Of a DNA stretch of 64,000 bases, positions 1 through 64,000 are shown piece by piece. Position numbers and translations under genes: made by a program. The stretch lies in NCBI GenBank assembly GCA_000002445.1, contig CP000069.1, positions 768,001-832,000 on the forward strand, written 5' to 3'. Within the stretch, counting starts at the first letter, position 1. Each line of letters opens with the position of its first letter. The notes under the pieces are model-generated. The model worked only from the letters and a program-made list of their open reading frames with translations, was not told where the DNA came from and did not search any database. This stretch comes from Trypanosoma brucei. Its lineage: Eukaryota.

Positions 1-2303
1 ATTGTGTGTGTTTGTATGACGCACTCTAGCACGTCGCTCTGTTTTTATTGTTTTTGTTATATTTTTCGTCCTCTCCATATAAATTAAATGAATGAATTAC
101 TTATATTAATATATATTTTAAAAATAAAAATAATAAAAGTAATATATATATATATATAAATATACCATTTGCGCTTTTTTTTGTTTTGCTGCTCTTTTAA
201 CTAGTGGATCACACACCGAGGAATTTGAATCAAAAAGGAGCCACTTCCCGCTGTTCGCACACTCTCAAAGAAGAAAAAAAAATAAATAACAGATAAGCGA
301 AAGAAATTAATTTGATAAGACAGCAACGACAAAAGGGTGTTTACACAAAAAAAAAATAAAATAAGCGCAAGTAAAAGAACAAAGATTTATGTTTTAGAAA
401 AAAAAAGCAAGATGGATGGTGTGTACATATAAGAAATTAAGTTAGGTTAAATTAAAGTGTTACCCTCAATTCCGTTTGCATTTCTGTTCTTTCCTCAAAG
501 GGGGGGGGTGGAAGGAAAAGGAAGGAGAGAAAAAGAAAAGATGTAACATTACATATAAATATAATTATTTACCTATTTATTCATATTTGTGTCTTATTAG
601 TTGAGTCAAAACGAAATTAAAAGAAAATTAAACGAAGTGTTTGTGTTGCAATTCATACTGTACATTAATATGAATAATGTTTACGCTTTTGCATATTATT
701 TTGGTGTGAGTGAGTGAGTGAGTGTGGTGGGAAAGGGTTGCAGTAACACCTGTTGGGGGTTTTTCTTTTTCTTTTTTGTTGTTGTTACAAAATTATTATT
801 ATTATTATTATTTTGTTTCCACCTCCTTTTTTTTTGGTTCTTGCCGTTACGGATTTATTTTTAGCCATACGGATGTTGTGGGAATGGAGGGTGAATGGAA
901 ACAAACGAAGGTGAATAACAACATTTACGTTTATGGGATTTGGTTTAATTTTTTTAATTGTCTTTCTTCTTTTTTTTTTTTGGTTGTGTGCTTTCGCCGT
1001 CTCGTATCATATCAACTTGCGTGTGCCTCGCAATATGACGCATATGTGTTTTCTTTTTCTTTCTTCTTTTTTTTTTTGTAATAATTTCTCACTGGTACCA
1101 CATACGGTTCCGACATTATCAGGAACAACGTTACGGAACTAATTATGTTGATCATCATTTAATTCTTTTTTTTTTGTTGTTGCTCTTGTAGAAATTTTTT
1201 AAAAAAAGGAAAAAAAAGAGAATTTTCGAGACACTTCGTTTTATCTTGTTTTCGTTTTTTGTTTTTTGTTTTTTTTTGTGTTTTTTGTGTTTGTTTGTTT
1301 GCGGCTGCGGTGAGAAGTGACAAAAGCAGCGAAACCGAAACGTTTATGCGGGAAGGACAATATTATCTTTCTTTTTTTCTTTTTTTTATTCAGTAACGGG
1401 AAGGGGCGACAGTCGCTAAGCTCACACGTAAGCTCGTGCAAGAATGGTGGGACAGTTGAATATATTCCATAATAAATAAATATAAAAAAAAGGAAGGAAA
1501 AACACTCGCAATATTATTTCCTTTCTGGTTTTGAATGTATTTTATTTTCTCACCATTGTTTCCCTTCGTTTTTTCTTTGTGTATGTTTTTTTTGAAATAA
1601 AAAAAACACGTTTGACATGATGGAAAGGAAAGATATTTTTTTTTCTTTTCTTCCAATGTGTCCGTCAACTTCATATATTTATACTTATTAAAGTCAGCAT
1701 ATACCTATTGTTATTTATTTTATAAGTATATAAGTATATAAATAAATAAATATATATATGTATGTATGTGTGTGTAATCGTTTATTCATATTTGCTTTAT
1801 GGACCATTTTTTGCAGTTGATTCCCGTGCGTTTTATCCCTCTCTTCTTTTGTTAATTCTTTTTTGTTAATTTTGTTCATCTCCTTATATATTCCATCTTG
1901 AAGAAGCACAACTGTTGTTTGTGTGTTTCCTGTCCTGTGCTGCATATTCGTATGCTACTACGGCTCATGTGTTTTATTTAGTGCGTGAATTCACTTTACA
2001 CACCTAACTGCACTTTGCGATGTTGTAGTCCTTTTTCATCTTCATCTTTATCTTTGTATTGATATTTTGCTTTACTTTTAATTTAATTCCATTCAATTCA
2101 ATTTAATTCTTTTCCTATTTTTTTCTAAAAAAAAAAAATCATCTCATAACTTTTATATCATGCATTCCATCATTTCACCTGTAACTCTTATTACGCTTAG
2201 GTGCAGTGATAGTGGCTCATACTTACAGAACAAATATTAAGTTTGGACCTTAGTTGTAAGGAAGGAAAAAAGAAAAATAAAATAAAAAAATTAAAAAAAC
2301 ATC

Positions 2304-3263
2304 ATGATTCCGTCACAACTGAAGAGCATGACAACATTCACTAATGAGGGACGGGTAAAGCCTCCTATGAGCTACAGAGCAAATATTGATGTTTTGCCGC
2401 AGCACATTGTTACCAAATACTTTATCTTGGAAAAGGATAAGGAGACGACAGATTGGTTAAAAGAAGCTGCGAATGTTAGCGCATTAAGGATCTTAATAGC
2501 CAACCTGCTTCGCCATTTTGTTTCGCTCACTACCGCCAATGGAATTGTGGGAAGAGGCGGCATGTTTGTTGTGTCTACCGAACAGGCTGCGAACTTGCTG
2601 CTCGGAAGGACAATTGCTCAGCAATGGACGCGCTACAGGGACACGATGGAGCCGCCTTTCGAAACATTACTTGATGTTGGCGCTGGTGATGGAGGTGTTA
2701 CTTCTCGATTGCAGCCTCTCTTTAAGCGAGTGACTGCTACAGAATTTTCTATACCAATGCGCTGGCGTCTTTGGCGGCGTGGTTATGAGGTGCTTCCATA
2801 TCAGGACCCCTTCACAAATAAAGACGGCTCGAGGCGGTATTATGACGTAATTTCTTGTCTCAATGTTCTCGATCGCGCAGACAGGCCCCTTGACCTTCTG
2901 GCGTCCATGCGCGACTCGCTGGGTCCTGAAGGTATTCTTCTTTTGGCTGTTGTATTGCCATGGTGCCCGTTTGTGGAAGACGGAAGCATTAAGAGACGAC
3001 CATCACAGATGATGCCAATGGACGGTGGCGAGTGTTGCAAAGGTGCGACGTTCGAGCAGTCATTACAATGCCTTATGGATAACGTTTTGGTACCGTTTGG
3101 TTTTCAGTTGGAGCGGTGGTGTAAACTACCTTACCTTTGTGAGGGTAATATGATTGCTGAATATGCCGTGCTTCATGATGCTGTTATGGTGCTAACAAGG
3201 AAGGGAGACAGTGGTACTGCAACTGCGGAAAAAGATACAGATGGTAGTACTATCCATACTTGA
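2304..3263 (+). CDS. METTL9/DREV-family SAM-dependent methyltransferase (protein-histidine N-methyltransferase-like)
   Basis: ATG ORF of 319 aa. Motif I reads [12 protein letters not shown]. There are long collinear matches to human METTL9: [20 protein letters not shown] against [20 protein letters not shown], and [23 protein letters not shown] against [23 protein letters not shown]. The comparison is from memory of METTL9, not from a search. Confidence 0.85.
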   Translation: [319 protein letters not shown]

Positions 3264-3426
3264 AGCTGCCGTAAAACACTATTATTCTGCATGTAACTGT
3301 GTTGCTTCTGATGGGGGCTCTGATGCGTTTCCCTCAAATCATATGGTGATCTAGCCTACAAAATGGGTGAAGTGTCTTGCCATCATCGTGTTCATCCTCT
3401 ACCGCGTACGTTTACTTGTGTTGGGC

Positions 3427-3600
3427 ATTTTTTCCCCCCCCCCTTTGGTTACATTTGGTCTCTTTTTTTTTTAAGTTATTATTATAATTTTTTTTTTTAC
3501 CCCAGTCCATGTTCGTTTGTGTGTAAGTTTCGAAGGTGATCTCCTTCTGTTTACCCGCCCACTTTTTGCTTCATGGTATGATTGCTTAATCTCTTGCAGT
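3427..3600 (+). promoter_or_regulatory. Polypyrimidine tract plus AG: putative trans-splice acceptor region for the RRM-protein gene
   Basis: TTTTCCCCCCCCCCCTTTGG...TCTCTTTTTTTTTT...TTTTTTTTTTACCCCAG lies upstream of the ATG at 3666, with several downstream AG dinucleotides. Processing signals in kinetoplastids are a polyY tract followed by an AG. Confidence 0.45.
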
Positions 3601-3665
3601 TGCCTTTGTGCCGACTCTTTTCGCGAAGTCAAGTTTGTAAGTGGCTTTTACAGAAGGTAGCGTAA

Positions 3666-5933
3666 ATGAGCGCACCACCACCGCCACCACCACAACCATC
3701 TGGAGGATTTCCCCCGTCATATGCACCGCCTGCTCCTCCAGGCTTTAAAGCACCCCCGATGCCGCCTGGTTTTAAAGCACCTCCGATGCCACCCGGTTTC
3801 AAAATGCCCCCCAGACCGCCAATGCCGCCAGGATTCAAAATGCCTCCCGGTGGGCCGCGTCCACCGGGACCGCCAATGCCACCACATGCTCAACAGGGAT
3901 CATATCCAAATTACCCAACTCCTCCCGGAGCGCCTCCGATGCCACCCGGCGGTCGTTATGCCCCCGCACCGCCGCGACCCCCAAGTGGAGGATCGGATCA
4001 AGAAAATGGACAGGGTTATATGATGCATTCGGGCGCCGTGCACGGACAATATGACGCGTATGCACGAGAGGACTACAATTACGGAGTGCCTCCGGGTCCC
4101 GATTCACGCGGGTATTCGTCATATCATCCCTCACAACAATACCACCAGGGATACTATGGAGCTCCTGCTGCGCACGGTGGCGAAAATCGTGGCAACCGCC
4201 GTGATGAAGAGGCCCGTGAACCGACCAACACCGTGTGGGTGGGGAACCTGGACGTCCAGAGGCATTCGGATGACTTTCTGAGGCAAGAGTTTCGGGAATT
4301 TGGAAGGGTTGTACGCATTGCTAAGGTGCCTGACAAGAGTTATTGTTTTGTGCATTTCCGCTATGTGGAGGAGGCGCGTAACGCCGTTGAGACGCTTAGT
4401 GCGAGGGGCTCATTGGGTGGAGCAAGGTTTAGCTACGGCAAGATGTTTGACTACTCGCAGGATGAAGGGGGCATGCAGCAGGATGGAGGCATGTCAAATC
4501 AAGGAATGCGACCACCTCGACGTCCCCGTGAGGAGGAACGTCACGAACATGAAGAGCGCCGCCGGCGCCCTCGTCGCGATGAGGAACCGATGGAGCCGAC
4601 TAATGTGTTGTGGATTGGGGACCTTCCCCCAACTATTACAAATGAGGAGCTGAATGAGAATTTCAAGGTCTTTGGAACAATTTTAAATATTTCGAGATTA
4701 GACTGTAAGAATATGGCATTTATTCACTTCGAAAATATTGAAAGCTGTACGCAGGCTCTAGACTTAATGCGTGATCAGCTCATTTGTGGCGCCCGTGTTG
4801 CGCTTAATTACGGTCGAGCGCAACGCAATCCTGTCTCCCAGACGACCGGACTCTCACCAGATGGCATCCCACTTAGTGAAACCCCGACAAATGTAATATT
4901 CGTTGGGCAGTTTGCAACAGATGTGACAGAGGAGGATATAGAAGCTTTGTTTGAGCCTTTTGAAGGGTTCATCAATTCCAAGTTTATCCACTCCAGCTGC
5001 ATCGCCTTCGGACATTTCGATACAGTAGATCACGCCCGCGCCGCTCGTGTGGCATTGAACAACACTCTTTTAAAAGGGGCTCCTGCGCGCATTAGTTTCG
5101 GTAAGACAAATCACACACTTACCATGGCTGACCGCATGCGCCGGGGAAGACCAGCACCTCTTGTGGATGGAGTTGAGGTCATCCCTGAGACCGCTGCAGG
5201 TGCGCCGGGCCGTGGCTCGCTTGATGGCGTTAGCGGTGCACTTGTCGCAGGTCCTGGTTTGAGTGGTGCGTCGGAAAATGGAGCAGTGGTGATGATCCCT
5301 GCAATGGGTGCGGCTGTCACTGCCACCTCGCCCCCGCAAGCTCATGCTTCTTTTACGCGTGAGAGACCTGCTCCCGACATGACTTTAGATGCTCGGTTAC
5401 AATCACTTCTAGGTGCCACGTATAATTCCTGCGGAGAGGCGGAGAAGTCGTTAAGTCCGAGTGTTATTCAAACTATATGTGATTTGATCGATGACTGCGT
5501 GGATGAAGGTAGTGAGAAGCGACTGGATGACGCTATCTTTTTATACACTCCACTTAATTCGGCTCATGTGTTCGGCATTCTAGCCAAACGGATGCAAAGT
5601 TTTTTTAACGACGATCCTCACAAGAAACTTTACATTGCGTACGCAGCTACTCGCGTATTGTTGGCAGCGAAAACGGACTACGTTTTCTTTACCAAGGCTG
5701 CCATGAATGCCTACCTTATGGTATTATTTGTAACCAGTCAAGGACAAACACCTGATGGGATGGAGCAACTTGTCGCCATAATTGAAAGTGTGCGTCGACA
5801 CCCCTTCATTGAGAAACAGCGATTGGATGCCGAATATACGGAAATTTTCCGCGGCCAATTGGAGGAAATCCTCGGACGTGCAAAGGAAGAACAGGACCTG
5901 ACGTCTCTCATCACAAAGAAGAGGCGTCGGTAA
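3666..5933 (+). CDS. RNA-binding protein with a Pro-rich N-terminus, three RRM domains and a C-terminal helical domain
   Basis: ATG ORF of 755 aa. The N-terminus has imperfect PPMPPGFK(A/M)P repeats. There are three RNP-type segments: TNTVWVGNLD...YCFVHF, TNVLWIGDLPP...MAFIHF and TNVIFVGQFA...CIAFGHF. The roughly 200 aa C-terminal domain is of unknown type. Confidence 0.8.
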   Translation: MSAPPPPPPQPSGGFPPSYAPPAPPGFKAPPMPPGFKAPPMPPGFKMPPRPPMPPGFKMPPGGPRPPGPPMPPHAQQGSYPNYPTPPGAPPMPPGGRYAPAPPRPPSGGSDQENGQGYMMHSGAVHGQYDAYAREDYNYGVPPGPDSRGYSSYHPSQQYHQGYYGAPAAHGGENRGNRRDEEAREPTNTVWVGNLDVQRHSDDFLRQEFREFGRVVRIAKVPDKSYCFVHFRYVEEARNAVETLSARGSLGGARFSYGKMFDYSQDEGGMQQDGGMSNQGMRPPRRPREEERHEHEERRRRPRRDEEPMEPTNVLWIGDLPPTITNEELNENFKVFGTILNISRLDCKNMAFIHFENIESCTQALDLMRDQLICGARVALNYGRAQRNPVSQTTGLSPDGIPLSETPTNVIFVGQFATDVTEEDIEALFEPFEGFINSKFIHSSCIAFGHFDTVDHARAARVALNNTLLKGAPARISFGKTNHTLTMADRMRRGRPAPLVDGVEVIPETAAGAPGRGSLDGVSGALVAGPGLSGASENGAVVMIPAMGAAVTATSPPQAHASFTRERPAPDMTLDARLQSLLGATYNSCGEAEKSLSPSVIQTICDLIDDCVDEGSEKRLDDAIFLYTPLNSAHVFGILAKRMQSFFNDDPHKKLYIAYAATRVLLAAKTDYVFFTKAAMNAYLMVLFVTSQGQTPDGMEQLVAIIESVRRHPFIEKQRLDAEYTEIFRGQLEEILGRAKEEQDLTSLITKKRRR
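3736..3860 (+). repeat. In-frame imperfect tandem repeats of about 27-36 nt encoding PPMPPGFK(A/M)P in the RRM-protein gene
   Basis: gcacccccgatgccgcctggttttaaa / gcacctccgatgccacccggtttcaaa / atgccccccagaccgccaatgccgccaggattcaaa. On the opposite strand the same region produces a spurious poly-Gly ORF (3629-3838). Confidence 0.8.
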
Positions 5934-6020
5934 ATATGATTGGATTTGATGATTTGGTTGTACTGCTGTTGTGCGGTCATGGAAGTGTTTGAAAATGGGG
6001 GAGGGAAATGAAGAGGAAAA

Positions 6021-6083
6021 GCAAGCAAGCAAACAAACAAACAAACAAACAAACGAACGAACAACAACAACAACAACAACAAA
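6021..6083. repeat. Compound (GCAA)2(ACAA)6(ACGA)2(ACA)n microsatellite
   Basis: GCAAGCAAGCAAACAAACAAACAAACAAACAAACGAACGAACAACAACAACAACAACAACAA. Confidence 0.9.
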
Positions 6084-7698
6084 AACCGAGTGAACAAGAA
6101 TGACGCTGAAGGTATGTGTGTTAGGCGTGTAAAAAGAGTTGATTAGTGAAGAGATAAATTTTTTTAAAAAAGGGAAAATACATACGAAAGAAAGAAAGGA
6201 AGGAAACAAAAAAAAACAAAAAAAGCTGAATGCATGAAGAATGGTATTAAATAAAGATAACGCTTACTAGGAAAACACTTTGACGGAAACTGGGGAGAAT
6301 CGGATACTGAGGAAAAGAAAATGGTGAGCGCAGGTATTGCGTTTGGGAAGGACATCACAAAAAAAGTATGATGACGTGAGTACACTGCGACTGCCGCAAC
6401 GAAGCAGTAAAGTATGTTAAGTGCGGCGATGTTTTCTTTTTCTTTTTCCTTCCGATTATTTTGCGTGAGTTTACTGTACTCTATATATCTAATCCTGTGG
6501 TGCTGCTGTTGTTTTCACGTTGTGTTCTTGTTTTGTCTTTTCTGACGCGCAGACGAACCCTATTGGCAGTAAGGATGGCAAGGCGTGTTGGCGGGTGAAG
6601 ATTTCAAAAAAATAAAATAAAATAATAACAATAATGATTGAATTTTACCATGAAAATACGACACGGTGTGAATGAAGTAGAGAGGAGAATATATTATAAG
6701 TTTGTTCAGGCTATGATTTGTTTTTTTTCTCTTTAATCGTCATTATTACTATGGTATTTGTAAGCAATAAACGTAAGTGTGTTCGTGCGTCTGTTGCAAT
6801 CACACTCTCTGATCAAATATCTTCTGTTCTTTTTTTTTTCCCCCTCACTGGCTTTCCTTCCCATCTCGGCCTTCTTTGTTTTCTTGTGTGGTGTTGCTTA
6901 CCAGCATGCAAACAAATAATAATAATAATGATAACAATAATAATGTTGCGATTACTGACATGTAAACCTGCATACATACAAAAAATACAAAACAAGAAAC
7001 ACATACACATCAAACTAAATTATTTATGATATAAACCAACGTAAAACAAAATATTCAATGAATAACTACATAAATATACTTCTAATATATATATATATAT
7101 GTATAAGCTGTCTCTAGGTTGCCTTCGTTTACACCCTCTTACAGCTCGCGTGTGGATTCGTTTCCTTTGCCTTGTTGATTTGATATCTACTCTGTTAGTA
7201 TTTGCTCCGGTGTCTCTGTGTGCCTGTCTCGCTTCAACAACAACAACAAAATATATCCACATCTTCAGGAACATACCCGCATCTTCTCGTGCACGTGAAT
7301 ATTATTTATGATTGAACACTTGTATTTGCACCTACAAATGCATGTACATTTACATATATTATCGGTCAACTGGGTGCTGTTGCGGTGATGTTCGATGAGA
7401 GTTTTTGAGTAGAGTCGCACTAAAAAAAAAATGCACGGATTTCTCTTCTCTCGCTCATGCTTGATTCCTTCTCATCATTAACTGGCTGCGTTCTTTCCTT
7501 CATTCCTTCATATATTCAGTGTTGATTGGCCATTGTTTTTCTTTGTGGTTCCCGTACCTGATGCCTGGGGGTGGATCATCATTACCAGTTGTGTAATTAC
7601 AGGTGTGTTTTCAATTTCGTCATGCACTGAAGCCCGGATTTACTTTTTGCTGAAGGGTACGAAATATCCTTATGTGGTGTCTACGCTCGCTAAAACTA

Positions 7699-7773
7699 AA
7701 AAAAAAAGAAAGGAAGGAAGGAAGGAAGGAAGGAAGGAAGGAGGAGGAAAAGAAAAAAAAAGAGGAATAAACA
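7699..7773. repeat. Polypurine tract containing (GGAA)7
   Basis: AAAAAAAAAGAAAGGAAGGAAGGAAGGAAGGAAGGAAGGAGGAGGAAAAGAAAAAAAAAGAGG. The + strand is pure purine for about 75 nt. Confidence 0.9.
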
Positions 7774-8294
7774 GCAACGGCGGAGGATCCAGAAAAAATT
7801 GTTTTGGGACATGACGAGCAAATGTGGTGCGCGGACGTTCATTTCTGAGGGAACTTATTGGATTTTTGTGCCGCATGAGTTACGTTAAGGCGTGTGTTGG
7901 ATGGGGAGATGCTTTTCAGTTCCTGGAGTTTACCGGTGGCGAATTCTAAAAGAGACTCGTCGGTTGTAGCATTTGGACATAGGTAATGCAGTTGTCATGT
8001 AACTTCATGCCTTCTCATTACCCATTTAAAAAAAAAATGAATGAGAATAAACAATGTTTTCCGGAAGCTGAAGAAAAAGAGTGGAGGGGTAAAGTGGGTA
8101 ACTGGAAGTCAAAAGCAACGTGTTTAGTGAGTTTTTTTTTTGTGGTAGTGGTGGTGGATTATTTCATCAGTTGCAAGACCGTCGCTGTTATTTTTGTGGT
8201 TTGAAAATTTCTCGTTCCGTTATTTGAAACTTCATGTGATGGTTTGGGAAACTGCTCCTCTTCCTGTAGGTGATAATTATTCTTTTAATTTTCC

Positions 8295-8345
8295 TTTTTT
8301 TTTTCTTTTTTTTTTGGGGGGGGGGGAGGGGGACGAGGAGAGGCT
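8295..8345. repeat. T-tract (about 21 nt) directly abutting a G11 homopolymer and a GGGGG run
   Basis: TTTTTTTTTTCTTTTTTTTTTTGGGGGGGGGGGAGGGGGACGAGGAG. Confidence 0.9.
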
Positions 8346-10364
8346 TGGTTTGCCAAGTGTATGTGTGCACTAAACAATATTTGCGCTGCATTTAATGATT
8401 GAAGAAGTTGAGAAATGCGGTTAATTTGCAAAGAAAGAGTGAGGGAAAGGGGAGATTGTTTTTTTTTTGTGAATCTTCACAATGGGGGACACGACCTCGT
8501 TTCTTTTTTTTTTTTTGTGCTGGTTTGAGGTTTATGGTTCGTCGACATTTTAAATATATATATATATATATATGTATTCTCCTTGTGCTGAACGCTTTGA
8601 CTAATTTTTCTTTGGTTTTTTAAAAACCATGTGAGTCTTACGGACTCCAATCTGCTTTACCTCTTGTTACTTGAGGCGCCTTTGTATGACATTGTTGGAA
8701 CTATATAAATATATATATATTTATGATTTTTTTTTTTTGTAGAGTCAATGGTTTTCGTTTCTGATAATTGATTTTGGTGGAAGGGCATAATAATCAAAGA
8801 GATGTCCGTGGAATTTGAAGAAGTACAAAAAGATAACCCGGTTAGTCAAGTGTTGTACGACCGTTCCCGTTTTATGCTCTGAGGCTTTTTGTTCTAAAAG
8901 GAACTAAAAAAATAACAATAATAATATAACAATAATCAGAAGCGTACGCAACCTTAACGAATGTTCCACCGACGTGCTTCGCTGAGTATTTTTATACATT
9001 TGTGAATGCACGTGTAGTGGAGGATGGGGAGGGGGTTTAATACTTCAATTCCGTTTCCCCCTTTGTTTGGTGAAGGTGCAGCGCCGTAAAATTATAAATA
9101 CTTTCTAGGGTTAAAATGGTATTATAACTTCCCTTTATTAATCCTGAGAGTGTATTGTAAGAATATCATCTGCCGCTAATGGATCCCTGTAATTCTATGA
9201 TTGTTCGCTAAGCCTGTAATTGCATTGGACAAGTAAAAACAGGATTGTGTACACAAACCGTCTAGTTGTGTTACTTTATTAAAGGGATCTATATTTTTTC
9301 CCCTTGAAAACCAGCGTTATGAACGTTTTACGACTTAGGATTACATAGTGTTAATTATGTACGGATTGCCCTATATAAACACACTTTCTTCCCCAATATT
9401 ATACAGCTATCTGCAAGGTGGTGTAGGTGTGTTAGAAAAAAGTACGTTTTAAGATATCAAAGATGTTGATGCATACATGATTAATCTTCTCTGAGGTAGA
9501 GTGGGTAACAAATATCAGGACATTTATGGAATTTGTTTGTAAAAAGGGGCTGACGCCTTTTTCTTTCGACTTTCGGCCAGCACTGAACCCGAGAACTGCA
9601 TGCCATGCGGATGATATGTTGACAACCGATGTTGAAAACCCTAATAGTGTTTACTTTGACAGAGAACGTAAAATGGATCTGGGATCGCTGAGGCAATTGA
9701 TGGTAAGTTTTGTGTTGCCTAGAAACTCAGATTTCTTAAAAGCTTTTTTAAGTGGCGGGAGAAGCACTGCGTGCGGAATGAGCTGCGTTAGAAGCCGGAG
9801 AATGAGCACTTTATTATCGGTTTGAAAGTGCATGTGCACAACTCTCCGACGAGAATGTTCGAGTGCAGCACGAATCAAATGAGCATCTGGGTTGGATGCA
9901 ACAACAGCTCACATATATGCAAGAAACAAAAGCACAGCAAGCAGCGGAAATTGGAGGTCTACGTACAATCGATTTCTACGATACGGCAAAAATTGGTCAT
10001 AACTGAAGGTAAGAGAGATAAGACAGGGGAGTGTCAGGAACAACAGAGCAAATCGGAAACAGGGAAGGCCAAACATATAGATGAATGTGCATGGAAAGGC
10101 TGTTTCTCATCGTAAGAAGTAACTTAACCTTTTTCACATAGGGTTTGATTTCGAGGGATCCAGGAATTACGGGCAAATGCATTGGGCTTTCCTGGAGGAG
10201 TAAGCACTGAAGAAAAAATTCGAACTTTTGATGGAATGATGAAATATCTCCAAGGAAGGACTCCTGAATAACTGTTATCAGCATATCAGTTAGTGTTTCC
10301 CACGCCAACAATATCGCCGGGACAGGTATATACCGAGGCATAAAAAAACTTCGCATCATAGGTA

Positions 10365-10700
10365 TTGCGCCTGCACCAAGACGGCATATCGAAGGAACGC
10401 CTCCAACTAGGAAAACAATTGTATGATAAGCTGTGCACAGTACAAACGGTAAAAGACTACCCGGGGCTGAGGTTTAAAGACATAAAGGAAACTATCGAAT
10501 TCCATCTCAAAAAGGGTGATATTTACATTCAGGCCACTATGAAGGCGAGACGACAACAACAACAACAAATCGGTGTCCCTCCGAGAAGGTCTCAATGTTT
10601 CACATGCGGACAATTGGGGCATTACAGCAATACTTGTGGGGTGTTCAAACATAAACTGAACACACGTCAAAAAAGAGACATTCGGCCCCAGAAGCAATGA
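10365..10700 (+). pseudogene. gag-like fragment with a CCHC zinc knuckle, part of the retroelement
   Basis: The 111 aa ORF ends ...RRSQCFTCGQLGHYSNTCGVFKHK. This is a C-X2-C-X4-H-X4-C knuckle preceded by a basic, Q-rich segment. Confidence 0.5.
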
Positions 10701-12109
10701 ATTTGGGGGCCGTTAATATTTCCCTACCCATACTCCACCACAAGGGAAAAACTAACACAACGGAGAAAGAGTCATACAGTGGAGGACGATAACAATTACC
10801 ACCCCTCGTCGACAAATGAGTTACCCGACACGGACGGGAATAGTACGACCCTTACGCGCAGAAAAGTCGACAGCAGCTCAACGTATGAGAGGAGCCTTTC
10901 AAGGGATCTGGGAAATGTCAAATGGAAATCAACAACACGCAACAAAGGTGTTCTTGGTAAACGACGTCACGGTTATTCTAGCTTCTGCACACGATACGTA
11001 TATTATGGCACTGGCTTCAGAAGCAAACAAAGTAGCAAAAAGGATGTGAACACGCACAACTTGGGAACAGAAAGGACCCATAATCTAAGGATTCTATGCT
11101 TTCGCAGACAAACACGGACTACCGGCTGTCGAAACGACAATCCCCTTGTTTATTGTAAGTTTGCAACTGGCAAAGAGCAGCACCATACAGTATACAAGGA
11201 CACTACTATCATCACTAGCCGCAGAGCATACACCAGCGCGAATGTATTTGTAGCCGGACTATGCAGAATGACAGGGGGAAATACCATAAAACAGGCTTGA
11301 CCCATGTTGCGTTGGGAGCTCGATCTCGCGTGTGACACTTTAACACTAGAGCGGGATCGAGTGGCTTTAAAGCTGACCTGAATCGCAGCCAGCAGATGGG
11401 GAGAAATAGCACAGCTACAAAAGGAGAATTTTGTGCTCCATCCACAAGACAAAAAAGATGATGCCATAGTGGTAAACTGAGGAGCACTCCCGAAGATATT
11501 CAAAAGCGACACACACAGAACCGCGAAGTATGTGGTGATAAGCGGAGAAGATGCAAGAAGGATCCGAAGGGTAATCAGGGAAATGGAGGGTAATGAAAAG
11601 CTCACATCTATTACAACAAAAGGAATGAAAGAAATACTACGCTCACTCGGGATGACTGCACATTCAATAAAGAGAGGGAAATTAGCACACGTAGAATTGG
11701 CATGAGTGGTGTAAAAACACAAGCCCTCGACTTAAGATTATTAACACAATTAGGAAAGCACGCAGACCCTCAGAAGCTTTCACGAAGTACGGTAAGACGC
11801 TATCTGTGTCGATGGAACACCACCATCAACAAGTCGGAGCGGTTAACCACGTTGATGTAAAACATCTGATAGGGAGAAAAGCAGATATGCCATGCAATAT
11901 GCCGGAATCCTCACGCCGAGCAGTGTTAGCTTTATTGACAAGAAAAAATTATCGAGGGCACATCATCATTCGACGTTCGCAAGGAACGCGGGCAGTGTCA
12001 GATGAAGAAGAGAGACATTACTTCTTCAGGAAGTAAATGTGGGTACATTGTCTTTGGAATTGGTACGAAGACGAATGTAGGATGAGGCACAGCAACGGTT
12101 TGACAATGT

Positions 12110-13400
12110 ATGGAACTTGATGATTGCCACGGAACGAAATTCGAAAGAAAGAGACAGGGAGTCTCATTTGCGGATTGCGGAAAAAGACGCCGATTTATTG
12201 CCTGGTCCAAGGTAAAAAATGCCAGAAATGATTACGAGGTTGGAGTCCTGTTGGGACACATATCCCTATATCTAAGTGCAGTTTATGATGAATCCGCAGG
12301 GTTGTTTGATTTAAAGGCTTCTTTTTTTCCGGATGAACAAGCCACAAAAGACATTCGAGCGAGTTTCCGCTGTTGCACAGAAAAGTGGGGAACTGGTAGA
12401 ATTGAATCGATTCCCAATGGGTTAATAAATGAAGCCATGAAATTGTACAGACATCACGAGAGTTTTGGCAGGAGACTCAGAGGTAGTGAAACCACAATAT
12501 GCGGCCGCCAACGAATCGAGGGTTCACACGTAGATCGATAACATCCGTATCAGTAAACCACACAAAACGGTCAAAGAATGGGGGGACCACATTGCTAAAA
12601 ACATGAAAGAATGCGGGGCAACGGTTGCCGAGCAACAAAAAATGGTCACACGATACGAATTTATCGGGGTTTTATTTGACCATGACAAACAGACGGTTTT
12701 GTTGAATGCAAAGACAACACGGCGGATTCGAGAATCGGCTCCACTCGAGACAACGACCATAAAACAGATGGAGAGAGTTGTATTCTGCATGATATACGCG
12801 GCTGGTATTGGGGGGGGGAGCCATTTTTCTCTTACTATATTTTCTTTAAAATGATGCGTCGGCGTTTATCTCGCCTAAATAGGAAATTGGTGAACCATTC
12901 CGATCGGGATTAGCTGCCAAAAAATGCATTAAAGTTGGCGAAGCAGTGGATGAGCGAGTTGTTGAAAAATGTAGCAGTGGTTCCACCACAGGTTCATCCC
13001 TCCACGGCCACACTGGTGACAGATACCTCCGTGCAGGGATGGGGAGGGATGTTATTTCGAGATAAAGGAGAGATTATAATAGCAGGAGGCTCCTGGGAAA
13101 CGGCACCTCACATGATATCATAAGGAGAAGTGCGAGCGATTCAATTCGCATTGTTAGCGATTCGGGGGCGTTTCGATGGGCCATTGCAAATATACGTGGA
13201 TAACACCACCGTAATGCATATTATGAAGGAAGACGACGCGCATTCAAGCGCCCTAGTGCGATAGGCATCTGTAAAAAACAGGATATTACGACAGGAACAG
13301 ATAAATGCCACATGGTGTTACGTACATTCAGGGGTAAATCCAACCGATGGGATGTCTCGAGGGATACCTGTCAGGGGACAGGACTTGGCGATGGGGTGGA
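12110..13400 (+). pseudogene. Frameshifted RT/RNase H pol remnant of the retroelement
   Basis: The RT C-terminal 'EFIGVLFD...K..ai...P' segment lies in ORF 12603-12854. The RNase H motif TDTSVQGWGG is in ORF 12935-13123. The terminal HSGVNPTDGMSRG motif sits about 13.32 kb in another frame, after a stop. Several frame changes and stops separate these pieces. Confidence 0.5.
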
Positions 13401-13782
13401 ACATGTGGAGGAGAGCGCGGGAGGAGGTTTTAAAGACGCTTTCAGCTCTTTCATATCGTTAGTAAATTATCGTTCATAAATCGTATTTGCGTGGGATGAG
13501 GATGAAGGAACACAACCGGGCATTTAAGGATAAATAATTATTTTTTATATCTTTCTTATCGGTAATAAAGGGAAGGTAATGCCTAAACTATTCCTCTTTT
13601 TACTTTCTTATGTCTTTCTTCTCTCCAAAATATACATTTTTTAATCTAAAGGAAAAAGGGGAAGGGGAACGTGTCGGGTTTATCGTAAGCGGTTTTGAAT
13701 TCTGATCACTAGCTGTTGGTAAGAGTTCGGAAAGGGAAACTTGAATTGTTTTTTATTACATTAAAGTGAAGGCCCACGGTCG

Positions 13783-14712
13783 ATGCCACGCCATTTACGC
13801 TCGTTTTTTTGGGTATTGGTGATTGCCATCAGTCATTGTTCTTTCTTACAGCTGACGACACCGGTAGCAGGTGCATCACAGGGGGAAGCAAATGTTGACT
13901 ACGATGCCATTTTGTTAGAGCATATGATGGCACAAACTTTCACAGTCAGTGTTTTCACGGAGCGATACGGCGTATTCAATGCAAGCCTTGTTCTTTCAGC
14001 TTCCTCTAATTTCCCTGAACTCATTCACGGTGAGCTCATTCCCACTGGAACACAGAGGTTAGAAACGAAGGAGCAGCGGGGTTTGGAACATTTTTCACAC
14101 AACCGTTCGATGCTTGGAGTCACGCCGCCACAGCAGGTTGCTAATGCCCACCCCTCTCTGTTAATCATAAACATTAAAATGGATTATTCTGGGGCATCGG
14201 CAGGAACCTTTAGTGCCTGGAGTCTCCCAGCAGCGGATCGAGAATTACAAACTCGTTTGACGACACTAGATGAGAAAGAAATAAATCCAACGGTTTCAGC
14301 CAGTTTTTCCTTTCTCCCTGTCGTGACCGCTGCAATTCCCTCTTCACTGAGCGATATCCAACTTGCTCCACGCATGGCGAGTGGGACAGTCTCAATGGAG
14401 GATGGGAAGAAAGGAACCTTTACACTTAACTTTCTCTCGGACCATGAGTTTTCTCTAATAGTGAGATTAGAGGGTGATACTTCGTCTTTTGATAACATTT
14501 GGGCGCACGGGTACGCAAAACCAAATGATGTCTTATTTCCTCGTCGTCCCCCGTATAAACCCCCGGTTTGGCTCATTTGGCTGATGTCAGGTGCATGGTT
14601 ATCGGTTGTCTTGTTTCAAGTTATTAGTTATTGTTATTCTAACGATCATTCTGTGCAACCGAAGCAAATCGTCCGTGTGGCACCACCCGCCAAGGGCAAG
14701 AAGGTCAACTGA
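13783..14712 (+). CDS. Hypothetical type-I membrane protein with a signal peptide and a C-terminal TM helix
   Basis: ATG ORF of 309 aa. The N-terminus has a hydrophobic signal-like segment FFWVLVIAISHCSFLQL. There is a C-terminal TM helix WLIWLMSGAWLSVVLFQVISY followed by a basic tail. No recognisable family. Confidence 0.6.
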   Translation: MPRHLRSFFWVLVIAISHCSFLQLTTPVAGASQGEANVDYDAILLEHMMAQTFTVSVFTERYGVFNASLVLSASSNFPELIHGELIPTGTQRLETKEQRGLEHFSHNRSMLGVTPPQQVANAHPSLLIINIKMDYSGASAGTFSAWSLPAADRELQTRLTTLDEKEINPTVSASFSFLPVVTAAIPSSLSDIQLAPRMASGTVSMEDGKKGTFTLNFLSDHEFSLIVRLEGDTSSFDNIWAHGYAKPNDVLFPRRPPYKPPVWLIWLMSGAWLSVVLFQVISYCYSNDHSVQPKQIVRVAPPAKGKKVN

Positions 14713-15399
14713 TGGTATACCCCGTGTTGGAATAGGTGAACCAAATGACTCATTTTTTCTTTTTTTTTTTTAAAAAAAAGAACTCTGCTTTGAGTTTATC
14801 TTTTTCATTGTGCAGGCTCTCCTTGGGGCGAACAAAGTGGTGGGAGAGACGGTACCTACTTGCGTTAAATCTCCTTTTTTCTCTTTGCACACCTGTGTGT
14901 GTCTGTTTCTATATTTATCGCGCCCGAAGAGGTAATAGGGGGAAACTGCTGAAAGTTTCTAACGCTTATGAACAGGGAAACAGAGATCGTTTTTTTTTTT
15001 GGAGGGGGGGGGGCGTTTACATGGTTCCTTTCCACGTTTCATCATATCGCACGCAGGAAGCGCCCTTTTGTACAATGAAAGTATTCTTTACCAGGGGTTG
15101 TTAGCGGGCGGTGTTTGAGAATTGGTGAGCAATAATAATCTTCGAACCTCCGTTTTCAGGTAAAAAACGAGTATAGTCGAAAACTGCTGCCAAATAATGG
15201 AGGACCAACTACAGCTTCTCTCTTTCCACATACTTGCCTCTTTACTGGTTGCCTGCTTGCTCCATATATATGACGCCGCTTCTTTGGCCTTTTTCTTTTT
15301 TTTTTTTAAATTTCCCTACGCCTAGTGACACTAAATAGAAGGTGCAGTAAAAGGGGTCGTGGTGGTGGTGGTAGGAGACGCACTCAAATTGCGCACCGA

Positions 15400-16839
15400 A
15401 TGCTCAGTGGAACTACTTTTGGAGCATCTCCACTGGCTCGTAATATCGCTGATGACCCCGAGGGGTGGCCGGTAGTTGTAGTCGTTGGTGAATTGGCCAC
15501 ATATATGTGTCGATCCGGAGATATTCGACCCTTTGCTCAAGAAAAACCAATTTCTGCTGATGTGCTGGGGAAACCACCACCAACAGCCACTGAGTCGGAC
15601 AATGACGCGACCAACTCGTCACGGGAGGAGGCACACTCGTTCCTTTTGTCAAGACTGCGAAGACATCTGTCGCATCGGAACATTATTTTAGTTGCACCTG
15701 TACGCTCTACATTGGAGTGGCACGAGAAGCTTGTGGTATTCTGTTTCGAAAAGCTGCAGGTACGTACACTCGTGATGTTGTCGGATTTTGTAGCCGATGC
15801 GTTTGCCGTTGGATGTCGGAATGCACTTGTGCTTCATGCCTCGCCCTCAGCCATTAGTATTGGTCGTGTAGAGGCTGGCGTTACAGTAAAGCAAGCAACA
15901 ATGTCTTATGGACAGCTTTCCCCATTAATGTGCGAAACGACAGGGGACATCAAACACAATGTATTAACGCAACAACATGCAAACGCGGGCACTAATTGTC
16001 GCGAAGGAGATAATCAAACCAGAGAGAGTGTCTCATCCGGTACCGCCGTTATACCCGGGAAACTACCGAGTGACGACTCTGTTTTTTCTTCCGTGTTTTC
16101 CGCTGCATCGCCGAAGGTTGTAGATTTGTTGGATGAAGTGCATCATGACGCACTTGCTTCTTTGGTAGGGGAGAACGTGTACAACCGCGTCGTTTCTTCA
16201 ATGCGGGAAGGTCGGCCAAACCAAAGGAAGTTGCGAGCAACAAAACGTGACAGAGCGAGCAACAGTGGTGGTCGGAGGAGTAGCAGGAATGGTCGAGTCA
16301 ATGCTGCTGCAAATGTGAGTGAGAACTCGAGCAAACGATCTCTTATTGACATAAGTAGCAGTGGGGGGGATGAGGGTGGGGAAAGTGAGGAAGATGACGG
16401 TGAAGGACCCCTCATTCGTCTCATATTGTCCGTCGCTGGTCGTGAGCCGGTTCCAGTTATTATTGCAGGCGAGGCCTTGCGTGTTGCTCCATCGCTTCAA
16501 AAGTTTCTTGAGGAGGCGGTCCGTGCTTGCGGTACCTCCCATATGAAACGCGCATGTAACGACGACTCAAACTCATCAAGTAGTTCATCGACAGCTTCGT
16601 CTTCATCTTCTTCGGGTGGCGCCTCGTCATTTTCCTCATCGTTATCGACTCCGAGTGATGGCCAGGAAGTTCTTAAAATTCAACCACTACCGATCGGAGA
16701 ACTTCCATGGGAACTGTCCCTTCTTGGTGGCTCCCTTGTCTCACAACTTCCTATGCTGGAATTGTGCAAGCTTTACATTTCACGGGAGGATGCGCTTTCT
16801 TCAAAAGGGTCTATCATACGTTGGCGGTCGGTCATTTGA
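15400..16839 (+). CDS. Hypothetical protein, Ser-rich with an acidic patch
   Basis: The track ORF begins at a GTG at 15325. The first in-frame ATG is at 15400, giving about 480 aa. The protein has a poly-Ser/acidic low-complexity region (SSSSSTASSSSSSGGASS; GGDEGGESEEDDGEG) and no recognised domain. Confidence 0.65.
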   Translation: MLSGTTFGASPLARNIADDPEGWPVVVVVGELATYMCRSGDIRPFAQEKPISADVLGKPPPTATESDNDATNSSREEAHSFLLSRLRRHLSHRNIILVAPVRSTLEWHEKLVVFCFEKLQVRTLVMLSDFVADAFAVGCRNALVLHASPSAISIGRVEAGVTVKQATMSYGQLSPLMCETTGDIKHNVLTQQHANAGTNCREGDNQTRESVSSGTAVIPGKLPSDDSVFSSVFSAASPKVVDLLDEVHHDALASLVGENVYNRVVSSMREGRPNQRKLRATKRDRASNSGGRRSSRNGRVNAAANVSENSSKRSLIDISSSGGDEGGESEEDDGEGPLIRLILSVAGREPVPVIIAGEALRVAPSLQKFLEEAVRACGTSHMKRACNDDSNSSSSSSTASSSSSSGGASSFSSSLSTPSDGQEVLKIQPLPIGELPWELSLLGGSLVSQLPMLELCKLYISREDALSSKGSIIRWRSVI

Positions 16840-17130
16840 GAAGGGGGGGGCAGGGGAAAACTCCCGTAATATGTGTTCCGTTTTGTTGGGTGCATTTTGT
16901 CGTCTGTTTGTTCGACTGTTTTTTGTGGGTGCGAGTGTTGAAGGAGCCACTGCATTTTGTCACGTATTTGAGTGCTCCTTCTGCTCCGTTTTTTTACCCC
17001 TGTTTGAAAATGTATGACTGCGGGTGACAAGTTGAGGTGCCCTATACGGTGTATGTGCATTGCGTGTCTGTCTGTGGCGTGTTCCTTTGGATTATGTATC
17101 CCCTTGTCTACAGCAACCACTCTCCAACGA

Positions 17131-17176
17131 ATTATTATTATTTTTTCCCTAACCACCTCACCTTTGTTACTTCAGG
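17131..17176 (+). promoter_or_regulatory. Polypyrimidine tract plus AG acceptor upstream of the 17293 gene
   Basis: ATTATTATTATTTTTTCCCTAACCACCTCACCTTTGTTACTTCAG sits inside the 5' end of the long ORF, which supports the downstream ATG as the true start. Confidence 0.4.
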
Positions 17177-17292
17177 TGAATAATTCGGGTTCCCGCGCTC
17201 CATTGGAAAGGTCTCTACGGTGGAAACGAAAGGGGAGCGAGAGGGAAAGCGAAGTGAAGAGGGAAGAAGGTGTGCCAATATTTGTTACTAAG

Positions 17293-19107
17293 ATGCTGTT
17301 CTGGTGTCGTCATGTGAGCTGCTTACTTAGCCGCCGTCGTCACGTCCAATATACATCCAGAGGGGAGGTGGAGAGGCTGCGTAAAACTGCTATCCTTGAG
17401 TCAGCTGCGGAGATGCCTTTGCACACGCGTTCAACCACAGAACCGAGGCTGTTGCTGTCCACTACTTGCTCGACTTCAAACACAACATCCGCAATACGCA
17501 TTCTTGATGAAACAATAGAAGCGATGCGCAGTAGCTTGGGCACACAGAGCGGCAAGAGGGCAGTGTACGCCGCATCACGTGCCTTTAAAGTCTCATCGTT
17601 GTCTCATTTCATAACCGAGTGCCGGAGGTTGCGGCGGCAAATTGGTGAGTGCCGTGATACCAACAACCGTGTACTTCTTCGGCAAACGCTTCGTAATTTT
17701 TGGACGGATAATGTGGATGGGGCACTCGCCTGTTGTGCATTGAGGGGAAGAGACTTCGGTTTTGTAGCTGGGCTTGGTCTTGCAGACGACGGGCTTCATG
17801 TTAGTTTCACTGCTCTGAACCTTGCAGTTTGTAGTGTGACGCAGGAGAAGAACACTTGCACGTGCACAGACATGGTCCTGTCTCTTCACTACGTGGCAAG
17901 GGAACTTAACTTCATTGAACGAATGCACCGGCGTGAACCGGATCCCCACAAAGGGAAGAAATTCGAAAGAAAAAAAGGGATCAGGGATGATAGAAACTCA
18001 CCGAACGGTGAGGGGACAAGCAACAGCAACAAGGAAATAGGACGCGGTGGACCTACGCAAGAAGAACTTCAACATCTGAGGCGAACCGTTGCGACCTTAG
18101 GACTGGAGAGAATACACTATTTCTTCCTGCAGCGCGATGCTTCGGGTGCTGTGTTGGGGACGGCTGAGGATGCCCTCCACGTTCTGGAGTTTCTTTCTAT
18201 TGTGGATATCGACGATGCGGAAGACAGCGCACGGGTTCTTTTTGAGGCAACAAAACCACGGTCCCGCAAAAAAATTTATCAATTTGCCGTCACCTCGCTT
18301 CTTCGCCATGTCGTGAGTAACTGCAAAGATCTGAAGTTTACGTCAGTTGTGCATGCTTTCCGACTTCTGCGTATTTTTCTACCAGTGACGTGTCCTGATT
18401 CACCGACTAAGTTATCCCCACCACCACCATTACCTCCGCGGACGAAAGAGTGGGAAAGCAGTATTAATTCAGCGGCACCTAGGGTTCTCAGTCATACAAT
18501 AGATGCATTTCGTGGGGACCCTCACGATGAAACCGTTTTTGTTAGCGGGGGTGCAGAGTATTTGGAATGGAAAAGACAACTTGAAACTATGGATCGTATT
18601 TTATGGGGTCTATTTGCTGCGCTTCAGAAGAAGGATGCACGTTTTATAAATGCATTTCATTTTGTGCAGATTGTTGAAACGCTATCGCGCCTCCCACGTC
18701 ACTTGCTGTCGCGTGTTCCGCAACCGAAACGGGGAAGACCCCAAGGTGTTGGAGGGACAATGGTGTCCAATCCAACGCTTGAGGCTGCCGCAGTGCATGC
18801 CGCTCACTCTGGAAACCGAAGCTCCGATAGGGAAGTGATTTCATTAGAGGAACTGTGGGCCTACATGGTGGCAAAGGCGTGCATTTTCATACCGGGTATG
18901 ACGTCTGATCAGCGCCGCCGAGTGTGTTATAACTTACGTGTGGCAGTGATGAGTCGCGCCGTTTGTTTTCAATGCGAAGTGGAGGACATGCTGCAACCGA
19001 TGGCGCATGAACTTTCGCAGTATCCAAAGGATTTTGACGCAGTTATGTTTGATCGCGCCTCGCCCGGAGGGGCGAGGGGATGTTACTATACTGGTAGTGG
19101 TGCATAA
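17293..19107 (+). CDS. Hypothetical protein of about 604 aa
   Basis: The long ORF opens at an ATG at 17014. Its first 90 codons read through a polypyrimidine tract and an AG at about 17130-17175, so the start was placed at the first ATG after that tract (17293, MLFWCRHV...). No domain recognised. The start is uncertain. Confidence 0.6.
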   Translation: MLFWCRHVSCLLSRRRHVQYTSRGEVERLRKTAILESAAEMPLHTRSTTEPRLLLSTTCSTSNTTSAIRILDETIEAMRSSLGTQSGKRAVYAASRAFKVSSLSHFITECRRLRRQIGECRDTNNRVLLRQTLRNFWTDNVDGALACCALRGRDFGFVAGLGLADDGLHVSFTALNLAVCSVTQEKNTCTCTDMVLSLHYVARELNFIERMHRREPDPHKGKKFERKKGIRDDRNSPNGEGTSNSNKEIGRGGPTQEELQHLRRTVATLGLERIHYFFLQRDASGAVLGTAEDALHVLEFLSIVDIDDAEDSARVLFEATKPRSRKKIYQFAVTSLLRHVVSNCKDLKFTSVVHAFRLLRIFLPVTCPDSPTKLSPPPPLPPRTKEWESSINSAAPRVLSHTIDAFRGDPHDETVFVSGGAEYLEWKRQLETMDRILWGLFAALQKKDARFINAFHFVQIVETLSRLPRHLLSRVPQPKRGRPQGVGGTMVSNPTLEAAAVHAAHSGNRSSDREVISLEELWAYMVAKACIFIPGMTSDQRRRVCYNLRVAVMSRAVCFQCEVEDMLQPMAHELSQYPKDFDAVMFDRASPGGARGCYYTGSGA

Positions 19108-19483
19108 CCGGCGGATAAGATGCTACGCGGCATTTTCGTGTCGCGTACGTGTGTGCGTATTCAGATGATTTTTTGTTTAAAAAACATTTCTTTGTTTTTA
19201 TTCTTTTATATATTATCTTCACCCTTCTTGTAGCGTTTCGAGGGTACGGGAGGGGGGGGGGTGGCAGAGAGTTGTAAAGTAGGGTATATGCGAAGACGAA
19301 GCCATACTTTCAAGCAAGCGTTTCTGGTGTTTTTGTATTTTTTTTCTGTGTCCTTTTCCCCCCCTTAAATCCCCTACTAATATAATTTACCGATTTTCCT
19401 TTCTGTCTGTCGATAACTTGCAATGTATTTATTATGCAGTGCTGTAGTCGTCTACCTACTTCACTGATAACAAGATAAGTGTT

Positions 19484-19876
19484 ATGATTCGCCGATTAGG
19501 CAGTGTTTCTTCCACGTCCTCTTCATCACTATGCCGTGCGGCATCAGTTGCGATGATTCCCGCTGCTCAGTCCCGCGCTGCGGTTAGGGAATTCCACAGT
19601 TTGTATAGCCTTGCGGCGTCACTTGTTGTCTGCTCGGGTTCCGTGTTGTGTTTTGCATCATGGGCGAATAACATATGCAACGTCAGGAAATATGGCCGCT
19701 GGCGTTTCCGCAACACGATTGACGATGTTATTATGGTTTCAGACTTCAAAACAGCGCGTTATATTGGAGGGTTTATTGGTTTCTTGTTCTATTGGCTCAT
19801 AGTAGGTCCGAGGAAATACATGTACGAGAGTAATTTAGCGGACATTCCTGGAAATAAGCGCTTTGGGCCTTTTTAG
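19484..19876 (+). CDS. Small hypothetical membrane protein, possibly mitochondrial, with a presequence-like N-terminus
   Basis: ATG ORF of 130 aa. The N-terminus MIRRLGSVSSTSSSSLCRAAS is Arg/Ser-rich and presequence-like. Two hydrophobic helices follow: LAASLVVCSGSVLCFASWA and IGGFIGFLFYWLIVG. Confidence 0.4.
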   Translation: MIRRLGSVSSTSSSSLCRAASVAMIPAAQSRAAVREFHSLYSLAASLVVCSGSVLCFASWANNICNVRKYGRWRFRNTIDDVIMVSDFKTARYIGGFIGFLFYWLIVGPRKYMYESNLADIPGNKRFGPF

Positions 19877-20850
19877 ATGGAATGGTAAACATATAACCGG
19901 ACACAAAATGGATGAGGTAGAACAGTTATGCACCAGGGGATGCATGATGCAGCTAGAAATCAAAAGCTCTGATGCGGATGGAAGACGGAAGAAAGTGTTG
20001 AGGAGGAGGAGGAGGAGAGGAAAGAAGGAAGGAAGGAAGGAGTGGGGAAATGTTTAATCCACTGGAAGGATGTAGTTGCGTGCGTGAGCGAATATGCGGC
20101 GGGATTTGCCGTTCTTCAACAGTAGTAATAGCAGTAGTATTAGGTGTGGAAAAAAAAAAGGGATCCGCGTTTCCACTAACTCACACGTCTATATGTATAT
20201 ATATGTGTGTGTGTGTATTATCATCATAACGTCTGCAATCTAGCAGCGTTCTTCCTTCAGTGGTGTTCAGTCATTAATCCCTCATAGTGTTATCGAAGGC
20301 GATGCCTCGTGGAAGTTTTCTCTTCTCCCTCACCGAGTTGGTCGTGCATATATGAACGTGTTATTCCGACTAGGAAAGGGAGGAGGAAGCAGACATGATA
20401 TAATTTACCATTTCTGCAGAAACTGAACACGTGCACACATATTCGTTTTTGACTTGTTGTCACCTGTGGTTAAGAATTTTTTTTTATGTTGTGTCAGCAT
20501 AGTGATATCAGTTTTTAGGAGCGCGGATGAATGTTTTCTCAGTTCCATTATATACTCTTCCGTCTTTATTTTTTCTCTTATTATATATATTTTTTAACGT
20601 CTAATGGAGCCACCAATTGTAAGTGTAATAGTTCTTCTTACAACTTACTACTTCATACATCCACAACGATATCACAAAAAAAAAAGGAAAAAATCGACGG
20701 CAAAGTTAGAAAAAAGATTGAAGGGGTAGTGTTTCACACGAGATACAGTTCACGAGCCTTTTCAAATCCTTTAATAATCATTTGTCTTTGTTGTTGTGTG
20801 TGTGTGAAGTTTCTGAGAGAACAAAGAGTTTAAGGGAGACGCTCACACGA

Positions 20851-21282
20851 ATGAGGAAACAATTAAATATGCAGGAGGAAGGTGATGCTTCCACGGCACG
20901 TACACATCGGCGACTGAATGATTTGCGCATGCAACCTCTGAGTTCGCTGCCTATGACGATATTTATGATGTGGATGGTGGGCAACGATGTGAGTATTTTC
21001 TCCATCGTATTTGTTGGCATGGCTGTCACAAACCCGCTTCAGTCCATGTTGGGAGCGGCAAAAGTCTTTGAGGAATTTAATGAGGAGGCGGAGAAGGACC
21101 CACACGTACGCAGTGCCGTTGGTCATTCAAAGCTTATCTACATTGCCTGCTGTTTCGCCGCCCTTGCTGTGGCGCTCATTAAACTCAACTGGATGGGTCT
21201 TATGCCGGTGAATGCAATGGATTGGTTGGACAGCACACCCCCACAGTACAAGGAGCAGAGCATGGGCACATTTTTTAGTTAA
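20851..21282 (+). CDS. ER membrane protein complex subunit 4 (EMC4/TMEM85)-like small membrane protein
   Basis: The track ORF starts at a TTG at 20782. The first ATG is at 20851, giving 143 aa. LPMTIFMMWMVGNDVSIFSIVFVGMAV...NPLQSM and IKLNWMGLMPVNAMDWLDS resemble EMC4 blocks as recalled from memory (MLWMMGNS.QIFSI; YKCQSMGLLPT..SDWLA). Confidence 0.55.
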   Translation: MRKQLNMQEEGDASTARTHRRLNDLRMQPLSSLPMTIFMMWMVGNDVSIFSIVFVGMAVTNPLQSMLGAAKVFEEFNEEAEKDPHVRSAVGHSKLIYIACCFAALAVALIKLNWMGLMPVNAMDWLDSTPPQYKEQSMGTFFS

Positions 21283-22059
21283 ATCTGTACGCGCATGAAT
21301 GCACACGCATGTGTTGTATACATGTGTGTGTATCGGTTTTGGCGCTAGTTTGTGGTGGTTAAGTTCGAAGCCTTCGTTGTTTTTTTTTCTTTGGAAGAAA
21401 AGAGCGTGAGTCTCCCAATGGTCAGCAGAGAATTGTGGTTATGACAACAATGAAACGAGAGATGATTACAGAATGGATGGTGCGATCAGGAAATGAAAGG
21501 GACTTGCAAGACACTAAAGCACCGGTGGTAGTTTCCCTATCCAAGGGAGCCTAAGTTTTCACACTTTTTACTTCACTGCGTGATGGACGGTAGTGCGCAC
21601 CCTTTTGCATTTTAGCGCTGTCACCGCAATGCTTCCACATCCCTTCTCTACGATTTGAGCGTGTTTCCCCTTTGTAAGCACTTTTGTTGTTGTTGTTGTT
21701 CCTTTCCACTCCGGTCGGTTCCCCCGGTCTGGAATAATGATTTTAAGTAGCACTTTGCACTATTCATTGTGACCCTACGTTGAACGTCGCGTAATTACTG
21801 CAGCGAACATGTTGCCTATCTCCCTTTTGTGTGTCCCACCCTTAATATTATAACGAACCATCTTTTCTCCTTTGCGCTGTGCCACTCTATTTTATATTCT
21901 CTCTCTGCATTGCATGCGACAGTTACAGTAGCGAGGAAGCGCGCTGTTATCACAACCAACGTACGTGAGGTGGAGGTTGAACATCTGTCCGGTTCATCCA
22001 CGGCCCAGCTTACGACTAGCCTTGTCACTAGTCCTCGCTCCCTTCCATTTGTTTTGTAG

Positions 22060-22347
22060 ATGACATCTCCCATCCTACGAGTTGTTCGCTTCATCCGAAC
22101 GTTTAATTTAAAGGAAAGCTGCAGCAGTCAACCTTACCTTTGGTATTTTTCTATTTGCGGTGTATTTATAACCTGGGCTAACTACGCACAATATAAGCGG
22201 CTGAAGCCCATGTACCCAAACTATGATGAATATCGCAAAAGTGAAGGTGGTAGAATGCTGGAGGCGAAGCGCCAAGAATTCGCTGATGTGATACGATACA
22301 ACAACATGGTGAACACGATGCGCAGTGATATGGGGGCTCGCTTGTAA
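22060..22347 (+). CDS. Small hypothetical protein with one TM helix
   Basis: ATG ORF of 95 aa. It has one hydrophobic helix, YLWYFSICGVFITWANYAQY, and sits in a co-directional gene array. No family recognised. Confidence 0.3.
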   Translation: MTSPILRVVRFIRTFNLKESCSSQPYLWYFSICGVFITWANYAQYKRLKPMYPNYDEYRKSEGGRMLEAKRQEFADVIRYNNMVNTMRSDMGARL

Positions 22348-22730
22348 CAGCGGCATCCACATCCTGTTGTGGTCCCGCTCATATGATCTGTGTAACAAGG
22401 TGAAAACTTTTGGGGAAAGCTCCTTCAAAGGGAGGAACAGAGGGGCGTTTGCGTGTATATAAGACAATGAACTCAGCATTATCGTTACCGTTTTTCTTGC
22501 GTATCGTTCTTTCGCCAACTTAATGCCTCATTATGTGACGCAGAAGATAGAATAAAGAAATTTGCGTTGCGAGACACCTGAAGTTGATGCTATTCGCACT
22601 GTGCCAGCTGAATGCTGTTCCTTTTCCCCATAGTGGATATTTGTTTACTTTCAATTACCTTTGACTTTGTGGAGCATAACCAGTATCCCTTTTTTTACTT
22701 TCTGTTCGTAGGGTTAGATAGGTGTTTCCG

Positions 22731-23264
22731 ATGCGCCGTGATTGTGTAAGATGCAGCTCTTCAGTGGACCGTTTCATGGATGTTATTGATATATGTATGC
22801 AACGTGTTAATATCGGTTACCTGTTGAAAGGATACTTTCCTTTTTATTCGTTAGGGGTTGCCTTTTCTGCTTGCATTATATCCCTATCGCTTCTTATCCT
22901 CCCAGCACAACCGCTGTACGCCGGGGCTGTTCCGCTAGTGCTGCACGCTTTCTCTATTCTGATTCTTACTGGAGGCCTCTTTAACGCCGCTGGTGGAAAG
23001 ATCAAGCAGAGGAAGCATCAGGGGGAACTTATTACGGAGAGTGTAAAGGATGTGCTAAGTGAATTGCTGCGGTGTGCGACGTCATCAAGTGCTGTGTACG
23101 TGTTGCTGGCCTTGGAGGTTTTTGTGCAAATGAGCGCAATTTTCTCTGAAGCTGGATGTATTTGCTGTTTATGTTGGGTTTGGTTCGGTTGGCTCTTGTG
23201 TGGAAAACGCGAGGTGCTGCTTACATGTTGGCGGGAAGGGGGTCACCTAACATCTGATTCGTGA
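22731..23264 (+). CDS. Hypothetical polytopic membrane protein
   Basis: The track ORF starts at a GTG at 22722. The first ATG is at 22731, giving 177 aa. There are several hydrophobic helices: LGVAFSACIISLSLLILP, AVPLVLHAFSILILTGGLF and CLCWVWFGWLLC. Confidence 0.35.
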   Translation: MRRDCVRCSSSVDRFMDVIDICMQRVNIGYLLKGYFPFYSLGVAFSACIISLSLLILPAQPLYAGAVPLVLHAFSILILTGGLFNAAGGKIKQRKHQGELITESVKDVLSELLRCATSSSAVYVLLALEVFVQMSAIFSEAGCICCLCWVWFGWLLCGKREVLLTCWREGGHLTSDS

Positions 23265-23691
23265 AGTGAATTTAGTACATGAGTTGTTTAAGGCCCCTAC
23301 AAACATTTCGGTCATTTACGCATTGCCCCCATTGAGGGGTCACGCGACGTCAGTCTGTGAGGGGACGCGGCTGCCACTGTGAACTTATTGTACCGAGAGT
23401 TACCCGTCGCAAGCCAATTTTACAATGGGGAATACGATAGGGGGGAGAAGTGTGCGCAAAAAAGTAGAGATGTGGAACGTACGTCGGTGGATGAGCGGCA
23501 TGTGACTTCCCTCTTTCCTTGTAAAAGTGGTGTAAAACGGAGGATCGTACATCAGTGTCCGCATGCACCGCGATGCTTCTCTCGCGTTAGTCTTTTCACG
23601 TTGTAGGGCATCATTATAGTGCAGAAAAAGGTTGCTGAGCGTTGTGGTCTAGCGAGCCGTACTTGCGATTTGTAAAGAAAAACAACAACTA

Positions 23692-25011
23692 ATGTGGTTC
23701 AGCCGCTTTTCGCTATCGCTGGCAAGCACAGATGCTGGTGAGAAGTTACTGCGGAGCATTCGTGGCCGCGACATTACTTTGCGAGTCTCCACAAAGGACG
23801 GTAACGCACGCATCGTTTTTGCATCCACCACCAATTTACTCCGTGAAACGATGCGGCGACACAAACTGCTAACGCGAATGAAGGGTCAAACACCTTTCCT
23901 TGAGCTGGTTGGTACGCATTTAACCTTTACAAATATACTAGCTGCACTGCAGGAGGGCGAGGAACGCGTCGCTACACGTCTGAGTGCGAATGAGGGGACA
24001 ATTGTGACTGAGTCGCTTGCTATCGGTGAGTGCCGGTGTTATGTTGGTGGTCACAACGGTACCACGCTGGAGGAAGAGCCCCACTTCCCATTGAAGGTTG
24101 ACCGCTTTCTATATGGTCAGTCCCAACCCTTTTCGTCAATTACAGCCGCGTCTTTGACGCAGCTCATAGACCGCGACTATAACGCAACGGTTAGCTCCTC
24201 CGAGGGCTTTTGTAGTACCGCGCAAACTCCGGAAACAGCGGTGCCCCTGCTGGGTCTTGGAATGTTGTCACCAGAGGTTGTGGATGCTTATTATCGTAGG
24301 AATATCACACTGCATGGCCACACTTTTTTTCGTCAATCGGAGGGTTCGGTAGCGGCATTGTGGTGCTGTGCGTATCTCGACGACCCTTCGCTCCTGGAGG
24401 CGTTTGCTTTGTACTCGGAAGCGAGTGCCGCAAGCGAAAGCCCTGAGGCAGTCGATCGAGTTGACGAGATGATGCGTAAGACGGCTTGCTCATGCGGTGT
24501 TCTTGTTCAGCCGGTTGTGGCCGGGCGCGTGGTGGAAGAAAAAATTCATCTGCTACAACGCCTACTGGTCCGTGCATCGATCGTGCAACCTGAAATATTT
24601 AGCGTTCTGAAGGAAAGGGGGGTGCATGAAGGTTTAGCTTGTCAAGACTCAATCGCATTGGTTACAGGCGACCACGAAGGCGCTTATGAGGTAGCCAAAG
24701 CGGCGCGCCAATTTACACAAGATCCGTCCGTTTCAGCCCCAGTGGTTGAGAAAGTGCGAGAGGGATTGGGTTTGGATAAGGGCGAGCGTTTCTTTATCGA
24801 TCAAGCGTCTGTAGTGCGAAACGGAATTGATTATTTTTGTCGATGTTCCAAAAATAATTTTCTACGGGCGCTTGTGGCGCTCCCTGAGGAGCAGCTTTCG
24901 TCTCTTATGGAAGAAACTAGCTTTCGCTGTACGTTTTGCGCGAAAGAGCATGTGCTGCAACCCGAAGATTGGAGCAAACTGTTGCGCGACCGTACTTCCT
25001 TTAAAAAATAA
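23692..25011 (+). CDS. Hsp33-family redox-regulated chaperone (HslO-like)
   Basis: ATG ORF of 439 aa. The C-terminus YFCRCSKNNFLRALVALPEEQLSSLMEETSFRCTFCAKEHVL is collinear with the E. coli Hsp33 zinc centre [43 protein letters not shown], so CxC...CxxC is preserved. An extra N-terminal segment is present. Confidence 0.8.
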   Translation: MWFSRFSLSLASTDAGEKLLRSIRGRDITLRVSTKDGNARIVFASTTNLLRETMRRHKLLTRMKGQTPFLELVGTHLTFTNILAALQEGEERVATRLSANEGTIVTESLAIGECRCYVGGHNGTTLEEEPHFPLKVDRFLYGQSQPFSSITAASLTQLIDRDYNATVSSSEGFCSTAQTPETAVPLLGLGMLSPEVVDAYYRRNITLHGHTFFRQSEGSVAALWCCAYLDDPSLLEAFALYSEASAASESPEAVDRVDEMMRKTACSCGVLVQPVVAGRVVEEKIHLLQRLLVRASIVQPEIFSVLKERGVHEGLACQDSIALVTGDHEGAYEVAKAARQFTQDPSVSAPVVEKVREGLGLDKGERFFIDQASVVRNGIDYFCRCSKNNFLRALVALPEEQLSSLMEETSFRCTFCAKEHVLQPEDWSKLLRDRTSFKK

Positions 25012-25567
25012 ATGAAAAAGAGGGGTATCTATGCATCTGAGAGAGAACTGGAGTGTTGCTTTGTGCTGGAAAGTGCCATTGGTGTTTTTGAATTTGTTTA
25101 TTTTACCTCATTACACTGCATGTGCATACCCGCTTATTGCATTTCTGTGCCTTTGTTTTCCCACCCTCTCACTACACACCCTTCATGCCAAACTAAAAAT
25201 GCGCCACTACGAACTGTTTTACCGTCGTACCTCCGTGTTGTCTTTTTTCGTTATTTAATTCACTCACTATTGCTGCTCTTTTATTTTCTTTTATTTTCTT
25301 TTTGTTTTAATGATCGTACATGCGTCGGTTTTGAAGTTCAAATCACAAAGCGTAGAAACCAGAAACGCTTTCACCTGCGCTATTTCTTAATTTGGTTTAA
25401 AATATTCTAAGATTAGCAAGTAAACAAATACATTTATATATCTTTTAATTGTAGGAGGGGAAGGTCGGCTCGTTTAGGTGATTGACATATATATCTCTAT
25501 ATATCTCTATCTCTCTATATATTTTTTCCAGTTCTTGAACCGCAGAGACGTCTGAACCTTTGGGAAG

Positions 25568-27169
25568 ATGTTCAGTGGTCAGAATGAGAAACCGAAAGGG
25601 GCGAAACAAACCCCTTCGGTTCGAGGGGGTGCGGAGCGCCGGCAGCGGCAGATGATTAACATTCGACAGAAGGCCCACGGTGAGCTCATTAAACACATCC
25701 GCGAGGAAGAAGTAGCAATGGAAGGAGTTGATGGGCCCACGGTACCAGACCCCGGAAACGTTTGGTCGTACGATCAAAGAACCCGTCCCGATGACGTTCC
25801 GGTTCAGCTACTTCCCCAGTTCGTTCAGATGGTTATGAACGGCCCAACAGATAGAGAGGTATACCACGGGACACTGATGGTTCGCAAGTTACTTTCGGTG
25901 GAGAGGTCTCCCCCGCATGAAATGGTCGCCCAAAGTGGTGTCATTCCGCACCTTGTGAGCTTCCTGGACCGTGCAGATAACCCGGAACTGCAATTTGAAG
26001 CGGCTTGGGCATTGACGAATGTTGCTGCTGGCACATCCGCGAACACTATGATCCTCGTTGAGGTTGGGGCTATTCCGCGCTTTATCAACTTGCTCAGTTC
26101 ACCTAGTCCTGACTGTCGTGACCAGGGTGCATGGGCTATTGGCAATATGGCCGGTGATGGTGTTGCCACCCGAGATATTGCATTGCAACATAATGCTATT
26201 CCTGCTTTTGTCAACCTTATTTCAGACCCCGATCAACCTCTATCCATCGTTCGCAATGCAACGTGGGCTATATCCAACTTGTGCCGTGGGAAGCCTGCTC
26301 CCCCGCTGCATTATTTGCTACCCACGCTACCTGCTTTAGCCAATTTACTTTTTCACAGGGATCTGGAGATCGCCACAGATGCGTCATGGGCGATTTCGTA
26401 CGTTAGCGATGGTCCACACGAGCGCGTACAAGCGGTGTTGGATACTGGTGTTGTTCCCCGCGTTATAGAACTCCTCGCGGCAACGTCAATTCCGCTTCAA
26501 ACGTCATGCATCCGAACCATTGGCAACATCGCGAGTGGCAATGATGCACAAACACAAGTGATTATTAACTGTGGCGTATTGGAAAAGCTTGCTCCCCTTG
26601 TCACACACCGCAAGCGGGAGATTCGCAAGGAAACATGCTGGACTATCTCCAATATTGCCGCCGGCAATTCAGAGCAAATCGACGCACTCATCAAATCAGA
26701 TCTCTTTCCATTGGTTATCAAATGTCTCCAAGGTACGGAACTGGATGTGAAGAAGGAGGCCGTGTGGTCTATCGCCAACGTAACTCTCTGCGGAGTTTCC
26801 CCACATTTGTATTATCTTTTGGACTGCGGTGTCATCCCTCCGTTATGTGATGTCTTGAACACGCATGATCCCAAAACTCTTACAGTTGCCCTCGAAGCTC
26901 TCATGGGATTTCTGCAGGTGGGCGAAGACAGAGTTAAAACAGGAGAAGTACAGGAGAACCCCGTGGCGCGTGCCATCATTGAGTGCGGTGGTGTGGATGC
27001 CATTGAGCGTGCGCAATCCTCCACAGACTCCAGCATATACAGCATTGCACTTTGTCTCCTCGAGACATTCTTTAACGTGGAAGAGGAGGGAGCACCTCAG
27101 CAGTTTGAGTTGGGGATGGATCATGGAGATCCAAATGGACAACCACCACAAGGCCAGTTCGATCTTTGA
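25568..27169 (+). CDS. Importin subunit alpha (karyopherin alpha)
   Basis: ATG ORF of 533 aa. There is an N-terminal IBB-like basic segment RRQRQMINIRQKAHGELIKHIREEE. Tandem armadillo repeats carry the W..N/T-NIASG signatures: EAAWALTNVAAGT, GAWAIGNMAGD, ATWAISNLCRG, CIRTIGNIASGN, TCWTISNIAAGN, AVWSIANVT. Confidence 0.9.
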   Translation: MFSGQNEKPKGAKQTPSVRGGAERRQRQMINIRQKAHGELIKHIREEEVAMEGVDGPTVPDPGNVWSYDQRTRPDDVPVQLLPQFVQMVMNGPTDREVYHGTLMVRKLLSVERSPPHEMVAQSGVIPHLVSFLDRADNPELQFEAAWALTNVAAGTSANTMILVEVGAIPRFINLLSSPSPDCRDQGAWAIGNMAGDGVATRDIALQHNAIPAFVNLISDPDQPLSIVRNATWAISNLCRGKPAPPLHYLLPTLPALANLLFHRDLEIATDASWAISYVSDGPHERVQAVLDTGVVPRVIELLAATSIPLQTSCIRTIGNIASGNDAQTQVIINCGVLEKLAPLVTHRKREIRKETCWTISNIAAGNSEQIDALIKSDLFPLVIKCLQGTELDVKKEAVWSIANVTLCGVSPHLYYLLDCGVIPPLCDVLNTHDPKTLTVALEALMGFLQVGEDRVKTGEVQENPVARAIIECGGVDAIERAQSSTDSSIYSIALCLLETFFNVEEEGAPQQFELGMDHGDPNGQPPQGQFDL

Positions 27170-27853
27170 GAAAAGTTGATAAATATAATGAGATCGAGAT
27201 GAAAGGGATGAAAATGGTGAAGAAGGAGGGCACGTGTATATATATATGCCATAATGCTTAAAGTTGAGAGTGTATAAGTGTCTTCTTTGACACATACAGA
27301 ACTCGGGTGTACTACACCGCGGTTTAGGCGTGAGTTATGGACCGAATAATGTGACAGGTGATGGATGAGGGTTATGTGTATTTGTTTTTTGTGTATCTTT
27401 TAGTGTGGTGCGACTCTGTGTGAAGGTTCTGTTTCATTCGCGCTAAACGGTAGTGAAAGGAGTTCTTTTGTTTACTTTACTTTTTTGTTTTTTTCTTCTT
27501 CAATGTGATTTCACACACTGACGCTTCTTCGCGCTTATTTTTCCTGCTGTCCCTCATTGTCAAGGCACCGCGTTTTCTTTTTTTGATTCTGATGAACCGT
27601 CTGTGACTGTGGCATGTTACGCCACTTGAAGCATAACAGGAGTGATTCTATCTTATTCCTTGTGTTCTTCGTTTTTGGTGCTTGAACGCGGTTCTAAAAT
27701 GTTGTGAATCTCTTCAACTTTTCGTTGCGAACGAAAAATGAGGGGAAAATAGTCGAGCAAACGAGTAAGAATTTTTTTTTAAAGGGGGAAAAAGGGGGCT
27801 TGAAAAACAACAACAACAACAACAACAGTAGCAGCAAAGAAAAATGTGTAAAC

Positions 27854-27899
27854 ATATATATATATATATATATATGAGTGTGTGTGTGTGTTTGTGTGC
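27854..27899. repeat. Compound microsatellite (AT)11(GT)n
   Basis: CATATATATATATATATATATATGAGTGTGTGTGTGTGTTTGTGTG, read directly. Confidence 0.95.
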
Positions 27900-28097
27900 G
27901 TAATTTTATGCAGGGAGAGGCCGAACAGGTTTGAATAAATATGAGAGAGAGAAATGGGGGTTAGGGTTCGGTTAGTTAAGTGTTTATGCGCGTCGGTATG
28001 AGCTTCAGGGAAAGTTAGTTGGGAAACCTAATGCTTTTTTTTTCTTTTTCCGTTTTTGTAACGATTAAAAGATAAAAGAGAGAAGAAAAGAAGAAAG

Positions 28098-28130
<33 letters not shown>

Positions 28131-28131
28131 T
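28098..28131. repeat. T12 homopolymer followed by a (GT)10 microsatellite
   Basis: TTTTTTTTTTTTGGTGTGTGTGTGTGTGTGTGTT. Confidence 0.95.
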
Positions 28132-29479
28132 TATGCCTGCTTTGCCCTCCTTTTCCCCTTCTTTAAATTCTTAATGGGGTGGTCCTGAAGTAGTTTGACA
28201 TATATATATATACAAGTGTGTACGTTTCTGTGTGGCCGCACTTTTAACTGAACTTGCGGGCTTGCGTGAGTTCCACTTCAATTTTACAGAAGTTAAAATG
28301 CAGCATTTCTAAAGGATACAGAAACGAAAAGAAATGCAAAAAAAAGGAAATAATAATAATAATAATAACAGTGATGGAGCAAAGTGACAAATAGATTAAG
28401 AATGGAGTGATCGGATTCGCCTGTTCTTTCTATTATTGTTGTTATTACTAATATGAATATAAAGAAACAAAAAAAAAGATGAGGTATTGTCCACCTATTG
28501 TGACTGTGTGCTGGTGTTAGGGAGGAGGCAGATGAAAGAAAGAAGATGTGTGTGTGTGGGGGGAGGGGGAAATTAGAAAAAAAAAAGCAACAAAGTTATC
28601 AAAAAAAAAGTCCGAACAAATAGACAGAGGTTGTGATGGTGACGGTAAGGTGGCAAATGCTGTGAAATTTCTTTTTTTTATCTTTCTTCCCTTTTGGGTC
28701 TTGTTTCTATATGCTTTCCCTCCTTCTGTTGTCGTTCACTTCTATTTGTTTTGATGGGTTTATCTATATGTCTGTTCGTCATTCTTCCGTTTCTTTCTTT
28801 CCTTTCTTTCCTTCCCTTTCTTCTCTTTTTTGCTTTTACCTTTTTTTTTCCTTCGCACTCACTGACTTTTCTTTTCCCCTCAATTTACATTTTTTTCTCT
28901 CCGTCTTTCTCAGTCGTTCTCACTCCTATTGTTTGTGTTTGCATCCCATTGATGCATCGACCGAAGGGGACCGAGAAGGGAGAGGTGACGGAAAAGAAAA
29001 ATAAGGGGATAAGAGGTAAAGTGACCAGATAATAAATACATAAATAAAAAAAAGGCAAAGAGTGCCAAATATATGAGTGAGTATATTTCACTTATGTGAT
29101 CAGGCATTTTTGTTTCTATTTTTCCCTTTTTATTTTAACGCGTGTGTACAGGTATGTGTAGGTGTAGGTTTGTGGAGCTGGAGGCGTGCGGGTGGGAGGG
29201 CGGAAGGGTGTCCAATTTTTATTTTCGATGAAACCAAAGTGGAATCGTGTCTGCACGAATATACAGACATAAATATAAATATATATCTATAAATATTTAT
29301 GTATATATTTGTGTGTATATGTTTGTATTTGTCCGAGGGGAGGAGGGAAGTGAGGGGGATGGAGCGAAGATTTTGGAACGGATTCGATGAAGTGTCATAT
29401 GGTGTGTATCACATTGAAGGAAAAGAAAGGCGAAACCTTGCGATCCTTTTTCCGACTTCGGATTTCCCCATAAATGTGG

Positions 29480-29482
<3 letters not shown>

Positions 29483-29512
<30 letters not shown>
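29483..29512. repeat. (AC)15 microsatellite
   Basis: ACACACACACACACACACACACACACACAC, read directly. Confidence 0.95.
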
Positions 29513-29514
<2 letters not shown>

Positions 29515-30130
29515 ATACTCACGCATATATATTATACATTATTTATGCGTGTCAAATGGGATATTTATGCTGGAGTGATCCATGAATGGTTTGAATAAAG
29601 ATGGTTATGTGGGGGTATCAAGGTTAGTGCCAGAAGGACAGGGAGATTAGAAGAGGGAGAGGAGGAGCGAAATAACCTGTAGGATATAATTGCATACGTT
29701 GGAGTGGTTATTATCCCCTCTTTTTTCTTCATACTTGGTGATGGCGACTAGTTTCTCTTTTCAGTTCTCTGGTGTCCGTAATCCGTGCACGGAATTGCTC
29801 CTTTTTCTTATTTCCATTCTTTTTTGTTAGTCACTCAATCTATTTTTTTTTATTATTTTCCAGGGCTCCTTTTTTTAAAAAAAAAATCTACCTCCTCCCC
29901 ACTCTGCTGGCTACCGTAACATAGAGTTTTGTGGACGATATCCCCTCCTTTTTATCTTTGCTGAGTATTGTGGCACCTGTAACTTCTGGTTTACACCGTT
30001 TTGATTTTGAACCATCACGTAATTTATTTATCCATCTCATCTTTTCTTTTTGAATTTTCTTTTACTGAAATCCATAATATAAAGGAAGAAAGCAACTGTT
30101 CTCTCGAAAAGAAGGGGGTAAATAAGGGGA

Positions 30131-32404
30131 ATGGACGTGTTTTCAAGACATGGGAACCGTCGCCGACCTCGAGAGGACGAGATGGAGGAAAATGATTACA
30201 CTTTTGACCGACAGCGAGACCGCAAGGAGAGGCGCCGTAATGAGCGCCGTGCAAAGAAGGAGATGCGCATTGAGGCGCACGAACGTTGGGTGGAGCAGTG
30301 TCGATTGGCCAGGGAACAGAAGAAAAAACGCAGCGTGCGCGTAAAAAATGGTAGCGAAAATCAAGCGGCTACCAGAAACTTTTCAAATCGGCCTCTAAGA
30401 GAGAGGAAAGTCAACCGTAATGCCAAAAGGGAAACCTCTTTCAACGACGCAAAGGAGAAATCAACTTCATCACAAAAGTTAACCATGGAAAGTAAACGTG
30501 AAGCAAAGCAGCGGGATGGAAAGTCTGTAGTGGATCTGGCGAAAGCGTGTGCCACAACACCAGATAGCACTCAGGGGAAATATATTCCTCCCTCGTTGCG
30601 GCAAAAGATGATAGTGCAGAAACCAACCAACGCTGTGAATGAGGCCGCACGGCGTATTATTAACAAACTTACAGTGCAGAATGTGGCTGACATGACACGT
30701 GAAACATCTGAGCTGTTTGGAGGTGGAGTTGAGGGGGCGACGCGAGCATCAGTGATAAGTAGTTTGGCAGAAAATATGAATCGCATATGCTTACTTGACT
30801 CTGGACCTCTCACACCTCTCGCTAGTTTACCCTTCGCTGGGTTAATTCGTGGACTGCAACTGCTGCACGGCAACATTGTTGGTGCTGAAGTGATCGAATG
30901 CTTGGCTATTGCTCTCCAACAACAGCTTATGGACAACAATGAGGCAGCCGCTTGTAACGGTGCCATGCTTTTAGCACATCTTTATTTGCTTAACGCTGTG
31001 GATTGCGTTTTGGCATCCACTTTCTTACGCAGCGTATTGCAGATGGGGGGTGGTGGTTCCTTGTGTGCTGCTGCAGCGGGTCTGACATTTCTCCGTGCAT
31101 GCGGCGAAAAATTGTTGAAGGAGGCTCCAGTCGAAATGGAGAGAGCATTAAATGAGGGAGCACCAAGCAGGGAAATCTCACAAAATGCTACTAGTCGTTA
31201 TTCAGCACTTCTTAGCCTCATCAAGGAGATTGTGGCGGGGCGCACGCGGAATGCACGACGAAGCGTTGACGAAGAAAAGGTTCCTCTTGACTCTCTCCTC
31301 AGCGACATTAGCACTTTGCTTTCCGGGGGAGGGAAGACGAGCTTATCATCATCAGGTAACAAGCGCGCACTGCTTCGTGTTATGAGCACAACAAGTGTGC
31401 TGACGGGCCTTTCATGGGCCCGCTTGATACAACAGGATAAACCCCATCGTTGGTATGTCCCTGAAACATGGACTGACACTGTCGGCGATGGGGACGAAAC
31501 AAACGATGAGCATGCTGATGACGATAAAGGAGGTGCATCTTCTGCTTCTGGTGACATCGATGAACGCTCAGATGGAGACGAAGGAACGGTGGAAAAAATG
31601 GAGCAAATTCGACTCTTGCGACAGCAGGAGAAGGCGATTTCAGGCCAGCGTCTCAACACTGAGAACAAGCGGGAAGTGTTCAAGTGCGTAGTAAATGCAT
31701 CTGATGACTTGGAGGCATTTACGTTGCTCATGCACCGTGATCCCTCATTCAGTCGGTTGCACGATACCTTCGCCGTCCTCTTACAGTGTTGCTACCAAGA
31801 AAATCTCTACAATCCTTACTATACGCAGGTAGTTCAGCGTTTCTGCAGTGCCAAGCCGTCATGCAAGAACACGCTTCAGTTTGCAATATGGGATATGTTC
31901 AAAACAATACGAGTGGAAGCGGTCGACGTTACAGGTTATCTCAACCTTGCGTGTTTGATTGCACAACTCATGCAGGAGGGTGTGTATACTCTTGCAGTGC
32001 TGCGAGGATTAGACCTCGAGAACACAAATCGTACGATTGGGCTCTTTACCCGCATACTACTTCTCCGTCTCATTCTTCAGCTTCCTCCTTCAAGCCTGAC
32101 TGAAGTATTTTTTGGTGGTAACGGTGTTTACGCACATGATGTGAAGATTGACACCAGTACTCTGCGGGAAAACTTAAAGAAGGTTTTTGAGCGGTATTTT
32201 GTTAAGGAAGAGGATGCAGGTAAGTGGATTCCACACTTCTACGATGTGGCCGCCGTTGGGACACCTTTTGATGTACACAAGCAGATGGGCGCTGTTGCTG
32301 CCAATGCTAGCGGAATGGAGTCGGTGGATGAGGAGGCGCAGCTCCAGTCATTTGTGCGGAGGATACGTGTGGTGTACAAAGCTTTGAAGGGTGGCATTTC
32401 GTGA
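30131..32404 (+). CDS. Nucleolar MIF4G/MA3 domain protein (NOM1/Sgd1-like)
   Basis: ATG ORF of 757 aa. The N-terminus is a basic K/R/E-rich nucleolar-type segment. The MIF4G start ARRIINKLTVQNVADMTRETSELF is present. A later MA3-like region runs KREVFKCVVNASDDLEAFTLLM ... GLDLENTNRTIGLFTRILLLRLILQLP. Confidence 0.6.
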   Translation: MDVFSRHGNRRRPREDEMEENDYTFDRQRDRKERRRNERRAKKEMRIEAHERWVEQCRLAREQKKKRSVRVKNGSENQAATRNFSNRPLRERKVNRNAKRETSFNDAKEKSTSSQKLTMESKREAKQRDGKSVVDLAKACATTPDSTQGKYIPPSLRQKMIVQKPTNAVNEAARRIINKLTVQNVADMTRETSELFGGGVEGATRASVISSLAENMNRICLLDSGPLTPLASLPFAGLIRGLQLLHGNIVGAEVIECLAIALQQQLMDNNEAAACNGAMLLAHLYLLNAVDCVLASTFLRSVLQMGGGGSLCAAAAGLTFLRACGEKLLKEAPVEMERALNEGAPSREISQNATSRYSALLSLIKEIVAGRTRNARRSVDEEKVPLDSLLSDISTLLSGGGKTSLSSSGNKRALLRVMSTTSVLTGLSWARLIQQDKPHRWYVPETWTDTVGDGDETNDEHADDDKGGASSASGDIDERSDGDEGTVEKMEQIRLLRQQEKAISGQRLNTENKREVFKCVVNASDDLEAFTLLMHRDPSFSRLHDTFAVLLQCCYQENLYNPYYTQVVQRFCSAKPSCKNTLQFAIWDMFKTIRVEAVDVTGYLNLACLIAQLMQEGVYTLAVLRGLDLENTNRTIGLFTRILLLRLILQLPPSSLTEVFFGGNGVYAHDVKIDTSTLRENLKKVFERYFVKEEDAGKWIPHFYDVAAVGTPFDVHKQMGAVAANASGMESVDEEAQLQSFVRRIRVVYKALKGGIS

Positions 32405-32723
32405 TGTCTCTCTGCTATTTTCTTAAAGTTGTCGCTTAAATAATTTGGTATGCTCTCGCCATTCGTTAAAATGAGCGGGTACACGAACATATAGGTGTGT
32501 GTGTGTGTGCATACGAGTTCTTAATAAGGGAATAACTGCCCGTACTTGATCTAACCGATCATGGGGCGATAGGTGTCGGCACTGCCTTAATATCACTTCG
32601 CCCCCTTATGTGCATCTGTTCACGTTCCTTTTTACCAACAACATCTATCTCTGTTTTATTCCCGTATCTCGCAGCGACATTAGACACCACGGTGAGGGGA
32701 ATCCATAAGCAGAGGAAATAGTT

Positions 32724-35700
32724 ATGGGTGAAACAGTGAGAAGGTGTTGCCCACACAGCGCCTCTGCGGAACTCACAGGTCATTTGATATCGAGTAGTGG
32801 TGATATTTTCATCAGCTCGACCATTACACTGGACTTCACCAACGCAGTTTCTAGGGAGGTAGCTAATGCTTCAAAGGAACTGGCTACACCTCCTGTTGTT
32901 ATGCGACGTGTGGCAGAGGGTCACCCCATGCTACTCCTTACATTATCTCCCCTTCACAGAATCCGCCAGGCTCGTGTATTGATTTCAAAGGTGTGTGAAG
33001 GGAGTGATACACCTGGTGCAAACGCTACATGTGATAGTGACATAGTGAGCGAGTGGCATGAATTGCAACTAAACGAGCAAACACTATACGCTACAGATCG
33101 AGTCAGTGCTGAGAGCAAACACCATGTCGCGCAACCTTCTTGGACACCACTTTCTACAGAAGAATACCCCATGGGAGGTGAATTGGAACTCGATATTGGT
33201 GGTGATAGCGACGATACTGTTGAGCCTGAGTGTGACGATAAGTTTGAAAAATTGTTTATTCTTGAGTTGGTTCATAGCGCAGTGTCTGGAATGAGCGCAG
33301 AAGATTCATCTACATTTTGCGTTTTGAAGTTGTGCGTGGATATTGTCGTGGAATCTCTTGAGCGTCTGCAGAATGTTTCTTACCCGCGGTTCACAGTTAC
33401 GTCGAAACCTACTGTAGGGCAACGTATTGCAAATGCCTGTTTTGCCGAAAGAGGTGACGGTACGCAAGATGAGAGCGACGACAACTACATTTTGCTGGTT
33501 GGCCAACACCAGTACGAGTATTACATTTGCCCGAGGATAGAATACGCGAATGGGCATGATACTGGCTCGGGTTTTGCTGCGGTCGATGTGAATGTAGTGA
33601 GTATTAGTCCTTTGCAGGAAGGCGACGACAGCGGTTGGGAAGTAGTATTGCTTTCCCCCTTACCTTCGCAGCCAGCAGACCTTCTTTGTGCTTTTGTGCG
33701 GTCGGTGGGAGAAGATACCGCTCAACCTTCTGTGGAGGTTTATAATGGGGCAAAGTGGCTGGTACAACAATACCCCGCTTACACCCATATGAAGGCTGAA
33801 GAAGATGCGGGTCATCTTAGCGAGTCTTTGGCTTCTAGCATATATTTCTTTCACTGTGACCATGCAATATACCAAAACCTGATGGGACTGTTACAGATTG
33901 CTGACTTTGCGTGGACAGCGGCGGTTAATCGGGCAACCGCGTCCACTTCCAACACATGGGTAATAGCCCGCAGCGACGGTAAGAATGCGCTTCTTAGCTT
34001 ACGTAGAGGATTTCTTTGTACGCGGCATGCTGTGTTGCTCTCAGATGAGACACTGTACGGAACTGTTGGGGGAAACCCCGCTGTGTCCCCGGCCGTTGCG
34101 CTACGTGGTAAAACTGCTGTGATCAGTGCCGCCTTGGAACTCAAATGGAACGCCACTCACAAGGACAATGCTAGTTTCCCTGAATTGCTCAGGGCTAATA
34201 AAGAAACATCTTTTCTTTCTGTGGTTTCTGCGCTTCTACGTACCTGGTCGATGTGCTTGCTTTCTGATGTGCCCGGATGGACTGAATTCCTTCATCAAGA
34301 GCGACAGATAGCCCTATACAGCTTGTGTGTGATGCCCTTACCACCTAACTCGTGGTGCTTACCACAACAATATGTGCGAGAGGTGTACGTGTCGCTACTG
34401 CTGTTGTCATCAGCATTTGTGGTAACTGTCCTTCGTCAGAACCTCTGCGGCCCCTGGGAACTGCTTCGGAAGGGCGTATCGTCGTCGTTTATGCGCAGTA
34501 TTGGTGTGACTGATATTTTACCGACTACCGGAATGCATCTTGATCTCGTGCGACTTCTCATACTTCGTGACGGTTGGGAAAAATGTCGTTTGTTTGATGC
34601 AACGTCTTTATCTTCTGTTTGTTTCGTAGGTACTCTCAGTTATGAGGAAAAGCTGCGGCAGGGGAAGTCAACAAAAGATGAGGGCAGCTCCTACCACGAT
34701 ATACATCTACATATAACAGTTCCACCCACAAAAAGGGATGTACAAGTTTCACACATCCTCGACCAGCAGCTAGCAGAGGATGCAATGTGGCTCGTTGATT
34801 TGCCATTCACTGTTCTCTACTTCGTGGCGGAGTATAGGGCACAGACTTATTCAACACCTAGCGGTTTCAATGCCGAAGCGCCATCATCACGTTGTCGAGT
34901 AGCGCATATGTTGCCCTGCTACTGGCGCGTGTCGGCGCTTGATTGGGCCCGGGGACTATCTCAACACGCATCCTTCACTTTACTAAGACCTTCGGGAGAT
35001 GATGGAGTTGGTACGACAGAGGGGAGCATCTCTGCGGAGGGCTGTGGAGACAAGGAGGGTAATAGCGAAGGGCAAGATGGGGTTCCTCCTCTACTAATCC
35101 CGTTTTTAGTTCTGAATCCCAAGGTTGTACCGCAAGCGCTGTTTCTTCATGTGGACCACAGTCAGTTCTTTACAGATCTCTCTGAAAAGACTGGGTTTAT
35201 TATGCGACAGTCCGTCTTGCAGAACATAATGGAGGAGTCAGTGCGTGAGGGAGAGGAGGATGCTGGGGAAGTCGATATGGTTTTTACTCCTTTACTTAAT
35301 CAACTGCTGCTAAGTATTCTGGACGCTACGCCGTCTCATTCCCCCGTTGCTACAGCGGAGCTTCTACCAATTCAGCTGTTTGAGGAATCACTTGAAGCGG
35401 TAAGCGGGGGAGCCGAGGCGGTTTGGGGAAGGGTGTACGCTGACACTCGCGTGCGTCTTATGCGCCGCGTAGGGTATCACAGAAAAGACGGCGTGAACAG
35501 CCACTCATTAAAACGTTCGAGGGATAACGGCACTGCAGGTTACGGTGGCGGCTGCCACGAGTCTTTGCGGCTGCTGGGGAATATTCAAACTCATATCCAA
35601 ACCATAGCCAAGTATCAATCCACCCTGCTGCAGTTGCAGTTAAGGTCGCAGAGGAGGAGGCCTTTAGTTCTCAGATTGTATAGGGAGCGTACAGGCAGCT

Positions 35701-36050
35701 CTGTGGGTGTGCAACCTAAAGGAAAGGAGCAGCATGAAAGCAACATACCACGCAGCGTTAGCGATTTGGCGCAGCTCGTTTCTCGTGTTATGTGCGCAAG
35801 CACAACACGTTTAGAAGAGGGGGAATCAACAACGGCGAGACGAGCTGTGGACTCCCTTTTATTCCCCTTGTGGTTGTTGCTTCTGGATCTCCGAGAGTGT
35901 GGTGTAACGACATGTGGTGGGCAAGTCGGAACTGAAGTCGTACGGAGGATCTGTGAGGTTTCTTTTAAAGGTCTCACAACAAACGGTGTTGTTTTACCTG
36001 TTGATACTTTTCTGCTGGAGGCGTACCAGTTTCTCATGCAGGATGCCTAG
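32724..36050 (+). CDS. Hypothetical protein of 1108 aa
   Basis: A long ATG ORF co-directional with its neighbours. No recognisable domain. A kinetoplastid-specific conserved hypothetical is presumed. Confidence 0.7.
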   Translation: MGETVRRCCPHSASAELTGHLISSSGDIFISSTITLDFTNAVSREVANASKELATPPVVMRRVAEGHPMLLLTLSPLHRIRQARVLISKVCEGSDTPGANATCDSDIVSEWHELQLNEQTLYATDRVSAESKHHVAQPSWTPLSTEEYPMGGELELDIGGDSDDTVEPECDDKFEKLFILELVHSAVSGMSAEDSSTFCVLKLCVDIVVESLERLQNVSYPRFTVTSKPTVGQRIANACFAERGDGTQDESDDNYILLVGQHQYEYYICPRIEYANGHDTGSGFAAVDVNVVSISPLQEGDDSGWEVVLLSPLPSQPADLLCAFVRSVGEDTAQPSVEVYNGAKWLVQQYPAYTHMKAEEDAGHLSESLASSIYFFHCDHAIYQNLMGLLQIADFAWTAAVNRATASTSNTWVIARSDGKNALLSLRRGFLCTRHAVLLSDETLYGTVGGNPAVSPAVALRGKTAVISAALELKWNATHKDNASFPELLRANKETSFLSVVSALLRTWSMCLLSDVPGWTEFLHQERQIALYSLCVMPLPPNSWCLPQQYVREVYVSLLLLSSAFVVTVLRQNLCGPWELLRKGVSSSFMRSIGVTDILPTTGMHLDLVRLLILRDGWEKCRLFDATSLSSVCFVGTLSYEEKLRQGKSTKDEGSSYHDIHLHITVPPTKRDVQVSHILDQQLAEDAMWLVDLPFTVLYFVAEYRAQTYSTPSGFNAEAPSSRCRVAHMLPCYWRVSALDWARGLSQHASFTLLRPSGDDGVGTTEGSISAEGCGDKEGNSEGQDGVPPLLIPFLVLNPKVVPQALFLHVDHSQFFTDLSEKTGFIMRQSVLQNIMEESVREGEEDAGEVDMVFTPLLNQLLLSILDATPSHSPVATAELLPIQLFEESLEAVSGGAEAVWGRVYADTRVRLMRRVGYHRKDGVNSHSLKRSRDNGTAGYGGGCHESLRLLGNIQTHIQTIAKYQSTLLQLQLRSQRRRPLVLRLYRERTGSSVGVQPKGKEQHESNIPRSVSDLAQLVSRVMCASTTRLEEGESTTARRAVDSLLFPLWLLLLDLRECGVTTCGGQVGTEVVRRICEVSFKGLTTNGVVLPVDTFLLEAYQFLMQDA

Positions 36051-36312
36051 TTGTGGCACGATGCTGTGCGTAGCGGCGCTGTGGTTGGGCTGCAAGCCGG
36101 TTGGTGGATCCTATCACTATCCCCTAAGAGGCTGTTTTTATCCGTTATATCTTACGATACCATGCTGTACCCTGTTTGTTCCTTTTATATTTTACACGGT
36201 CTCAATTATATACATTGTTCGGCGCGTACCCAGTTTTGAGTTCTGTAATAGCATTTTAGAAAAAAAAATTCACGTGCACACAAACTATCACGTTTATTTT
36301 TATAGTTAAAGA

Positions 36313-37197
36313 ATGCCAAACGAAACCGCGGGTAAGCCTCCTAAGGTTTTCCAAACTAATGGAAAATTACCACGTGGCAGTGACCCCACATGTGATGATG
36401 TGGAGTTCACCCATGAAGGCGAGGTGGTAGTGACTTCTTCCGACGGGAAGAAGTTTCGCCGTAGTGTTTGTGTCTTCATCATGAACGAAAACGGCCATTT
36501 CCTGGGATGTCGGCGGTACGATGATCGCAGCACAATACAGTGTGTTCAAGGTGGTGCGAAGAGGGGTGAAACGGTTCAACAAACTGCGACTCGTGAAGTA
36601 ATGGAAGAGATCGGGGTGCACTGCGACCAACTTCAGTTCATTAGTGAGATCACCTACTCGAAACCTGAGTGTGGCGAACCCCAGAACTGTGACGGACCAC
36701 GTTCTGCCTTTCGCTACAAATCTAAATCATGGAGACGTATCGGAATTGTGGGTCAGGAACTGTATCCCCTTCTCTATAGTATGCAGTCGTCTGTCATAAA
36801 CCATTTGAACTTCCATTCCGTTCCGGGCACCAGACGGGAATTCATCGGGGCAGAGTGGGTTCCACTTCATGTTTTGCGCAATAAATGCTCAAAGTCGAAG
36901 CAGGTGGCGGTATCCAATATGTGTGACGCTGTCGAAGAAATTTTGTGGGGGCAATCACGATCTCCACGCCGTGATTCACACTCTGCTGATGCCGGCAGGT
37001 TGAATGAGTTGAAGAAGGACATTGGAAGCAGCTCACAGCACGAACTTGGGGACACGATGAATGACATGGTAAATAGTTGTCAGCGGAAACGACGGCGTAA
37101 GAGAAAAGGGAAGAGTGGGAATAAGAATCAATTGTTACATGAGGAGGGAGGTTCCCTTCAGATGAATTTACTTGGAAACCCCACCTCCTGCGAGTGA
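36313..37197 (+). CDS. NUDIX hydrolase
   Basis: ATG ORF of 294 aa. The Nudix box is GGAKRGETVQQTATREVMEEIGV (GX5EX7REUXEEXGU). The C-terminus has a basic NLS-like tail QRKRRRKRKGKSGNK. Confidence 0.75.
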   Translation: MPNETAGKPPKVFQTNGKLPRGSDPTCDDVEFTHEGEVVVTSSDGKKFRRSVCVFIMNENGHFLGCRRYDDRSTIQCVQGGAKRGETVQQTATREVMEEIGVHCDQLQFISEITYSKPECGEPQNCDGPRSAFRYKSKSWRRIGIVGQELYPLLYSMQSSVINHLNFHSVPGTRREFIGAEWVPLHVLRNKCSKSKQVAVSNMCDAVEEILWGQSRSPRRDSHSADAGRLNELKKDIGSSSQHELGDTMNDMVNSCQRKRRRKRKGKSGNKNQLLHEEGGSLQMNLLGNPTSCE

Positions 37198-37536
37198 GAC
37201 GGGTGGGGGTTTTCGTAAAGAAAAACGACACCTCGTATAGCTCTCACAGTGGCATTGTCACATCGCATAAAAATAATGTTTAATATCCTCTTTGCATTTG
37301 GCTCCTCGCAGTGTACATCACTAATTATTCCTTTTCCTGTTACTACTTGTTACCACGTCTTACCATTTTGTTAGTGCCCATGTGTCGTGCACACGTTGGC
37401 GCTTTTCCTTTCGTTTTTTTTAAACCTCCTCACTTACTTCCTGAATAGTGCTAGTGATTTGTATTCACCAACCCTTAAGGTGCCATTGCCATACTTGAGG
37501 CCCTGAAGAGGTGTGCGCAGGGAACTTGGCGGGTAA

Positions 37537-38031
37537 ATGTACCGCACTCTCACACCGTCATGCAAAAAATTCAGCGGGTTTTACACGACTTTCCCCCGTC
37601 GATGTAACACCACTATTTTGATTCCCTTCCGAATCTTCTCCATATTACTGTACCTCACGGCACTCATTTGCGTGGCTGGATCAAGTGATGATTTTGTATT
37701 GATTGAGTCTCGGGATAATGAGGTATCTGGCGGTGGTGATCGTGTGGACCTTCGCCGATCTGTAAATGTTTATTTAGTTGTTAGCTTCATGTTGCTTTTC
37801 GTCACCTGCTGGGGTATTTTTACGGGACGTACGCTGCGAAGTGGTACCGTGAACTTTATGCACTGCTGCTCCCACACAACAGCTGCAATAGCTTTGATAG
37901 TGATATGGTGTCTGAAGTTACATTTACATCGAATGTGGCATGTATTTTACGCCTTCGGTGCCATTCCTACCGCAATGGAAGTGTGTGCGCTGTGTGCGTC
38001 GTATTATCGTGGTTTGGATAGTTATTTGTGA
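37537..38031 (+). CDS. Hypothetical small membrane protein (weak)
   Basis: ATG ORF of 164 aa. It has three or four hydrophobic segments and sits on the same strand as its neighbours. It is cysteine-rich with no family support, so it could be spurious. Confidence 0.25.
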   Translation: MYRTLTPSCKKFSGFYTTFPRRCNTTILIPFRIFSILLYLTALICVAGSSDDFVLIESRDNEVSGGGDRVDLRRSVNVYLVVSFMLLFVTCWGIFTGRTLRSGTVNFMHCCSHTTAAIALIVIWCLKLHLHRMWHVFYAFGAIPTAMEVCALCASYYRGLDSYL

Positions 38032-38680
38032 AAATTTGGTTTTGTGCTTTATTGCTGCAGTTGTTGTTTTGGTTAGTGCCTTGTTCTTCGACATCCTTGT
38101 CTGTTTTACCCAATTATTTTTGATTGGCGTGTGAGTTTTACAATAGTTTGTTGCCAATTCAAATTGTGTTTCTCCCCCATTTTTTTGTACTCACGCATAT
38201 AAGCTAGGTAGATGATATTATAAATTTATCTTTCGTTGTGCAGTGTTAGACGCAGGTTTATATGGTGCATCTAGATATATGGAGACTAAAGATATCGTCC
38301 TGGTATCTATTTCTTTTTTTTGTGTGTGTGTGTTGCCTTGTTGAGGGGGAGTGGAAAAATATTATCGGAAAGTAAATAACGTCACTGCAGGAGACTTTCG
38401 AGTGAGGGAAGAGAGATGGGGATGAAGAGTGTCTTCACCTTTCCTCCTTCCTCCAGGAGTGTGTTATTTTGCATCCGGTTGTGTAAATTAGTGAAAAGGC
38501 TGCGTATTGGTTTCTAGTTCTTTTTTTAAATTCGCATTGTGTTCCGCTTCCCGTTACTGCGATCACTTGTGAGCGTTTGTTTTCGTTCCCCTCGAATTAA
38601 ATATCATAGGTAATTGCATATTCTCGTATAAAAGATAGGGGTTTATATTCCTTACCCTATTCAACTCTCCCTCTTATTGT

Positions 38681-38776
38681 GGCTCGCTGATGAATTAATT
38701 TTTCTGAGTGTTTTCTTAGAGTTCCGTAACGGGCATGATAAGCACACAAATTATGAACCCTTTAACTCTGAGAGCC
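38681..38776 (+). ncRNA. Candidate C/D-box snoRNA
   Basis: The 5' sequence GGCTCGC is followed by TGATGA (C box, 38688-38693), then CTGA at 38704. A TGATAA (C'-like) lies at 38736. A CTGA (D box, 38768-38771) is followed immediately by GAGCC, which pairs with the 5' GGCTC to make a 5 bp terminal stem. Length is about 96 nt, in an ORF-free intergenic region. Confidence 0.35.
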
Positions 38777-39573
38777 ACATCGATTACCCCTCCTTTTTTT
38801 TTCATATTACTGGTTGGATAATAAAACAAAATGTGACAACGAAACACAGAAATCGTGATCCCTATTGATACACGTTTTTCAGCTGCGGATTATCAAAACT
38901 GTGTGAGATGAAGTATAAAAATTATCTACTACATTTGCGTACGATGTTAACAACGAGCTGTGAGGAAATTGTTTCCACGGCGAGTTTTTTTTTCCAATTT
39001 ATTTGTGTATACTGCAAGTAACCTTCTGCTTTTTTATTCTCCTTCTCCTCTTATTATCTGTGTTTTAACACTTCTTTATCGCTATTTTGCGTCTACTTTG
39101 GTTTTTTTTCTTTTCCACACGCATGTTTGAATAAATAACACATTCACCAGACCCGAATTACAAGGAAGAAGAAAATTTGACATAACACACGTCGTCGATG
39201 AGGCAAAGATAACAACAACGACAAAAAAAAGGTAAAAACATGTGCGATAAAGTTGACAAGAGAACGCGCGTAGACCATCAAGAGCTGCGTTTAGCACTAA
39301 TTCCTGCAGTCGCTTTATTATTAAGTAACTGTGGTGCGAAGGGGAAACCCAAATGGTAAAAAGGGGAGGAAATGTTGATGAGAGGAACTTGTAAGTTTGA
39401 TTCTTTCCTGAGGTAGTGTGTATTACGAAAATTAACTTGTGAGAAAGCATTCAAATGTTGTTTTGAAGGTCGACAGCACCGATATTAAGTAAGTTGAATT
39501 GTGAGTGTTTATGTTCCACTTATTCAAATTCGGGCATTCACAAAGTGCTGATGAGATTAATAATGGGGTGCAC

Positions 39574-39635
39574 TTTCTTTTTTTCTTTTCCTTTTAATTT
39601 TCTTTCTCTCTCCTCTATTTCCTAAAAGGTTAGCT
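39574..39635 (+). promoter_or_regulatory. Polypyrimidine tract plus AG upstream of the deubiquitinase gene
   Basis: CTTTCTTTTTTTCTTTTCCTTTTAATTTTCTTTCTCTCTCCTCTATTTCCTAAAAGGTTAG lies about 70 nt upstream of the ATG at 39701. Confidence 0.45.
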
Positions 39636-39700
39636 GTAGGGAAAGAAATATTGTGCTTTTCTTTACCAGGTGAAAGTGTGTAGCCACCGCAGGCCTTGCC

Positions 39701-41743
39701 ATGTCGAAAACAATTTGCAAATGTTGTGTGGTGTGGAAACCCAGCGAGTTTTTAGAAGCCGCTGCCAGGCGTTGTATGAAACCTCAAGATGTAGCATCGG
39801 ATCAAAAAAAGCTGTTCTGTGCGATGCGCAGCGTTGCCGATGGAATTGGTTATGCAGGGAGTGCTGAAGCTGCTGCGGATTTAGGAAGCATCAAATCATG
39901 TGATAATGATCCGCAACTTTGGATGTGTCTTCGCTGTGGGTTATATTGCTGTGGAGTGCACCGAAAGTCGCATTATGACAACTCGAGAATGTCTGGTGTT
40001 GGCACAGACGATAAAATAAATGGGGGCCACCGTATCTTTTTTGCCGTGAAACCGAGATGGGGGACGGATGTGAACTCACCTGCCGTTGGTGCACCGTTGC
40101 CGACAGTTACGATAAACTTGTGTCAAGTCGAATCACCTGAGAGGCGTACCGTAACGATGAATAACTTGAAGGTTTCAAAGGTTTCATTTGAAAAGGTAGG
40201 GACGTATGGCATTATATCGTGTGTGGAATGCCATGAAGACCCGATCAAGTTGCCTGTGCGGAACAGCTTACCATGTTTAGGGGTTGACTTGATAACTCTT
40301 TGCGAAAATGTAGCGAAGGTGTTACACTGCGTCGAGAGAAACATTTCTTTGGCTCCTGATTACGACGAAGGCTCGTTCGGGGCTCCCCGTGCTCGCGGCG
40401 TACTGGATTCAGGAATTGCAACAGACACGAGGCGTCAAAACAGCAACTATGAAACGTATTCTTATGTGGAGACGAATAAGCAGGCCAACTCACGTGCAGC
40501 AACCTCTTCTAACAGTCGTTGCGTGAGAGCACGGGCGGGCACACTAGTGGAGGCTTGTATCTCCGGCTTTGAAAATCGGCGCAACACATGTTATTTCAAC
40601 TCCGTTCTCCAATGTATTCTTCAATGCAATACCTTTATTGATTTTATGATCCGTCAAAAATTCACCGGTTCACACACGTTGGTGCATCATATGTCCGAAA
40701 TGATAGGGTTTATGAAGAGCGGCCCGTGCGCAGGTGATAGACAAGGTATCGTGGATGGCCTTGCCCGTGCTTTGATGGGCAGTTTATCTGAAATTGTTCC
40801 AATGTTTGGTGACGGGGATCAACAGGACAGTCAGGAACTCTTCATTACGCTGATCAATGGTATCGCTGATGAGTTAGATAAGGGTAAAAGTGAAGAAGAA
40901 AAGAAAGGGAGTCAACGTGTCCCTTTCGAAGGTATGCTCTGTACTACAGTAACATGCAGAGGGTGTAAAAACCAAGTCAAACGGGATGAAGTGTTCATGG
41001 CGCTTTCAATACCCGTTACGAACAGCGTTGAAGATAGCCTTGAAAAACTTTTCGAAAGATCGACACTTAACGGGGATTCTCAGTACGCCTGTGAAGTGTG
41101 CTTTAACAAACTATCTCCTGCGGAGCAAACGAAGAAAAACAACGATATTCGTGCGGAGAACGAGGCACGGAAGCTCAGGAAGAAAGCAAATGCGGAAGCA
41201 AAGAGTCTCAACTGTCTCTACCAAGACGCAGACGTGGAAACATCAATCGGGAGATTTAATGGATCACTCGCGTTACACTTACTACGGTTCAAGTGCGACG
41301 ACCGTGGCGTATACAAAGTTCCTGGCGCAGTTTCTTTCCCAAAAAGACTGAACCTTAGTAAGTATATAGTGGGCAGTGCGGCAAGCGGATGTGGGGACAC
41401 GAAAATGCCGCAAACGATCGTCCAAACAAATGTGAACACACATCGTAGTGTTTCCCGACCCAGCAATTCGCTGGTACATGTTTCCGGTGGCGATGGCTGT
41501 ACGAGTAGCGTGGAGGAGAGTACTGACAACCGACGGAGTCAGTTGGACTTGGAGCTCGTCGGCATAATCTCGCATGTTGGTTCACTTCACGGTGGGCATT
41601 ATGTTGCTCATGTACGGAGCCATACCAAACCATCCATGTGGTTCTACTGCGACGATGAAGAAATTTATACTGTGGATGAATCAAGTGTGTTTGAACGCGA
41701 GCAGGGTGTATATATGCTCTTCTACGACCAGCTTTACCATTAA
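39701..41743 (+). CDS. Ubiquitin carboxyl-terminal hydrolase (USP/UBP family) with an N-terminal ZnF-UBP domain
   Basis: ATG ORF of 680 aa. It has a ZnF-UBP-like segment CLRCGLYCCGVHRKSHYDNS, the Cys box GFENRRNTCYFNSVLQCILQCNTF, and the His box GGHYVAHVRS...WFYCDDEEI...YMLFYD. Confidence 0.85.
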   Translation: MSKTICKCCVVWKPSEFLEAAARRCMKPQDVASDQKKLFCAMRSVADGIGYAGSAEAAADLGSIKSCDNDPQLWMCLRCGLYCCGVHRKSHYDNSRMSGVGTDDKINGGHRIFFAVKPRWGTDVNSPAVGAPLPTVTINLCQVESPERRTVTMNNLKVSKVSFEKVGTYGIISCVECHEDPIKLPVRNSLPCLGVDLITLCENVAKVLHCVERNISLAPDYDEGSFGAPRARGVLDSGIATDTRRQNSNYETYSYVETNKQANSRAATSSNSRCVRARAGTLVEACISGFENRRNTCYFNSVLQCILQCNTFIDFMIRQKFTGSHTLVHHMSEMIGFMKSGPCAGDRQGIVDGLARALMGSLSEIVPMFGDGDQQDSQELFITLINGIADELDKGKSEEEKKGSQRVPFEGMLCTTVTCRGCKNQVKRDEVFMALSIPVTNSVEDSLEKLFERSTLNGDSQYACEVCFNKLSPAEQTKKNNDIRAENEARKLRKKANAEAKSLNCLYQDADVETSIGRFNGSLALHLLRFKCDDRGVYKVPGAVSFPKRLNLSKYIVGSAASGCGDTKMPQTIVQTNVNTHRSVSRPSNSLVHVSGGDGCTSSVEESTDNRRSQLDLELVGIISHVGSLHGGHYVAHVRSHTKPSMWFYCDDEEIYTVDESSVFEREQGVYMLFYDQLYH

Positions 41744-43072
41744 GTTTTGGATACGGAATAAACAGCGGGGGATAAAGTGTGAAATTGGTAAGTGTCGAAA
41801 AGGACAGTAAAGGTCGTAGAGGGGGAGATAAATCGTGCAGTAGCTAATTAATTATGCACTCACAGAGAGAGAAAAGGGATAAACGGCGTCGAAAATATAT
41901 GTTGAAGTGCTTATACATGTCTGCAAAAAAAGAAGAGAAAATATATCTGTGTACGCAAGGACGGAGATGGGTGCCAGTGGATGCATATGAAAATGGGACT
42001 ACATCTGTGGATATTTAAAAGAAAATAATAGTGACCTTTGGAGACGAAACTGCCCTGACGCGTTTGTTGGTTGTCCCTTAACCACGAAAGAGAATTGTCA
42101 CATGACAAATAGCTAGCGGGAAAGAAATCGGTAAACTGCTGTTTGGGCAGTGTTGGGAGAAATCAAATTCAAAGGGACAACATAAATTGTACAAATGTGT
42201 TGTTACTCGTTTCATGTTCTGCATATCCTCGTTGCATAGGATAACCATACAAAACTTTTAAAAAGGAAAAGGGGATGGCTAGGAGGGACAAAGAACTGGA
42301 AGGGGAGAGCAGAAGTAGTATGCCGGGAGAGGGGAACAAACAAAAAAAACAAAAAGAAAATTCAAATAAGTGAATTTACCCGTTCGCACAAGAAGAGAGA
42401 TAACCGCGAGTCACATCGTGTGTGGAGATTGATGTGGCAATCTCAGATAATGGAAGAAAGTATACTTATAGGAGAGAATAGGGAAATGATCAGTTAATAA
42501 AGGGGTTCGAATGAGGGAAAGGGGAGGTTTTGAGAGAAAACACGAAACTTCAACACTCCCTTCGCGTAACACCTGCGGTAAACATTAGGGAATTGTCTTT
42601 CGAAGTATACTTATGAGAAACAAGGAAAGACATGGGAAAAGGACCCCTTTCCACAGGCGTTCTTATTTTATTTTATTTTTGTGTGTCGTTGTTCTTGTCA
42701 TTGCCGTTTTTTTCAGCTTCCTGCACCGGAGTGATGTTGATCGCTTCATCTGCATATTCTCATGTCAGTTTGTTCCCACACTTTCCCTCTCCGTGCATCT
42801 TTTCCTGTTACCACGCTGTGCGTTTCACTTCAACCCTTACTTTTTAAATTTTATTTTGGTGGAGCTCATTACCTTGTACTTACAATTACTACTACACATC
42901 ATCTTCTTAGTCCACTTTCCTTTCCTACTTCAGCACTAGCGACTGTTGTGAAGACTTAAAAGGGAAGAAAACACGAGAAGGGATATAAAGAGGAAAGAAG
43001 GAATCCACAAAAGGTTGTGGAAAGAAGTAAATAACAAGCGGGACTGGACGTAAAATAAATAAATAAGATAAA

Positions 43073-43333
43073 ATGAGCGTCACAACAAAGCAGATGGTTA
43101 AGCCGACTGTTGTCGTGCACCGTTACTTAAAAGAGAGTCAACGTGTGTGTGTGTGGCTTGTGCACGAAACTAAGATGAAGATCGAGGGCGTTTTGTTGGG
43201 TTACGATGAGTTTATGAATGTCGTGTTGGGCGACGCGACGGAGGTGCATCTCAAAACCGGAGAGGTTGTTCAATTAGGGAAGATCCTTCTTCGCAGTGAT
43301 AATGTGGGTGTCATTCACCCTATTGGCATATAG
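43073..43333 (+). CDS. Small nuclear ribonucleoprotein SmE
   Basis: The 86 aa ORF is collinear with human Sm[28 protein letters not shown]...[14 protein letters not shown] aligns with [23 protein letters not shown]...LGRIMLKGDNITLL. Sm1 and Sm2 motifs are present. Confidence 0.85.
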
Positions 43334-44990
43334 ACTCGCAGATATGTTATATCTTTTCACGCCACTGAAACCAATACACCAATAACCAAAGAGCGCGTGT
43401 CGTGAAAGGGGAATCTGGGTGCAACAAGGGATAAAATCTAATGAAAGTGCGACGGAGATTTCATATTGTGGTGGTGACGGTGTTTGGAGATAAGTTTGTT
43501 ATTTCACTTTCTGATCTCTAATTTGTCTCTTCCCCCGCTCTGCCCTCACATTTTCTCCTTTCCTTCGTTTTGCATCTGTGAGTGCGAAAGGGGATGGGGG
43601 CTTGCGAAGTCGCCTTTCTTTTATGATTTCTCTAGTTATGGTGCGGTAACTGAAATAATAATGCAACGAGATGCAAAAATGCTTCAGTCACGCTAATGAT
43701 TTTTCTGCTGATGAAAAAATTTTTACACTGCGGTGCACCTTTTTTTTAAAAAAAGAAAAGAATCTTTTTCTGTCACCACAAGCTATGAAGGAAGCAAGAG
43801 GCGGGTAGAGAAGTACCTTCCTTTAGTTGCGGTGTGGGGTAGATTTGTGAGCGCAACTTTTTACTTGCGTGTTTTTTGTTATGCGGTGTTTATTCGTTTT
43901 CGTGTATGGTTTTCTCTATATGCCGCTCCCACTTTGATTGAATTTTTTAATTCTTTTTGTATTCATCCCTCTTGTTTGTGCGCGTGTGGTGCCCTGTTAA
44001 GAAAAAAAGACAGATAAGAAGAATATTTTGTTCTGCTCATGCCGGTGGTTGTCACTTCCGAGAATTAAAACAATATATTAATATATTATAGTAATAACAA
44101 TAATGTTAATAATAAAAATGCATTTCTTCTTTTTCCTTGTTTTCTCTTTGTGCCAGGTATTTAGTTGGTAACATCATGCTCAGTTTATACTTATACGCGC
44201 AATATTTTGTTTAATGCATGCATAAGAATGTACTGTGAATCATTGTGCATCTCTTTTTCCATGGTAGAGGCAGTGGGTGGAGTTGAGCCAGCATGCGCCA
44301 GAAGCGCAATTCCCTTACATCCACAGAACAGGAAACACAATGTTAAATGGAGCAGTTCGGAAGAGTTCATGCGAGTTCAAGGAAGGCCCAGTTGTGTATT
44401 TGACTATGGGTTTAAAATTAAAAAAAAAAGAAATGTGGAAGGGAAAAAATATATGATATGACGGGTTTCTCCTAAATATACGTGCTTGTTCAGCCAATAA
44501 CGTTTATGTGTACGTGTATGCATTTATGTTTTTTTGTTCTACATTAGCTGTGTGCATTTGTTTCATTCACAATAGTACGGCTTCCCAACTTTCTCCGATT
44601 TTTTCAGTTACTTTCACTCGGTTTTTCCTCTTCACTTCTTTTTTTTCCTAATGATTATATATTGTCTATGTTTTCACGTTTGCTAACCACACAGTAGGCT
44701 TGTAGTAGGAGGGATTGGGGAAGGTTGAAAATTTACCCACAAAATTGAGAAAGAACAAATACATTTGTGACTTGTCTTCGCCGATTTCCGTTCTGTAACC
44801 GGTGTGTTGTTTGGATTATTTTGCGTTTGTGCGCTCCTTCTTGATTTGTTTGGTTGAGTGTTGAACAGCAGTTTAGTGGGAAGGGGCGGGCTGAGCAGTG
44901 CAATAACAGCGGCACGAATAAGGAATCATAATACTAATAATTACAATACTGATAACATTAATCACAGTAAACGAGGTGCAGTGATCTGAG

Positions 44991-47276
44991 ATGTCAGTTA
45001 CCGTTGAAGGTGCTCATGTGGAATGCCTGATATGTGCCTCACCATGTGAAGCGTTGGTGTTGTTTCAGTGCGGCCATTACGTCTGTTATATTTGTGGTCT
45101 GCACATTCACTCACTGGATAACGGCGGTTGCCCAATGTGCAGGGAATGCGGACCCGTTCTTGTCACACGCGATATCCCCGGTGGACTTAACCCCGGTCAA
45201 GATAAGGTGAGTGCGGAGGTTATCCGTCAGTTGACCGACGAATCGATAGTTGATAGTGTCCTTCAGTGCAAAGTGCATGGTAGGGTGTTAGCGCAAGAGT
45301 TGAAAAAGTTATACGAGTTTGTCTGCCCTGTTCCCAAGTGTTGGCGCAGAGGTGAACAGGAACCTTTTTGCGAACAACATCATTTACATGCGCACTTGAA
45401 ATATGACCATGAAGTAAGCTATTGCCCTATTTGCCTCCAACATCGCTCTGTATTCCTTGCTGAGCAGATGGTTTACTCCCCCGAGGCACTTTGTTTACAC
45501 ATGGTGGGGGAATACGAACACGATCCGGCATCATTTCTTGGTCACCCGCCTTGCCGCTTTTGCAAAGGCATGCATATGTACGATGAGGACCATTTACTAA
45601 AACACATGCGGGAAAGACACTTCACGTGTGATATTTGTAACCGTGGAGAATTTCGCTTTACTTATTACGAGAACCGTGGAAAGCTGCTGATGCACTTTAA
45701 GCAAGCGCACAAAATATGCGATCATAAGCAGTGCTCCGAACTTGACCCAATGATGCGGGTGTTTGCCTCAGATTTGGACCTCGCTGTGCATAAGCAGCGC
45801 GTGCATGGAATTCGCTCGCGCCTTACCATGTCTCCTGGCGCAGGTCCGGATAGTGTCCCAGTAAATCCTGCGGTTCCGGCAACTGGAACTAACGCAAATG
45901 CTGTTCACATTATTTTTGACCACATAAATAGGCAAGAAACCTTGACGTTGGTCCCATCTAGGGAAGAGGAAAGTAAAAATCAGAGGCGGTCTTTCGGTGG
46001 CAGTGGTAAAAACAAGAAGGGCAGGAAAATTTTTGTTGATATTGCTCCACATAACGTTACAGGGCTTCCTCAACACTTTAGGTCAAAAAATATTCTTGCA
46101 CCGATTCTATACAGGGGTACGGAGGGGACATCTTCAGATGAACAACGTGAAACATCTGTGAGTGGCCAAGTGACGCAGTTGCTGACAAGAGCATTCGGTG
46201 TCACGGAGAGTGAAGAAACGTACAACAACAAAAACAATGTACCGTTAAATCCTGAGGAGCAGAAGCGTAAACTTACCGATGCCATTCAGGAAGAATTGAA
46301 AGACCAGCGTCGGATAACGCAGCTTCACTGCTGCACCGCTGACTTCATCGATGGGAAAATGCTCACAACGGAGTATTACAACCAACTTCGGACTCAATTC
46401 TTTATAACAGATGAGTCCTTTAAGGCCGTATTTCCACTCCTGGTCGCAACAATGCCGGTAACTGACAAGCGGGATGCGTTGATTCACGTCGATAAGATGC
46501 GAAATGCTCCCGAAATGAGGCAGGCTCGTCGGGCCCGAGAAGAGATGAAGAAAGAGGAAACGGAGGAAGAGCAAGTGAATAAGCAGAAAAATATAGGGCG
46601 CAACAATCAACAGTGGCCCAACCGTCCTGGCAACAAGAACAATAACAACAATAGGAATAAAAAGGGGCCGCCGAACGTATGGATGGAGAGGGCCAAGCGA
46701 GCTGAGGCTGACGCGCAGAATAACAGGTCTCTAGCGGCTAGTAGCGCTGCCGCACTTGTTTCCGGTGTCGGTAATGCAAGTAACAACAACAACAATAATA
46801 ATAATAATAACAATAATGATACTTCTATTACTTCTTCTTCTCAAGAGGTCGTTTCTCTCATTGCGGGGTCAACGTGGGGAGCTGCTCGTCAGCAGCGAGG
46901 TGGGGCCCCGGGGCGTCAGGCGACTGAAGCGCCCGCTCGACCATCATCAGGAGGTGCCTTCATTAATGCCGAGGATTTTCCGGCACTTCCTACAGTAGCG
47001 ACCCGCAGGGTTCCCCCAAGTGTGCGAACAAAGCGGAGCAACCAGCTGAATGCGTGGCACCTCCCGATCGTAGAGAAGTGCGGTGCAGTTTCCATCGCTT
47101 TTCCCTTTTTCTCTTTTTTCCCCCTTTTTACTATCGTGCACATGTTGAGCAACTACGGGTATTTTGGAAAGGAGTTACTGTGGTTTGCAGAGGGCTCGAA
47201 AACCGTGCTACTGTTCATTTGTCTTTGGTCCTCTTTTTACGCACTTTCAGTCAATTGTTTGTTGCTTTCAGCATGA
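44991..47276 (+). CDS. ZNF598/Hel2-like E3 ubiquitin ligase: N-terminal RING plus multiple C2H2 zinc fingers, with poly-Asn tracts
   Basis: ATG ORF of 761 aa. The RING is CLICASPCEALVLFQCGHYVCYICGLHIHSLDNGGCPMC. C2H2-type fingers follow: YCPICLQHRS...H; CRFCKGMHMYDEDHLLKHMRERH; FTCDICNRGEFRFTYYENRGKLLMHFKQAH; CDHKQCS...HKQRVH. (AAC/AAT)n tracts encode N5 and N13 runs. The last roughly 75 aa are hydrophobic and pyrimidine-tract-derived, so they are suspect. Confidence 0.7.
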   Translation: MSVTVEGAHVECLICASPCEALVLFQCGHYVCYICGLHIHSLDNGGCPMCRECGPVLVTRDIPGGLNPGQDKVSAEVIRQLTDESIVDSVLQCKVHGRVLAQELKKLYEFVCPVPKCWRRGEQEPFCEQHHLHAHLKYDHEVSYCPICLQHRSVFLAEQMVYSPEALCLHMVGEYEHDPASFLGHPPCRFCKGMHMYDEDHLLKHMRERHFTCDICNRGEFRFTYYENRGKLLMHFKQAHKICDHKQCSELDPMMRVFASDLDLAVHKQRVHGIRSRLTMSPGAGPDSVPVNPAVPATGTNANAVHIIFDHINRQETLTLVPSREEESKNQRRSFGGSGKNKKGRKIFVDIAPHNVTGLPQHFRSKNILAPILYRGTEGTSSDEQRETSVSGQVTQLLTRAFGVTESEETYNNKNNVPLNPEEQKRKLTDAIQEELKDQRRITQLHCCTADFIDGKMLTTEYYNQLRTQFFITDESFKAVFPLLVATMPVTDKRDALIHVDKMRNAPEMRQARRAREEMKKEETEEEQVNKQKNIGRNNQQWPNRPGNKNNNNNRNKKGPPNVWMERAKRAEADAQNNRSLAASSAAALVSGVGNASNNNNNNNNNNNNDTSITSSSQEVVSLIAGSTWGAARQQRGGAPGRQATEAPARPSSGGAFINAEDFPALPTVATRRVPPSVRTKRSNQLNAWHLPIVEKCGAVSIAFPFFSFFPLFTIVHMLSNYGYFGKELLWFAEGSKTVLLFICLWSSFYALSVNCLLLSA

Positions 47277-47952
47277 CTTGAGGGAAATGGGACGAGAAGC
47301 GGATTACGTCGTAGCATGAGGAAGAAATAGATGTGGATGGGAGTGTTATGAAAGGAATCAGTAAGGAAAACAAAAGCAGAACAACAACAAATAGGGTAAA
47401 AAGAGATGATGAAAACGAGGAAATGGATGCATGCGAGTGAGTGAATGCGCGTCCGCGTGCCGAAGGGAAAGTACTTCTTTAGAGGGAAGTTCTCTCTTCG
47501 GTTTAATCTTCATTTTGCCTCGACATTGGTTTACGTGCACATTATGGGAAGCCTTTGCATATACCCTGGACAGTGTTCCCCACTCCGCACACAATCTGAT
47601 TTTCTACTGCTGCTACAGCTTCTTCTTATGTTCAGTAGTGCACCCCCTGATTTTTTTTTATGCATGTCACCTTTTCTTTGTTCGCCAACTGGAGGGTATA
47701 TTGTTCCCAACACCTGCTGTGAAGTTTCTATTTCTCTTTCGAAAACACACCTCTTTATTTATTTTTAACTGTTACCACCATTGTGTTAATGCTGCTTCTA
47801 CATGTTTGACTTACCTTTCGGTTTCTCCTCTGCTTATTCTTTATTTGTATGCGAACCTCATAAAAGGGAACGGTGGCGCCGGGAAGCTGCGGCACAAACA
47901 AAACATCGAATAGCTAAAAATAAAAACAAGCGACGAGTTTAGAGAATTAAAT

Positions 47953-49032
47953 ATGCCGCACTCCATGGACACCACACTCTTCAGCGATGAAAATCGCATT
48001 GATCGCGGTGATTCCCTTCTTTTCCATTGCGTGCAGCTCTCGCAGGGTGGGACGGACTCACATCGCTATTTCTTTGGGTGTTATTTCCCGCGCTGGCGTG
48101 GCTTCTACATGGATGAGGCGCGTGAACTTCCTGGCCCGCTTGGTTATAATGTCACGCGGCACTTCCCCGCTTTCCCTTTTGATGTGTATTTGAAGGATGA
48201 TGGGGAACACTTTCTCACTGATGACTTCCAGATAGGCTCCATCTTTACTCTTGGTGGTCCCTTAAATCAGCGTGATGATGGGCAGAAACGCTACAAAGTG
48301 GTGCACTGCGATGACAGCCAATTACGCACACGCACTGGGAAGACACTTGCATTCATTGGAAATAATGTATCAGGTTTACTCCAACAGACACACCGAGTGT
48401 CAGGGGAGGCGATTGATGCGTTGAAACGCATCAGAGAGGCGTATATTTTCAATGTCGGAAACGGGATCCCAGAGGTAGGCATTAAAGCTATGGGAAGGCA
48501 CTTCCGTAAGGTGGGAAGTGATGGAAGGCGGTGGATGTCATATGAAGGTATTGTGAGGTTCGTAAAGGATTCACGTAATTTCAATGCAACACTTTCTTTT
48601 TCTGATACACAGCGAACGGAAGAGGATGTAAATACCGTTGCAACATGTATTTATAACGCATTCCCCAAAAACGAAGAAGAATGTATTGACTATGACTTCT
48701 TTATGGATTACGTTCGCGGTCCAATGAGCCAGGAGCGGAAAGATGCTGTGTGGAATATATTCCGTCGGATGGACTATGACAGGGACGGAAACTTAAACAT
48801 CATAGACATCCAAGCCTGCTACAATACGCAGGACCATCCGACTTGTTCCGTAGATCATCTGTTTCAGTCAGATAAAATGCTGAAGGGGTTTCTGACTATC
48901 TGGGATGAAAATGAGCGATGCGGTTTGGTTCCTTATGCAGAGTTTTTAGACTACTACAACGGTGTGAGTGCTGTACTCGAGGACGATAAAGTTTTTTTCG
49001 ACGTTCTCAATAATCAATGGAAACTTTTGTAA
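47953..49032 (+). CDS. Calcyphosin (CAPS)-like EF-hand calcium-binding protein with an N-terminal extension of about 140 aa
   Basis: The C-terminal half of this 359 aa ORF is collinear with human calcyphosin. [37 protein letters not shown] aligns with [71 protein letters not shown] aligns with [33 protein letters not shown]. An EF-hand loop DYDRDGNLN is present. Confidence 0.75.
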   Translation: [359 protein letters not shown]

Positions 49033-49239
49033 GGTGACATTTTGAGAAGAGAAGAGAAGAAGTGATGCATGCAGGTGTGTGCGTTTCAAATTGCCCATGT
49101 TGTTCCCTTCTTTTTCCTTACACAAGATTCCTCTCTTGCACATGCATTTGTGTACACGTCGGGTGTTATGTACAAGAGGATTGTGCGGCCTGTTAGGAGT
49201 AGCCTCATATAAATGTTATTGTTGAATCTTATGGTCGTT

Positions 49240-49345
49240 TTACTTCATCTTTACTCCCTTTTCCCCTCTTTTTCCCTCCTTACTTTCTTTCGAATTGTGA
49301 TTTTCATCCCTTTGATCTTTCTTTTTTTTTTCCCCCTCCTTTGTA
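49240..49345 (+). promoter_or_regulatory. Extended polypyrimidine tract upstream of the large 49710 gene
   Basis: CTTTACTCCCTTTTCCCCTCTTTTTCCCTCCTTACTTTCTTTCG...TCTTTCTTTTTTTTTTCCCCCTCCTTTG. This is a CT-rich run of about 100 nt. Confidence 0.4.
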
Positions 49346-49623
49346 AACGAAAAATGGTTAAGGTGTATGGAAAGGTGTCCAATGCGAGGGGTTGTGACAA
49401 CGAAGAAAGGAAAACAACACATGAGGGAGGGAATATCATCATTTTGGAGGTGAAGGCACTTGTGCTCTTCTTGTTACGTTTAGATAGTAAATTTTGCAGC
49501 TCCAACATTTTGGTTTTTCTTATTTATGTGAAATGATGTGTTACCGGTCTCTACAAAAAGTTTTCACATTCATTTTCTTCCACTGGTTTCTGTTTAATAC
49601 CGAAGCTTCCCCCCTCCGTGCTT

Positions 49624-49643
49624 TATATATATATATATATATA
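49624..49643. repeat. (TA)10 microsatellite in the 5' leader of the 49710 gene
   Basis: TATATATATATATATATATA, read directly. Confidence 0.9.
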
Positions 49644-49709
49644 GATATTTATTCAACCGCACGTGACGCTGACGTTCACCTCATAGTACATAGTTTAGAT
49701 CTGATCATT

Positions 49710-52700
49710 ATGGCAGGGCGGCTCTTCACTGCTGTCCCTCGTCACACAGCAGATCCCACTAACAGTGATTGGCTGCAAGCTTGCTATTTCGTTGTTCTTG
49801 AGCACCCCCTCGTTTGCATTGATGCTACATTACGAGGTAGAATCACTCCATTAACAGAGCAATTTCTGCGGAGCGCGGAGGGGGTGTCGGAACCCTCCGA
49901 CGATGCCACCAATCTAAAAGAAGAGCACGTCAATGGAACAGGTGGAAGCAGTGTAAAGGAAATGCGATTTGTAGTTATAACGGTAGATAACGTATCGGGG
50001 CAACTCCTCCACACAGGCGTTCCGGGAAAGGACTTGTTTATGTCGATGCGGGAGGCGGTTAGTGCGATTCCTGCACTTTGTCCGAGCACGCCGGAACAGT
50101 ATGAGGTGTTTACTATCCTTGAATTTGTTGCTTTTGCGGGGGCGTGTTTGACAGAGGATAGGTTATACATGCTGTTCGTTGAAACCGGACGTTTGCTAAC
50201 TGATGATAAGTCGTGCATTGTTACAGATTCGGGAAGCAAACCGCAACGAGTTTTGCCCGTTATTTCTGTCGAGAGAGCACGATGGTACACTGTTCCTCTA
50301 AGGGTGGCAGTTCCCGCACTTCAGCAACCGCTGGGAGGCGAGGATTTGCAATCGTGGGTATTGGGGCCTTCTGGAGGTCTAAGAGATGACTCTGCGATGG
50401 CCATGTCGTCTTCATTCAGGCAGTCATACTTATTCTTTACCCCGGGTATTGATGTTTCACACTGTAGCATATTTGAAGAGGCAACGCGTGTTTGTGGTGC
50501 CTGTAGCGATGAAGAAAATGGTGACGTTGGTAATAGTTCTCCGAACGTTTGCCCGGGGGGTCTGGATGGCTCGACTGACAGTTCTGCTTTAGCCGCCAGG
50601 GTTATGAGTTTCCTTCCATTGCCACCTCCCAGTACGGGTCGGGAGGCGCTTGGGCGCTGCGATTGCCTGTGGAACGAGGAACTGATCGCCTTCTGCGATA
50701 TCTTTGGGCTCGCCGATTGTTGCTGCCGCCTAGCTCTTGGATCTTTTAACGCCTCCACATTAGTGGTTCCGCAAACAGCTCCACATGTGGCTCTCCTTCT
50801 TGTGCGGTTGAGCAGACTTGCGCTACCTGGTTGCTTCAATGATTGTTCTGGTAAATCCGCTAAAACTGCTTTCCAAATGCGGGAGTACACTTCAGCACAT
50901 GAAGCAGAGTTTCAGTTGCTGTTACTACCAGATATGAAGTTGCATGACTCCAAAGTTGATGATAATCTTGTTAATTCTCTTCCCTCATTGATATGGCGAC
51001 GTGGTGGTGACTTTGCTGGTCACGAGGATATTATTCAACAAAAACAACGCATTGATTTCTGTACGGCGAGGGGAATGGATCCTCTCCCCATAGGGGAAGA
51101 CTATGTTGCCGCCATTTTCTCCAGTTATCAGCAACGCTACGGGATGGGGACGAAAATTGCCCTAATGCATGCAGGGTGTTGGGCATTGATAGGGTCGGCC
51201 CCTCCACACAATACAACCAAGGGTGGTGCTGCCGTAAATACAAGCGTGAACGGCTCGCGTGAGTCATCGAAACGACGGACCGACAGTCAAAGGGGGTTAA
51301 CACCAGCATCATGCTATAGCGTTTACGCGTCCGAAACACATCACTGTGATGCGATAACCAACGAGTTGCAAGGAAGATTACAGTCACTAGCTTCGCACAT
51401 CAAATCCCATAGCCTTCGTCCTGCCGTTTTCGTTGGCGCGATCAATTCGTGGGCTACTTGTCTTCATTGTGTGCCTGAAAAAGGTAGTGCTGTTGATGCT
51501 CTGTGGAGCAGAGAGTGTATTCGTAGTTACAATGGTATTTCCTGTGGAGGGACGACAGCGGGGTCTTCGGGAGTACCGGGACCCATTATACCACGTATTT
51601 GTGTGAGCAATAGTGGTGAAGTTAGTGCAGCGGCATCTGCCGTTGTTTCACTGATCCTAGTTACTGTGTGGTTGTTCAATCAGTTTTTTGAAAGTCAACC
51701 AAATGCGAAATTGCTTCAGAGACACAAATTATTGACAAGAAAAATCATGGATTTAGTGGTCAATTCAGCCGCTGGCTTGAAGCAAGTGGGGGATTCGTGT
51801 GGCCACGAGGAAATGATTACTTTATTACGCGAATGTCTTTTTCAGGTTGTTGGCGCGGTACCTGTGTCGTGTACTCTTACTATTTGGGAGACAGCGCGGA
51901 ACATGGTTTTTCTCTACCGCGCGAATGGAGACCGTAGTTCTCCCAGCGATTTTACTAGCACAAAGAAGGGAATATTTCGTCCTTCAGTTGTTTCGCGTAG
52001 AGTAATACTAAACAATCCCTTTCACTCGTTTATCATGAACTTATTTCCTCCTGCCGGTGGGTTCTATCAGCGTGAATTCGCCAGACACCGGACGCGCCTC
52101 TTGACACACGTGGCAGGACAATCCTACATTATCGGTGCCCAGTTCATGTTTCACACAGCTGAGTCAGACACTTCCTCTAGAGTAGTCAGTGAAGCGAACG
52201 CGGACTGGGGTGGAAATGAGCGCACTACTTTTGCTTCAAGGCAGCGATACTTGTCTAATCCGCCACTATCTGATGATGATGAAGCAACTAGCAGTTACTC
52301 TACAAATACTGGCGGAGTACCTACGCCAACCTTACGTATGCTTCAAGGTCTTGTTCATCCTTTATCGCAACCTCTACTAGTACCGTTGCGTATTGCAGCT
52401 GTGGAACTCACCATCGCATTACCGACGGTATCATACATTACGCATGTGGCGATTCGAGTCGCAGATGCTTTGCAGCGGGAACCTTTTGCAGGGGCGTTGA
52501 CACTATCCCTGCATTCCTCCTGTTATGTTGGACAGGAGCACGAACGCCTCGTCTTGGACGATGTTCCACTCCCGTTGTGCAGGGGTAGTAATGCCTCAGC
52601 GCACGCAGGACCTCATCTGATTTTCTATGAACTACCTCGTCCGAGCTGTGAATCAGTGCCCTTCTCCGTGCTGAATGAGGCTCGCGTAGTTGCGGATGGA

Positions 52701-55067
52701 GCTACGAGTACGTTCAGTCCCATTGTACCTGTTGTAGCACGGTTTTTGCGTTACACCCTTCGCGGGTCGGGCAGAAATGCTCTAGCGGTGTTCCCGCTCT
52801 TAGTTTTTGGTGAGCCCTTGTGCGACATTCCTCCGCTGGAGCGGAAGACAATTGTTGGTCGGAGTTGTTTGAAGCAGTGTTCGCTCCTCCGGGAGTTATC
52901 CACAGCAAAACTACACACAGATTCGAATGAGTCATCTCTGTTTCAGATGCCATTAGATGGTGCGGCTGAGAATTGTTCCTTTAGGAGTGAGGAAAGTATT
53001 AACGGCAAAACCAACATTGATGAAACTACTAATACAGTAGTCACTCCCATCAAGGGGAATAAGTCATCTACCGCCTCGCACCATGACATCTTGATAACGG
53101 AACAGACCCTTCGAGAGTTGTATGTACGTAAACTTCGCAGTGCTTGTCCGCGAGGAGTTTTCGCACTGAACCTCCCGCTTTTATTTCACATGGAGTCGAA
53201 GCGCCTTCAGTGTAAACAAAAGCGTTTCTTCCGCGATTTTTGCTTTCAAAAGCTGGGACTACCGCTATGGGTAATGAAACCCTCCTCTCAAATATTTCCA
53301 CACTCTTCCGTGTGCCCGTCCCGTGTTCCCGAGTCATTTGAAGATCTTTCCCGTGTGCATTTGCTGCAGCAATCTGGAACGTGCCAACCACCGCGAAACG
53401 ACCGACCCATAAGGGGGGCCAATGCGACACAAAGGAAGAATGTAACTTGTGCAGGTTGTGACCAGCGTTTTCTGTTCGGGTTTGGTTTGGAAGTGTGCGA
53501 CCGATGCAAGCGGCATATATGCGGTGAATGTCGTTCAAAGGAACCTGTGCGCCTGTTAGATGTTGGTATTTCTTCCACTATATCCTCAGTATGTCGCAGA
53601 TGTTTGGACCGTGTGGACAAATTAGAGAATGCTCTTGTTGCTTACAACGTGACTACGAAAGAGTGTGAGGAGGTGGACAGTGACACTGAACGGGGTGCTG
53701 CTTTCGAGTTTTACATCCCTGTTACGCCACCGTCTCCAGCTGAGTTCCCAATTCCGTACAGCAATTACAGTTTTTACGCCTTACGTGGTTCAACCTACCA
53801 GTTGACGGCGCTGCCCTTCACTCGCGTCGTCAGCGCACCTATTACGGAGGACAAATCCGCGTCTCTTTTTGAGGAAGTGCTTAGTTTCCCTGCAGATGTA
53901 AGTGACTCTCTCGGGGGATGGCGTTGCGTTTCCAACGATATGCCAGGAGAAACACAAAAATATGTAAATGAAAATGTTGTTATTCTACTTCCATATCGAT
54001 GCGTTGTTTCACACGGCCTTCTATACTATACACTGGCGGGGGAAATACGGGGGAGCATTGACTTACAAATGCACGTGGGGGAAACAGTTCAAACAGTGTC
54101 TCTTCCAGACGCTGCTAAGTCTAGCGAAGGAACTGCGTGTGCACGTATATCAGACTGTATGAGCGGCGAGATTGGCGTAGCGGAACTACGATTTAGGCAC
54201 GCAGCATCCGACGTGGAAAGTGCCTCTGATGGTTCAAGTTATTCACTAACGGTGCGAAATCCCGTAGGTATACTCGTTTCTCTTTTTTTTGCTGGATCAT
54301 CTTCTGACCTTGCGCTACTGCATGTGAAACATTTCTCTGTTTGGGGTTGCTTCGACTCATGTACGCGGAATGTGCGTTCTCTTTTCTACAATTGTCCACC
54401 TGATGTATGTCGTTACGAAAGTCTTAAGCTCACGAGTTTGAAGGGTGTTTGTGCCCCACCAGCCGCCGCATGTCTTCCTTTAACAATCCCCGAAAAGCAT
54501 CTTATCAAACCTGGGAACATTATTCATCGTCTACACACAGATCACCTACTGGTGGAGTATGTTTTTAGCAACCCTGTAAGTGTGTGTGGTTTTACGGTTG
54601 AGGGACAACACCCGGCGTCGGTAAGTATCTCGCGTGGTGCTCTGCCCACCGCCTTACGTCTTATTGGTGTATTGGAGAATGGTTTTCGTGGTAATATAGG
54701 ATACTTTTCGTTGCCGTGGCCACCACTGGCTCAGCGTGTGGGGAGGTGCGCTGAGCGGGAAGTGTTTGGTTATTCATATGCTCTTTCATCTACGGTCCAC
54801 GGTCTCGTTTCACTTCTCGTTGAGGTGGCAGAGTGGCGTCTGGCTAAGGGTCGAGTTAGGCAAGAAGCGGGAAGGGGAGTGTTTTGCAACTTGAGTCCAT
54901 TCTATGATGAATGTGAGAGCACTAACAAGGAGGCTGAGATGTCTCCACAACAACCGGAGATGCATTTGGGGAAAATGGTATTTTGGACGAGCTTGAACCC
55001 TGAGGCACGGCACGCAGTGAGCAGTAATGCGTATAACTCTATTTTCTCGCGTGCTATCGGGTTGTAA
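49710..55067 (+). CDS. Large hypothetical protein of about 1785 aa with a C-terminal C4-C4 zinc-binding module (FYVE/RING-like)
   Basis: The ORF opens at 49494, but its first 72 codons translate a (TA)n microsatellite and a polypyrimidine tract. The start was therefore placed at the ATG at 49710 (MAGRLFTAV). The C-terminal region has a Cys cluster, CAGCDQRFLFGFGLEVCDRCKRHICGECRS...SSVCRRCLDRVD. It lacks the R(R/K)HHCR motif of true FYVE domains. Confidence 0.7.
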   Translation: MAGRLFTAVPRHTADPTNSDWLQACYFVVLEHPLVCIDATLRGRITPLTEQFLRSAEGVSEPSDDATNLKEEHVNGTGGSSVKEMRFVVITVDNVSGQLLHTGVPGKDLFMSMREAVSAIPALCPSTPEQYEVFTILEFVAFAGACLTEDRLYMLFVETGRLLTDDKSCIVTDSGSKPQRVLPVISVERARWYTVPLRVAVPALQQPLGGEDLQSWVLGPSGGLRDDSAMAMSSSFRQSYLFFTPGIDVSHCSIFEEATRVCGACSDEENGDVGNSSPNVCPGGLDGSTDSSALAARVMSFLPLPPPSTGREALGRCDCLWNEELIAFCDIFGLADCCCRLALGSFNASTLVVPQTAPHVALLLVRLSRLALPGCFNDCSGKSAKTAFQMREYTSAHEAEFQLLLLPDMKLHDSKVDDNLVNSLPSLIWRRGGDFAGHEDIIQQKQRIDFCTARGMDPLPIGEDYVAAIFSSYQQRYGMGTKIALMHAGCWALIGSAPPHNTTKGGAAVNTSVNGSRESSKRRTDSQRGLTPASCYSVYASETHHCDAITNELQGRLQSLASHIKSHSLRPAVFVGAINSWATCLHCVPEKGSAVDALWSRECIRSYNGISCGGTTAGSSGVPGPIIPRICVSNSGEVSAAASAVVSLILVTVWLFNQFFESQPNAKLLQRHKLLTRKIMDLVVNSAAGLKQVGDSCGHEEMITLLRECLFQVVGAVPVSCTLTIWETARNMVFLYRANGDRSSPSDFTSTKKGIFRPSVVSRRVILNNPFHSFIMNLFPPAGGFYQREFARHRTRLLTHVAGQSYIIGAQFMFHTAESDTSSRVVSEANADWGGNERTTFASRQRYLSNPPLSDDDEATSSYSTNTGGVPTPTLRMLQGLVHPLSQPLLVPLRIAAVELTIALPTVSYITHVAIRVADALQREPFAGALTLSLHSSCYVGQEHERLVLDDVPLPLCRGSNASAHAGPHLIFYELPRPSCESVPFSVLNEARVVADGATSTFSPIVPVVARFLRYTLRGSGRNALAVFPLLVFGEPLCDIPPLERKTIVGRSCLKQCSLLRELSTAKLHTDSNESSLFQMPLDGAAENCSFRSEESINGKTNIDETTNTVVTPIKGNKSSTASHHDILITEQTLRELYVRKLRSACPRGVFALNLPLLFHMESKRLQCKQKRFFRDFCFQKLGLPLWVMKPSSQIFPHSSVCPSRVPESFEDLSRVHLLQQSGTCQPPRNDRPIRGANATQRKNVTCAGCDQRFLFGFGLEVCDRCKRHICGECRSKEPVRLLDVGISSTISSVCRRCLDRVDKLENALVAYNVTTKECEEVDSDTERGAAFEFYIPVTPPSPAEFPIPYSNYSFYALRGSTYQLTALPFTRVVSAPITEDKSASLFEEVLSFPADVSDSLGGWRCVSNDMPGETQKYVNENVVILLPYRCVVSHGLLYYTLAGEIRGSIDLQMHVGETVQTVSLPDAAKSSEGTACARISDCMSGEIGVAELRFRHAASDVESASDGSSYSLTVRNPVGILVSLFFAGSSSDLALLHVKHFSVWGCFDSCTRNVRSLFYNCPPDVCRYESLKLTSLKGVCAPPAAACLPLTIPEKHLIKPGNIIHRLHTDHLLVEYVFSNPVSVCGFTVEGQHPASVSISRGALPTALRLIGVLENGFRGNIGYFSLPWPPLAQRVGRCAEREVFGYSYALSSTVHGLVSLLVEVAEWRLAKGRVRQEAGRGVFCNLSPFYDECESTNKEAEMSPQQPEMHLGKMVFWTSLNPEARHAVSSNAYNSIFSRAIGL

Positions 55068-55607
55068 GCTCGGTTCCCTTATTTCTGTGTATTTATTTGC
55101 TGTTTTTTCATTTACAGGGAACCGATTTAGCGTTTCTATTGCGATTTCGTTGTAGTTACTCAGTTGTTGGCTTCTTTCTTTTTATATATATTCATGGTGG
55201 TATACGGAGTAACTAGTCGTCTCCAACCACTTAGCAACTCTAACCATCACCTTTTCAGTATTCGGTGACACTTCTATTGTTGTGAATACTGTGAACGGTG
55301 GAACAGGGGGTTAACACTTTTCTTCGTTCTCCTCAGTTATTTGTTCAGTTGTATTTCCCGTATACTGCTTTATTTCGATTTTATATTGTTGTCCCTGATT
55401 GTGTCGCCACGCTTTTTTTTTCTATTGGAAAACAAATAACCTATTATCATTATTATTTTTACCCCCCTATATTGTACGTGTCTAAGAAGAACATTTTATA
55501 ATAAATAGACTAAAAAAGGAGTATTGAACCAGAGTATTATACAAGCCTTCTATTATTACACACATTTCGTGCGAAGGGGGGAGAGAAGTGAAAAACAAGG
55601 ACACATA

Positions 55608-56510
55608 ATGTCAGAGAAGACGGTTTTATCGATTCAATCATTTGTTACGCATGGCTACGTCGGGAATAAGGCTGCTACGTTTCCTCTGCAGCTGCATGGT
55701 TTCGATGTGGACGGTATTAACACCGTTTGTCTCTCAAACCACAGTGGGTACCCAGTTATTAGGGGCCACAGAATGAGCTTACAGGAATACGACGAACTAA
55801 TGGAAGGCGTCCGAGCGAATAACTTCCTCAGCAACTATCGCTACATTCTGACCGGATATATAAATAATGTTGACATTATTGGGAGAATACGCGACACATT
55901 AAAGGAAGTGCGGGAGCTCCGAGAAAAGGAAGACAAGAAGTTAACCTTCATTTGTGACCCCGTCATGGGCGATGATGGTATCATGTACTGCAAGAAAGAA
56001 GTATTGGATGCGTATCGGGAGCTGGTCCCTTTGGCGGATATCGTCACACCAAATTACTTCGAGGCTTCGTTGTTGAGTGGCGTCACCGTCAATGATCTCA
56101 GTAGTGCTATACTGGCTGCTGACTGGTTCCACAACTGTGGTGTTGCTCATGTTATCATCAAGTCGTTTCGTGAGCAGGAAAATCCAACTCACCTGCGGTT
56201 TCTGTACTCCGTGAAGGAGGGATCAGAAGCTGCGGTGCGGCGATTTTCAGGAGTGGTACCATATCATGAAGGTCGCTACACCGGAACGGGCGACGTTTTT
56301 GCCGCGTGCCTTCTTGCCTTCTCTCATTCTCATCCAATGGATGTGGCGATTGGCAAATCGATGGCTGTATTGCAGGAACTCATCATCGCAACCCGAAAGG
56401 AGGGAGGTGACGGTAAAAGTTCATTGAAAAGTAGGGAACTGCGTGTCGTTGCATCACCGCAAGTGGTGCTACAACCAAGCACAGTTGTTGACGTTAAACC
56501 AATTTCATGA
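55608..56510 (+). CDS. Pyridoxal kinase
   Basis: The first ATG in the ORF is at 55608; the track start at 55524 is non-ATG. The N-terminus LSIQSFVTHGYVGNKAATFPLQLHGFDVDGINTVCLSNHSGYP matches the PdxK N-terminal signature (SIQSHVVRGYVGN..A.FPLQ.LG.EV..INSVQFSNHTGY). The ribokinase-like fold includes a GTGD motif (YTGTGDVFAACLLAF). Confidence 0.9.
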   Translation: MSEKTVLSIQSFVTHGYVGNKAATFPLQLHGFDVDGINTVCLSNHSGYPVIRGHRMSLQEYDELMEGVRANNFLSNYRYILTGYINNVDIIGRIRDTLKEVRELREKEDKKLTFICDPVMGDDGIMYCKKEVLDAYRELVPLADIVTPNYFEASLLSGVTVNDLSSAILAADWFHNCGVAHVIIKSFREQENPTHLRFLYSVKEGSEAAVRRFSGVVPYHEGRYTGTGDVFAACLLAFSHSHPMDVAIGKSMAVLQELIIATRKEGGDGKSSLKSRELRVVASPQVVLQPSTVVDVKPIS

Positions 56511-57104
56511 GAATTAAATGCAGTCTGTCAAGTCCACCCTTTTTTCTCTCTGTTCTCTAAAGATAAATAATTCAGTTTTACGAGTTTGTCATGCTACGTG
56601 TTCTTCAGGTGTATTACGATATTGTGTTTGATTTAAGAGAAGGATTTACTTTTATCAATATATGGTAGGGTAAATCGCATACAAAACGAAGAAAAAGAAG
56701 AGGAATTCAGGTGCAAATGTGGACGCTTTTCTTTCTTGTTTTTGTGTTTTAAACGCTATCCAATAAGGTTTTCTTCGGTATTATTACTTTTCCTTGATTT
56801 TTGTTATCTTTATTACTAACACTTTTATTTTTCTTTTTGATCGTTGGTGAATGACTGGTAACATGAAATATTTGCTAACCTCTATTTGAAGCGTTTGTTT
56901 GTTTTCGTTTTGGTGCTGTTCAAATGCAATTGTTCTTTTTCTCACCACATATTTTTAAAGTTTTTCATTTCCCTCTCGGTCTTTCATTAGGAACTGGATA
57001 TTCAGATCTGGATTTGTCAACTGCATGGACTGTTAAGTGAAGCTGCCACCTCCCCCTCCCTGCTTGAAATTATTGCAGTGCGAAAAAAGAAAAGGAGGGT
57101 GAAA

Positions 57105-57839
57105 ATGGGCGAGACTTTAGGCAGCAGTTGTGTTGTTACAGACGGTTCCAAAGAACCATGCACTATTGTGTTTCACGATGTGGAAAAGACTGAAATCAGA
57201 AGCGGTTACGCCGCCGTTACTGATGTCTTGTGTGATGTCGATTACTTTCCGTACCCTCCGCAAACACATGAACAGCTGGAGAAGGCACATCTGTACGTAT
57301 TGGCGTGTTGTATATCCTCCTCGGAACCAACATTTCCACTTGATTCACATCTAGGAGAGGAGGAGGTAATGAAAAAAGATGTGGGTACTGTTTTGGTTGG
57401 TGCCGTTGGTGTGGTGTGGGTTCCCTTCTCATCAGGTGCAATGGTTGAGGGATATATACATGTAGTTTGGGTAAGGCCGGACTATCGAAGGCACCGTGTT
57501 GCTTACCGGCTACTGGAACGCACTTTAGCCATGACACAAGTCGGAAATCCACCCAATAAGATTTTACGTTGGCGCTTACACACAATGTGCACATCCTTGA
57601 ACACACGCGAGTATCTTAGTAGGTTTCTACATGAAAGGAAATCTAGTTCCGCAACGGCAAGCGATGATGATGACGTTCATCTACTACTAAAAGAAACAGA
57701 AACACTGATTACGGCTGTACCACGCATGTACGAGCGGCTAGGTTTCTGTGTGAGACGGAATGTCTTTAAGTACTACGATGGAAAGGCTGACGGTGTGGAA
57801 ATGATAAAGGTTGTCCCCGGTGCAGGGAAACGACGTTGA
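57105..57839 (+). CDS. GNAT-family N-acetyltransferase-like protein
   Basis: The track start at 57078 is a GTG; the first ATG is at 57105, giving about 244 aa. The motif A-like segment is GYIHVVWVRPDYRRHRVAYRLLERTLAM (the Q/R-x-x-G-x-A pattern). Assignment is moderate. Confidence 0.5.
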   Translation: MGETLGSSCVVTDGSKEPCTIVFHDVEKTEIRSGYAAVTDVLCDVDYFPYPPQTHEQLEKAHLYVLACCISSSEPTFPLDSHLGEEEVMKKDVGTVLVGAVGVVWVPFSSGAMVEGYIHVVWVRPDYRRHRVAYRLLERTLAMTQVGNPPNKILRWRLHTMCTSLNTREYLSRFLHERKSSSATASDDDDVHLLLKETETLITAVPRMYERLGFCVRRNVFKYYDGKADGVEMIKVVPGAGKRR

Positions 57840-58199
57840 TGCGGAAATGAAGAAATAAATGCGGCAGTGGAACCGTGCGTTTCGGTTAGATTGGAGTGGT
57901 GCTAGCTGCGTTTTCACTCATCGGCGCTCATTATTATTATTGTATTTTTAATTTGAACGGATGCACTCTTCCTGTACTCTTTATTTGTGCGCATCAGCAT
58001 AATCTGTCGATGGGTCTGATATTCGGTTTATTTTTTTTTAAAATGTAAAATAATGTTGTAAGCGGGAATGTTTTGCTATATTGATGTCCGAAGTTGTGTA
58101 ACTACCAATATTCGAATGATAATTACTACCTTTTCCCCGCCTTTCTTTTAATCTTTGTTTCTTTTCGAACAGTCATATATTATATTACCTTCTTCTATA

Positions 58200-61100
58200 A
58201 TGCCCGCTCCACTGGCGACATTTACCAAAACCAAATGGTTGACGTTCTTTGCTGAGCTTACCGCAAAGATTACGCACCACAACTTACTTGTTGTACTAGA
58301 GGGATGTGAATTAGTAAAACGGCTTCTTGTTTCCCGCGTCTCTGTTGCGGCATTCCTTGAGGAGGGAAACTTCTTGTTGTTATTGGTTGACTCACTGGTT
58401 GGTAATATGCTTAATAATGAACCTTTCGAAGTGAATGTTCCGATAGGGACAAATGAAAAGCTAATATTCACTCAACTTGAAACACTGTCCCTATTTGTCG
58501 ATATGATGGTTGCACTCCACGCAGACAGTGACCCTTATTACTGCCTTCTAGTGCAGGCGCGCGCGGGTGTTCTGTTGGGAACTCTCGTTAGTCTTCTTCG
58601 GCGACAACAATCTAATTTCTTTGGCATCATTGCGATAATGGTGAAGGCACTACTTGACATACCTTTGGGACGAGCGGTGACGCAGTCACAAACATGTGGG
58701 GCTCCTTCCGTTGCGCTTGCGTGTCATCTACAACAACTACAGACATCAATCGAGGGGCACATGGAAATTCTTCAAGAGTCTTCGGAAATTCTGAAGGGGC
58801 TTAGTACGACCCCGAATCTCGTTATGCGTCACTGTGCTCAGCTTCTGTTTAACCTGGTATCCAAACAACTTAAGCGCATACGACGAATAGAAGGGGGAAA
58901 AGTTTTTGCTGAAGGCAATACAGGAACAGATGGTGATAGCCGCTTGGGATGTGGTGCACATGTTCGTGATGAAACGGTTGTGGAAAGTCCTTTCACGGGT
59001 CACTGTGCGCAAACCACTGCCAATTACGGCTCAGCGTTCGACCCTAGCGGATCTGCTCCTTCTCCCGGTATTTCTGCAGATGGCACCAAACTGTCAATTA
59101 GCAGAGAAGATACTGAAGAAACAATTGTCACTGAGGAAGCCGACGTTTGTGTACCATCTGAGGAGTATACTGAATGCTTTGAGCAACTAGCGAGAAGCCG
59201 TTCACATGGCGAATATTTGTGTGGGATGAATTCCTTGTGGTGCCTGACTGTTGTTGGGGGGACTGAGCTGCAGCGTCACTTCACAACTGCATGCTTTGAG
59301 AAAGCTTTCAGGCGTTTCCTTCAAACAATGCCAGCAAACAACCAGGACCACATTGTATTTTCATCTATTTTGCTCTGGCTGTCGCACATGATGTCAAATC
59401 ACCACATTTGTGACGAAACGCGTGAGTGCATCTTTTCCCTTGCCTGCCCGGCGCTCATCGAACTTGTGCTAGAGGATATTCGTTCCGACGAACCACCAGG
59501 AGAACGAGAAGATAACAGTACTGTGACCAATTCATTTCCTCACACATCAACAGACAACATAGATGTTTCATCCTTTTTATCTGCGGGATCATTTATGCGG
59601 TATTCGTCAATCCACTCGGCACCGTCTACTGTTAGGGCATCCTGCACCAAACTAGCAGAGCGCCCATCCGCGTCATTTCTTATTCTATCATTTCTTCTTA
59701 TCACTGAACGCAGTTGTGGCCAGCGGGTTTTGGAGCGTTGGGTGCGTCATGTTGGGTTGTTTGCTATGATTGAAAAACTTATTCGACGAGTGGCGCATGT
59801 AAAGTCGGTACTCGTTGACACCCCTACAACAACGGATGGTGTTCTATCTGATGAAGTTTACCTTTCTTGTGCTATGAACACATCGCGAACAGAACACGTT
59901 GCATTAGGTGCACTTGCTTGCAAACTATTATCGTCGATTGCATGGAATCATGGACCCGTTATAGGTAAACAACTTGCTTCGGAGACTTCCCGTATGCTGC
60001 AGACAATTATACCGCTGCTTCTGCAAATTGCCGTACACAATCCGACACTGACATCTGCTGTGGAGAACGTTTCAGGATCTGCTTTACACTACCTGCCTAC
60101 CAGCCAACGCTCAGCCCGCTATACTTCTCTTGGTGAATGCAGTCTCGTTGCACTGGATGCTTGTTTCTGGGTTATGGAAACTGCACAGCTGAGTGCAGTG
60201 TCGTTAGAAAGTGTTATTCCCAATCTACAGGCCCTCTCTAGGGCAACTGGCAATAGTATTCATCCAGCACTTCGTGCCGCTCCATACCGAGCCGTAGCCC
60301 GACTGTGCCAATCAACGGACGATGTATTGCTGGTGGCGAGTGAAATGCCTTCACTTCTCAAAGCTGCTGTGAATAGTGTTCTGGAATATAGTGTAAAGGT
60401 GCCGCAGTGGGAAGCGGCCGCAGCGGCCGAAGGACTTATACATATTGTTAACAAAACCTCCAGCGATATTAATGTCGAGAAGAAGTTCAGTTTTAGTCGG
60501 TCCGCGCTCCCCGTAAAGCTATTGGAACTTGCGGCTTTAAATGGCATAACGTACGCGACGGGAACCTTTCTTTCTCTGATGGTCGTGTTGTTTGCGCAAC
60601 AGAAACGTTTGGCTGAGCATGCTGATGAGGAACCACTAAGCTGCGTTCTTCTCCCGTGTGGGAGGGCGTCGCTAGAGTACTGGTCGAAGCTTATTAATAT
60701 AGCAACATGGAGCGGTGAGAGGCTGTTGGTTGCACACAAGAAGGTTATTCCTGCTTCGCCGGTAACAAAGGATGCACAATCGCGTGCTCTAGGTAGCATT
60801 GAGGGAATAGCTGTTCAGTTTTACTTTGTATCAGCGCTATCGCGCGCACTACAGTTTCTTCTCGGTGCATATCCCGAATACAGGAGCCATTTTTCAGAGG
60901 ACGTTGTGTGGCTTTTTTTTACCAGCACCTTTGCTCTCCCGTCGCCGAGAGAGGTGTTTCAAATGCTATTTGTGCGATTCGGTGTTAAAGTGAGCCATCA
61001 CAACTCTATCGAGCGTGCGTACGAGTGTATGCTGCAGTGGACGATTGAACTCTTTTTGTTTTGGGTTGGGGACGTAGGAATCGGTGTCGGCACCAACAGC

Positions 61101-62705
61101 AAAAGAAAGTCACAAAAACTTGCTTCACTACCATCGAAGCTCTTTGACTCTCTATGTGGCATTATGCAAAACGCCAAGGTATCCCAACAAACACGTGCTA
61201 ACGTGTGTGGTCTTGTATCCGCCATCATAATCCGTACGGGCAGTGGAGATGCGGCCTCCACAACTGGTTCTTCGTCAGCATGCGCGTCGTTAGCAATATT
61301 AAGGGAGACTCTCTACAAAACCCTGGATGCTTTCAGTGCCAAACTGTTTAGTGCCTCAATTAACCTTGGAACTTCCTCCTGCGTCAGTGGCATGCAGTGC
61401 CGTTTGGTCAGCCTCTTTGCAGGAGCCAACGAGCGGGCTCGGCAATGTGGGTGGTTCGAGGAAAGGTTGGCGGAGCTCAACAAGAGAATGAGGGAGCTCA
61501 AGGAGAAGCACGGTGTACTCAGCGCTCATGAACTCGACTCACTGCTGGTTTTGTTTTCGTCTGTTTTTAGTGTTATCGCCTATCCAAAATGCCCGGCATT
61601 ATCCCAGAAGTTACAGCAACAACTGTGTTTGTCGCTACATGGTGCGGTGGGGTACGGAACTACGCGGCGCGCTGCTTTTCAAACGGCACTGGCTCTCACT
61701 CGAAGCGAAGAAGGCCGACGCTTTCTTCTACAGGAAGTAACGGCCTGTGGGGATCCCCTTGTGCGTACCTGCTTTGGTCGTCTTTTGATGGTTACACTGG
61801 ATCTCGCGGATGACATCGAGCCATCATACAGGAGGAAGCACTATGGTAGCAAAAACAAAGCACAGAATGCCACTATCATTGAGAGAGAAGCTAATAGAAC
61901 ACTGGTCAAAACACTAGGTTTCGAGGTATGCGCAACTGCCTGTGCTGAAGGTTGTGAGGCTTTCACAAATGGAGTTTTAAAATCAAAGGGGGTCGAGCGT
62001 GTGGAAGGCCTTTTCTTGAAGTGTGAACAGGAGCGCATAGAAGTTCCTCTGAGCGTTCACCGTCTTATTGCGGCTATATCCTTTCACGCGGATGCTCAGT
62101 TAGCCATTATCCGAAGGAAAGAATTGATGACACTGCTCGTAGAATGGGCTGGTGAACTTAGCGTGGCGGGAACCCTTGCGTTATTGACGCTCCGTAACTT
62201 ATGCTTCAATCCGTCGTTGAAGGCACAACTATGCCAAAACGATCGCATTCTTCAACTTTTCAAGCAGTTCGTCTGTATGCCAGTAGCTCCACAGCCTCTT
62301 CAAGCACTGCAACCGGACAATAACAGTAGTGAGTTTGATGCCCATCACACGGATATTGCTTCGCGGAGTCAGCAAAACTCTGGCACTGGAGGAACACGAT
62401 TAGAACGGCACAAAAAGGGAGGGATCGTCTCAACGACAACAGCAACGGCGTCTTGTCAGGCAGATAATTTGTCTATCTTGAGGTGTAAAGAACTGGCAGT
62501 AACAGGTTATTGGGCTCTCATGTATGACAATCAGCGAGGTAAGTCTCATGTGCGCAACGTTCTTAGCCAAGCTCCTGCAGTAAAAATCAACAGCGTCGTG
62601 GCGGCGCTGGACCAGTTATGTGTGGAGCCGAGCGAGCGTGCCTGTGTTGAACATGTTATGGAGGCCGTTGGTAACATGAAGGCGTTAGGAAGGAGTGTAT
62701 CATAG
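58200..62705 (+). CDS. Large hypothetical alpha-helical repeat (ARM/HEAT-like) protein of about 1501 aa
   Basis: The track start at 58155 is a TTG; the first ATG is at 58200 (MPAPLATF). It is Leu/Ala-rich with a helical-repeat character throughout. No catalytic motif recognised. Confidence 0.7.
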   Translation: MPAPLATFTKTKWLTFFAELTAKITHHNLLVVLEGCELVKRLLVSRVSVAAFLEEGNFLLLLVDSLVGNMLNNEPFEVNVPIGTNEKLIFTQLETLSLFVDMMVALHADSDPYYCLLVQARAGVLLGTLVSLLRRQQSNFFGIIAIMVKALLDIPLGRAVTQSQTCGAPSVALACHLQQLQTSIEGHMEILQESSEILKGLSTTPNLVMRHCAQLLFNLVSKQLKRIRRIEGGKVFAEGNTGTDGDSRLGCGAHVRDETVVESPFTGHCAQTTANYGSAFDPSGSAPSPGISADGTKLSISREDTEETIVTEEADVCVPSEEYTECFEQLARSRSHGEYLCGMNSLWCLTVVGGTELQRHFTTACFEKAFRRFLQTMPANNQDHIVFSSILLWLSHMMSNHHICDETRECIFSLACPALIELVLEDIRSDEPPGEREDNSTVTNSFPHTSTDNIDVSSFLSAGSFMRYSSIHSAPSTVRASCTKLAERPSASFLILSFLLITERSCGQRVLERWVRHVGLFAMIEKLIRRVAHVKSVLVDTPTTTDGVLSDEVYLSCAMNTSRTEHVALGALACKLLSSIAWNHGPVIGKQLASETSRMLQTIIPLLLQIAVHNPTLTSAVENVSGSALHYLPTSQRSARYTSLGECSLVALDACFWVMETAQLSAVSLESVIPNLQALSRATGNSIHPALRAAPYRAVARLCQSTDDVLLVASEMPSLLKAAVNSVLEYSVKVPQWEAAAAAEGLIHIVNKTSSDINVEKKFSFSRSALPVKLLELAALNGITYATGTFLSLMVVLFAQQKRLAEHADEEPLSCVLLPCGRASLEYWSKLINIATWSGERLLVAHKKVIPASPVTKDAQSRALGSIEGIAVQFYFVSALSRALQFLLGAYPEYRSHFSEDVVWLFFTSTFALPSPREVFQMLFVRFGVKVSHHNSIERAYECMLQWTIELFLFWVGDVGIGVGTNSKRKSQKLASLPSKLFDSLCGIMQNAKVSQQTRANVCGLVSAIIIRTGSGDAASTTGSSSACASLAILRETLYKTLDAFSAKLFSASINLGTSSCVSGMQCRLVSLFAGANERARQCGWFEERLAELNKRMRELKEKHGVLSAHELDSLLVLFSSVFSVIAYPKCPALSQKLQQQLCLSLHGAVGYGTTRRAAFQTALALTRSEEGRRFLLQEVTACGDPLVRTCFGRLLMVTLDLADDIEPSYRRKHYGSKNKAQNATIIEREANRTLVKTLGFEVCATACAEGCEAFTNGVLKSKGVERVEGLFLKCEQERIEVPLSVHRLIAAISFHADAQLAIIRRKELMTLLVEWAGELSVAGTLALLTLRNLCFNPSLKAQLCQNDRILQLFKQFVCMPVAPQPLQALQPDNNSSEFDAHHTDIASRSQQNSGTGGTRLERHKKGGIVSTTTATASCQADNLSILRCKELAVTGYWALMYDNQRGKSHVRNVLSQAPAVKINSVVAALDQLCVEPSERACVEHVMEAVGNMKALGRSVS

Positions 62706-63251
62706 AAGCAAGTGTCGATGTCACCATGAGCGCATGTTCAAAATGGAGAAACACTCATTTAAGTTGGCACATCTGAAGATGTAATAAAGAACCTGAATGA
62801 AAATGAAATTTCATAGATGAAAAGATGAAATACGATATATATGTGACCATAGAATATGATTGTGTACATTAAAAAAAAAAATTAACCCCTCTCAAAACAC
62901 AAAAAAAAAACATAGAGATCCTGGGATAACTACGTGTGCTTTTCCCTTTGTCGTTTCACAGTGGTTTCCTCAAACTTTTTACCATCGTCCATACAAGTTG
63001 TCGCGTTCGGTGTCGTTTGTATTTATTGATGTATTTTTGCTCAACATTTTCGTTCCGGTGGTTCTTTGTGATGGGCTTGTGTGATGCTTCGCTAGTTTTG
63101 TTCACTTGTGCGATGGTGGACAGGGGTGGTGGAAAAGTTGCAATATTGTGTACCGGAACGCCTTCCCACTTTTTATGCAGGTTTGCGTTTGCTACTTCCT
63201 AGTTTTCTTTTTGTCGCCCCCTTTTTTCCCCCCTTTACCACAATTTAGTCA

Positions 63252-64000
63252 ATGAGTATAGCGCGGTTGGAGCCATCTGTAAACGATGAGACCCAACGGG
63301 GAAATTTAGCACGAGAGGAGGAGGATGAGGAAGTTCAACAGGAAGGATCGGAGCGGGAAGTCCCTTACAGTCACGTCTCCGACGGCACCGATAATGAGGA
63401 TTATACGGGGGACGTGACAGGTGGTGAGGAGAGCGATTACGAAGAGGGATCTGAGGTGGAGCAAGAAAACCTTCTGTCATTCTCTGCATTCCCCTTGGAG
63501 GCTATTGGTGGTCAACACGTCATGGTTATAACGGCATTCCGCCGCTTTGTTGCTGTAGGCACTAGTCGTGGCGACGTGGTGCTGCTGGAAGCCACGAGTG
63601 GCGTAGTGTTTCGATTGCTTCACGCTCATACCAACCCTATTAGTGATATCACTTGTGACACCAGTGAAAAGTACATTGGTTCTTCAGATATGTCAGGGTT
63701 GGTCACCATACACAATCTTACTGGTGGTACGGAGTCCTACAGGAAGGATTTTGGTCGCTCGATCAAGTCGTTATCTATTCATCCCTTTTATGGTCGCAGG
63801 GACGAACGGCCTGCTGTTGTTTCTAGTTCTGACGATGTTATGCTCATCACCAAAACTATGTTTCTTGGCCGAAATGTTTCGGTTATACACCAAAAGCACG
63901 GAAAGGTGTTTTGTGTGAAGTGGTGCGGTGCCGACATTATTGCATGGGCAAGTGAGACTGGTGTTGTATTATACAGTTATTCAGGAAAGGAGGTACTGCA
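63252..64000 (+). CDS. Vacuolar protein sorting Vps41 homologue, N-terminal part (runs off the window edge)
   Basis: ATG at 63252 with a TAG in frame just upstream. An acidic N-terminus is followed by HVMVITAFRRFVAVGTSRGDVVLLEATSG...KVFCVKWCGADIIAWASETGVVLYS. This is collinear with human VPS41 (CMTVHDKFLALGTHYGKVYLLDVQGN...IRSVKWRGHLIAWANNMGVKIFD). No stop before position 64000. It is absent from the ORF track because it is unterminated. Confidence 0.7.
   Translation, partial: MSIARLEPSVNDETQRGNLAREEEDEEVQQEGSEREVPYSHVSDGTDNEDYTGDVTGGEESDYEEGSEVEQENLLSFSAFPLEAIGGQHVMVITAFRRFVAVGTSRGDVVLLEATSGVVFRLLHAHTNPISDITCDTSEKYIGSSDMSGLVTIHNLTGGTESYRKDFGRSIKSLSIHPFYGRRDERPAVVSSSDDVMLITKTMFLGRNVSVIHQKHGKVFCVKWCGADIIAWASETGVVLYSYSGKEVL

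What the first reader, a model, noticed from the sequence alone, without database searches (positions are those of the whole stretch)
9480..13450. Degenerate LTR/DIRS-class retroelement, possibly VIPER-like, inside a Pol II gene array
Eight or more consecutive + strand ORF fragments in shifting frames carry retroelement motifs in a fixed order.

- **gag:** a CCHC knuckle, CFTCGQLGHYSNTC.
- **Tyrosine recombinase, Box-I-like (weak):** SRRAVLALLTR.
- **RT thumb:** EFIGVLFD..K...RI...P, the FLG motif typical of LTR, DIRS and retroviral RTs. Non-LTR elements of the ingi or L1Tc type lack it.
- **RNase H:** TDTSVQGWGG ... WCYVHSGVNPTDGMSRG.

The order gag, then YR, then RT and RNase H matches the tyrosine-recombinase (DIRS-like) VIPER elements described in trypanosomes. 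The copy is heavily decayed by frameshifts and stops. It sits in an ORF-poor gap of about 7.8 kb and is oriented with the transcription unit. It also contains a G9 run at 12810.
Basis: partly seen in the sequence, partly recalled or inferred. Interest (0 to 1): 0.6.

Follow-up and report, generated by a model that had tools for sequence, protein, structure and literature searches.

The report
Dead VIPER retrotransposon in Trypanosoma brucei
This is a decayed, non-functional copy of VIPER, a known tyrosine-recombinase retrotransposon of trypanosomes, lying between two genes on Trypanosoma brucei chromosome 6; this same copy was very probably already listed in a published survey, so it is ordinary.

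Summary
The window is Trypanosoma brucei brucei TREU927, on a 1.62 Mb contig inferred to be chromosome 6. Window 9463-13462 (+) is a 4.0 kb relic of a VIPER retroelement. It has three parts in the canonical order:

- **ORF1, gag-like:** 9463-10700, with a CCHC knuckle.
- **ORF2, tyrosine recombinase (YR):** about 10960-11860.
- **ORF3, RT/RNase H:** 11797-13462, overlapping ORF2.

All three are collinear with ORFs of VIPER copies of T. theileri published by Ribeiro et al. 2019 (tblastn E 1e-15 to 1e-62; 34-70% amino-acid identity). The YR core is 68% identical to T. theileri VIPER and 42% to T. cruzi VIPER. It shows no real similarity to TATE or Ngaro.

The copy is dead. It carries about 21 in-frame stops, at least 8 frameshifts and a roughly 32-codon deletion in RT. 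No terminal or split direct repeats remain.

One sub-claim is wrong. "SRRAVLALLTR" is not YR Box I; it lies in the N-terminus of ORF3. The real Box I is ASRWGEIAQL at 11388-11417.

The orthologous T. b. gambiense copy matches an entry in Ribeiro's table of degenerate VIPER copies, which also lists a single TREU927 chromosome 6 copy. This element is therefore already known.

One side observation: the relic differs from its orthologues in short, highly divergent patches. That suggests ectopic gene conversion or an assembly patchwork.

The parts
9463..10700 (+). ORF1 relic: the gag-like protein of VIPER. Its start codon is conserved (MLMHT* against T. theileri MLSTTR). The CCHC zinc knuckle is at 10596-10637. 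The stop after RPQKQ at 10698-10700 is also conserved. The relic carries about 8 in-frame stops and 2 frameshifts, near 9745 and between 9961 and 10140.
   Evidence: tblastn with the T. theileri gag-like ORF (L002:8603-9865) and with P0003. BLASTP of the C-terminal 183 aa gave E 2e-41 at 39% identity, aligned to the last residue. Pfam zf-CCHC scored E 3.8e-4, 20.9 bits against a cut-off of 20.8.
10960..11860 (+). ORF2 relic: tyrosine recombinase. It aligns to residues 27-319 of the 319-aa T. theileri VIPER YR (P0018), and the stop after LTTLM is conserved. Motifs: Box I ASRWGEIAQL at 11388-11417, LPKIFKSD at 11487-11510, AHSIKRG at 11658-11678, and the Tyr motif STVRRYL at 11786-11806. It carries 5 in-frame stops and 2 frameshifts, near 11245 and 11705-11725.
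   Evidence: tblastn with P0018 gave 56-70% identity and E 1e-33 to 1e-59. The protein search gave E 5.5e-101. Core identity is 68.5% to T. theileri VIPER and 42.1% to T. cruzi VIPER, with scores of only 30-33 to TATE.
11797..13462 (+). ORF3 relic: reverse transcriptase plus RNase H. It overlaps ORF2 by about 60 nt in another frame.

- **RT motifs:** LFDLKASFF at 12302-12328, FPMG** at 12411-12422, IDNIRI at 12534-12551 (the family's W-I-D-N version of YxDD), and EFIGVLFD at 12657-12680.
- **RNase H motifs:** LVTDTSVQGWGG at 13013-13048, GEVRAIQFA at 13124-13150, YVDNTTV at 13193-13213, and NPTDGMSRG at 13337-13363.

The stop is at 13460-13462. The relic carries 8 in-frame stops, 4 frameshifts (12012, about 12185, 12381, 12810) and a roughly 32-codon deletion (P0001 aa 38-69).
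   Evidence: tblastn with P0001, P0003 and the L002 RT ORF gave 44-59% identity and E down to 5e-62.
12810..12818 (+). A G9 homopolymer at the exact site of the frameshift between the RT and RNase H segments. It is G10 in T. b. gambiense and T. b. equiperdum, where the two segments stay in frame.
   Evidence: Sequence read, three-way alignment, and frame change between HSPs 12381-12842 and 12815-13423.
11911..11943 (+). It lies in the poorly conserved N-terminal region of ORF3, after the ORF2 stop codon, and is not a recombinase motif.
   Evidence: In the P0003 and ThRT alignments this string falls in a poorly matching stretch that spans a 5-residue gap.

Best explanation
Window 9463-13462 (+) is a dead, internally decayed copy of the VIPER retrotransposon. 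VIPER belongs to the VIPER-like subgroup of the DIRS order of tyrosine-recombinase retroelements. The copy lies in the intergenic region between an RRM-protein gene (3666-5933) and a conserved hypothetical gene (13783-14712), in a + strand polycistronic unit of a T. brucei brucei TREU927 contig inferred to be chromosome 6.

**How the family is thought to work (established model, not tested here).** An intact VIPER is transcribed. ORF1 (gag-like, CCHC) binds the RNA. ORF3 (RT/RNase H) copies it into DNA. ORF2 (tyrosine recombinase) inserts a presumably circular DNA intermediate by site-specific recombination, without target-site duplications.

**What this copy can do (shown).** It can do none of that. 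All three ORFs are broken by about 21 stops and at least 8 frameshifts, part of RT is deleted, and terminal repeats are gone.

**Inferred.** It is passively co-transcribed as part of the Pol II polycistron and has no coding function. Its only likely activity is as a substrate for homologous recombination or gene conversion with other VIPER relics.
For: **Organism and locus**
- Flanking ORFs 13783-14712 and 23692-25011 are exact matches to XP_845377 and XP_845384 of T. b. brucei TREU927, on a 1,618,915 bp contig.

**Homology and collinearity**
- The stitched RT/RH hits T. theileri P0001, P0002 and P0003 at E 5.5e-100 to 4e-86.
- The stitched YR hits T. theileri P0018 at E 5.5e-101 (59% identity, 82% coverage), and also T. 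vivax, T. melophagium and T. grayi ORFs.
- tblastn maps gag-like, YR and RT/RH in that order, and nowhere else in the window.
- Start and stop codons are conserved where tested: the ORF1 start, and the ORF1 and ORF2 stops.

**Link to published VIPER copies**
- P0018 is the 319-aa YR ORF of copy NBCO01000001.1_184039_200881.
- P0003 is the 1013-aa ORF of NBCO01000001.1_125834_143357.
- P0001 is the 484-aa ORF of NBCO01000028.1.
- All three appear in the VIPER tables and alignments of Ribeiro et al. 2019.

**VIPER rather than TATE**
- YR core alignment scores are 388 (T. theileri VIPER), 220 (T. cruzi VIPER), 30-33 (TATE) and 24 (Ngaro).
- Ribeiro's Additional file 1 reports 0 TATE hits in TREU927, against 36 YR and 58 RT/RH VIPER hits.

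**RT/RH type**
- Relatives hit Pfam RVT_1 and RT_RNaseH; P0035 scores 51.4 bits and P0007 27.8 bits against a cut-off of 24.8.
- The paper's CDD annotation of P0003 is RNase_HI_RT_DIRS1, E 1.9e-11.

**Decay and composition**
- Stops and frameshifts are read directly from the HSPs.
- Strong positive AT skew (+0.26 to +0.28) occurs only across 10-12 kb, typical of an A-rich retroelement sense strand.

**Already catalogued**
- The T. b. gambiense orthologue lies at FN554969.1:546,596-550,610.
- That is Ribeiro's entry 'Tbg972_06_540613_556837, degenerated' once flanks of about 6 kb are removed.
- The same table lists one TREU927 chromosome 6 copy, 'Tb927_06_v5.1_771232_787690, degenerated'.
Against: - Generic profiles do not recognise the window's own translations. 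Pfam finds only zf-CCHC at threshold and a weak RVT_3. PDB sequence searches find nothing credible for the RT/RH (only chance-level matches, E above 1) and nothing for the YR family profile.
- Even the intact T. theileri YR reaches only E 0.069 against Pfam Phage_integrase. An AlphaFold model of it was unusable, with pLDDT 36. The enzyme assignments therefore rest on homology to published VIPER ORFs and on motif conservation, not on an independent fold test.
- No split direct repeats or other terminal repeats were found, so the true ends of the insertion are undefined.
- I could not confirm the TREU927 coordinates against Ribeiro's entry directly, because the sequence file is truncated in the held copy.
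Confidence: 0.95

Rival explanations
1. It is a relic of TATE, the other tyrosine-recombinase retroelement of kinetoplastids, rather than VIPER.
For: TATE has the same gag-like, YR, RT/RH layout and forms one 'VIPER-like' clade with VIPER in RT trees (PMC6681497).
Against: The YR core aligns to T. theileri TATE sequences with scores of only 30-33, against 220-388 for VIPER sequences. Ribeiro's tblastn found no TATE hits in any T. brucei genome. The best hits are ORFs of copies catalogued as VIPER.
Confidence: 0.01
2. It is a degenerate non-LTR element (ingi, DIRE or RIME type), and the LTR-like motifs are coincidental.
For: ingi and DIRE relics are the commonest retroelement remnants in T. brucei, with 1314 INGI against 76 VIPER copies (PMC12278014 Table 1).
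Against: There is a YR ORF between the gag-like ORF and RT, and no endonuclease-type similarity. Relatives match Pfam RT_RNaseH. The element is collinear with VIPER ORFs at E down to 1e-62.
Confidence: 0.01
3. It is a domesticated or still-coding VIPER-derived gene, like the VIPER-derived gene reported in Leishmania (Viannia) species.
For: An ORF inside the orthologous relic is annotated in T. b. gambiense as TbgDal_VI2310, 204 aa. The relic is retained at the same site in three T. brucei subspecies.
Against: The annotated Tbg ORF is mostly in a frame that does not encode the YR. Every domain is interrupted by stops and frameshifts. Lesions differ between subspecies, for example G9 against G10 and stops gained or lost. 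The relic is the most divergent segment of the locus, at 95.0% identity against 98.5-99.7% in the flanks.
Confidence: 0.02
4. The motif matches are chance similarities in a long 3' UTR or intergenic region.
For: Pfam on the raw fragments gives almost nothing.
Against: E-values reach 1e-100 against a database of 5.8 billion proteins, and the alignment is collinear over 4 kb.
Confidence: 0

Closest known systems
VIPER (vestigial interposed retroelement) of Trypanosoma. First described in T. cruzi (Vazquez et al. 2000), extended to T. brucei and T. vivax (Lorenzi et al. 2006), and surveyed in 45 kinetoplastid genomes by Ribeiro et al. 2019 (PMC6681497).
   Same: The three ORFs occur in the same order. 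The gag-like ORF has a CH-box. The YR core has ASRW(G/S)EIA, TAHSIKRGAL and TVRYL motifs. RT has a WIDN motif C and (F/I)GV. RNase H has TDAS..GWG, DNTT and NPAD..SR motifs. ORF2 and ORF3 overlap. YR core identity is 42% to T. cruzi Dm28c VIPER and 68% to T. theileri VIPER. As the literature reports for all T. brucei copies, this one is degenerate.
   Different: It differs only in being a decayed individual copy. It has no split direct repeats (A1 ... B1-A2-B2), about 21 stops, at least 8 frameshifts and a deletion in RT.
T. theileri VIPER copy NBCO01000001.1_184039_200881 (L002). It encodes gag-like 421 aa, YR 319 aa and RT/RH 657 aa.
   Same: It is the best available intact template. Identity is 37-41% in gag-like, 56-70% in YR and 46-54% in RT. 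Positions are conserved for the ORF1 start, the ORF1 stop and the ORF2 stop.
   Different: It sits at a different, non-syntenic genomic site, flanked by myosin, aminotransferase and JAB genes, and in opposite orientation to its neighbours. Its ORFs are open.
TATE (telomere-associated transposable element) of Leishmania (Viannia) and other trypanosomatids.
   Same: It has the same overall architecture and is the sister group in RT trees.
   Different: The YR has no meaningful similarity (scores 30-33). TATE is absent from T. brucei.
DIRS1, Ngaro and PAT tyrosine-recombinase retrotransposons.
   Same: They use a tyrosine recombinase instead of a DDE integrase, have an RT followed by an LTR-type RNase H, and lack a protease.
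   Different: There is no detectable sequence similarity of the YR to Ngaro (score 24). The terminal repeat architectures differ. VIPER-like elements are a separate subgroup confined to kinetoplastids and, from the hits here, diplonemids.
ingi, RIME and DIRE non-LTR retroposons of T. brucei.
   Same: They are retroelement relics interspersed in T. brucei polycistronic units.
   Different: They have a single ORF with an AP endonuclease, no YR and a poly(A) tail. None of this is seen here.

Membership tests
VIPER (VIPER-like subgroup of DIRS-order retrotransposons) | ORF1: a gag-like protein, with a CX2CX4HX4C CH-box in Trypanosoma copies. | tested here: met
   CFTCGQLGHYSNTC lies at 10596-10637. 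Pfam zf-CCHC gives E 3.8e-4. The relic is 39% identical to the T. theileri VIPER gag-like C-terminus at E 2e-41, aligned to the shared stop. The N-terminus aligns from the shared ATG at 9463.
VIPER (VIPER-like subgroup of DIRS-order retrotransposons) | ORF2: a tyrosine recombinase homologous to published VIPER YRs. | tested here: met
   tblastn with P0018, the YR of a published T. theileri VIPER copy, gives E 1e-33 to 1e-59 and 56-70% identity. Core identity is 68.5% to T. theileri VIPER and 42.1% to T. cruzi Dm28c VIPER. TATE and Ngaro score at noise level.
VIPER (VIPER-like subgroup of DIRS-order retrotransposons) | ORF3: RT plus RNase H, overlapping ORF2. | tested here: met
   ORF3 homology starts at 11797, and the ORF2 stop is at 11858-11860. 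RT/RH is 44-59% identical to T. theileri VIPER ORFs at E down to 5e-62.
VIPER (VIPER-like subgroup of DIRS-order retrotransposons) | Split direct repeats: A1 at the 5' end and B1-A2-B2 at the 3' end. In T. cruzi the SIRE element corresponds to A2 plus B2. | tested here: not met
   The repeat finder on 5900-14000 found only low-complexity families and no repeat pair bracketing the element. This is expected for a decayed copy. Ribeiro et al. could identify SDRs only in copies from a few species with potentially encoding elements (T. cruzi, C. fasciculata, one B. saltans copy, and an incomplete set in T. theileri). SIRE sequence itself was not available to test.
VIPER (VIPER-like subgroup of DIRS-order retrotransposons) | Insertion without target-site duplication. 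| not testable with these tools
   The element ends are undefined, and no empty orthologous site was available.
Tyrosine recombinase superfamily (Pfam Phage_integrase / CDD DNA_BRE_C) | The catalytic R ... H-x-x-R ... Y signature, and a significant match to the generic family profile or fold. | tested here: inconclusive
   Candidate residues are conserved with published VIPER YR alignments: R in ASRWGE, H and R in AHSIKRG, and Y in VRRYL. However, Pfam Phage_integrase reaches only E 0.069 for the intact T. theileri ORF and nothing for the window. A PDB profile search was empty. The AlphaFold model was unusable. Ribeiro et al. report DNA_BRE_C hits for other VIPER copies but 'no conserved domain' for this T. 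theileri ORF.
LTR/DIRS-type RT-RNase H, as opposed to the non-LTR ingi/L1Tc type | An RNase H domain of the RT_RNaseH type directly following RT, with no AP endonuclease. | tested here: met
   Relatives that align to the window match Pfam RT_RNaseH above its cut-off: P0007 aligns at E 2e-33 and scores 27.8 bits, and P0035 scores 51.4 bits. The CDD hit RNase_HI_RT_DIRS1 is reported for P0003. The window's own decayed sequence reaches only RVT_3 at E 0.045-0.19.
TATE | A TATE-type YR, with AARAGD ... SIRKGA ... TGHT ... RYLG motifs. | tested here: not met
   Alignment scores are 30-33, against 220-388 for VIPER.

The most novel reading that the evidence does not exclude
The relic may not be decaying in isolation. 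It may be exchanging sequence with other VIPER relics in the T. brucei genome by short-tract ectopic gene conversion.

In a three-way comparison, 189 of 214 substitutions inside the relic are unique to TREU927. They fall in about a dozen patches of 23-163 bp that are 8-31% divergent. Identical stretches of up to 335 bp separate them. The flanks are 98.5-99.7% identical.

If real, dispersed dead VIPER copies would be a measurable read-out of non-allelic homologous recombination in chromosome cores of T. brucei. The evidence equally allows a patchwork assembly of a repeat in the Sanger-era TREU927 reference, or a divergent TREU927 haplotype.
Probability: 0.35. Interest if true: 0.3.

Novelty: already known. 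Interest (0 to 1): 0.1.

Why it matters
It matters little beyond annotation. The result confirms that a motif-level reading of raw sequence correctly spotted a VIPER relic, and it gives exact ORF boundaries, motif coordinates and a lesion map for this copy. It explains the 7.85 kb ORF-poor gap in the transcription unit and the spurious 204-aa gene model TbgDal_VI2310 in T. b. gambiense.

VIPER relics in T. brucei have been known since 2006 and were catalogued in 2019 and 2025, with 76 copies reported. The orthologue of this copy is in the 2019 table.

The only point worth a follow-up is the patchy, lineage-specific divergence confined to the relic. It could report ectopic gene conversion among dispersed repeats.

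Tried and rejected
- **Pfam on raw ORF fragments and on frameshift-corrected translations.** Only zf-CCHC reached threshold. Generic profiles are too weak for this family.
- **PDB sequence and profile searches.** I searched with the stitched RT/RH, a YR family alignment (A1) and an RT/RH family alignment (A2). The two profile searches found nothing, and the stitched RT/RH gave only chance-level matches with E above 1.
- **AlphaFold2 of the intact T. theileri YR with an 8-sequence alignment.** Mean pLDDT was 35.8, so no fold search was attempted.
- **Search for terminal, split direct or inverted repeats across 5900-14000.** Only low-complexity matches were found. Tandem repeats were limited to microsatellites.
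- **Rfam scan of 5900-13800 at E up to 0.1.** No RNA family was found.
- **Other content in the upstream 3.5 kb of the gap (5934-9462).** There are only short low-complexity ORFs, with no second element.
- **Synteny with the T. theileri copy.** Rejected, because the flanking genes differ.
- **Centromere association.** Rejected. The chromosome 6 centromeric array lies between Tb927.6.180 and Tb927.6.190 (PMC1868937), whereas this locus is near gene number 2310 and has no strand switch.
- **Polarising the TREU927-unique substitutions against T. theileri residues.** The result was 31 against 26. I judged it uninformative, because three taxa give no root.
- **Exact look-up of the TREU927 flanking gene for annotated context.** It was not on record. 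The T. b. gambiense and T. b. equiperdum loci were used instead.

Full report
**1. Where the window comes from.** Two flanking ORFs, 13783-14712 and 23692-25011, are exact matches to XP_845377 and XP_845384 of Trypanosoma brucei brucei TREU927. They lie on a contig of 1,618,915 bp, which I infer to be chromosome 6. All 17 ORFs of at least 200 aa in the window are on the + strand, so this is one polycistronic Pol II unit. Between the RRM-protein gene (3666-5933) and the next gene (13783-14712) there is a 7.85 kb gap with no long ORF. The finding sits in its downstream half.

- CFTCGQLGHYSNTC at 10596-10637
- SRRAVLALLTR at 11911-11943
- EFIGVLFD at 12657-12680
- TDTSVQGWGG at 13019-13048
- WCYVHSGVNPTDGMSRG at 13313-13363

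The region consists of many short stop-bounded fragments in shifting frames. The G9 run is at 12810-12818. The + strand has a strong positive AT skew (+0.26 and +0.28) across 10-12 kb, unlike most of the window. That fits the A-rich sense strand of a retroelement.

**3. What it is.** Pfam on the raw fragments recognised only the zinc knuckle (E 3.8e-4, just above the curated cut-off) and a weak RVT_3.

Searching the large protein collection with stitched translations was decisive:

- The RT/RNase H part hit three T. theileri proteins at E 5.5e-100 to 4e-86, and Diplonema papillatum proteins at 1e-15 to 1e-21.
- The segment between gag and RT hit a 319-aa T. theileri ORF (P0018) at E 5.5e-101, with 59% identity over 82% of the query. 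It also hit T. vivax, T. melophagium and T. grayi ORFs.

tblastn of these proteins against the whole 64 kb window hits only this locus, and collinearly:

| ORF | Window coordinates |
|---|---|
| gag-like | 9463-10700 |
| Tyrosine recombinase (YR) | 10960-11860 |
| RT/RNase H | 11797-13462 |

Details of gene structure are conserved:

- The ORF1 start is shared (MLMHT... against T. theileri MLSTTR...).
- The ORF1 end is shared (RPQKQ-stop against RPRKQ-stop).
- The ORF2 end is shared (LTTLM-stop against LTSLM-stop).
- ORF2 and ORF3 overlap by about 60 nt.

**4. Link to the named family.** The T. theileri hits are not anonymous. The locus encoding P0018 (L002, NBCO01000001.1:182,036-202,995) carries called genes of 421, 319 and 316 aa. 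It is the copy 'NBCO01000001.1_184039_200881' (gag-like 421 aa with CH-box, YR 319 aa, RT/RH 657 aa) in the VIPER tables of Ribeiro et al. 2019 (PMC6681497, Additional files 2 and 3). The P0018 sequence appears in their VIPER YR alignments (Additional files 13 and 18). P0003 (1013 aa) and P0001 (484 aa) are the ORFs of two further listed VIPER copies.

I aligned the window's YR core to sequences taken from those published alignments:

| Reference | Identity | Alignment score |
|---|---|---|
| T. theileri VIPER | 68.5% | 388 |
| T. cruzi Dm28c VIPER | 42.1% | 220 |
| A third VIPER sequence | 39% | 142 |
| T. theileri TATE | noise | 30-33 |
| Ngaro | noise | 24 |

The same paper found 0 gag, 36 YR and 58 RT/RH VIPER tblastn hits in TREU927, and no TATE hits. 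A 2025 survey counts 76 VIPER copies in T. brucei (PMC12278014).

An exhaustive HMMER search with the intact T. theileri RT/RH found 2048 representative relatives, 307 of them at E up to 1e-30. Those with names come from T. melophagium, Angomonas, Leptomonas and Diplonema. Where Pfam sees anything in them, it is RVT_1 and the LTR-type RT_RNaseH domain.

SRRAVLALLTR (11911-11943) lies after the ORF2 stop codon (11858-11860). It is in the poorly conserved N-terminus of ORF3, and in the T. theileri alignments it falls in a poorly matching stretch that spans a 5-residue gap. It is not recombinase Box I.

The real YR motifs, each conserved with published VIPER YRs, are:

- ASRWGEIAQL at 11388-11417 (Box I arginine)
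- LPKIFKSD at 11487-11510
- AHSIKRG at 11658-11678
- STVRRYL at 11786-11806 (tyrosine)

The other assignments hold: the CCHC knuckle, EFIGVLFD in RT, and the RNase H D/E/D and NP(A/T)D..SR motifs. The RT 'YxDD' box of this family reads W-I-D-N. Here it is T*IDNIRI at 12534-12551.

**6. State of the copy.** Reading the HSPs gives the following lesions:

| ORF | In-frame stops | Frameshifts | Other |
|---|---|---|---|
| ORF1 | about 8 (the first is at codon 6) | 2 | |
| ORF2 | 5 | 2 | |
| ORF3 | 8 | 4 | loss of about 32 codons of the RT N-terminal region (P0001 aa 38-69) |

The last ORF3 frameshift falls exactly in the G9 run. In T. b. gambiense and T. b. equiperdum the run is G10, and RT and RNase H stay in frame. 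The G9 run is therefore either a TREU927-specific homopolymer slip or a sequencing error.

No split direct repeats, LTRs or inverted repeats bracket the element. No Rfam family matches anywhere in 5900-13800, and there is no second element in the upstream part of the gap. The copy is not autonomous and cannot encode any of its proteins.

**7. Is this exact copy already known?** The orthologous relic is present at the same site in two other subspecies:

- T. b. gambiense DAL972 (L001), between the same RRM and 309-aa genes.
- T. b. equiperdum IVM-t1 (L003).

In the short-read T. equiperdum OVI assembly, the contig breaks 687 bp upstream of the flanking gene.

The gambiense orthologue maps to FN554969.1:546,596-550,610. 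Ribeiro's Additional file 2 lists 'Tbg972_06_540613_556837: degenerated, degenerated, degenerated'. With their flanks of about 6 kb removed, that is 546.6-550.8 kb, the same element. For TREU927 the table lists one chromosome 6 copy, 'Tb927_06_v5.1_771232_787690', also degenerated in all three ORFs.

I could not check the TREU927 coordinates directly, because the sequence supplement is truncated in the held copy. The identification is very probable but not proven.

The 204-aa gene model TbgDal_VI2310 (P0026) is an ORF called inside the relic, mostly in a non-YR frame.

**8. How it works.**

- *Established for the family, not tested here:* an intact VIPER would use its gag-like CCHC protein, its RT/RNase H and its tyrosine recombinase to copy its RNA into DNA. 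It would then integrate that DNA by site-specific recombination, without target-site duplication.
- *Shown here:* this copy has lost all three functions.
- *Inferred:* the relic lies in sense orientation inside a polycistron, so it is probably co-transcribed and discarded during trans-splicing and polyadenylation of its neighbours. Whether it yields siRNAs could not be tested.

**9. Rivals.**

- TATE, ingi/DIRE and chance are excluded.
- A domesticated gene is excluded by the lesion load, by lineage-specific lesions, and because the relic is the fastest-diverging segment of the locus.
- Centromere association is excluded. The chromosome 6 centromeric array lies between Tb927.6.180 and Tb927.6.190 (PMC1868937).

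**10. A side observation.** Between TREU927 and T. b. gambiense, identity varies sharply across the locus:

| Segment | Identity |
|---|---|
| Flanking CDSs and intergenic DNA | 98.5-99.7% |
| Whole relic | 95.0% |
| YR part of the relic | 91.2% |

In the three-way alignment, 189 of 214 substitutions within 9487-13423 are TREU927-unique. They are clustered in about a dozen patches of 23-163 bp that are 8-31% divergent, for example 10536-10631, 10987-11103, 11593-11652, 11679-11841 and 13118-13181. Difference-free stretches separate them, such as 12078-12413.

A uniform neutral process does not produce this pattern. The likely causes are short-tract gene conversion from paralogous VIPER relics, a divergent haplotype shaped by such conversion, or patchwork assembly of a dispersed repeat. 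I could not discriminate between them, because no other T. brucei VIPER copies were accessible.

**11. Verdict.** The element is an ordinary, already catalogued, dead VIPER copy. Novelty: already known. Interest: low.

Noticed in passing
window 9487-13423, compared with L001 (about 8700-12660) and L003 (about 5690-9640): The VIPER relic is much more divergent between TREU927 and T. b. gambiense or T. b. equiperdum than its flanks: 95.0% identity overall and 91.2% in the YR part, against 98.5-99.7%. Of 214 substitutions, 189 are TREU927-unique. They cluster in patches of 23-163 bp that are 8-31% divergent, separated by identical stretches. This suggests ectopic gene conversion among VIPER relics, or a patchwork assembly.
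   Followed up: partly
window 12810-12818: The G-run is G9 in TREU927 but G10 in T. b. gambiense and T. b. equiperdum. The RT to RNase H frameshift at this site is therefore specific to the TREU927 sequence. It is either a homopolymer slip or a sequencing error.
   Followed up: yes
L001 10001-10615 (T. b. gambiense FN554969.1), orthologous to about window 10770-11380: The annotated gene TbgDal_VI2310 (204 aa, 'hypothetical protein') is an ORF called inside the VIPER relic, mostly in a frame that does not encode the recombinase. It is almost certainly a spurious gene model.
   Followed up: partly
P0018, P0019 (T. theileri) and P0001, P0031, P0180-P0182 (T. theileri, Leptomonas pyrrhocoris): Public names for VIPER ORFs are misleading. 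YR ORFs are labelled 'trans-sialidase'. RT/RH ORFs are labelled 'target of rapamycin (TOR) kinase 1' in NCBI and UniRef.
   Followed up: no
P0004-P0006, P0035 (Diplonema papillatum): Diplonemid proteins of 1100-1200 aa align to both the YR segment (window 10966-11693) and the RT/RH segment (12185-13372). VIPER-like YR and RT/RH therefore appear fused in one ORF in Diplonema, outside Kinetoplastida.
   Followed up: no
L004 (T. equiperdum OVI, CZPT02001150.1), position 1: The short-read contig starts only 687 bp upstream of the 309-aa gene, just downstream of where the VIPER relic would lie. The repeat probably broke that assembly.
   Followed up: no
window 1-2300 and 6000-9000: These are long AT-rich stretches (30-40% GC) of low-complexity intergenic sequence, with poly-T, (CAAA)n, (AAGG)n and (TA)n tracts. 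No ORFs, tandem arrays or (in 5900-9000) RNA families were detected.
   Followed up: partly

What the first reader, a model, noticed from the sequence alone, without database searches (positions are those of the whole stretch)
23692..25011. Bacterial-type redox chaperone Hsp33 with an intact CXC...CXXC zinc switch and an N-terminal extension
The last 50 residues align motif for motif with the E. coli Hsp33 zinc domain: CRC...ALVALPEEQLSSLM...CTFC against CTC...[14 protein letters not shown]...CDYC. All four thiolate ligands of the redox switch are conserved. Hsp33 is essentially a prokaryotic protein. In eukaryotes it is confined to a few lineages: kinetoplastids, algae and some oomycetes. The extra N-terminal sequence, MWFSRFSLSLASTDAGEKLLRSIRGRD, may be an organelle-targeting signal. 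That would place an oxidative-stress-activated holdase in the mitochondrion.
Basis: partly seen in the sequence, partly recalled or inferred. Interest (0 to 1): 0.5.

Follow-up and report, generated by a model that had tools for sequence, protein, structure and literature searches.

The report
Known trypanosome Hsp33 chaperone gene (TrypOx)

Summary
The ORF at 23692..25011 (+, 439 aa) is real. It is 100% identical to a T. brucei TREU927 protein, and its 48.676 kDa mass matches the published entry for Tb927.6.2630 (TrypOx; Aramin et al. 2020, PMC7423844).

It is a full-length Hsp33:
- Pfam PF01430 scores 51.7 bits against a cut-off of 21.4.
- A profile of bacterial-length Hsp33s matches the N-domain (residues 20-171, 59 bits) and the zinc domain (373-434, 55 bits).
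- A confident AlphaFold model (pLDDT 91.6) matches only Hsp33 structures.
- All four zinc-binding cysteines (C383, C385, C413, C416) are invariant in orthologues.

The N-terminal extension exists but is only about 16-19 residues, not 27.

Mitochondrial targeting is plausible but unproven.
- For: the protein is listed in a published T. brucei mitochondrial proteome, the Diplonema homologue is in the mitochondrial proteome, and every full-length orthologue but one has a basic extension.
- Against: published TargetP and MitoFates calls are negative, and it is absent from the ATOM40 importome.

The gene goes back at least to the common ancestor of kinetoplastids and diplonemids. Verdict: already known, low interest.

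The parts
23692..25011 (+). Complete coding sequence of TrypOx / Tb927.6.2630 (439 aa plus stop), the T. brucei Hsp33 orthologue
   Evidence: ORF list. 100% identical to a T. brucei TREU927 protein. Calculated mass of 48.676 kDa equals the value listed for Tb927.6.2630 / Q583S1. Pfam PF01430 scores 51.7 bits.
23692..23748 (+). N-terminal extension, residues 1-19 (MWFSRFSLSLASTDAGEKL), a candidate short mitochondrial presequence
   Evidence: Not matched by the bacterial Hsp33 profile, whose match starts at residue 20. Residues 2-16 lie in alignment columns occupied by under 40% of homologues. AlphaFold pLDDT is about 52 for residues 1-10. The extension is present in all orthologues except the annotated L. 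donovani start, and its sequence is poorly conserved, with net charge +2 to +6. The targeting function is inferred, not shown.
23749..24153 (+). Hsp33 N-terminal core domain, first part (residues 20-154), with the conserved motifs R-D, RH, GEERV and GE-R
   Evidence: Local HMM of 31 bacterial-length Hsp33s: residues 20-171 score 59.4 bits, E = 1.6e-20. phmmer aligns residues 30-120 with B. subtilis Hsp33 1vzy residues 5-91. Nearly invariant residues are D27, R40, E90, E91, R92, E107, G112, E113 and R115.
24154..24294 (+). Insertion 1 (residues 155-201), specific to kinetoplastids and partly low-confidence or disordered
   Evidence: These columns are occupied by under 40% of 129 homologues. The segment is present in trypanosomatids and Bodo and absent in Diplonema and bacteria. 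pLDDT is 52-58 for residues 161-180 and 76 for 181-190.
24391..24474 (+). Insertion 2 (residues 234-261), specific to trypanosomatids and modelled as helical
   Evidence: Column occupancy analysis, alignment, and helices 232-245 and 251-264 at pLDDT of about 87-97.
24661..24783 (+). Expanded linker segment (residues 324-364, TGDHEGAYEVAKAARQFTQDP...). Its GD...A...AR core is shared with Bodo and two unnamed relatives and partly with Diplonema (GD only), and is absent from bacterial-length Hsp33
   Evidence: Alignment A3. G326, D327, A335, A338, R339, Q340, D344 and P345 are invariant in trypanosomatids. Helices are modelled at pLDDT above 95. Residues 344-364 lie in low-occupancy columns.
24808..24993 (+). 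C-terminal zinc-binding redox-switch domain (residues 373-434)
   Evidence: Local HMM gives 55.4 bits, E = 2.7e-19. The domain aligns with the E. coli Hsp33 C-terminal domain 1xjh. Published chimera experiments show this domain confers redox-regulated activity on E. coli Hsp33 (PMC7423844).
24838..24846 (+). Codons for C383-R384-C385 (the CxC pair of zinc ligands)
   Evidence: Invariant in 82 aligned homologues. Positions confirmed.
24928..24939 (+). Codons for C413-T-F-C416 (the CxxC pair of zinc ligands)
   Evidence: Invariant in 82 aligned homologues. Positions confirmed.
23576..23606 (+). Pyrimidine-rich tract ending in AG, a likely trans-splice acceptor region for this mRNA. No ATG lies between it and the start codon
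   Evidence: Read directly from the sequence. This is an inference from the general trypanosomatid gene layout and was not verified with RNA data.

Best explanation
This is the Trypanosoma brucei Hsp33 orthologue TrypOx (Tb927.6.2630).

It most likely works like bacterial Hsp33. In reducing conditions, four cysteine thiolates (C383, C385, C413, C416) hold a zinc ion. The zinc keeps the small C-terminal domain folded, and the linker stays packed over the N-terminal beta-sheet platform. Oxidants convert the thiolates to disulfides and release the zinc. The C-terminal domain and linker then unfold, and the exposed surface binds unfolding proteins without using ATP. After re-reduction, the clients pass to an Hsp70/Hsp40 system.

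Compared with bacteria, the protein has a short N-terminal extension of about 16-19 residues and about 125-150 extra residues in three or four internal insertions. Most of the inserted residues are predicted to be folded helices.

The extension is probably a short trypanosomatid-type mitochondrial presequence, which would place the chaperone in the mitochondrion. I put that step at about 0.6.

Shown: identity, homology across both domains, and the fold. The literature adds the RNAi phenotype and a working redox-switch domain in an E. coli chimera.

Inferred: zinc binding and holdase activity of the native full-length protein, and its location.
For: Identity:
- 100% identical to a T. brucei TREU927 protein.
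- Calculated mass 48.676 kDa equals the listed value for Tb927.6.2630.
- The DREV methyltransferase gene at 2304..3263 corresponds to Tb927.6.2540, listed just before Tb927.6.2630 in the published table.

Family:
- PF01430 scores 51.7 bits against a cut-off of 21.4.
- Both domains score independently against a bacterial-length profile.
- The AlphaFold model has pLDDT 91.6 and pTM 0.92.
- That model matches only Hsp33 structures: 1vzy at E = 2e-14 and 1vq0 at TM 0.74.
- All four Cys are invariant in 82 homologues.

Function, from PMC7423844:
- RNAi sensitises procyclic cells to mild H2O2.
- The TrypOx C-terminal domain replaces the E. coli one, giving redox-dependent holdase activity and transfer to DnaK/J.

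Location:
- The protein is in the mitochondrial reference set through the Panigrahi/Mach proteomes.
- It falls to 0.71-fold (p = 0.009) in whole cells after ATOM40 RNAi.
- The Diplonema Hsp33 is in the mitochondrial proteome and predicted mitochondrial by several tools.
- Orthologues start with MRR-type basic extensions.
Against: - Full-length TrypOx could not be purified in soluble form, so its own chaperone activity and zinc content were never measured (PMC7423844).
- It scores only 55 bits against the NCBIfam HslO equivalog model, whose cut-off is 244. The middle third (residues 172-372) does not align with the bacterial profile.
- On location, the published TargetP 1.1 and MitoFates columns are empty for this protein, and it is not flagged in the ATOM40-dependent importome.
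- The T. brucei extension has only one basic residue in its first 17 positions, plus acidic residues at 14 and 17.
- I found no imaging data. The TrypTag and hyperLOPIT supplements held here have no entry for it.
Confidence: 0.85

Rival explanations
1. TrypOx is a cytosolic Hsp33. On this reading, the N-terminal tail is just a lineage-specific appendage or part of the fold, not a targeting signal. The protein would guard the cytosolic proteome and hand clients to cytosolic Hsp70/Hsp40.
For: - No TargetP or MitoFates prediction, and absence from the ATOM40 importome.
- The T. brucei tail is weakly basic and contains D14 and E17.
- Residues 13-24 are modelled as a helix at pLDDT of about 85, possibly packed on the domain.
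- Knock-down changed many non-mitochondrial redox proteins (PMC7423844).
Against: - The protein was detected in purified-mitochondria proteomes and declines after ATOM40 knock-down.
- The Diplonema homologue is mitochondrial.
- Orthologues carry clearer MRR-type presequence-like tails whose sequence drifts while the positive charge is kept.
Confidence: 0.3
2. The protein keeps the Hsp33 fold and the redox switch, but the large structured insertions have repurposed it. It might be a redox-controlled scaffold or a specific partner-binding protein, and it would no longer be a general holdase.
For: - Some 125-150 extra residues are inserted in and around the linker, mostly modelled as well-packed helices.
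- Extra cysteines are conserved in trypanosomatids: C114 and C116 in most, and C317 in all.
- Full-length holdase activity was never shown.
Against: - The conserved N-domain motifs of Hsp33 are retained.
- The C-terminal domain regulates a bacterial holdase core correctly (PMC7423844).
- The RNAi phenotype, peroxide sensitivity, is the classic Hsp33 phenotype.
Confidence: 0.1
3. The gene is a recent horizontal transfer from bacteria into trypanosomes.
For: Hsp33 is mainly bacterial. The closest bacterial-length sequences are from the Bacteroidota, Ignavibacteria, Kapabacteria and Chlorobiota group.
Against: - Orthologues occur in all trypanosomatids sampled, in Bodo saltans and in two diplonemids.
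- These form one group apart from 25 bacterial-length sequences and 5 other eukaryote-associated sequences in 95% of 200 neighbour-joining bootstraps.
- Identity to bacterial sequences is only 20-25%.
- The gene lies in a normal polycistronic unit with no change in composition.
Confidence: 0.03

Closest known systems
TrypOx (Tb927.6.2630), Aramin et al. 2020, Front Microbiol 11:1844 (PMC7423844)
   Same: It is the same gene, with the protein sequence and mass identical. That paper already reports the Hsp33 homology, the four conserved cysteines, an extra segment of about 100-150 residues, the RNAi peroxide sensitivity and a working redox-switch domain.
   Different: Nothing differs in the sequence. 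This analysis adds several points:
- The extra residues fall into several separate insertions.
- Most of them are predicted to be folded.
- One is shared with Bodo and, in part, Diplonema.
- The N-terminal extension and the subcellular location, which that paper did not address, are examined here.
Bacterial Hsp33 / HslO (E. coli; B. subtilis PDB 1vzy; T. maritima PDB 1vq0)
   Same: - It has the same two-domain fold (TM 0.71-0.74 normalised to the bacterial chain).
- It keeps the same N-domain motifs.
- It has the same CxC...CxxC zinc centre.
- The C-terminal domain is functionally interchangeable with that of E. coli, according to the literature.
   Different: - The protein is 439 residues against about 290.
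- It has an N-terminal extension.
- Insertions sit at residues 155-201, 234-261 and 324-364.
- Sequence identity is only about 20-25%.
- It is far below the NCBIfam equivalog cut-off.
- It has three fewer residues between the two Cys pairs than E. coli.
Diplonema papillatum mitochondrial Hsp33 (DIPPA_04306, PMC12699882). P0047 / KAJ9459599.1 is assumed but not verified to be this protein
   Same: - P0047 belongs to the same Euglenozoa-wide group (95% bootstrap).
- It has a presequence-like N-terminus.
- It keeps the CRC...CxxC motif.
- It shares the GD start of the linker insertion.
   Different: It is shorter (341 aa) and lacks insertions 1 and 2. The Diplonema Hsp33 has direct mitochondrial-proteome support and consistent predictions, whereas the T. 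brucei protein does not.
Chlamydomonas reinhardtii Hsp33 (Segal and Shapira 2015, as cited in PMC7423844)
   Same: It is a eukaryotic Hsp33 with redox-regulated holdase activity.
   Different: The algal protein has lost one of the four cysteines and does not bind zinc, according to PMC7423844. TrypOx keeps all four.
T. brucei mitochondrial Trx2 (PMC6783113) and Leishmania mitochondrial peroxiredoxin (cited there), which are redox- or heat-regulated holdases
   Same: These are ATP-independent, stress-activated holdases in the trypanosomatid mitochondrion. They would be functional neighbours if TrypOx is mitochondrial.
   Different: The folds are unrelated (thioredoxin and peroxiredoxin). Trx2 is active when reduced, whereas Hsp33-type switches are active when oxidised.

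Membership tests
Hsp33 / HslO (Pfam PF01430) | Whole-protein score above the Pfam gathering threshold | tested here: met
   51.7 bits against a cut-off of 21.4, E = 1.1e-13, two matched stretches.
Hsp33 / HslO (Pfam PF01430) | Homologous N-terminal core (substrate-binding) domain, not just the Cys motif | tested here: met
   Residues 20-171 score 59.4 bits (E = 1.6e-20) against a profile of 31 bacterial-length Hsp33s. phmmer aligns residues 30-120 to B. subtilis 1vzy residues 5-91. The conserved motifs are retained.
Hsp33 / HslO (Pfam PF01430) | C-terminal zinc domain with four Cys as CxC...CxxC at family-typical spacing | tested here: met
   C383-x-C385-x27-C413-xx-C416. The family range is x26-x41. 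The cysteines are invariant in 82 sequences. The domain scores 55.4 bits.
Hsp33 / HslO (Pfam PF01430) | Overall Hsp33 three-dimensional fold | tested here: met
   The AlphaFold model (pLDDT 91.6) matches only Hsp33 entries in the PDB. These are 1vzy, 1vq0, 3m7m and 1i7f, with E from 2e-14 to 1.5e-4. The next hit has E = 0.36.
Hsp33 / HslO (Pfam PF01430) | Linker of about 50 residues between the core and the zinc domain that folds over the core when reduced | tested here: inconclusive
   Residues 172-372 are not aligned by the bacterial profile. The region is expanded by insertions and is modelled as packed helices. Whether it behaves as a metastable linker cannot be read from the sequence.
Hsp33 / HslO, NCBIfam equivalog NF001033 | Score above the equivalog cut-off, meaning same function as bacterial HslO | tested here: not met
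   55 bits against a cut-off of 244. This is expected for a divergent eukaryotic homologue with insertions. It argues against calling the protein an equivalog, not against family membership.
Hsp33 / HslO (functional definition) | Zinc binding plus oxidation-triggered unfolding and holdase activity | not testable with these tools
   In the literature, the TrypOx C-terminal domain works as a redox switch in an E. coli chimera. The full-length protein was insoluble, so its activity is undetermined (PMC7423844).
Proteins imported by an N-terminal mitochondrial presequence | N-terminal extension beyond the conserved mature domain | tested here: met
   The extension is about 16-19 residues in T. brucei and 23-47 in all orthologues examined except the annotated L. 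donovani entry (6 residues), and is absent from bacterial-length homologues.
Proteins imported by an N-terminal mitochondrial presequence | Basic, hydroxylated composition, few acidic residues, capacity to form an amphipathic helix | tested here: inconclusive
   In T. brucei the net charge is +2, the only basic residue in the first 17 is R5, and D14 and E17 are present. Orthologues are clearer: they begin MRR, MRW or MRT, have net charge +3 to +6, and their first acidic residue falls at positions 16-49.
Proteins imported by an N-terminal mitochondrial presequence | Positive call by dedicated predictors (TargetP, MitoFates) | tested here: not met
   No predictor could be run here. Published calls in Peikert et al. 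2017, Supplementary Data 2a, show no TargetP 1.1 mark and no MitoFates mark for Tb927.6.2630, while neighbouring rows carry them.
Proteins imported by an N-terminal mitochondrial presequence | Experimental presence in mitochondria and dependence on the import pore | tested here: inconclusive
   From the literature only. The protein is listed in the mitochondrial proteome (Panigrahi 2009 / Mach 2013). It falls to 0.71-fold in whole cells after ATOM40 RNAi, p = 0.009. It is not flagged in the importome, whose threshold was log2 <= -0.62 in purified mitochondria.

The most novel reading that the evidence does not exclude
Euglenozoan Hsp33 may be an ancestral mitochondrial holdase that was already present in the common ancestor of kinetoplastids and diplonemids. 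Related presequence-bearing copies in a heterolobosean and a dictyostelid hint at an even older origin. In this reading, the trypanosomatid version is imported through an atypical short presequence that standard predictors miss. Its structured, lineage-specific insertions, together with extra conserved cysteines (C114 and C116 in most, C317 in all), would enlarge or retune the redox-controlled lid over the client-binding surface.
Probability: 0.4. Interest if true: 0.4.

Novelty: already known. Interest (0 to 1): 0.18.

Why it matters
Hsp33 is absent from mammals, and trypanosomes need TrypOx to survive mild peroxide stress, so it has been proposed as a drug target (PMC7423844).

The question still open is where the protein acts. 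A mitochondrial location would place a third redox-regulated holdase, beside Trx2 and the mitochondrial peroxiredoxin, in the parasite's single mitochondrion. It would also change which Hsp70/Hsp40 partners and which clients to look for.

As a genome-scan finding it adds no new kind of element. It is a correctly recognised, already published gene.

Tried and rejected
- An exact-sequence look-up of the encoding contig found no record. Identity therefore rests on the 100% protein match, the identical mass and the neighbouring genes.
- The word-indexed homologue search returned only trypanosomatids, even with a profile query. The exhaustive representative search was needed to reach Bodo, diplonemids and bacteria.
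- I looked for direct localisation data and found none. The TrypTag paper supplements and the hyperLOPIT supplements have no entry for Tb927.6.2630. The sub-mitochondrial map paper is not held. The Angomonas proteomics paper has no supplements held. A search for 'TrypOx' returned mostly beetle and wasp papers.
- The genome-collection scan with the 82-sequence alignment failed because no block was conserved enough. It was repeated with 12 sequences. That result (Balneolales, Kapabacteria, Ignavibacteria, Chlorobiota) is biased by the D[FY][FY]CRCS search pattern, so I treat it only as a lead.
- Monophyly of all named eukaryotic copies against bacteria appeared in the full-data neighbour-joining tree but in only 22.5% of bootstraps. 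I make no claim about the deeper origin.
- I considered a downstream start codon and rejected it. The next Met is residue 54, which would delete two conserved strands and the invariant R26-D27.
- Rfam, tRNA and tandem-repeat scans of the window found nothing relevant to this gene.
Full report
**Observation**

It runs 23692..25011 on the + strand, starts at ATG and encodes 439 aa. An in-frame TAG lies 13 codons upstream with no other ATG between, so 23692 is the only start that keeps the conserved N-terminal part. A pyrimidine-rich tract ending in AG lies at about 23576-23606, with no ATG between it and the start codon. That fits a trypanosomatid trans-splice acceptor, though this is inferred. 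All ORFs of at least 180 aa, apart from two minus-strand ORFs (one overlapping a larger plus-strand ORF, one in the fragmented-ORF stretch), are on the + strand, as in a kinetoplastid polycistronic unit.

**Identity**

- The protein is 100% identical over its full length to 'hypothetical protein, conserved [Trypanosoma brucei brucei TREU927]', on a 1,618,915-bp contig.
- Its calculated mass is 48.676 kDa. This equals the value listed for Tb927.6.2630 / UniProt Q583S1 in Peikert et al. 2017.
- The ORF at 2304..3263 is a DREV methyltransferase. It corresponds to Tb927.6.2540, which is listed just before Tb927.6.2630 in the published table.
- Tb927.6.2630 is the gene named TrypOx by Aramin et al. 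2020 (PMC7423844).

**Is it a real, full-length Hsp33?**

That is not the case.

- Pfam PF01430 scores 51.7 bits against a gathering score of 21.4, with two matched stretches.
- phmmer against PDB sequences aligns residues 30-120 with B. subtilis Hsp33 residues 5-91, and residues 378-435 with residues 230-289.
- I built a profile from 31 bacterial-length (about 290-310 aa) homologues. It matches residues 20-171 at 59.4 bits (E = 1.6e-20) and residues 373-434 at 55.4 bits (E = 2.7e-19).
- An AlphaFold2 model built on an 82-sequence alignment is confident, with mean pLDDT 91.6 and pTM 0.92.
- Foldseek against the PDB finds only Hsp33 structures with E <= 0.001. These are 1vzy (E = 2e-14, TM 0.71 per target length), 1vq0 (TM 0.74), 3m7m and 1i7f. 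The next hit has E = 0.36.
- The quoted motif-for-motif alignment with the E. coli zinc domain (1xjh) is reproduced.
- The spacing CxC-x27-CxxC lies within the family range. All four cysteines are invariant in 82 homologues.
- One membership criterion fails. The NCBIfam HslO equivalog model gives 55 bits against a cut-off of 244. The cause is the divergent, expanded middle of the protein.

**Anatomy: how it differs from bacterial Hsp33**

Homology begins at about residue 20, and R26-D27 belong to a conserved Hsp33 N-terminal motif. About 16-19 residues are therefore extra, and pLDDT is about 52 for residues 1-10.

The larger difference is internal. Residues 155-201, 234-261 and 344-364 fall in alignment columns occupied by under 40% of 129 homologues. 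The bacterial profile cannot align residues 172-372.

| Segment | Residues | Distribution |
|---|---|---|
| Insertion 1 | 155-201 | Trypanosomatids plus Bodo |
| Insertion 2 | 234-261 | Trypanosomatids only |
| GD...A...AR linker segment | about 324-364 | Bodo and two unnamed relatives; only the GD start in Diplonema; absent in bacteria |

The distributions are read. Apart from residues 121-130 and about 161-190, these regions are modelled as well-packed helices rather than disordered linker. [quoted passage not shown] The present analysis resolves it into several insertions of different evolutionary age.

**Mechanism**

By homology and fold, the most likely mechanism is the Hsp33 zinc-thiolate switch. 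Reduced thiolates bind zinc and keep the C-terminal domain and linker folded. Oxidation releases the zinc and unfolds them, which exposes a holdase surface. After re-reduction, clients pass to Hsp70/Hsp40.

The literature provides partial experimental support:
- TrypOx RNAi sensitises procyclic cells to mild peroxide.
- The TrypOx C-terminal domain substitutes for the E. coli domain, giving redox-dependent holdase activity and client transfer to DnaK/J.

Full-length TrypOx was insoluble, so its own activity and zinc content remain unmeasured.

**Mitochondrial targeting**

Evidence for:
- Tb927.6.2630 is in the mitochondrial reference set of Peikert et al. It is there through the TriTrypDB annotation and the Panigrahi/Mach mitochondrial proteomes.
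- Its abundance drops to 0.71-fold (p = 0.009, n = 3) in whole cells after ATOM40 knock-down.
- Every full-length orthologue except the annotated L. donovani start has an extension whose sequence drifts while it stays basic. Many begin MRR, MRW or MRT, and the first acidic residue falls at positions 16-49.
- The Diplonema Hsp33 is in the experimentally derived mitochondrial proteome and is predicted mitochondrial by several tools.
- Homologues from Pharyngomonas and a dictyostelid also have presequence-like N-termini.

Evidence against:
- The published TargetP 1.1 and MitoFates columns are empty for this protein.
- It is not flagged in the ATOM40-dependent importome, defined as log2 <= -0.62 and p < 0.05 in purified mitochondria.
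- The T. brucei tail has one basic residue in its first 17 positions, plus D14 and E17.
- I could find no imaging or spatial-proteomics entry.

I put the probability of mitochondrial location at about 0.6.

**Origin**

The exhaustive profile search found 313 representatives with E <= 0.001. Named ones include:
- Bodo saltans (447 aa)
- Diplonema papillatum (341 aa)
- Rhynchopus
- Pharyngomonas
- the dictyostelid Synstelium
- Kapabacteria and Bacteroidota

I ran a neighbour-joining analysis on 294 trimmed columns of 129 sequences. Kinetoplastids including Bodo separate from 25 bacterial-length and 5 other eukaryotic sequences in 100% of 200 bootstraps. With the two diplonemids added, the figure is 95%.

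The gene therefore dates at least to the common ancestor of kinetoplastids and diplonemids, and is not a recent transfer into trypanosomes.

Monophyly of all named eukaryotic copies is unsupported, at 22.5%. The bacteria most similar in a motif-seeded genome scan are Balneolales, Kapabacteria, Ignavibacteria and Chlorobiota. That scan is biased by its search pattern, so it is only a lead.

**Verdict**

The organelle-targeting suggestion is plausible but unproven. The gene is already known and partly characterised. Novelty is 'already known' and interest is low.

Noticed in passing
window 24031-24039 (C114-R-C116), 24640-24642 (C317), 24364-24369 (C225, C226) and 24487-24495 (C266-S-C268): TrypOx has eight cysteines besides the four zinc ligands. 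Bacteria have GEvRG where most trypanosomatids have GECRC, giving a second CxC in the N-domain. C317 is invariant in the nine trypanosomatid orthologues aligned. These might add redox-sensitive sites.
   Followed up: partly
window 9500-13000, e.g. ORF 10365..10700 (+): A stretch of about 7.7 kb (about 6000-13700) has no long ORF, low GC (0.38) and a strong A-over-T skew (+0.27 at 10001-12000). It contains fragmented ORFs, one with a CCHC zinc knuckle (Pfam PF00098, 21.9 bits). This looks like a degenerate retroelement remnant.
   Followed up: partly
window 25568..27169 (+): The next gene downstream is an importin-alpha-type protein, with eight Armadillo repeats (E = 1.3e-69) and the atypical Arm_3 repeat.
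   Followed up: partly
window 3666..5933 (+), repeats at 3744-3848: This is a triple-RRM protein whose N-terminus is a proline-rich repeat (PPMPPGFK...), encoded by imperfect 27- and 36-base tandem repeats.
   Followed up: no
window 2304..3263 (+), 36313..37197 (+) and 39701..41743 (+): Other neighbours are a DREV methyltransferase (matching Tb927.6.2540), a NUDIX hydrolase and a UCH-type ubiquitin hydrolase with a zf-UBP finger. Together with the near-exclusive + strand orientation of the long ORFs, they show the window is one polycistronic unit of T. brucei chromosome 6.
   Followed up: partly
protein P0018 (1040 aa, eukprot): The best hit in the representative search is a 1040-residue protein with two stretches matching the trypanosomatid Hsp33 profile and a Cys motif near residue 961. 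It is either a fused gene model or a tandem duplication. Separately, the L. infantum Hsp33 gene lies in a gene array whose copy number varies (PMC7660250).
   Followed up: no
protein P0014 (L. donovani, 457 aa): The annotated L. donovani protein starts MHAFRTRD and lacks the 47-residue extension seen in other Leishmania entries. This is probably a difference in start-codon annotation rather than a real loss.
   Followed up: no
proteins P0064, P0100, P0088, P0062 and P0175: Hsp33 homologues, several with N-terminal extensions, occur in Pharyngomonas kirbyi (Heterolobosea), the dictyostelid Synstelium polycarpum and other protist transcriptomes.
   Followed up: partly
proteins P0027-P0054: About twenty unnamed metagenomic or Logan sequences (330-630 aa) sit between diplonemids and kinetoplastids in the tree. 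They carry intermediate insertion patterns and are probably uncultured marine euglenozoans.
   Followed up: no

Follow-up and report, generated by a model that had tools for sequence, protein, structure and literature searches.

Gene Neighborhood of the Locus

Between the genes for TMEM107 and a UCH deubiquitinase in the window (the whole stretch of Trypanosoma brucei DNA that was analysed, 64 kb in length) lies a gap of 1669 bp, at positions 38032-39700, in which the sole mechanically called ORF is one of 122 aa on the minus strand. The plus strand of this gap holds a compact element with the box arrangement of a C/D snoRNA, which starts 647 nt beyond the TMEM107 stop codon and possibly falls within the TMEM107 3′ UTR or precursor. 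The parts of the element and its neighboring genes are listed in Table 1.

Table 1. Features of the snoRNA locus and of the neighboring genes, in window coordinates.
Feature	Position	Strand	Basis or remarks
TMEM107 (presumed Tb927.6.2680), upstream neighbor	37537..38031	+	Pfam TMEM107, E = 1e-32
Whole box C/D snoRNA gene, including terminal stem	38678..38779	+	Sequence; ~102 nt, predicted ends
Terminal stem, 5′ half, TGTGGCTC	38678..38685	+	Perfect 8-bp complement of 38772-38779
GGCTCGC	38681-38687	+	Sequence
C box, UGAUGA	38688..38693	+	TGATGA invariant in 7/7 orthologous copies
C-D′ spacer, AUUAAUUUUU (nominal D′ guide)	38694..38703	+	10 nt, all A/U
D′ box, CUGA	38704..38707	+	Kept in all species but T. 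cruzi (GUAA)
Internal hairpin between D′ and C′, UCCG-UAA-CGGG	38723..38733	+	Hairpin at the equivalent place in all species
C′ box, UGAUAA (degenerate)	38736..38741	+	Sequence
D guide	38749..38766	+	Core GAACCCTTTAAC (38755-38766) plus extension (38749-38754)
D box, CUGA	38768..38771	+	Invariant across all orthologues
Terminal stem, 3′ half, GAGCCACA	38772..38779	+	Complement of 38678-38685
UCH deubiquitinase (Tb927.6.2690), downstream neighbor	39701..41743	+	Pfam UCH, E = 1.3e-39
LSM ORF	43073-43333		86 aa, 9,655 Da; corresponds to SmE, Tb927.6.2700

The neighbors fix the position of the element in the genome. The NUDIX gene upstream of TMEM107 encodes a protein of 294 aa and 33,049 Da, and the published identifiers of this region are Tb927.6.2670 for TbNH4 (a NUDIX protein of 33.0 kDa), Tb927.6.2690 for a ubiquitin C-terminal hydrolase and Tb927.6.2700 for SmE (9,649 Da). 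The TMEM107 protein is identical both to XP_845389.1 of T. b. brucei TREU927 and to TEOVI_000065200 of T. equiperdum. Because the order and masses of the neighbors fit Tb927.6.2670, Tb927.6.2690 and Tb927.6.2700, and because TMEM107 is XP_845389.1, the locus belongs to chromosome 6 of the T. brucei group, and the candidate is located between the presumed Tb927.6.2680 and Tb927.6.2690.

Exact look-ups of the UCH and NUDIX proteins of the window returned no match, because the gene models differ. Counted from the first ATG, the UCH ORF of the window has 680 aa, and the T. equiperdum annotation (L009:5287-6495) gives a product of 639 aa. Three Logan assemblies (ERR7929156, ERR7929157, and ERR7929161; contigs L001-L003) carry a 680-aa UCH that is 98% identical; these contigs start 31-71 nt upstream of the ATG, so that the candidate lies outside their coverage.

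Downstream of the element, a polypyrimidine tract, CCCCTCCTTTTTTTTTC (38788-38806, plus strand), starts 9 nt past the 3′ half of the terminal stem, and further polypyrimidine tracts occur near 39020-39110 and 39570-39600. These tracts could be trans-splicing or polyadenylation signals; such signals would bear on the placement of the snoRNA, in the TMEM107 3′ UTR or in a separate processed segment.

Box Anatomy of the Element

The element carries the two boxes of a box C/D methylation-guide snoRNA, UGAUGA and CUGA, and a terminal stem of 8 bp that juxtaposes them. A stretch ending in AAATTATGAACCCTTTAACT directly precedes the D box, GAGCC (38772-38776) directly follows it, and GAACCCUUUAACUCUGA is present in the snoRNA sequence at the window locus. 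The base before UGAUGA is C (CUGAUGA), as against the purine of the consensus RUGAUGA. A first-pass annotation of this DNA, made from the letters alone, had proposed a C/D snoRNA here and had placed GGCTCGC, the C, D′, C′, and D boxes and GAGCC; we find each of them in the sequence at the place it gave. It had also proposed a terminal stem of 5 bp; the stem is present, but with a length of 8 bp (TGTGGCTC paired with GAGCCACA).

When a TGATGA, a CTGA 50-125 nt downstream of it and a flanking stem of 5 bp or more were required together, a scan of the 64 kb on both strands gave a single match, the arrangement at 38678-38779. The MFE fold of the element retains the terminal stem (z = -3.4), and none of 200 shuffles folds equally well. 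These results bear on the simplest rival explanation, namely that we are looking at chance box-like motifs in an A/T-rich 3′ UTR or spacer, or at a cis-regulatory UTR element, and that no snoRNA is made. CTGA and TGATGA are, after all, common short motifs, and no Rfam family is reached at threshold; against this, mononucleotide shuffles of the window give a mean of 0.16 such arrangements when a stem of at least 5 bp is asked for, and an 8-bp stem in 0 of 100. We return to this explanation below, after the target and the conservation of the element have been described.

Covariance models, which the first-pass annotation had put forward as a check, gave no Rfam match at the gathering score anywhere in the window; in a permissive search of the intergenic region the top two matches were both C/D families, each spanning 38678-38779 end to end. 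Of these two plant families, snoZ162 scored 21.4 bits (E = 0.62) and snoZ157 scored 20.2 bits (E = 1). Both lie far under the gathering score, and taken alone this sub-threshold evidence is weak. A SNORD33-like match at 37678-37742 on the plus strand (19.2 bits, E = 4.7), which has a TGATGA motif of its own, lies inside the TMEM107 coding sequence and for that reason is regarded as chance and not as a second snoRNA.

The Guide and Its 18S rRNA Target

The guide lies directly upstream of the D box. Its core, a 12-mer with a single occurrence in the window, forms 12 contiguous Watson-Crick pairs with T. brucei SSU 718-729, and the extension adds 6 bp (2 of them G·U) with SSU 730-735, for a total of 18 bp; in a guide of this class one looks for 10 nt or more of antisense before the D box, with the target at position 5. 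The nucleotide at guide position 5, T38763, stands opposite A721. The decisive point is the published sequence of T. brucei SSU 718-735 (old numbering), G U U Am A A G G G U U C G U A G U U (PMC10662448 Supplementary Data 11). The first-pass annotation had named complementarity to rRNA or snRNA of the same species, in the D+5 register, as a check on its candidate, and the outcome is clear: the guide pairs with the 18S rRNA of its own species and A721 falls exactly at D+5.

Shuffling puts these numbers in perspective. The duplex between guide and SSU has a predicted energy of -30.0 kcal/mol, compared with -11.5 ± 2.7 for 1000 shuffled guides (the best of which reached -21.6), and a run of 12 contiguous Watson-Crick pairs was attained by 0 of 2000 shuffled guides. 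When every 18-mer of the gap is considered, a 12-mer match directly before a CTGA box is found for the true guide alone. A sweep of the whole window for other combinations of a box with a 10-mer of rRNA complementarity gave only chance-level matches besides the snoRNA locus. A string search of the literature also finds the predicted target, GTTAAAGGGTTC, in the trypanosome or kinetoplastid 18S primers TrypR, S-755, and F720.

As a proxy for complete kinetoplastid rRNA we used L088, a metagenome contig that contains a complete kinetoplastid SSU, 5.8S, and LSU unit by Rfam. Set against the full L088 rDNA, the D guide has one outstanding site, at SSU A641, with 18 bp (16 Watson-Crick and 2 G·U); the next-best site anywhere in this rDNA has 7 bp. 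The guides of other Trypanosoma species pair at the A641 site too, with 12-13 Watson-Crick pairs. The kinetoplastid-specific 18S 21-mer GTTAAAGGGTTCGTAGTTGAA is carried by at least 120 JGI/ENA metagenome contigs, of which L088 is one; kinetoplastid rDNA is therefore abundant in environmental assemblies.

Two sense identities of 12 nt with L088 SSU at ~647-665, 3′ of the target, were also seen, one at the 5′ end of the snoRNA (38675-38687, plus strand) and the other at 39492-39503 (plus strand). Both were judged to be chance because they are not kept in T. brucei 18S rRNA, which reads CUGUGGGCCACG, and because this region is hypervariable among kinetoplastids.

Methylation of A721 and the Probable Name TB6Cs2C1

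The predicted target nucleotide is 2′-O-methylated in vivo. SSU_721 (693 in the new numbering) is listed as Am, at 88.4% in procyclic and 100% in bloodstream cells (PMC10662448 Supplementary Data 11); mass spectrometry of the same study gives the fragments UU(Am)AAG with RNase T1 and (Am)AAGGGU with RNase A, and RibOxi-seq is positive at this site in both stages (PMC10662448). The RiboMeth-seq score falls from 0.80 ± 0.02 to 0.72 ± 0.03 upon silencing of NOP1, with p = 0.0089 (PMC9283944 Table 2). This fall is small, which counts as a point against the account given here; it is at the same time indirect evidence for the predicted binding of a stable small RNA of about 70-120 nt by NOP1/fibrillarin, NOP56, NOP58, and SNU13. 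The guide predicted for SSU_721 in the literature is TB6Cs2C1 (PMC10662448; PMC9283944 Table 2). Methylation at the fifth nucleotide from the D box, which the first-pass annotation had predicted without naming the nucleotide, therefore has an experimental counterpart in Am721, a site already assigned to a C/D snoRNA with a chromosome 6 name.

In names of the form TBnCs the digit after TB is the chromosome, as in TB11Cs7C1 by Tb11.03.0310, TB10Cs5 by Tb10.6k15.1510, and TB9Cs1′H1 in Tb09.160.1270. The locus lies on chromosome 6 and encodes a guide for SSU Am721, as TB6Cs2C1 does, and we give it this name because it is a chromosome 6 C/D gene with a unique guide for A721. TB6Cs2C1 and the locus share the organism group, the chromosome, the unique target nucleotide, and the C/D class, and there is no known difference between them; the name itself, read as the first C/D snoRNA of the second chromosome 6 locus, is consistent with a solitary gene. 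The locus is thus almost certainly TB6Cs2C1, a name that follows from chromosome and target and not from a sequence match.

Conservation Across Trypanosomatids

A copy identical to the snoRNA of the window is present in T. equiperdum OVI (L009:4147-4248). Further afield, the synteny NUDIX-TMEM107-UCH-LSM is kept in T. cruzi, T. rangeli, T. grayi, T. conorhini, and T. theileri. The UCH proteins are only ~33-35% identical to those of these species and the rest of the intergenic DNA is unalignable; nonetheless, in the equivalent gap, blastn finds the guide together with the D box at 17/17 positions in T. rangeli and 16/17 in T. cruzi. In each syntenic species a TGATGA C box precedes the end of the D box by 88-90 nt. 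The guide core is invariant in six other Trypanosoma copies, one nucleotide before CTGA. A GTGT motif follows D′ in every species compared, and the aligned position of C′ reads TGATAT, TGACAT, TGAAAA, or TGACGG in the other species. The terminal stems of the other species, judged by eye, are 3-4 bp long and cannot be aligned.

The internal hairpin is formed by CUCC/GGAG elsewhere and by CCCC/GGGG in T. theileri, compared with UCCG/CGGG in the window; in the alignment of this hairpin 86% of the cells pair and two pairs have compensatory changes, but covariation among the seven sequences, if suggestive, is not significant (63/500 shuffles).

The conservation completes the case against the explanation by chance motifs. 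A guide that matches a known Nm site exactly and places it at D+5, and an island of conservation across a protein divergence of ~35% identity would, together with the box and stem statistics, all have to be coincidence; this explanation is already effectively refuted, and we give it next to no credence.

Copy number differs between lineages. Just one copy is present in the T. brucei group, T. cruzi, T. rangeli, and T. conorhini, and T. grayi has two near-identical tandem copies 256 bp apart (L007:886-997 and L007:1142-1253). T. theileri has at least two copies (L130:5031-5138 and about 6032) with a run of N between them; the assembly is probably collapsed there, with a tandem duplication in this species too. 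Tandem repetition, which the first-pass annotation had raised as something to look for, is accordingly absent within the 64-kb window, where the gene is single-copy, and is seen in T. grayi, with T. theileri a probable second case.

The same data bear on a second rival explanation, that the locus is a silent or relic copy and that the true TB6Cs2C1 guide is encoded elsewhere on chromosome 6. In its favor one can say that the identity with TB6Cs2C1 comes from chromosome and target and not from sequence, and that our view of the genome is limited to 64 kb. A relic, however, would hardly have its boxes, stem, and guide all intact, nor an identical copy in T. equiperdum; moreover, five other Trypanosoma lineages keep the syntenic position, which points to purifying selection at exactly this locus, and T. 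brucei has few snoRNA loci, 50 in all. We consider a relic quite improbable, and an active gene the far better reading.

Outside the genus the picture is different. The adjacency of TMEM107 and UCH is kept in Leishmania martiniquensis, Phytomonas EM1, and Lotmaria passim, and no complement of the rRNA site was found within ±4 kb in any of the three. (No NUDIX gene was called upstream of TMEM107 in the corresponding contigs, L131, L132, and L133.) The TMEM107-UCH position of the snoRNA is thus a feature of the genus Trypanosoma, and those three genera must encode their guide for the corresponding SSU adenosine at another place.

The D′ Half

The second half of the RNA is less easily understood. 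The first-pass annotation had noted a D′/C′ pair, and the CUGA and UGAUAA sequences do exist, but the D′ spacer is without an identifiable target: against kinetoplastid rRNA the T. brucei spacer reaches at most 8 Watson-Crick pairs, with no convincing site, and on SSU 700-756 its pairing is worth -1.4 kcal/mol. In length and in A/U content the spacer seems unsuited to guiding, a second guide being in any case optional for this class, and the D′/C′ half in T. brucei appears to have a structural role only. The spacer and the degenerate C′ box, like the C before UGAUGA and the absence of an Rfam match at the gathering score, are points against the assignment of the element to the class.

The rest of the genus differs. 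The C-D′ spacers of the other Trypanosoma species (L004:4598-4612, L006:5203-5216, L007:904-917, L008:59-72, and L130:5049-5062) are 14-15 nt long (GAAACCGAUGAUUUU and variants) and share an invariant AACCGAU core, and a second element, AAUCGAC, is conserved upstream of their D guide. In the T. brucei lineage, A/U-rich sequence stands in place of both elements. The D′ guides of all species, compared with kinetoplastid SSU, 5.8S, and LSU, have no consistent site, and neither AACCGAU nor AAUCGAC matches the available kinetoplastid rDNA. Within the RNA, the two spacers pair weakly with each other (-1.4 to -5.4 kcal/mol).

These elements leave some room for a third rival explanation, in which the RNA is a real, expressed C/D RNA whose main role is not the methylation of A721: it would be a chaperone or processing factor of pre-18S rRNA, or would act through a second interaction. 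The 18-bp duplex does exceed the length needed for methylation, the single-copy LM32Cs1C1 of Leishmania has chaperone-like effects by way of a second rRNA interaction domain, and the other Trypanosoma species keep AACCGAU and AAUCGAC with no identified target for either. Yet A721 lies exactly at D+5 and is methylated at 88-100%, there is no sign of a second target in T. brucei, with its 10-nt A/U spacer and a pairing energy of only -1.4 kcal/mol, and a chaperone role would in any case supplement methylation guidance and not substitute for it. We regard it as improbable that such a role is the main one, if marginally less so than that the locus is a relic; guidance of methylation at A721 is the reading we retain.

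Comparison With Known snoRNAs

The adenosine in question is a familiar one. A single site comprises Am619 of yeast (guided by snR47), Am668 of man (U36A/B), Am621 of Arabidopsis (AtU36), and Am612 of Dictyostelium (CD25) (PMC8817022 Table 1). Few 18S methylations are shared by yeast and human, and this is one of them. The guides snR47, U36/SNORD36, AtU36, and CD25 all have the trypanosome target as their own, the same universally conserved adenosine in the context GUU-A-AA, in the 18S helix 3′ of the 530-loop region. Counting from the Um of GGU*AAUUCC, the target A lies 41 nt further on in each rRNA compared: U680 to A721 in T. brucei, U600 to A641 in L088, and U578 to A619 in yeast, whose sequence served for numbering only. 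The positions of yeast Um578 and Am619 are themselves confirmed in the literature (PMC8817022). Trypanosome Am721 is the equivalent of yeast 18S-Am619 and human 18S-Am668.

The guides are alike in function. The chicken homologue of U36/snR47 reads the 18S site with its 3′ (D) guide, and so does the trypanosome RNA. In sequence they have nothing detectable in common: neither SNORD36 nor snR47 gives an Rfam match to the trypanosome RNA even at E <= 10. The guide sequence differs from that of snR47/U36 because kinetoplastid rRNA reads AAAGGGUUC at the site and not AAAAAGCUC, as the others do. The second guide of snR47/U36, which is directed to the LSU (25S-A2220 in yeast, 28S-A3703 in man), is not found in the trypanosome RNA; the D′ spacers of all species, compared with L088 LSU, gave at most 8 Watson-Crick pairs, at inconsistent sites. 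The genomic mode differs as well, the trypanosome gene being intergenic in a polycistron and vertebrate U36 intronic. The trypanosome RNA is thus a functional counterpart of snR47/U36 and not a demonstrable member of that family.

Within T. brucei, the genomic setting is unexceptional. The first-pass annotation had reasoned that an intergenic region of a Pol II unit is where a trypanosomatid snoRNA gene would be expected; the gene does belong to a trypanosome, it is solitary, and it lies in a Pol II intergenic region, a class of gene documented in this species. Solitary snoRNA genes in intergenic regions or 3′ UTRs make up 14 of 50 T. brucei loci (Michaeli et al., 2012; PMC3273796), with TB11Cs7C1 in a 3′ UTR and TB1Cs2H1 between tubulin genes as examples (PMC3273796). 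The gene described here does not differ in kind from these: it too stands alone, away from the repeated clusters, and is encoded on the sense strand within a Pol II unit.

Discussion

Taken together, the evidence makes us highly confident that the locus is a solitary, single-copy box C/D snoRNA gene in the interval between TMEM107 and Tb927.6.2690 on chromosome 6, almost certainly TB6Cs2C1. By analogy with known trypanosomatid snoRNA biology, the gene would be transcribed by Pol II as part of a polycistronic precursor, from which an RNA of ~100 nt would be excised. The 8-bp terminal stem, visible in the sequence, brings the C and D boxes together, and the resulting k-turn would presumably serve as the platform for a core of SNU13, NOP56/NOP58, and NOP1 (fibrillarin). 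The 18 nt upstream of the D box pair with pre-18S rRNA at 718-735 (old numbering), and according to published data NOP1 methylates the 2′-OH opposite guide position 5, that of A721 (new A693), which is modified at ~88-100%.

The Am721 site, its near-stoichiometric methylation, and the name of its guide are already published for T. brucei, and their recovery here is not a discovery; the identification of the T. brucei snoRNA adds no new biology. What it does say is that the first-pass annotation picked out a genuine solitary C/D snoRNA from the letters alone, that those of its proposed checks which were run spoke in its favor, and that its D+5 complementarity test was passed exactly.

The comparison across species makes two small additions. 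The first is that the TMEM107-UCH position of this gene is constant throughout the genus Trypanosoma but is not shared by Leishmania, Phytomonas, or Lotmaria. The second is that the D′ half has diverged in the T. brucei lineage. It is conceivable, although we think it rather unlikely, that the ancestor of this RNA had a second guide or an element for accessory pairing, whose function was lost in the African trypanosomes, which would amount to a lineage-specific difference in ribosome modification; if this is true, the RNA would have had as its other target either a segment of rRNA or of another RNA that is specific to trypanosomes, or an unmapped Nm site.
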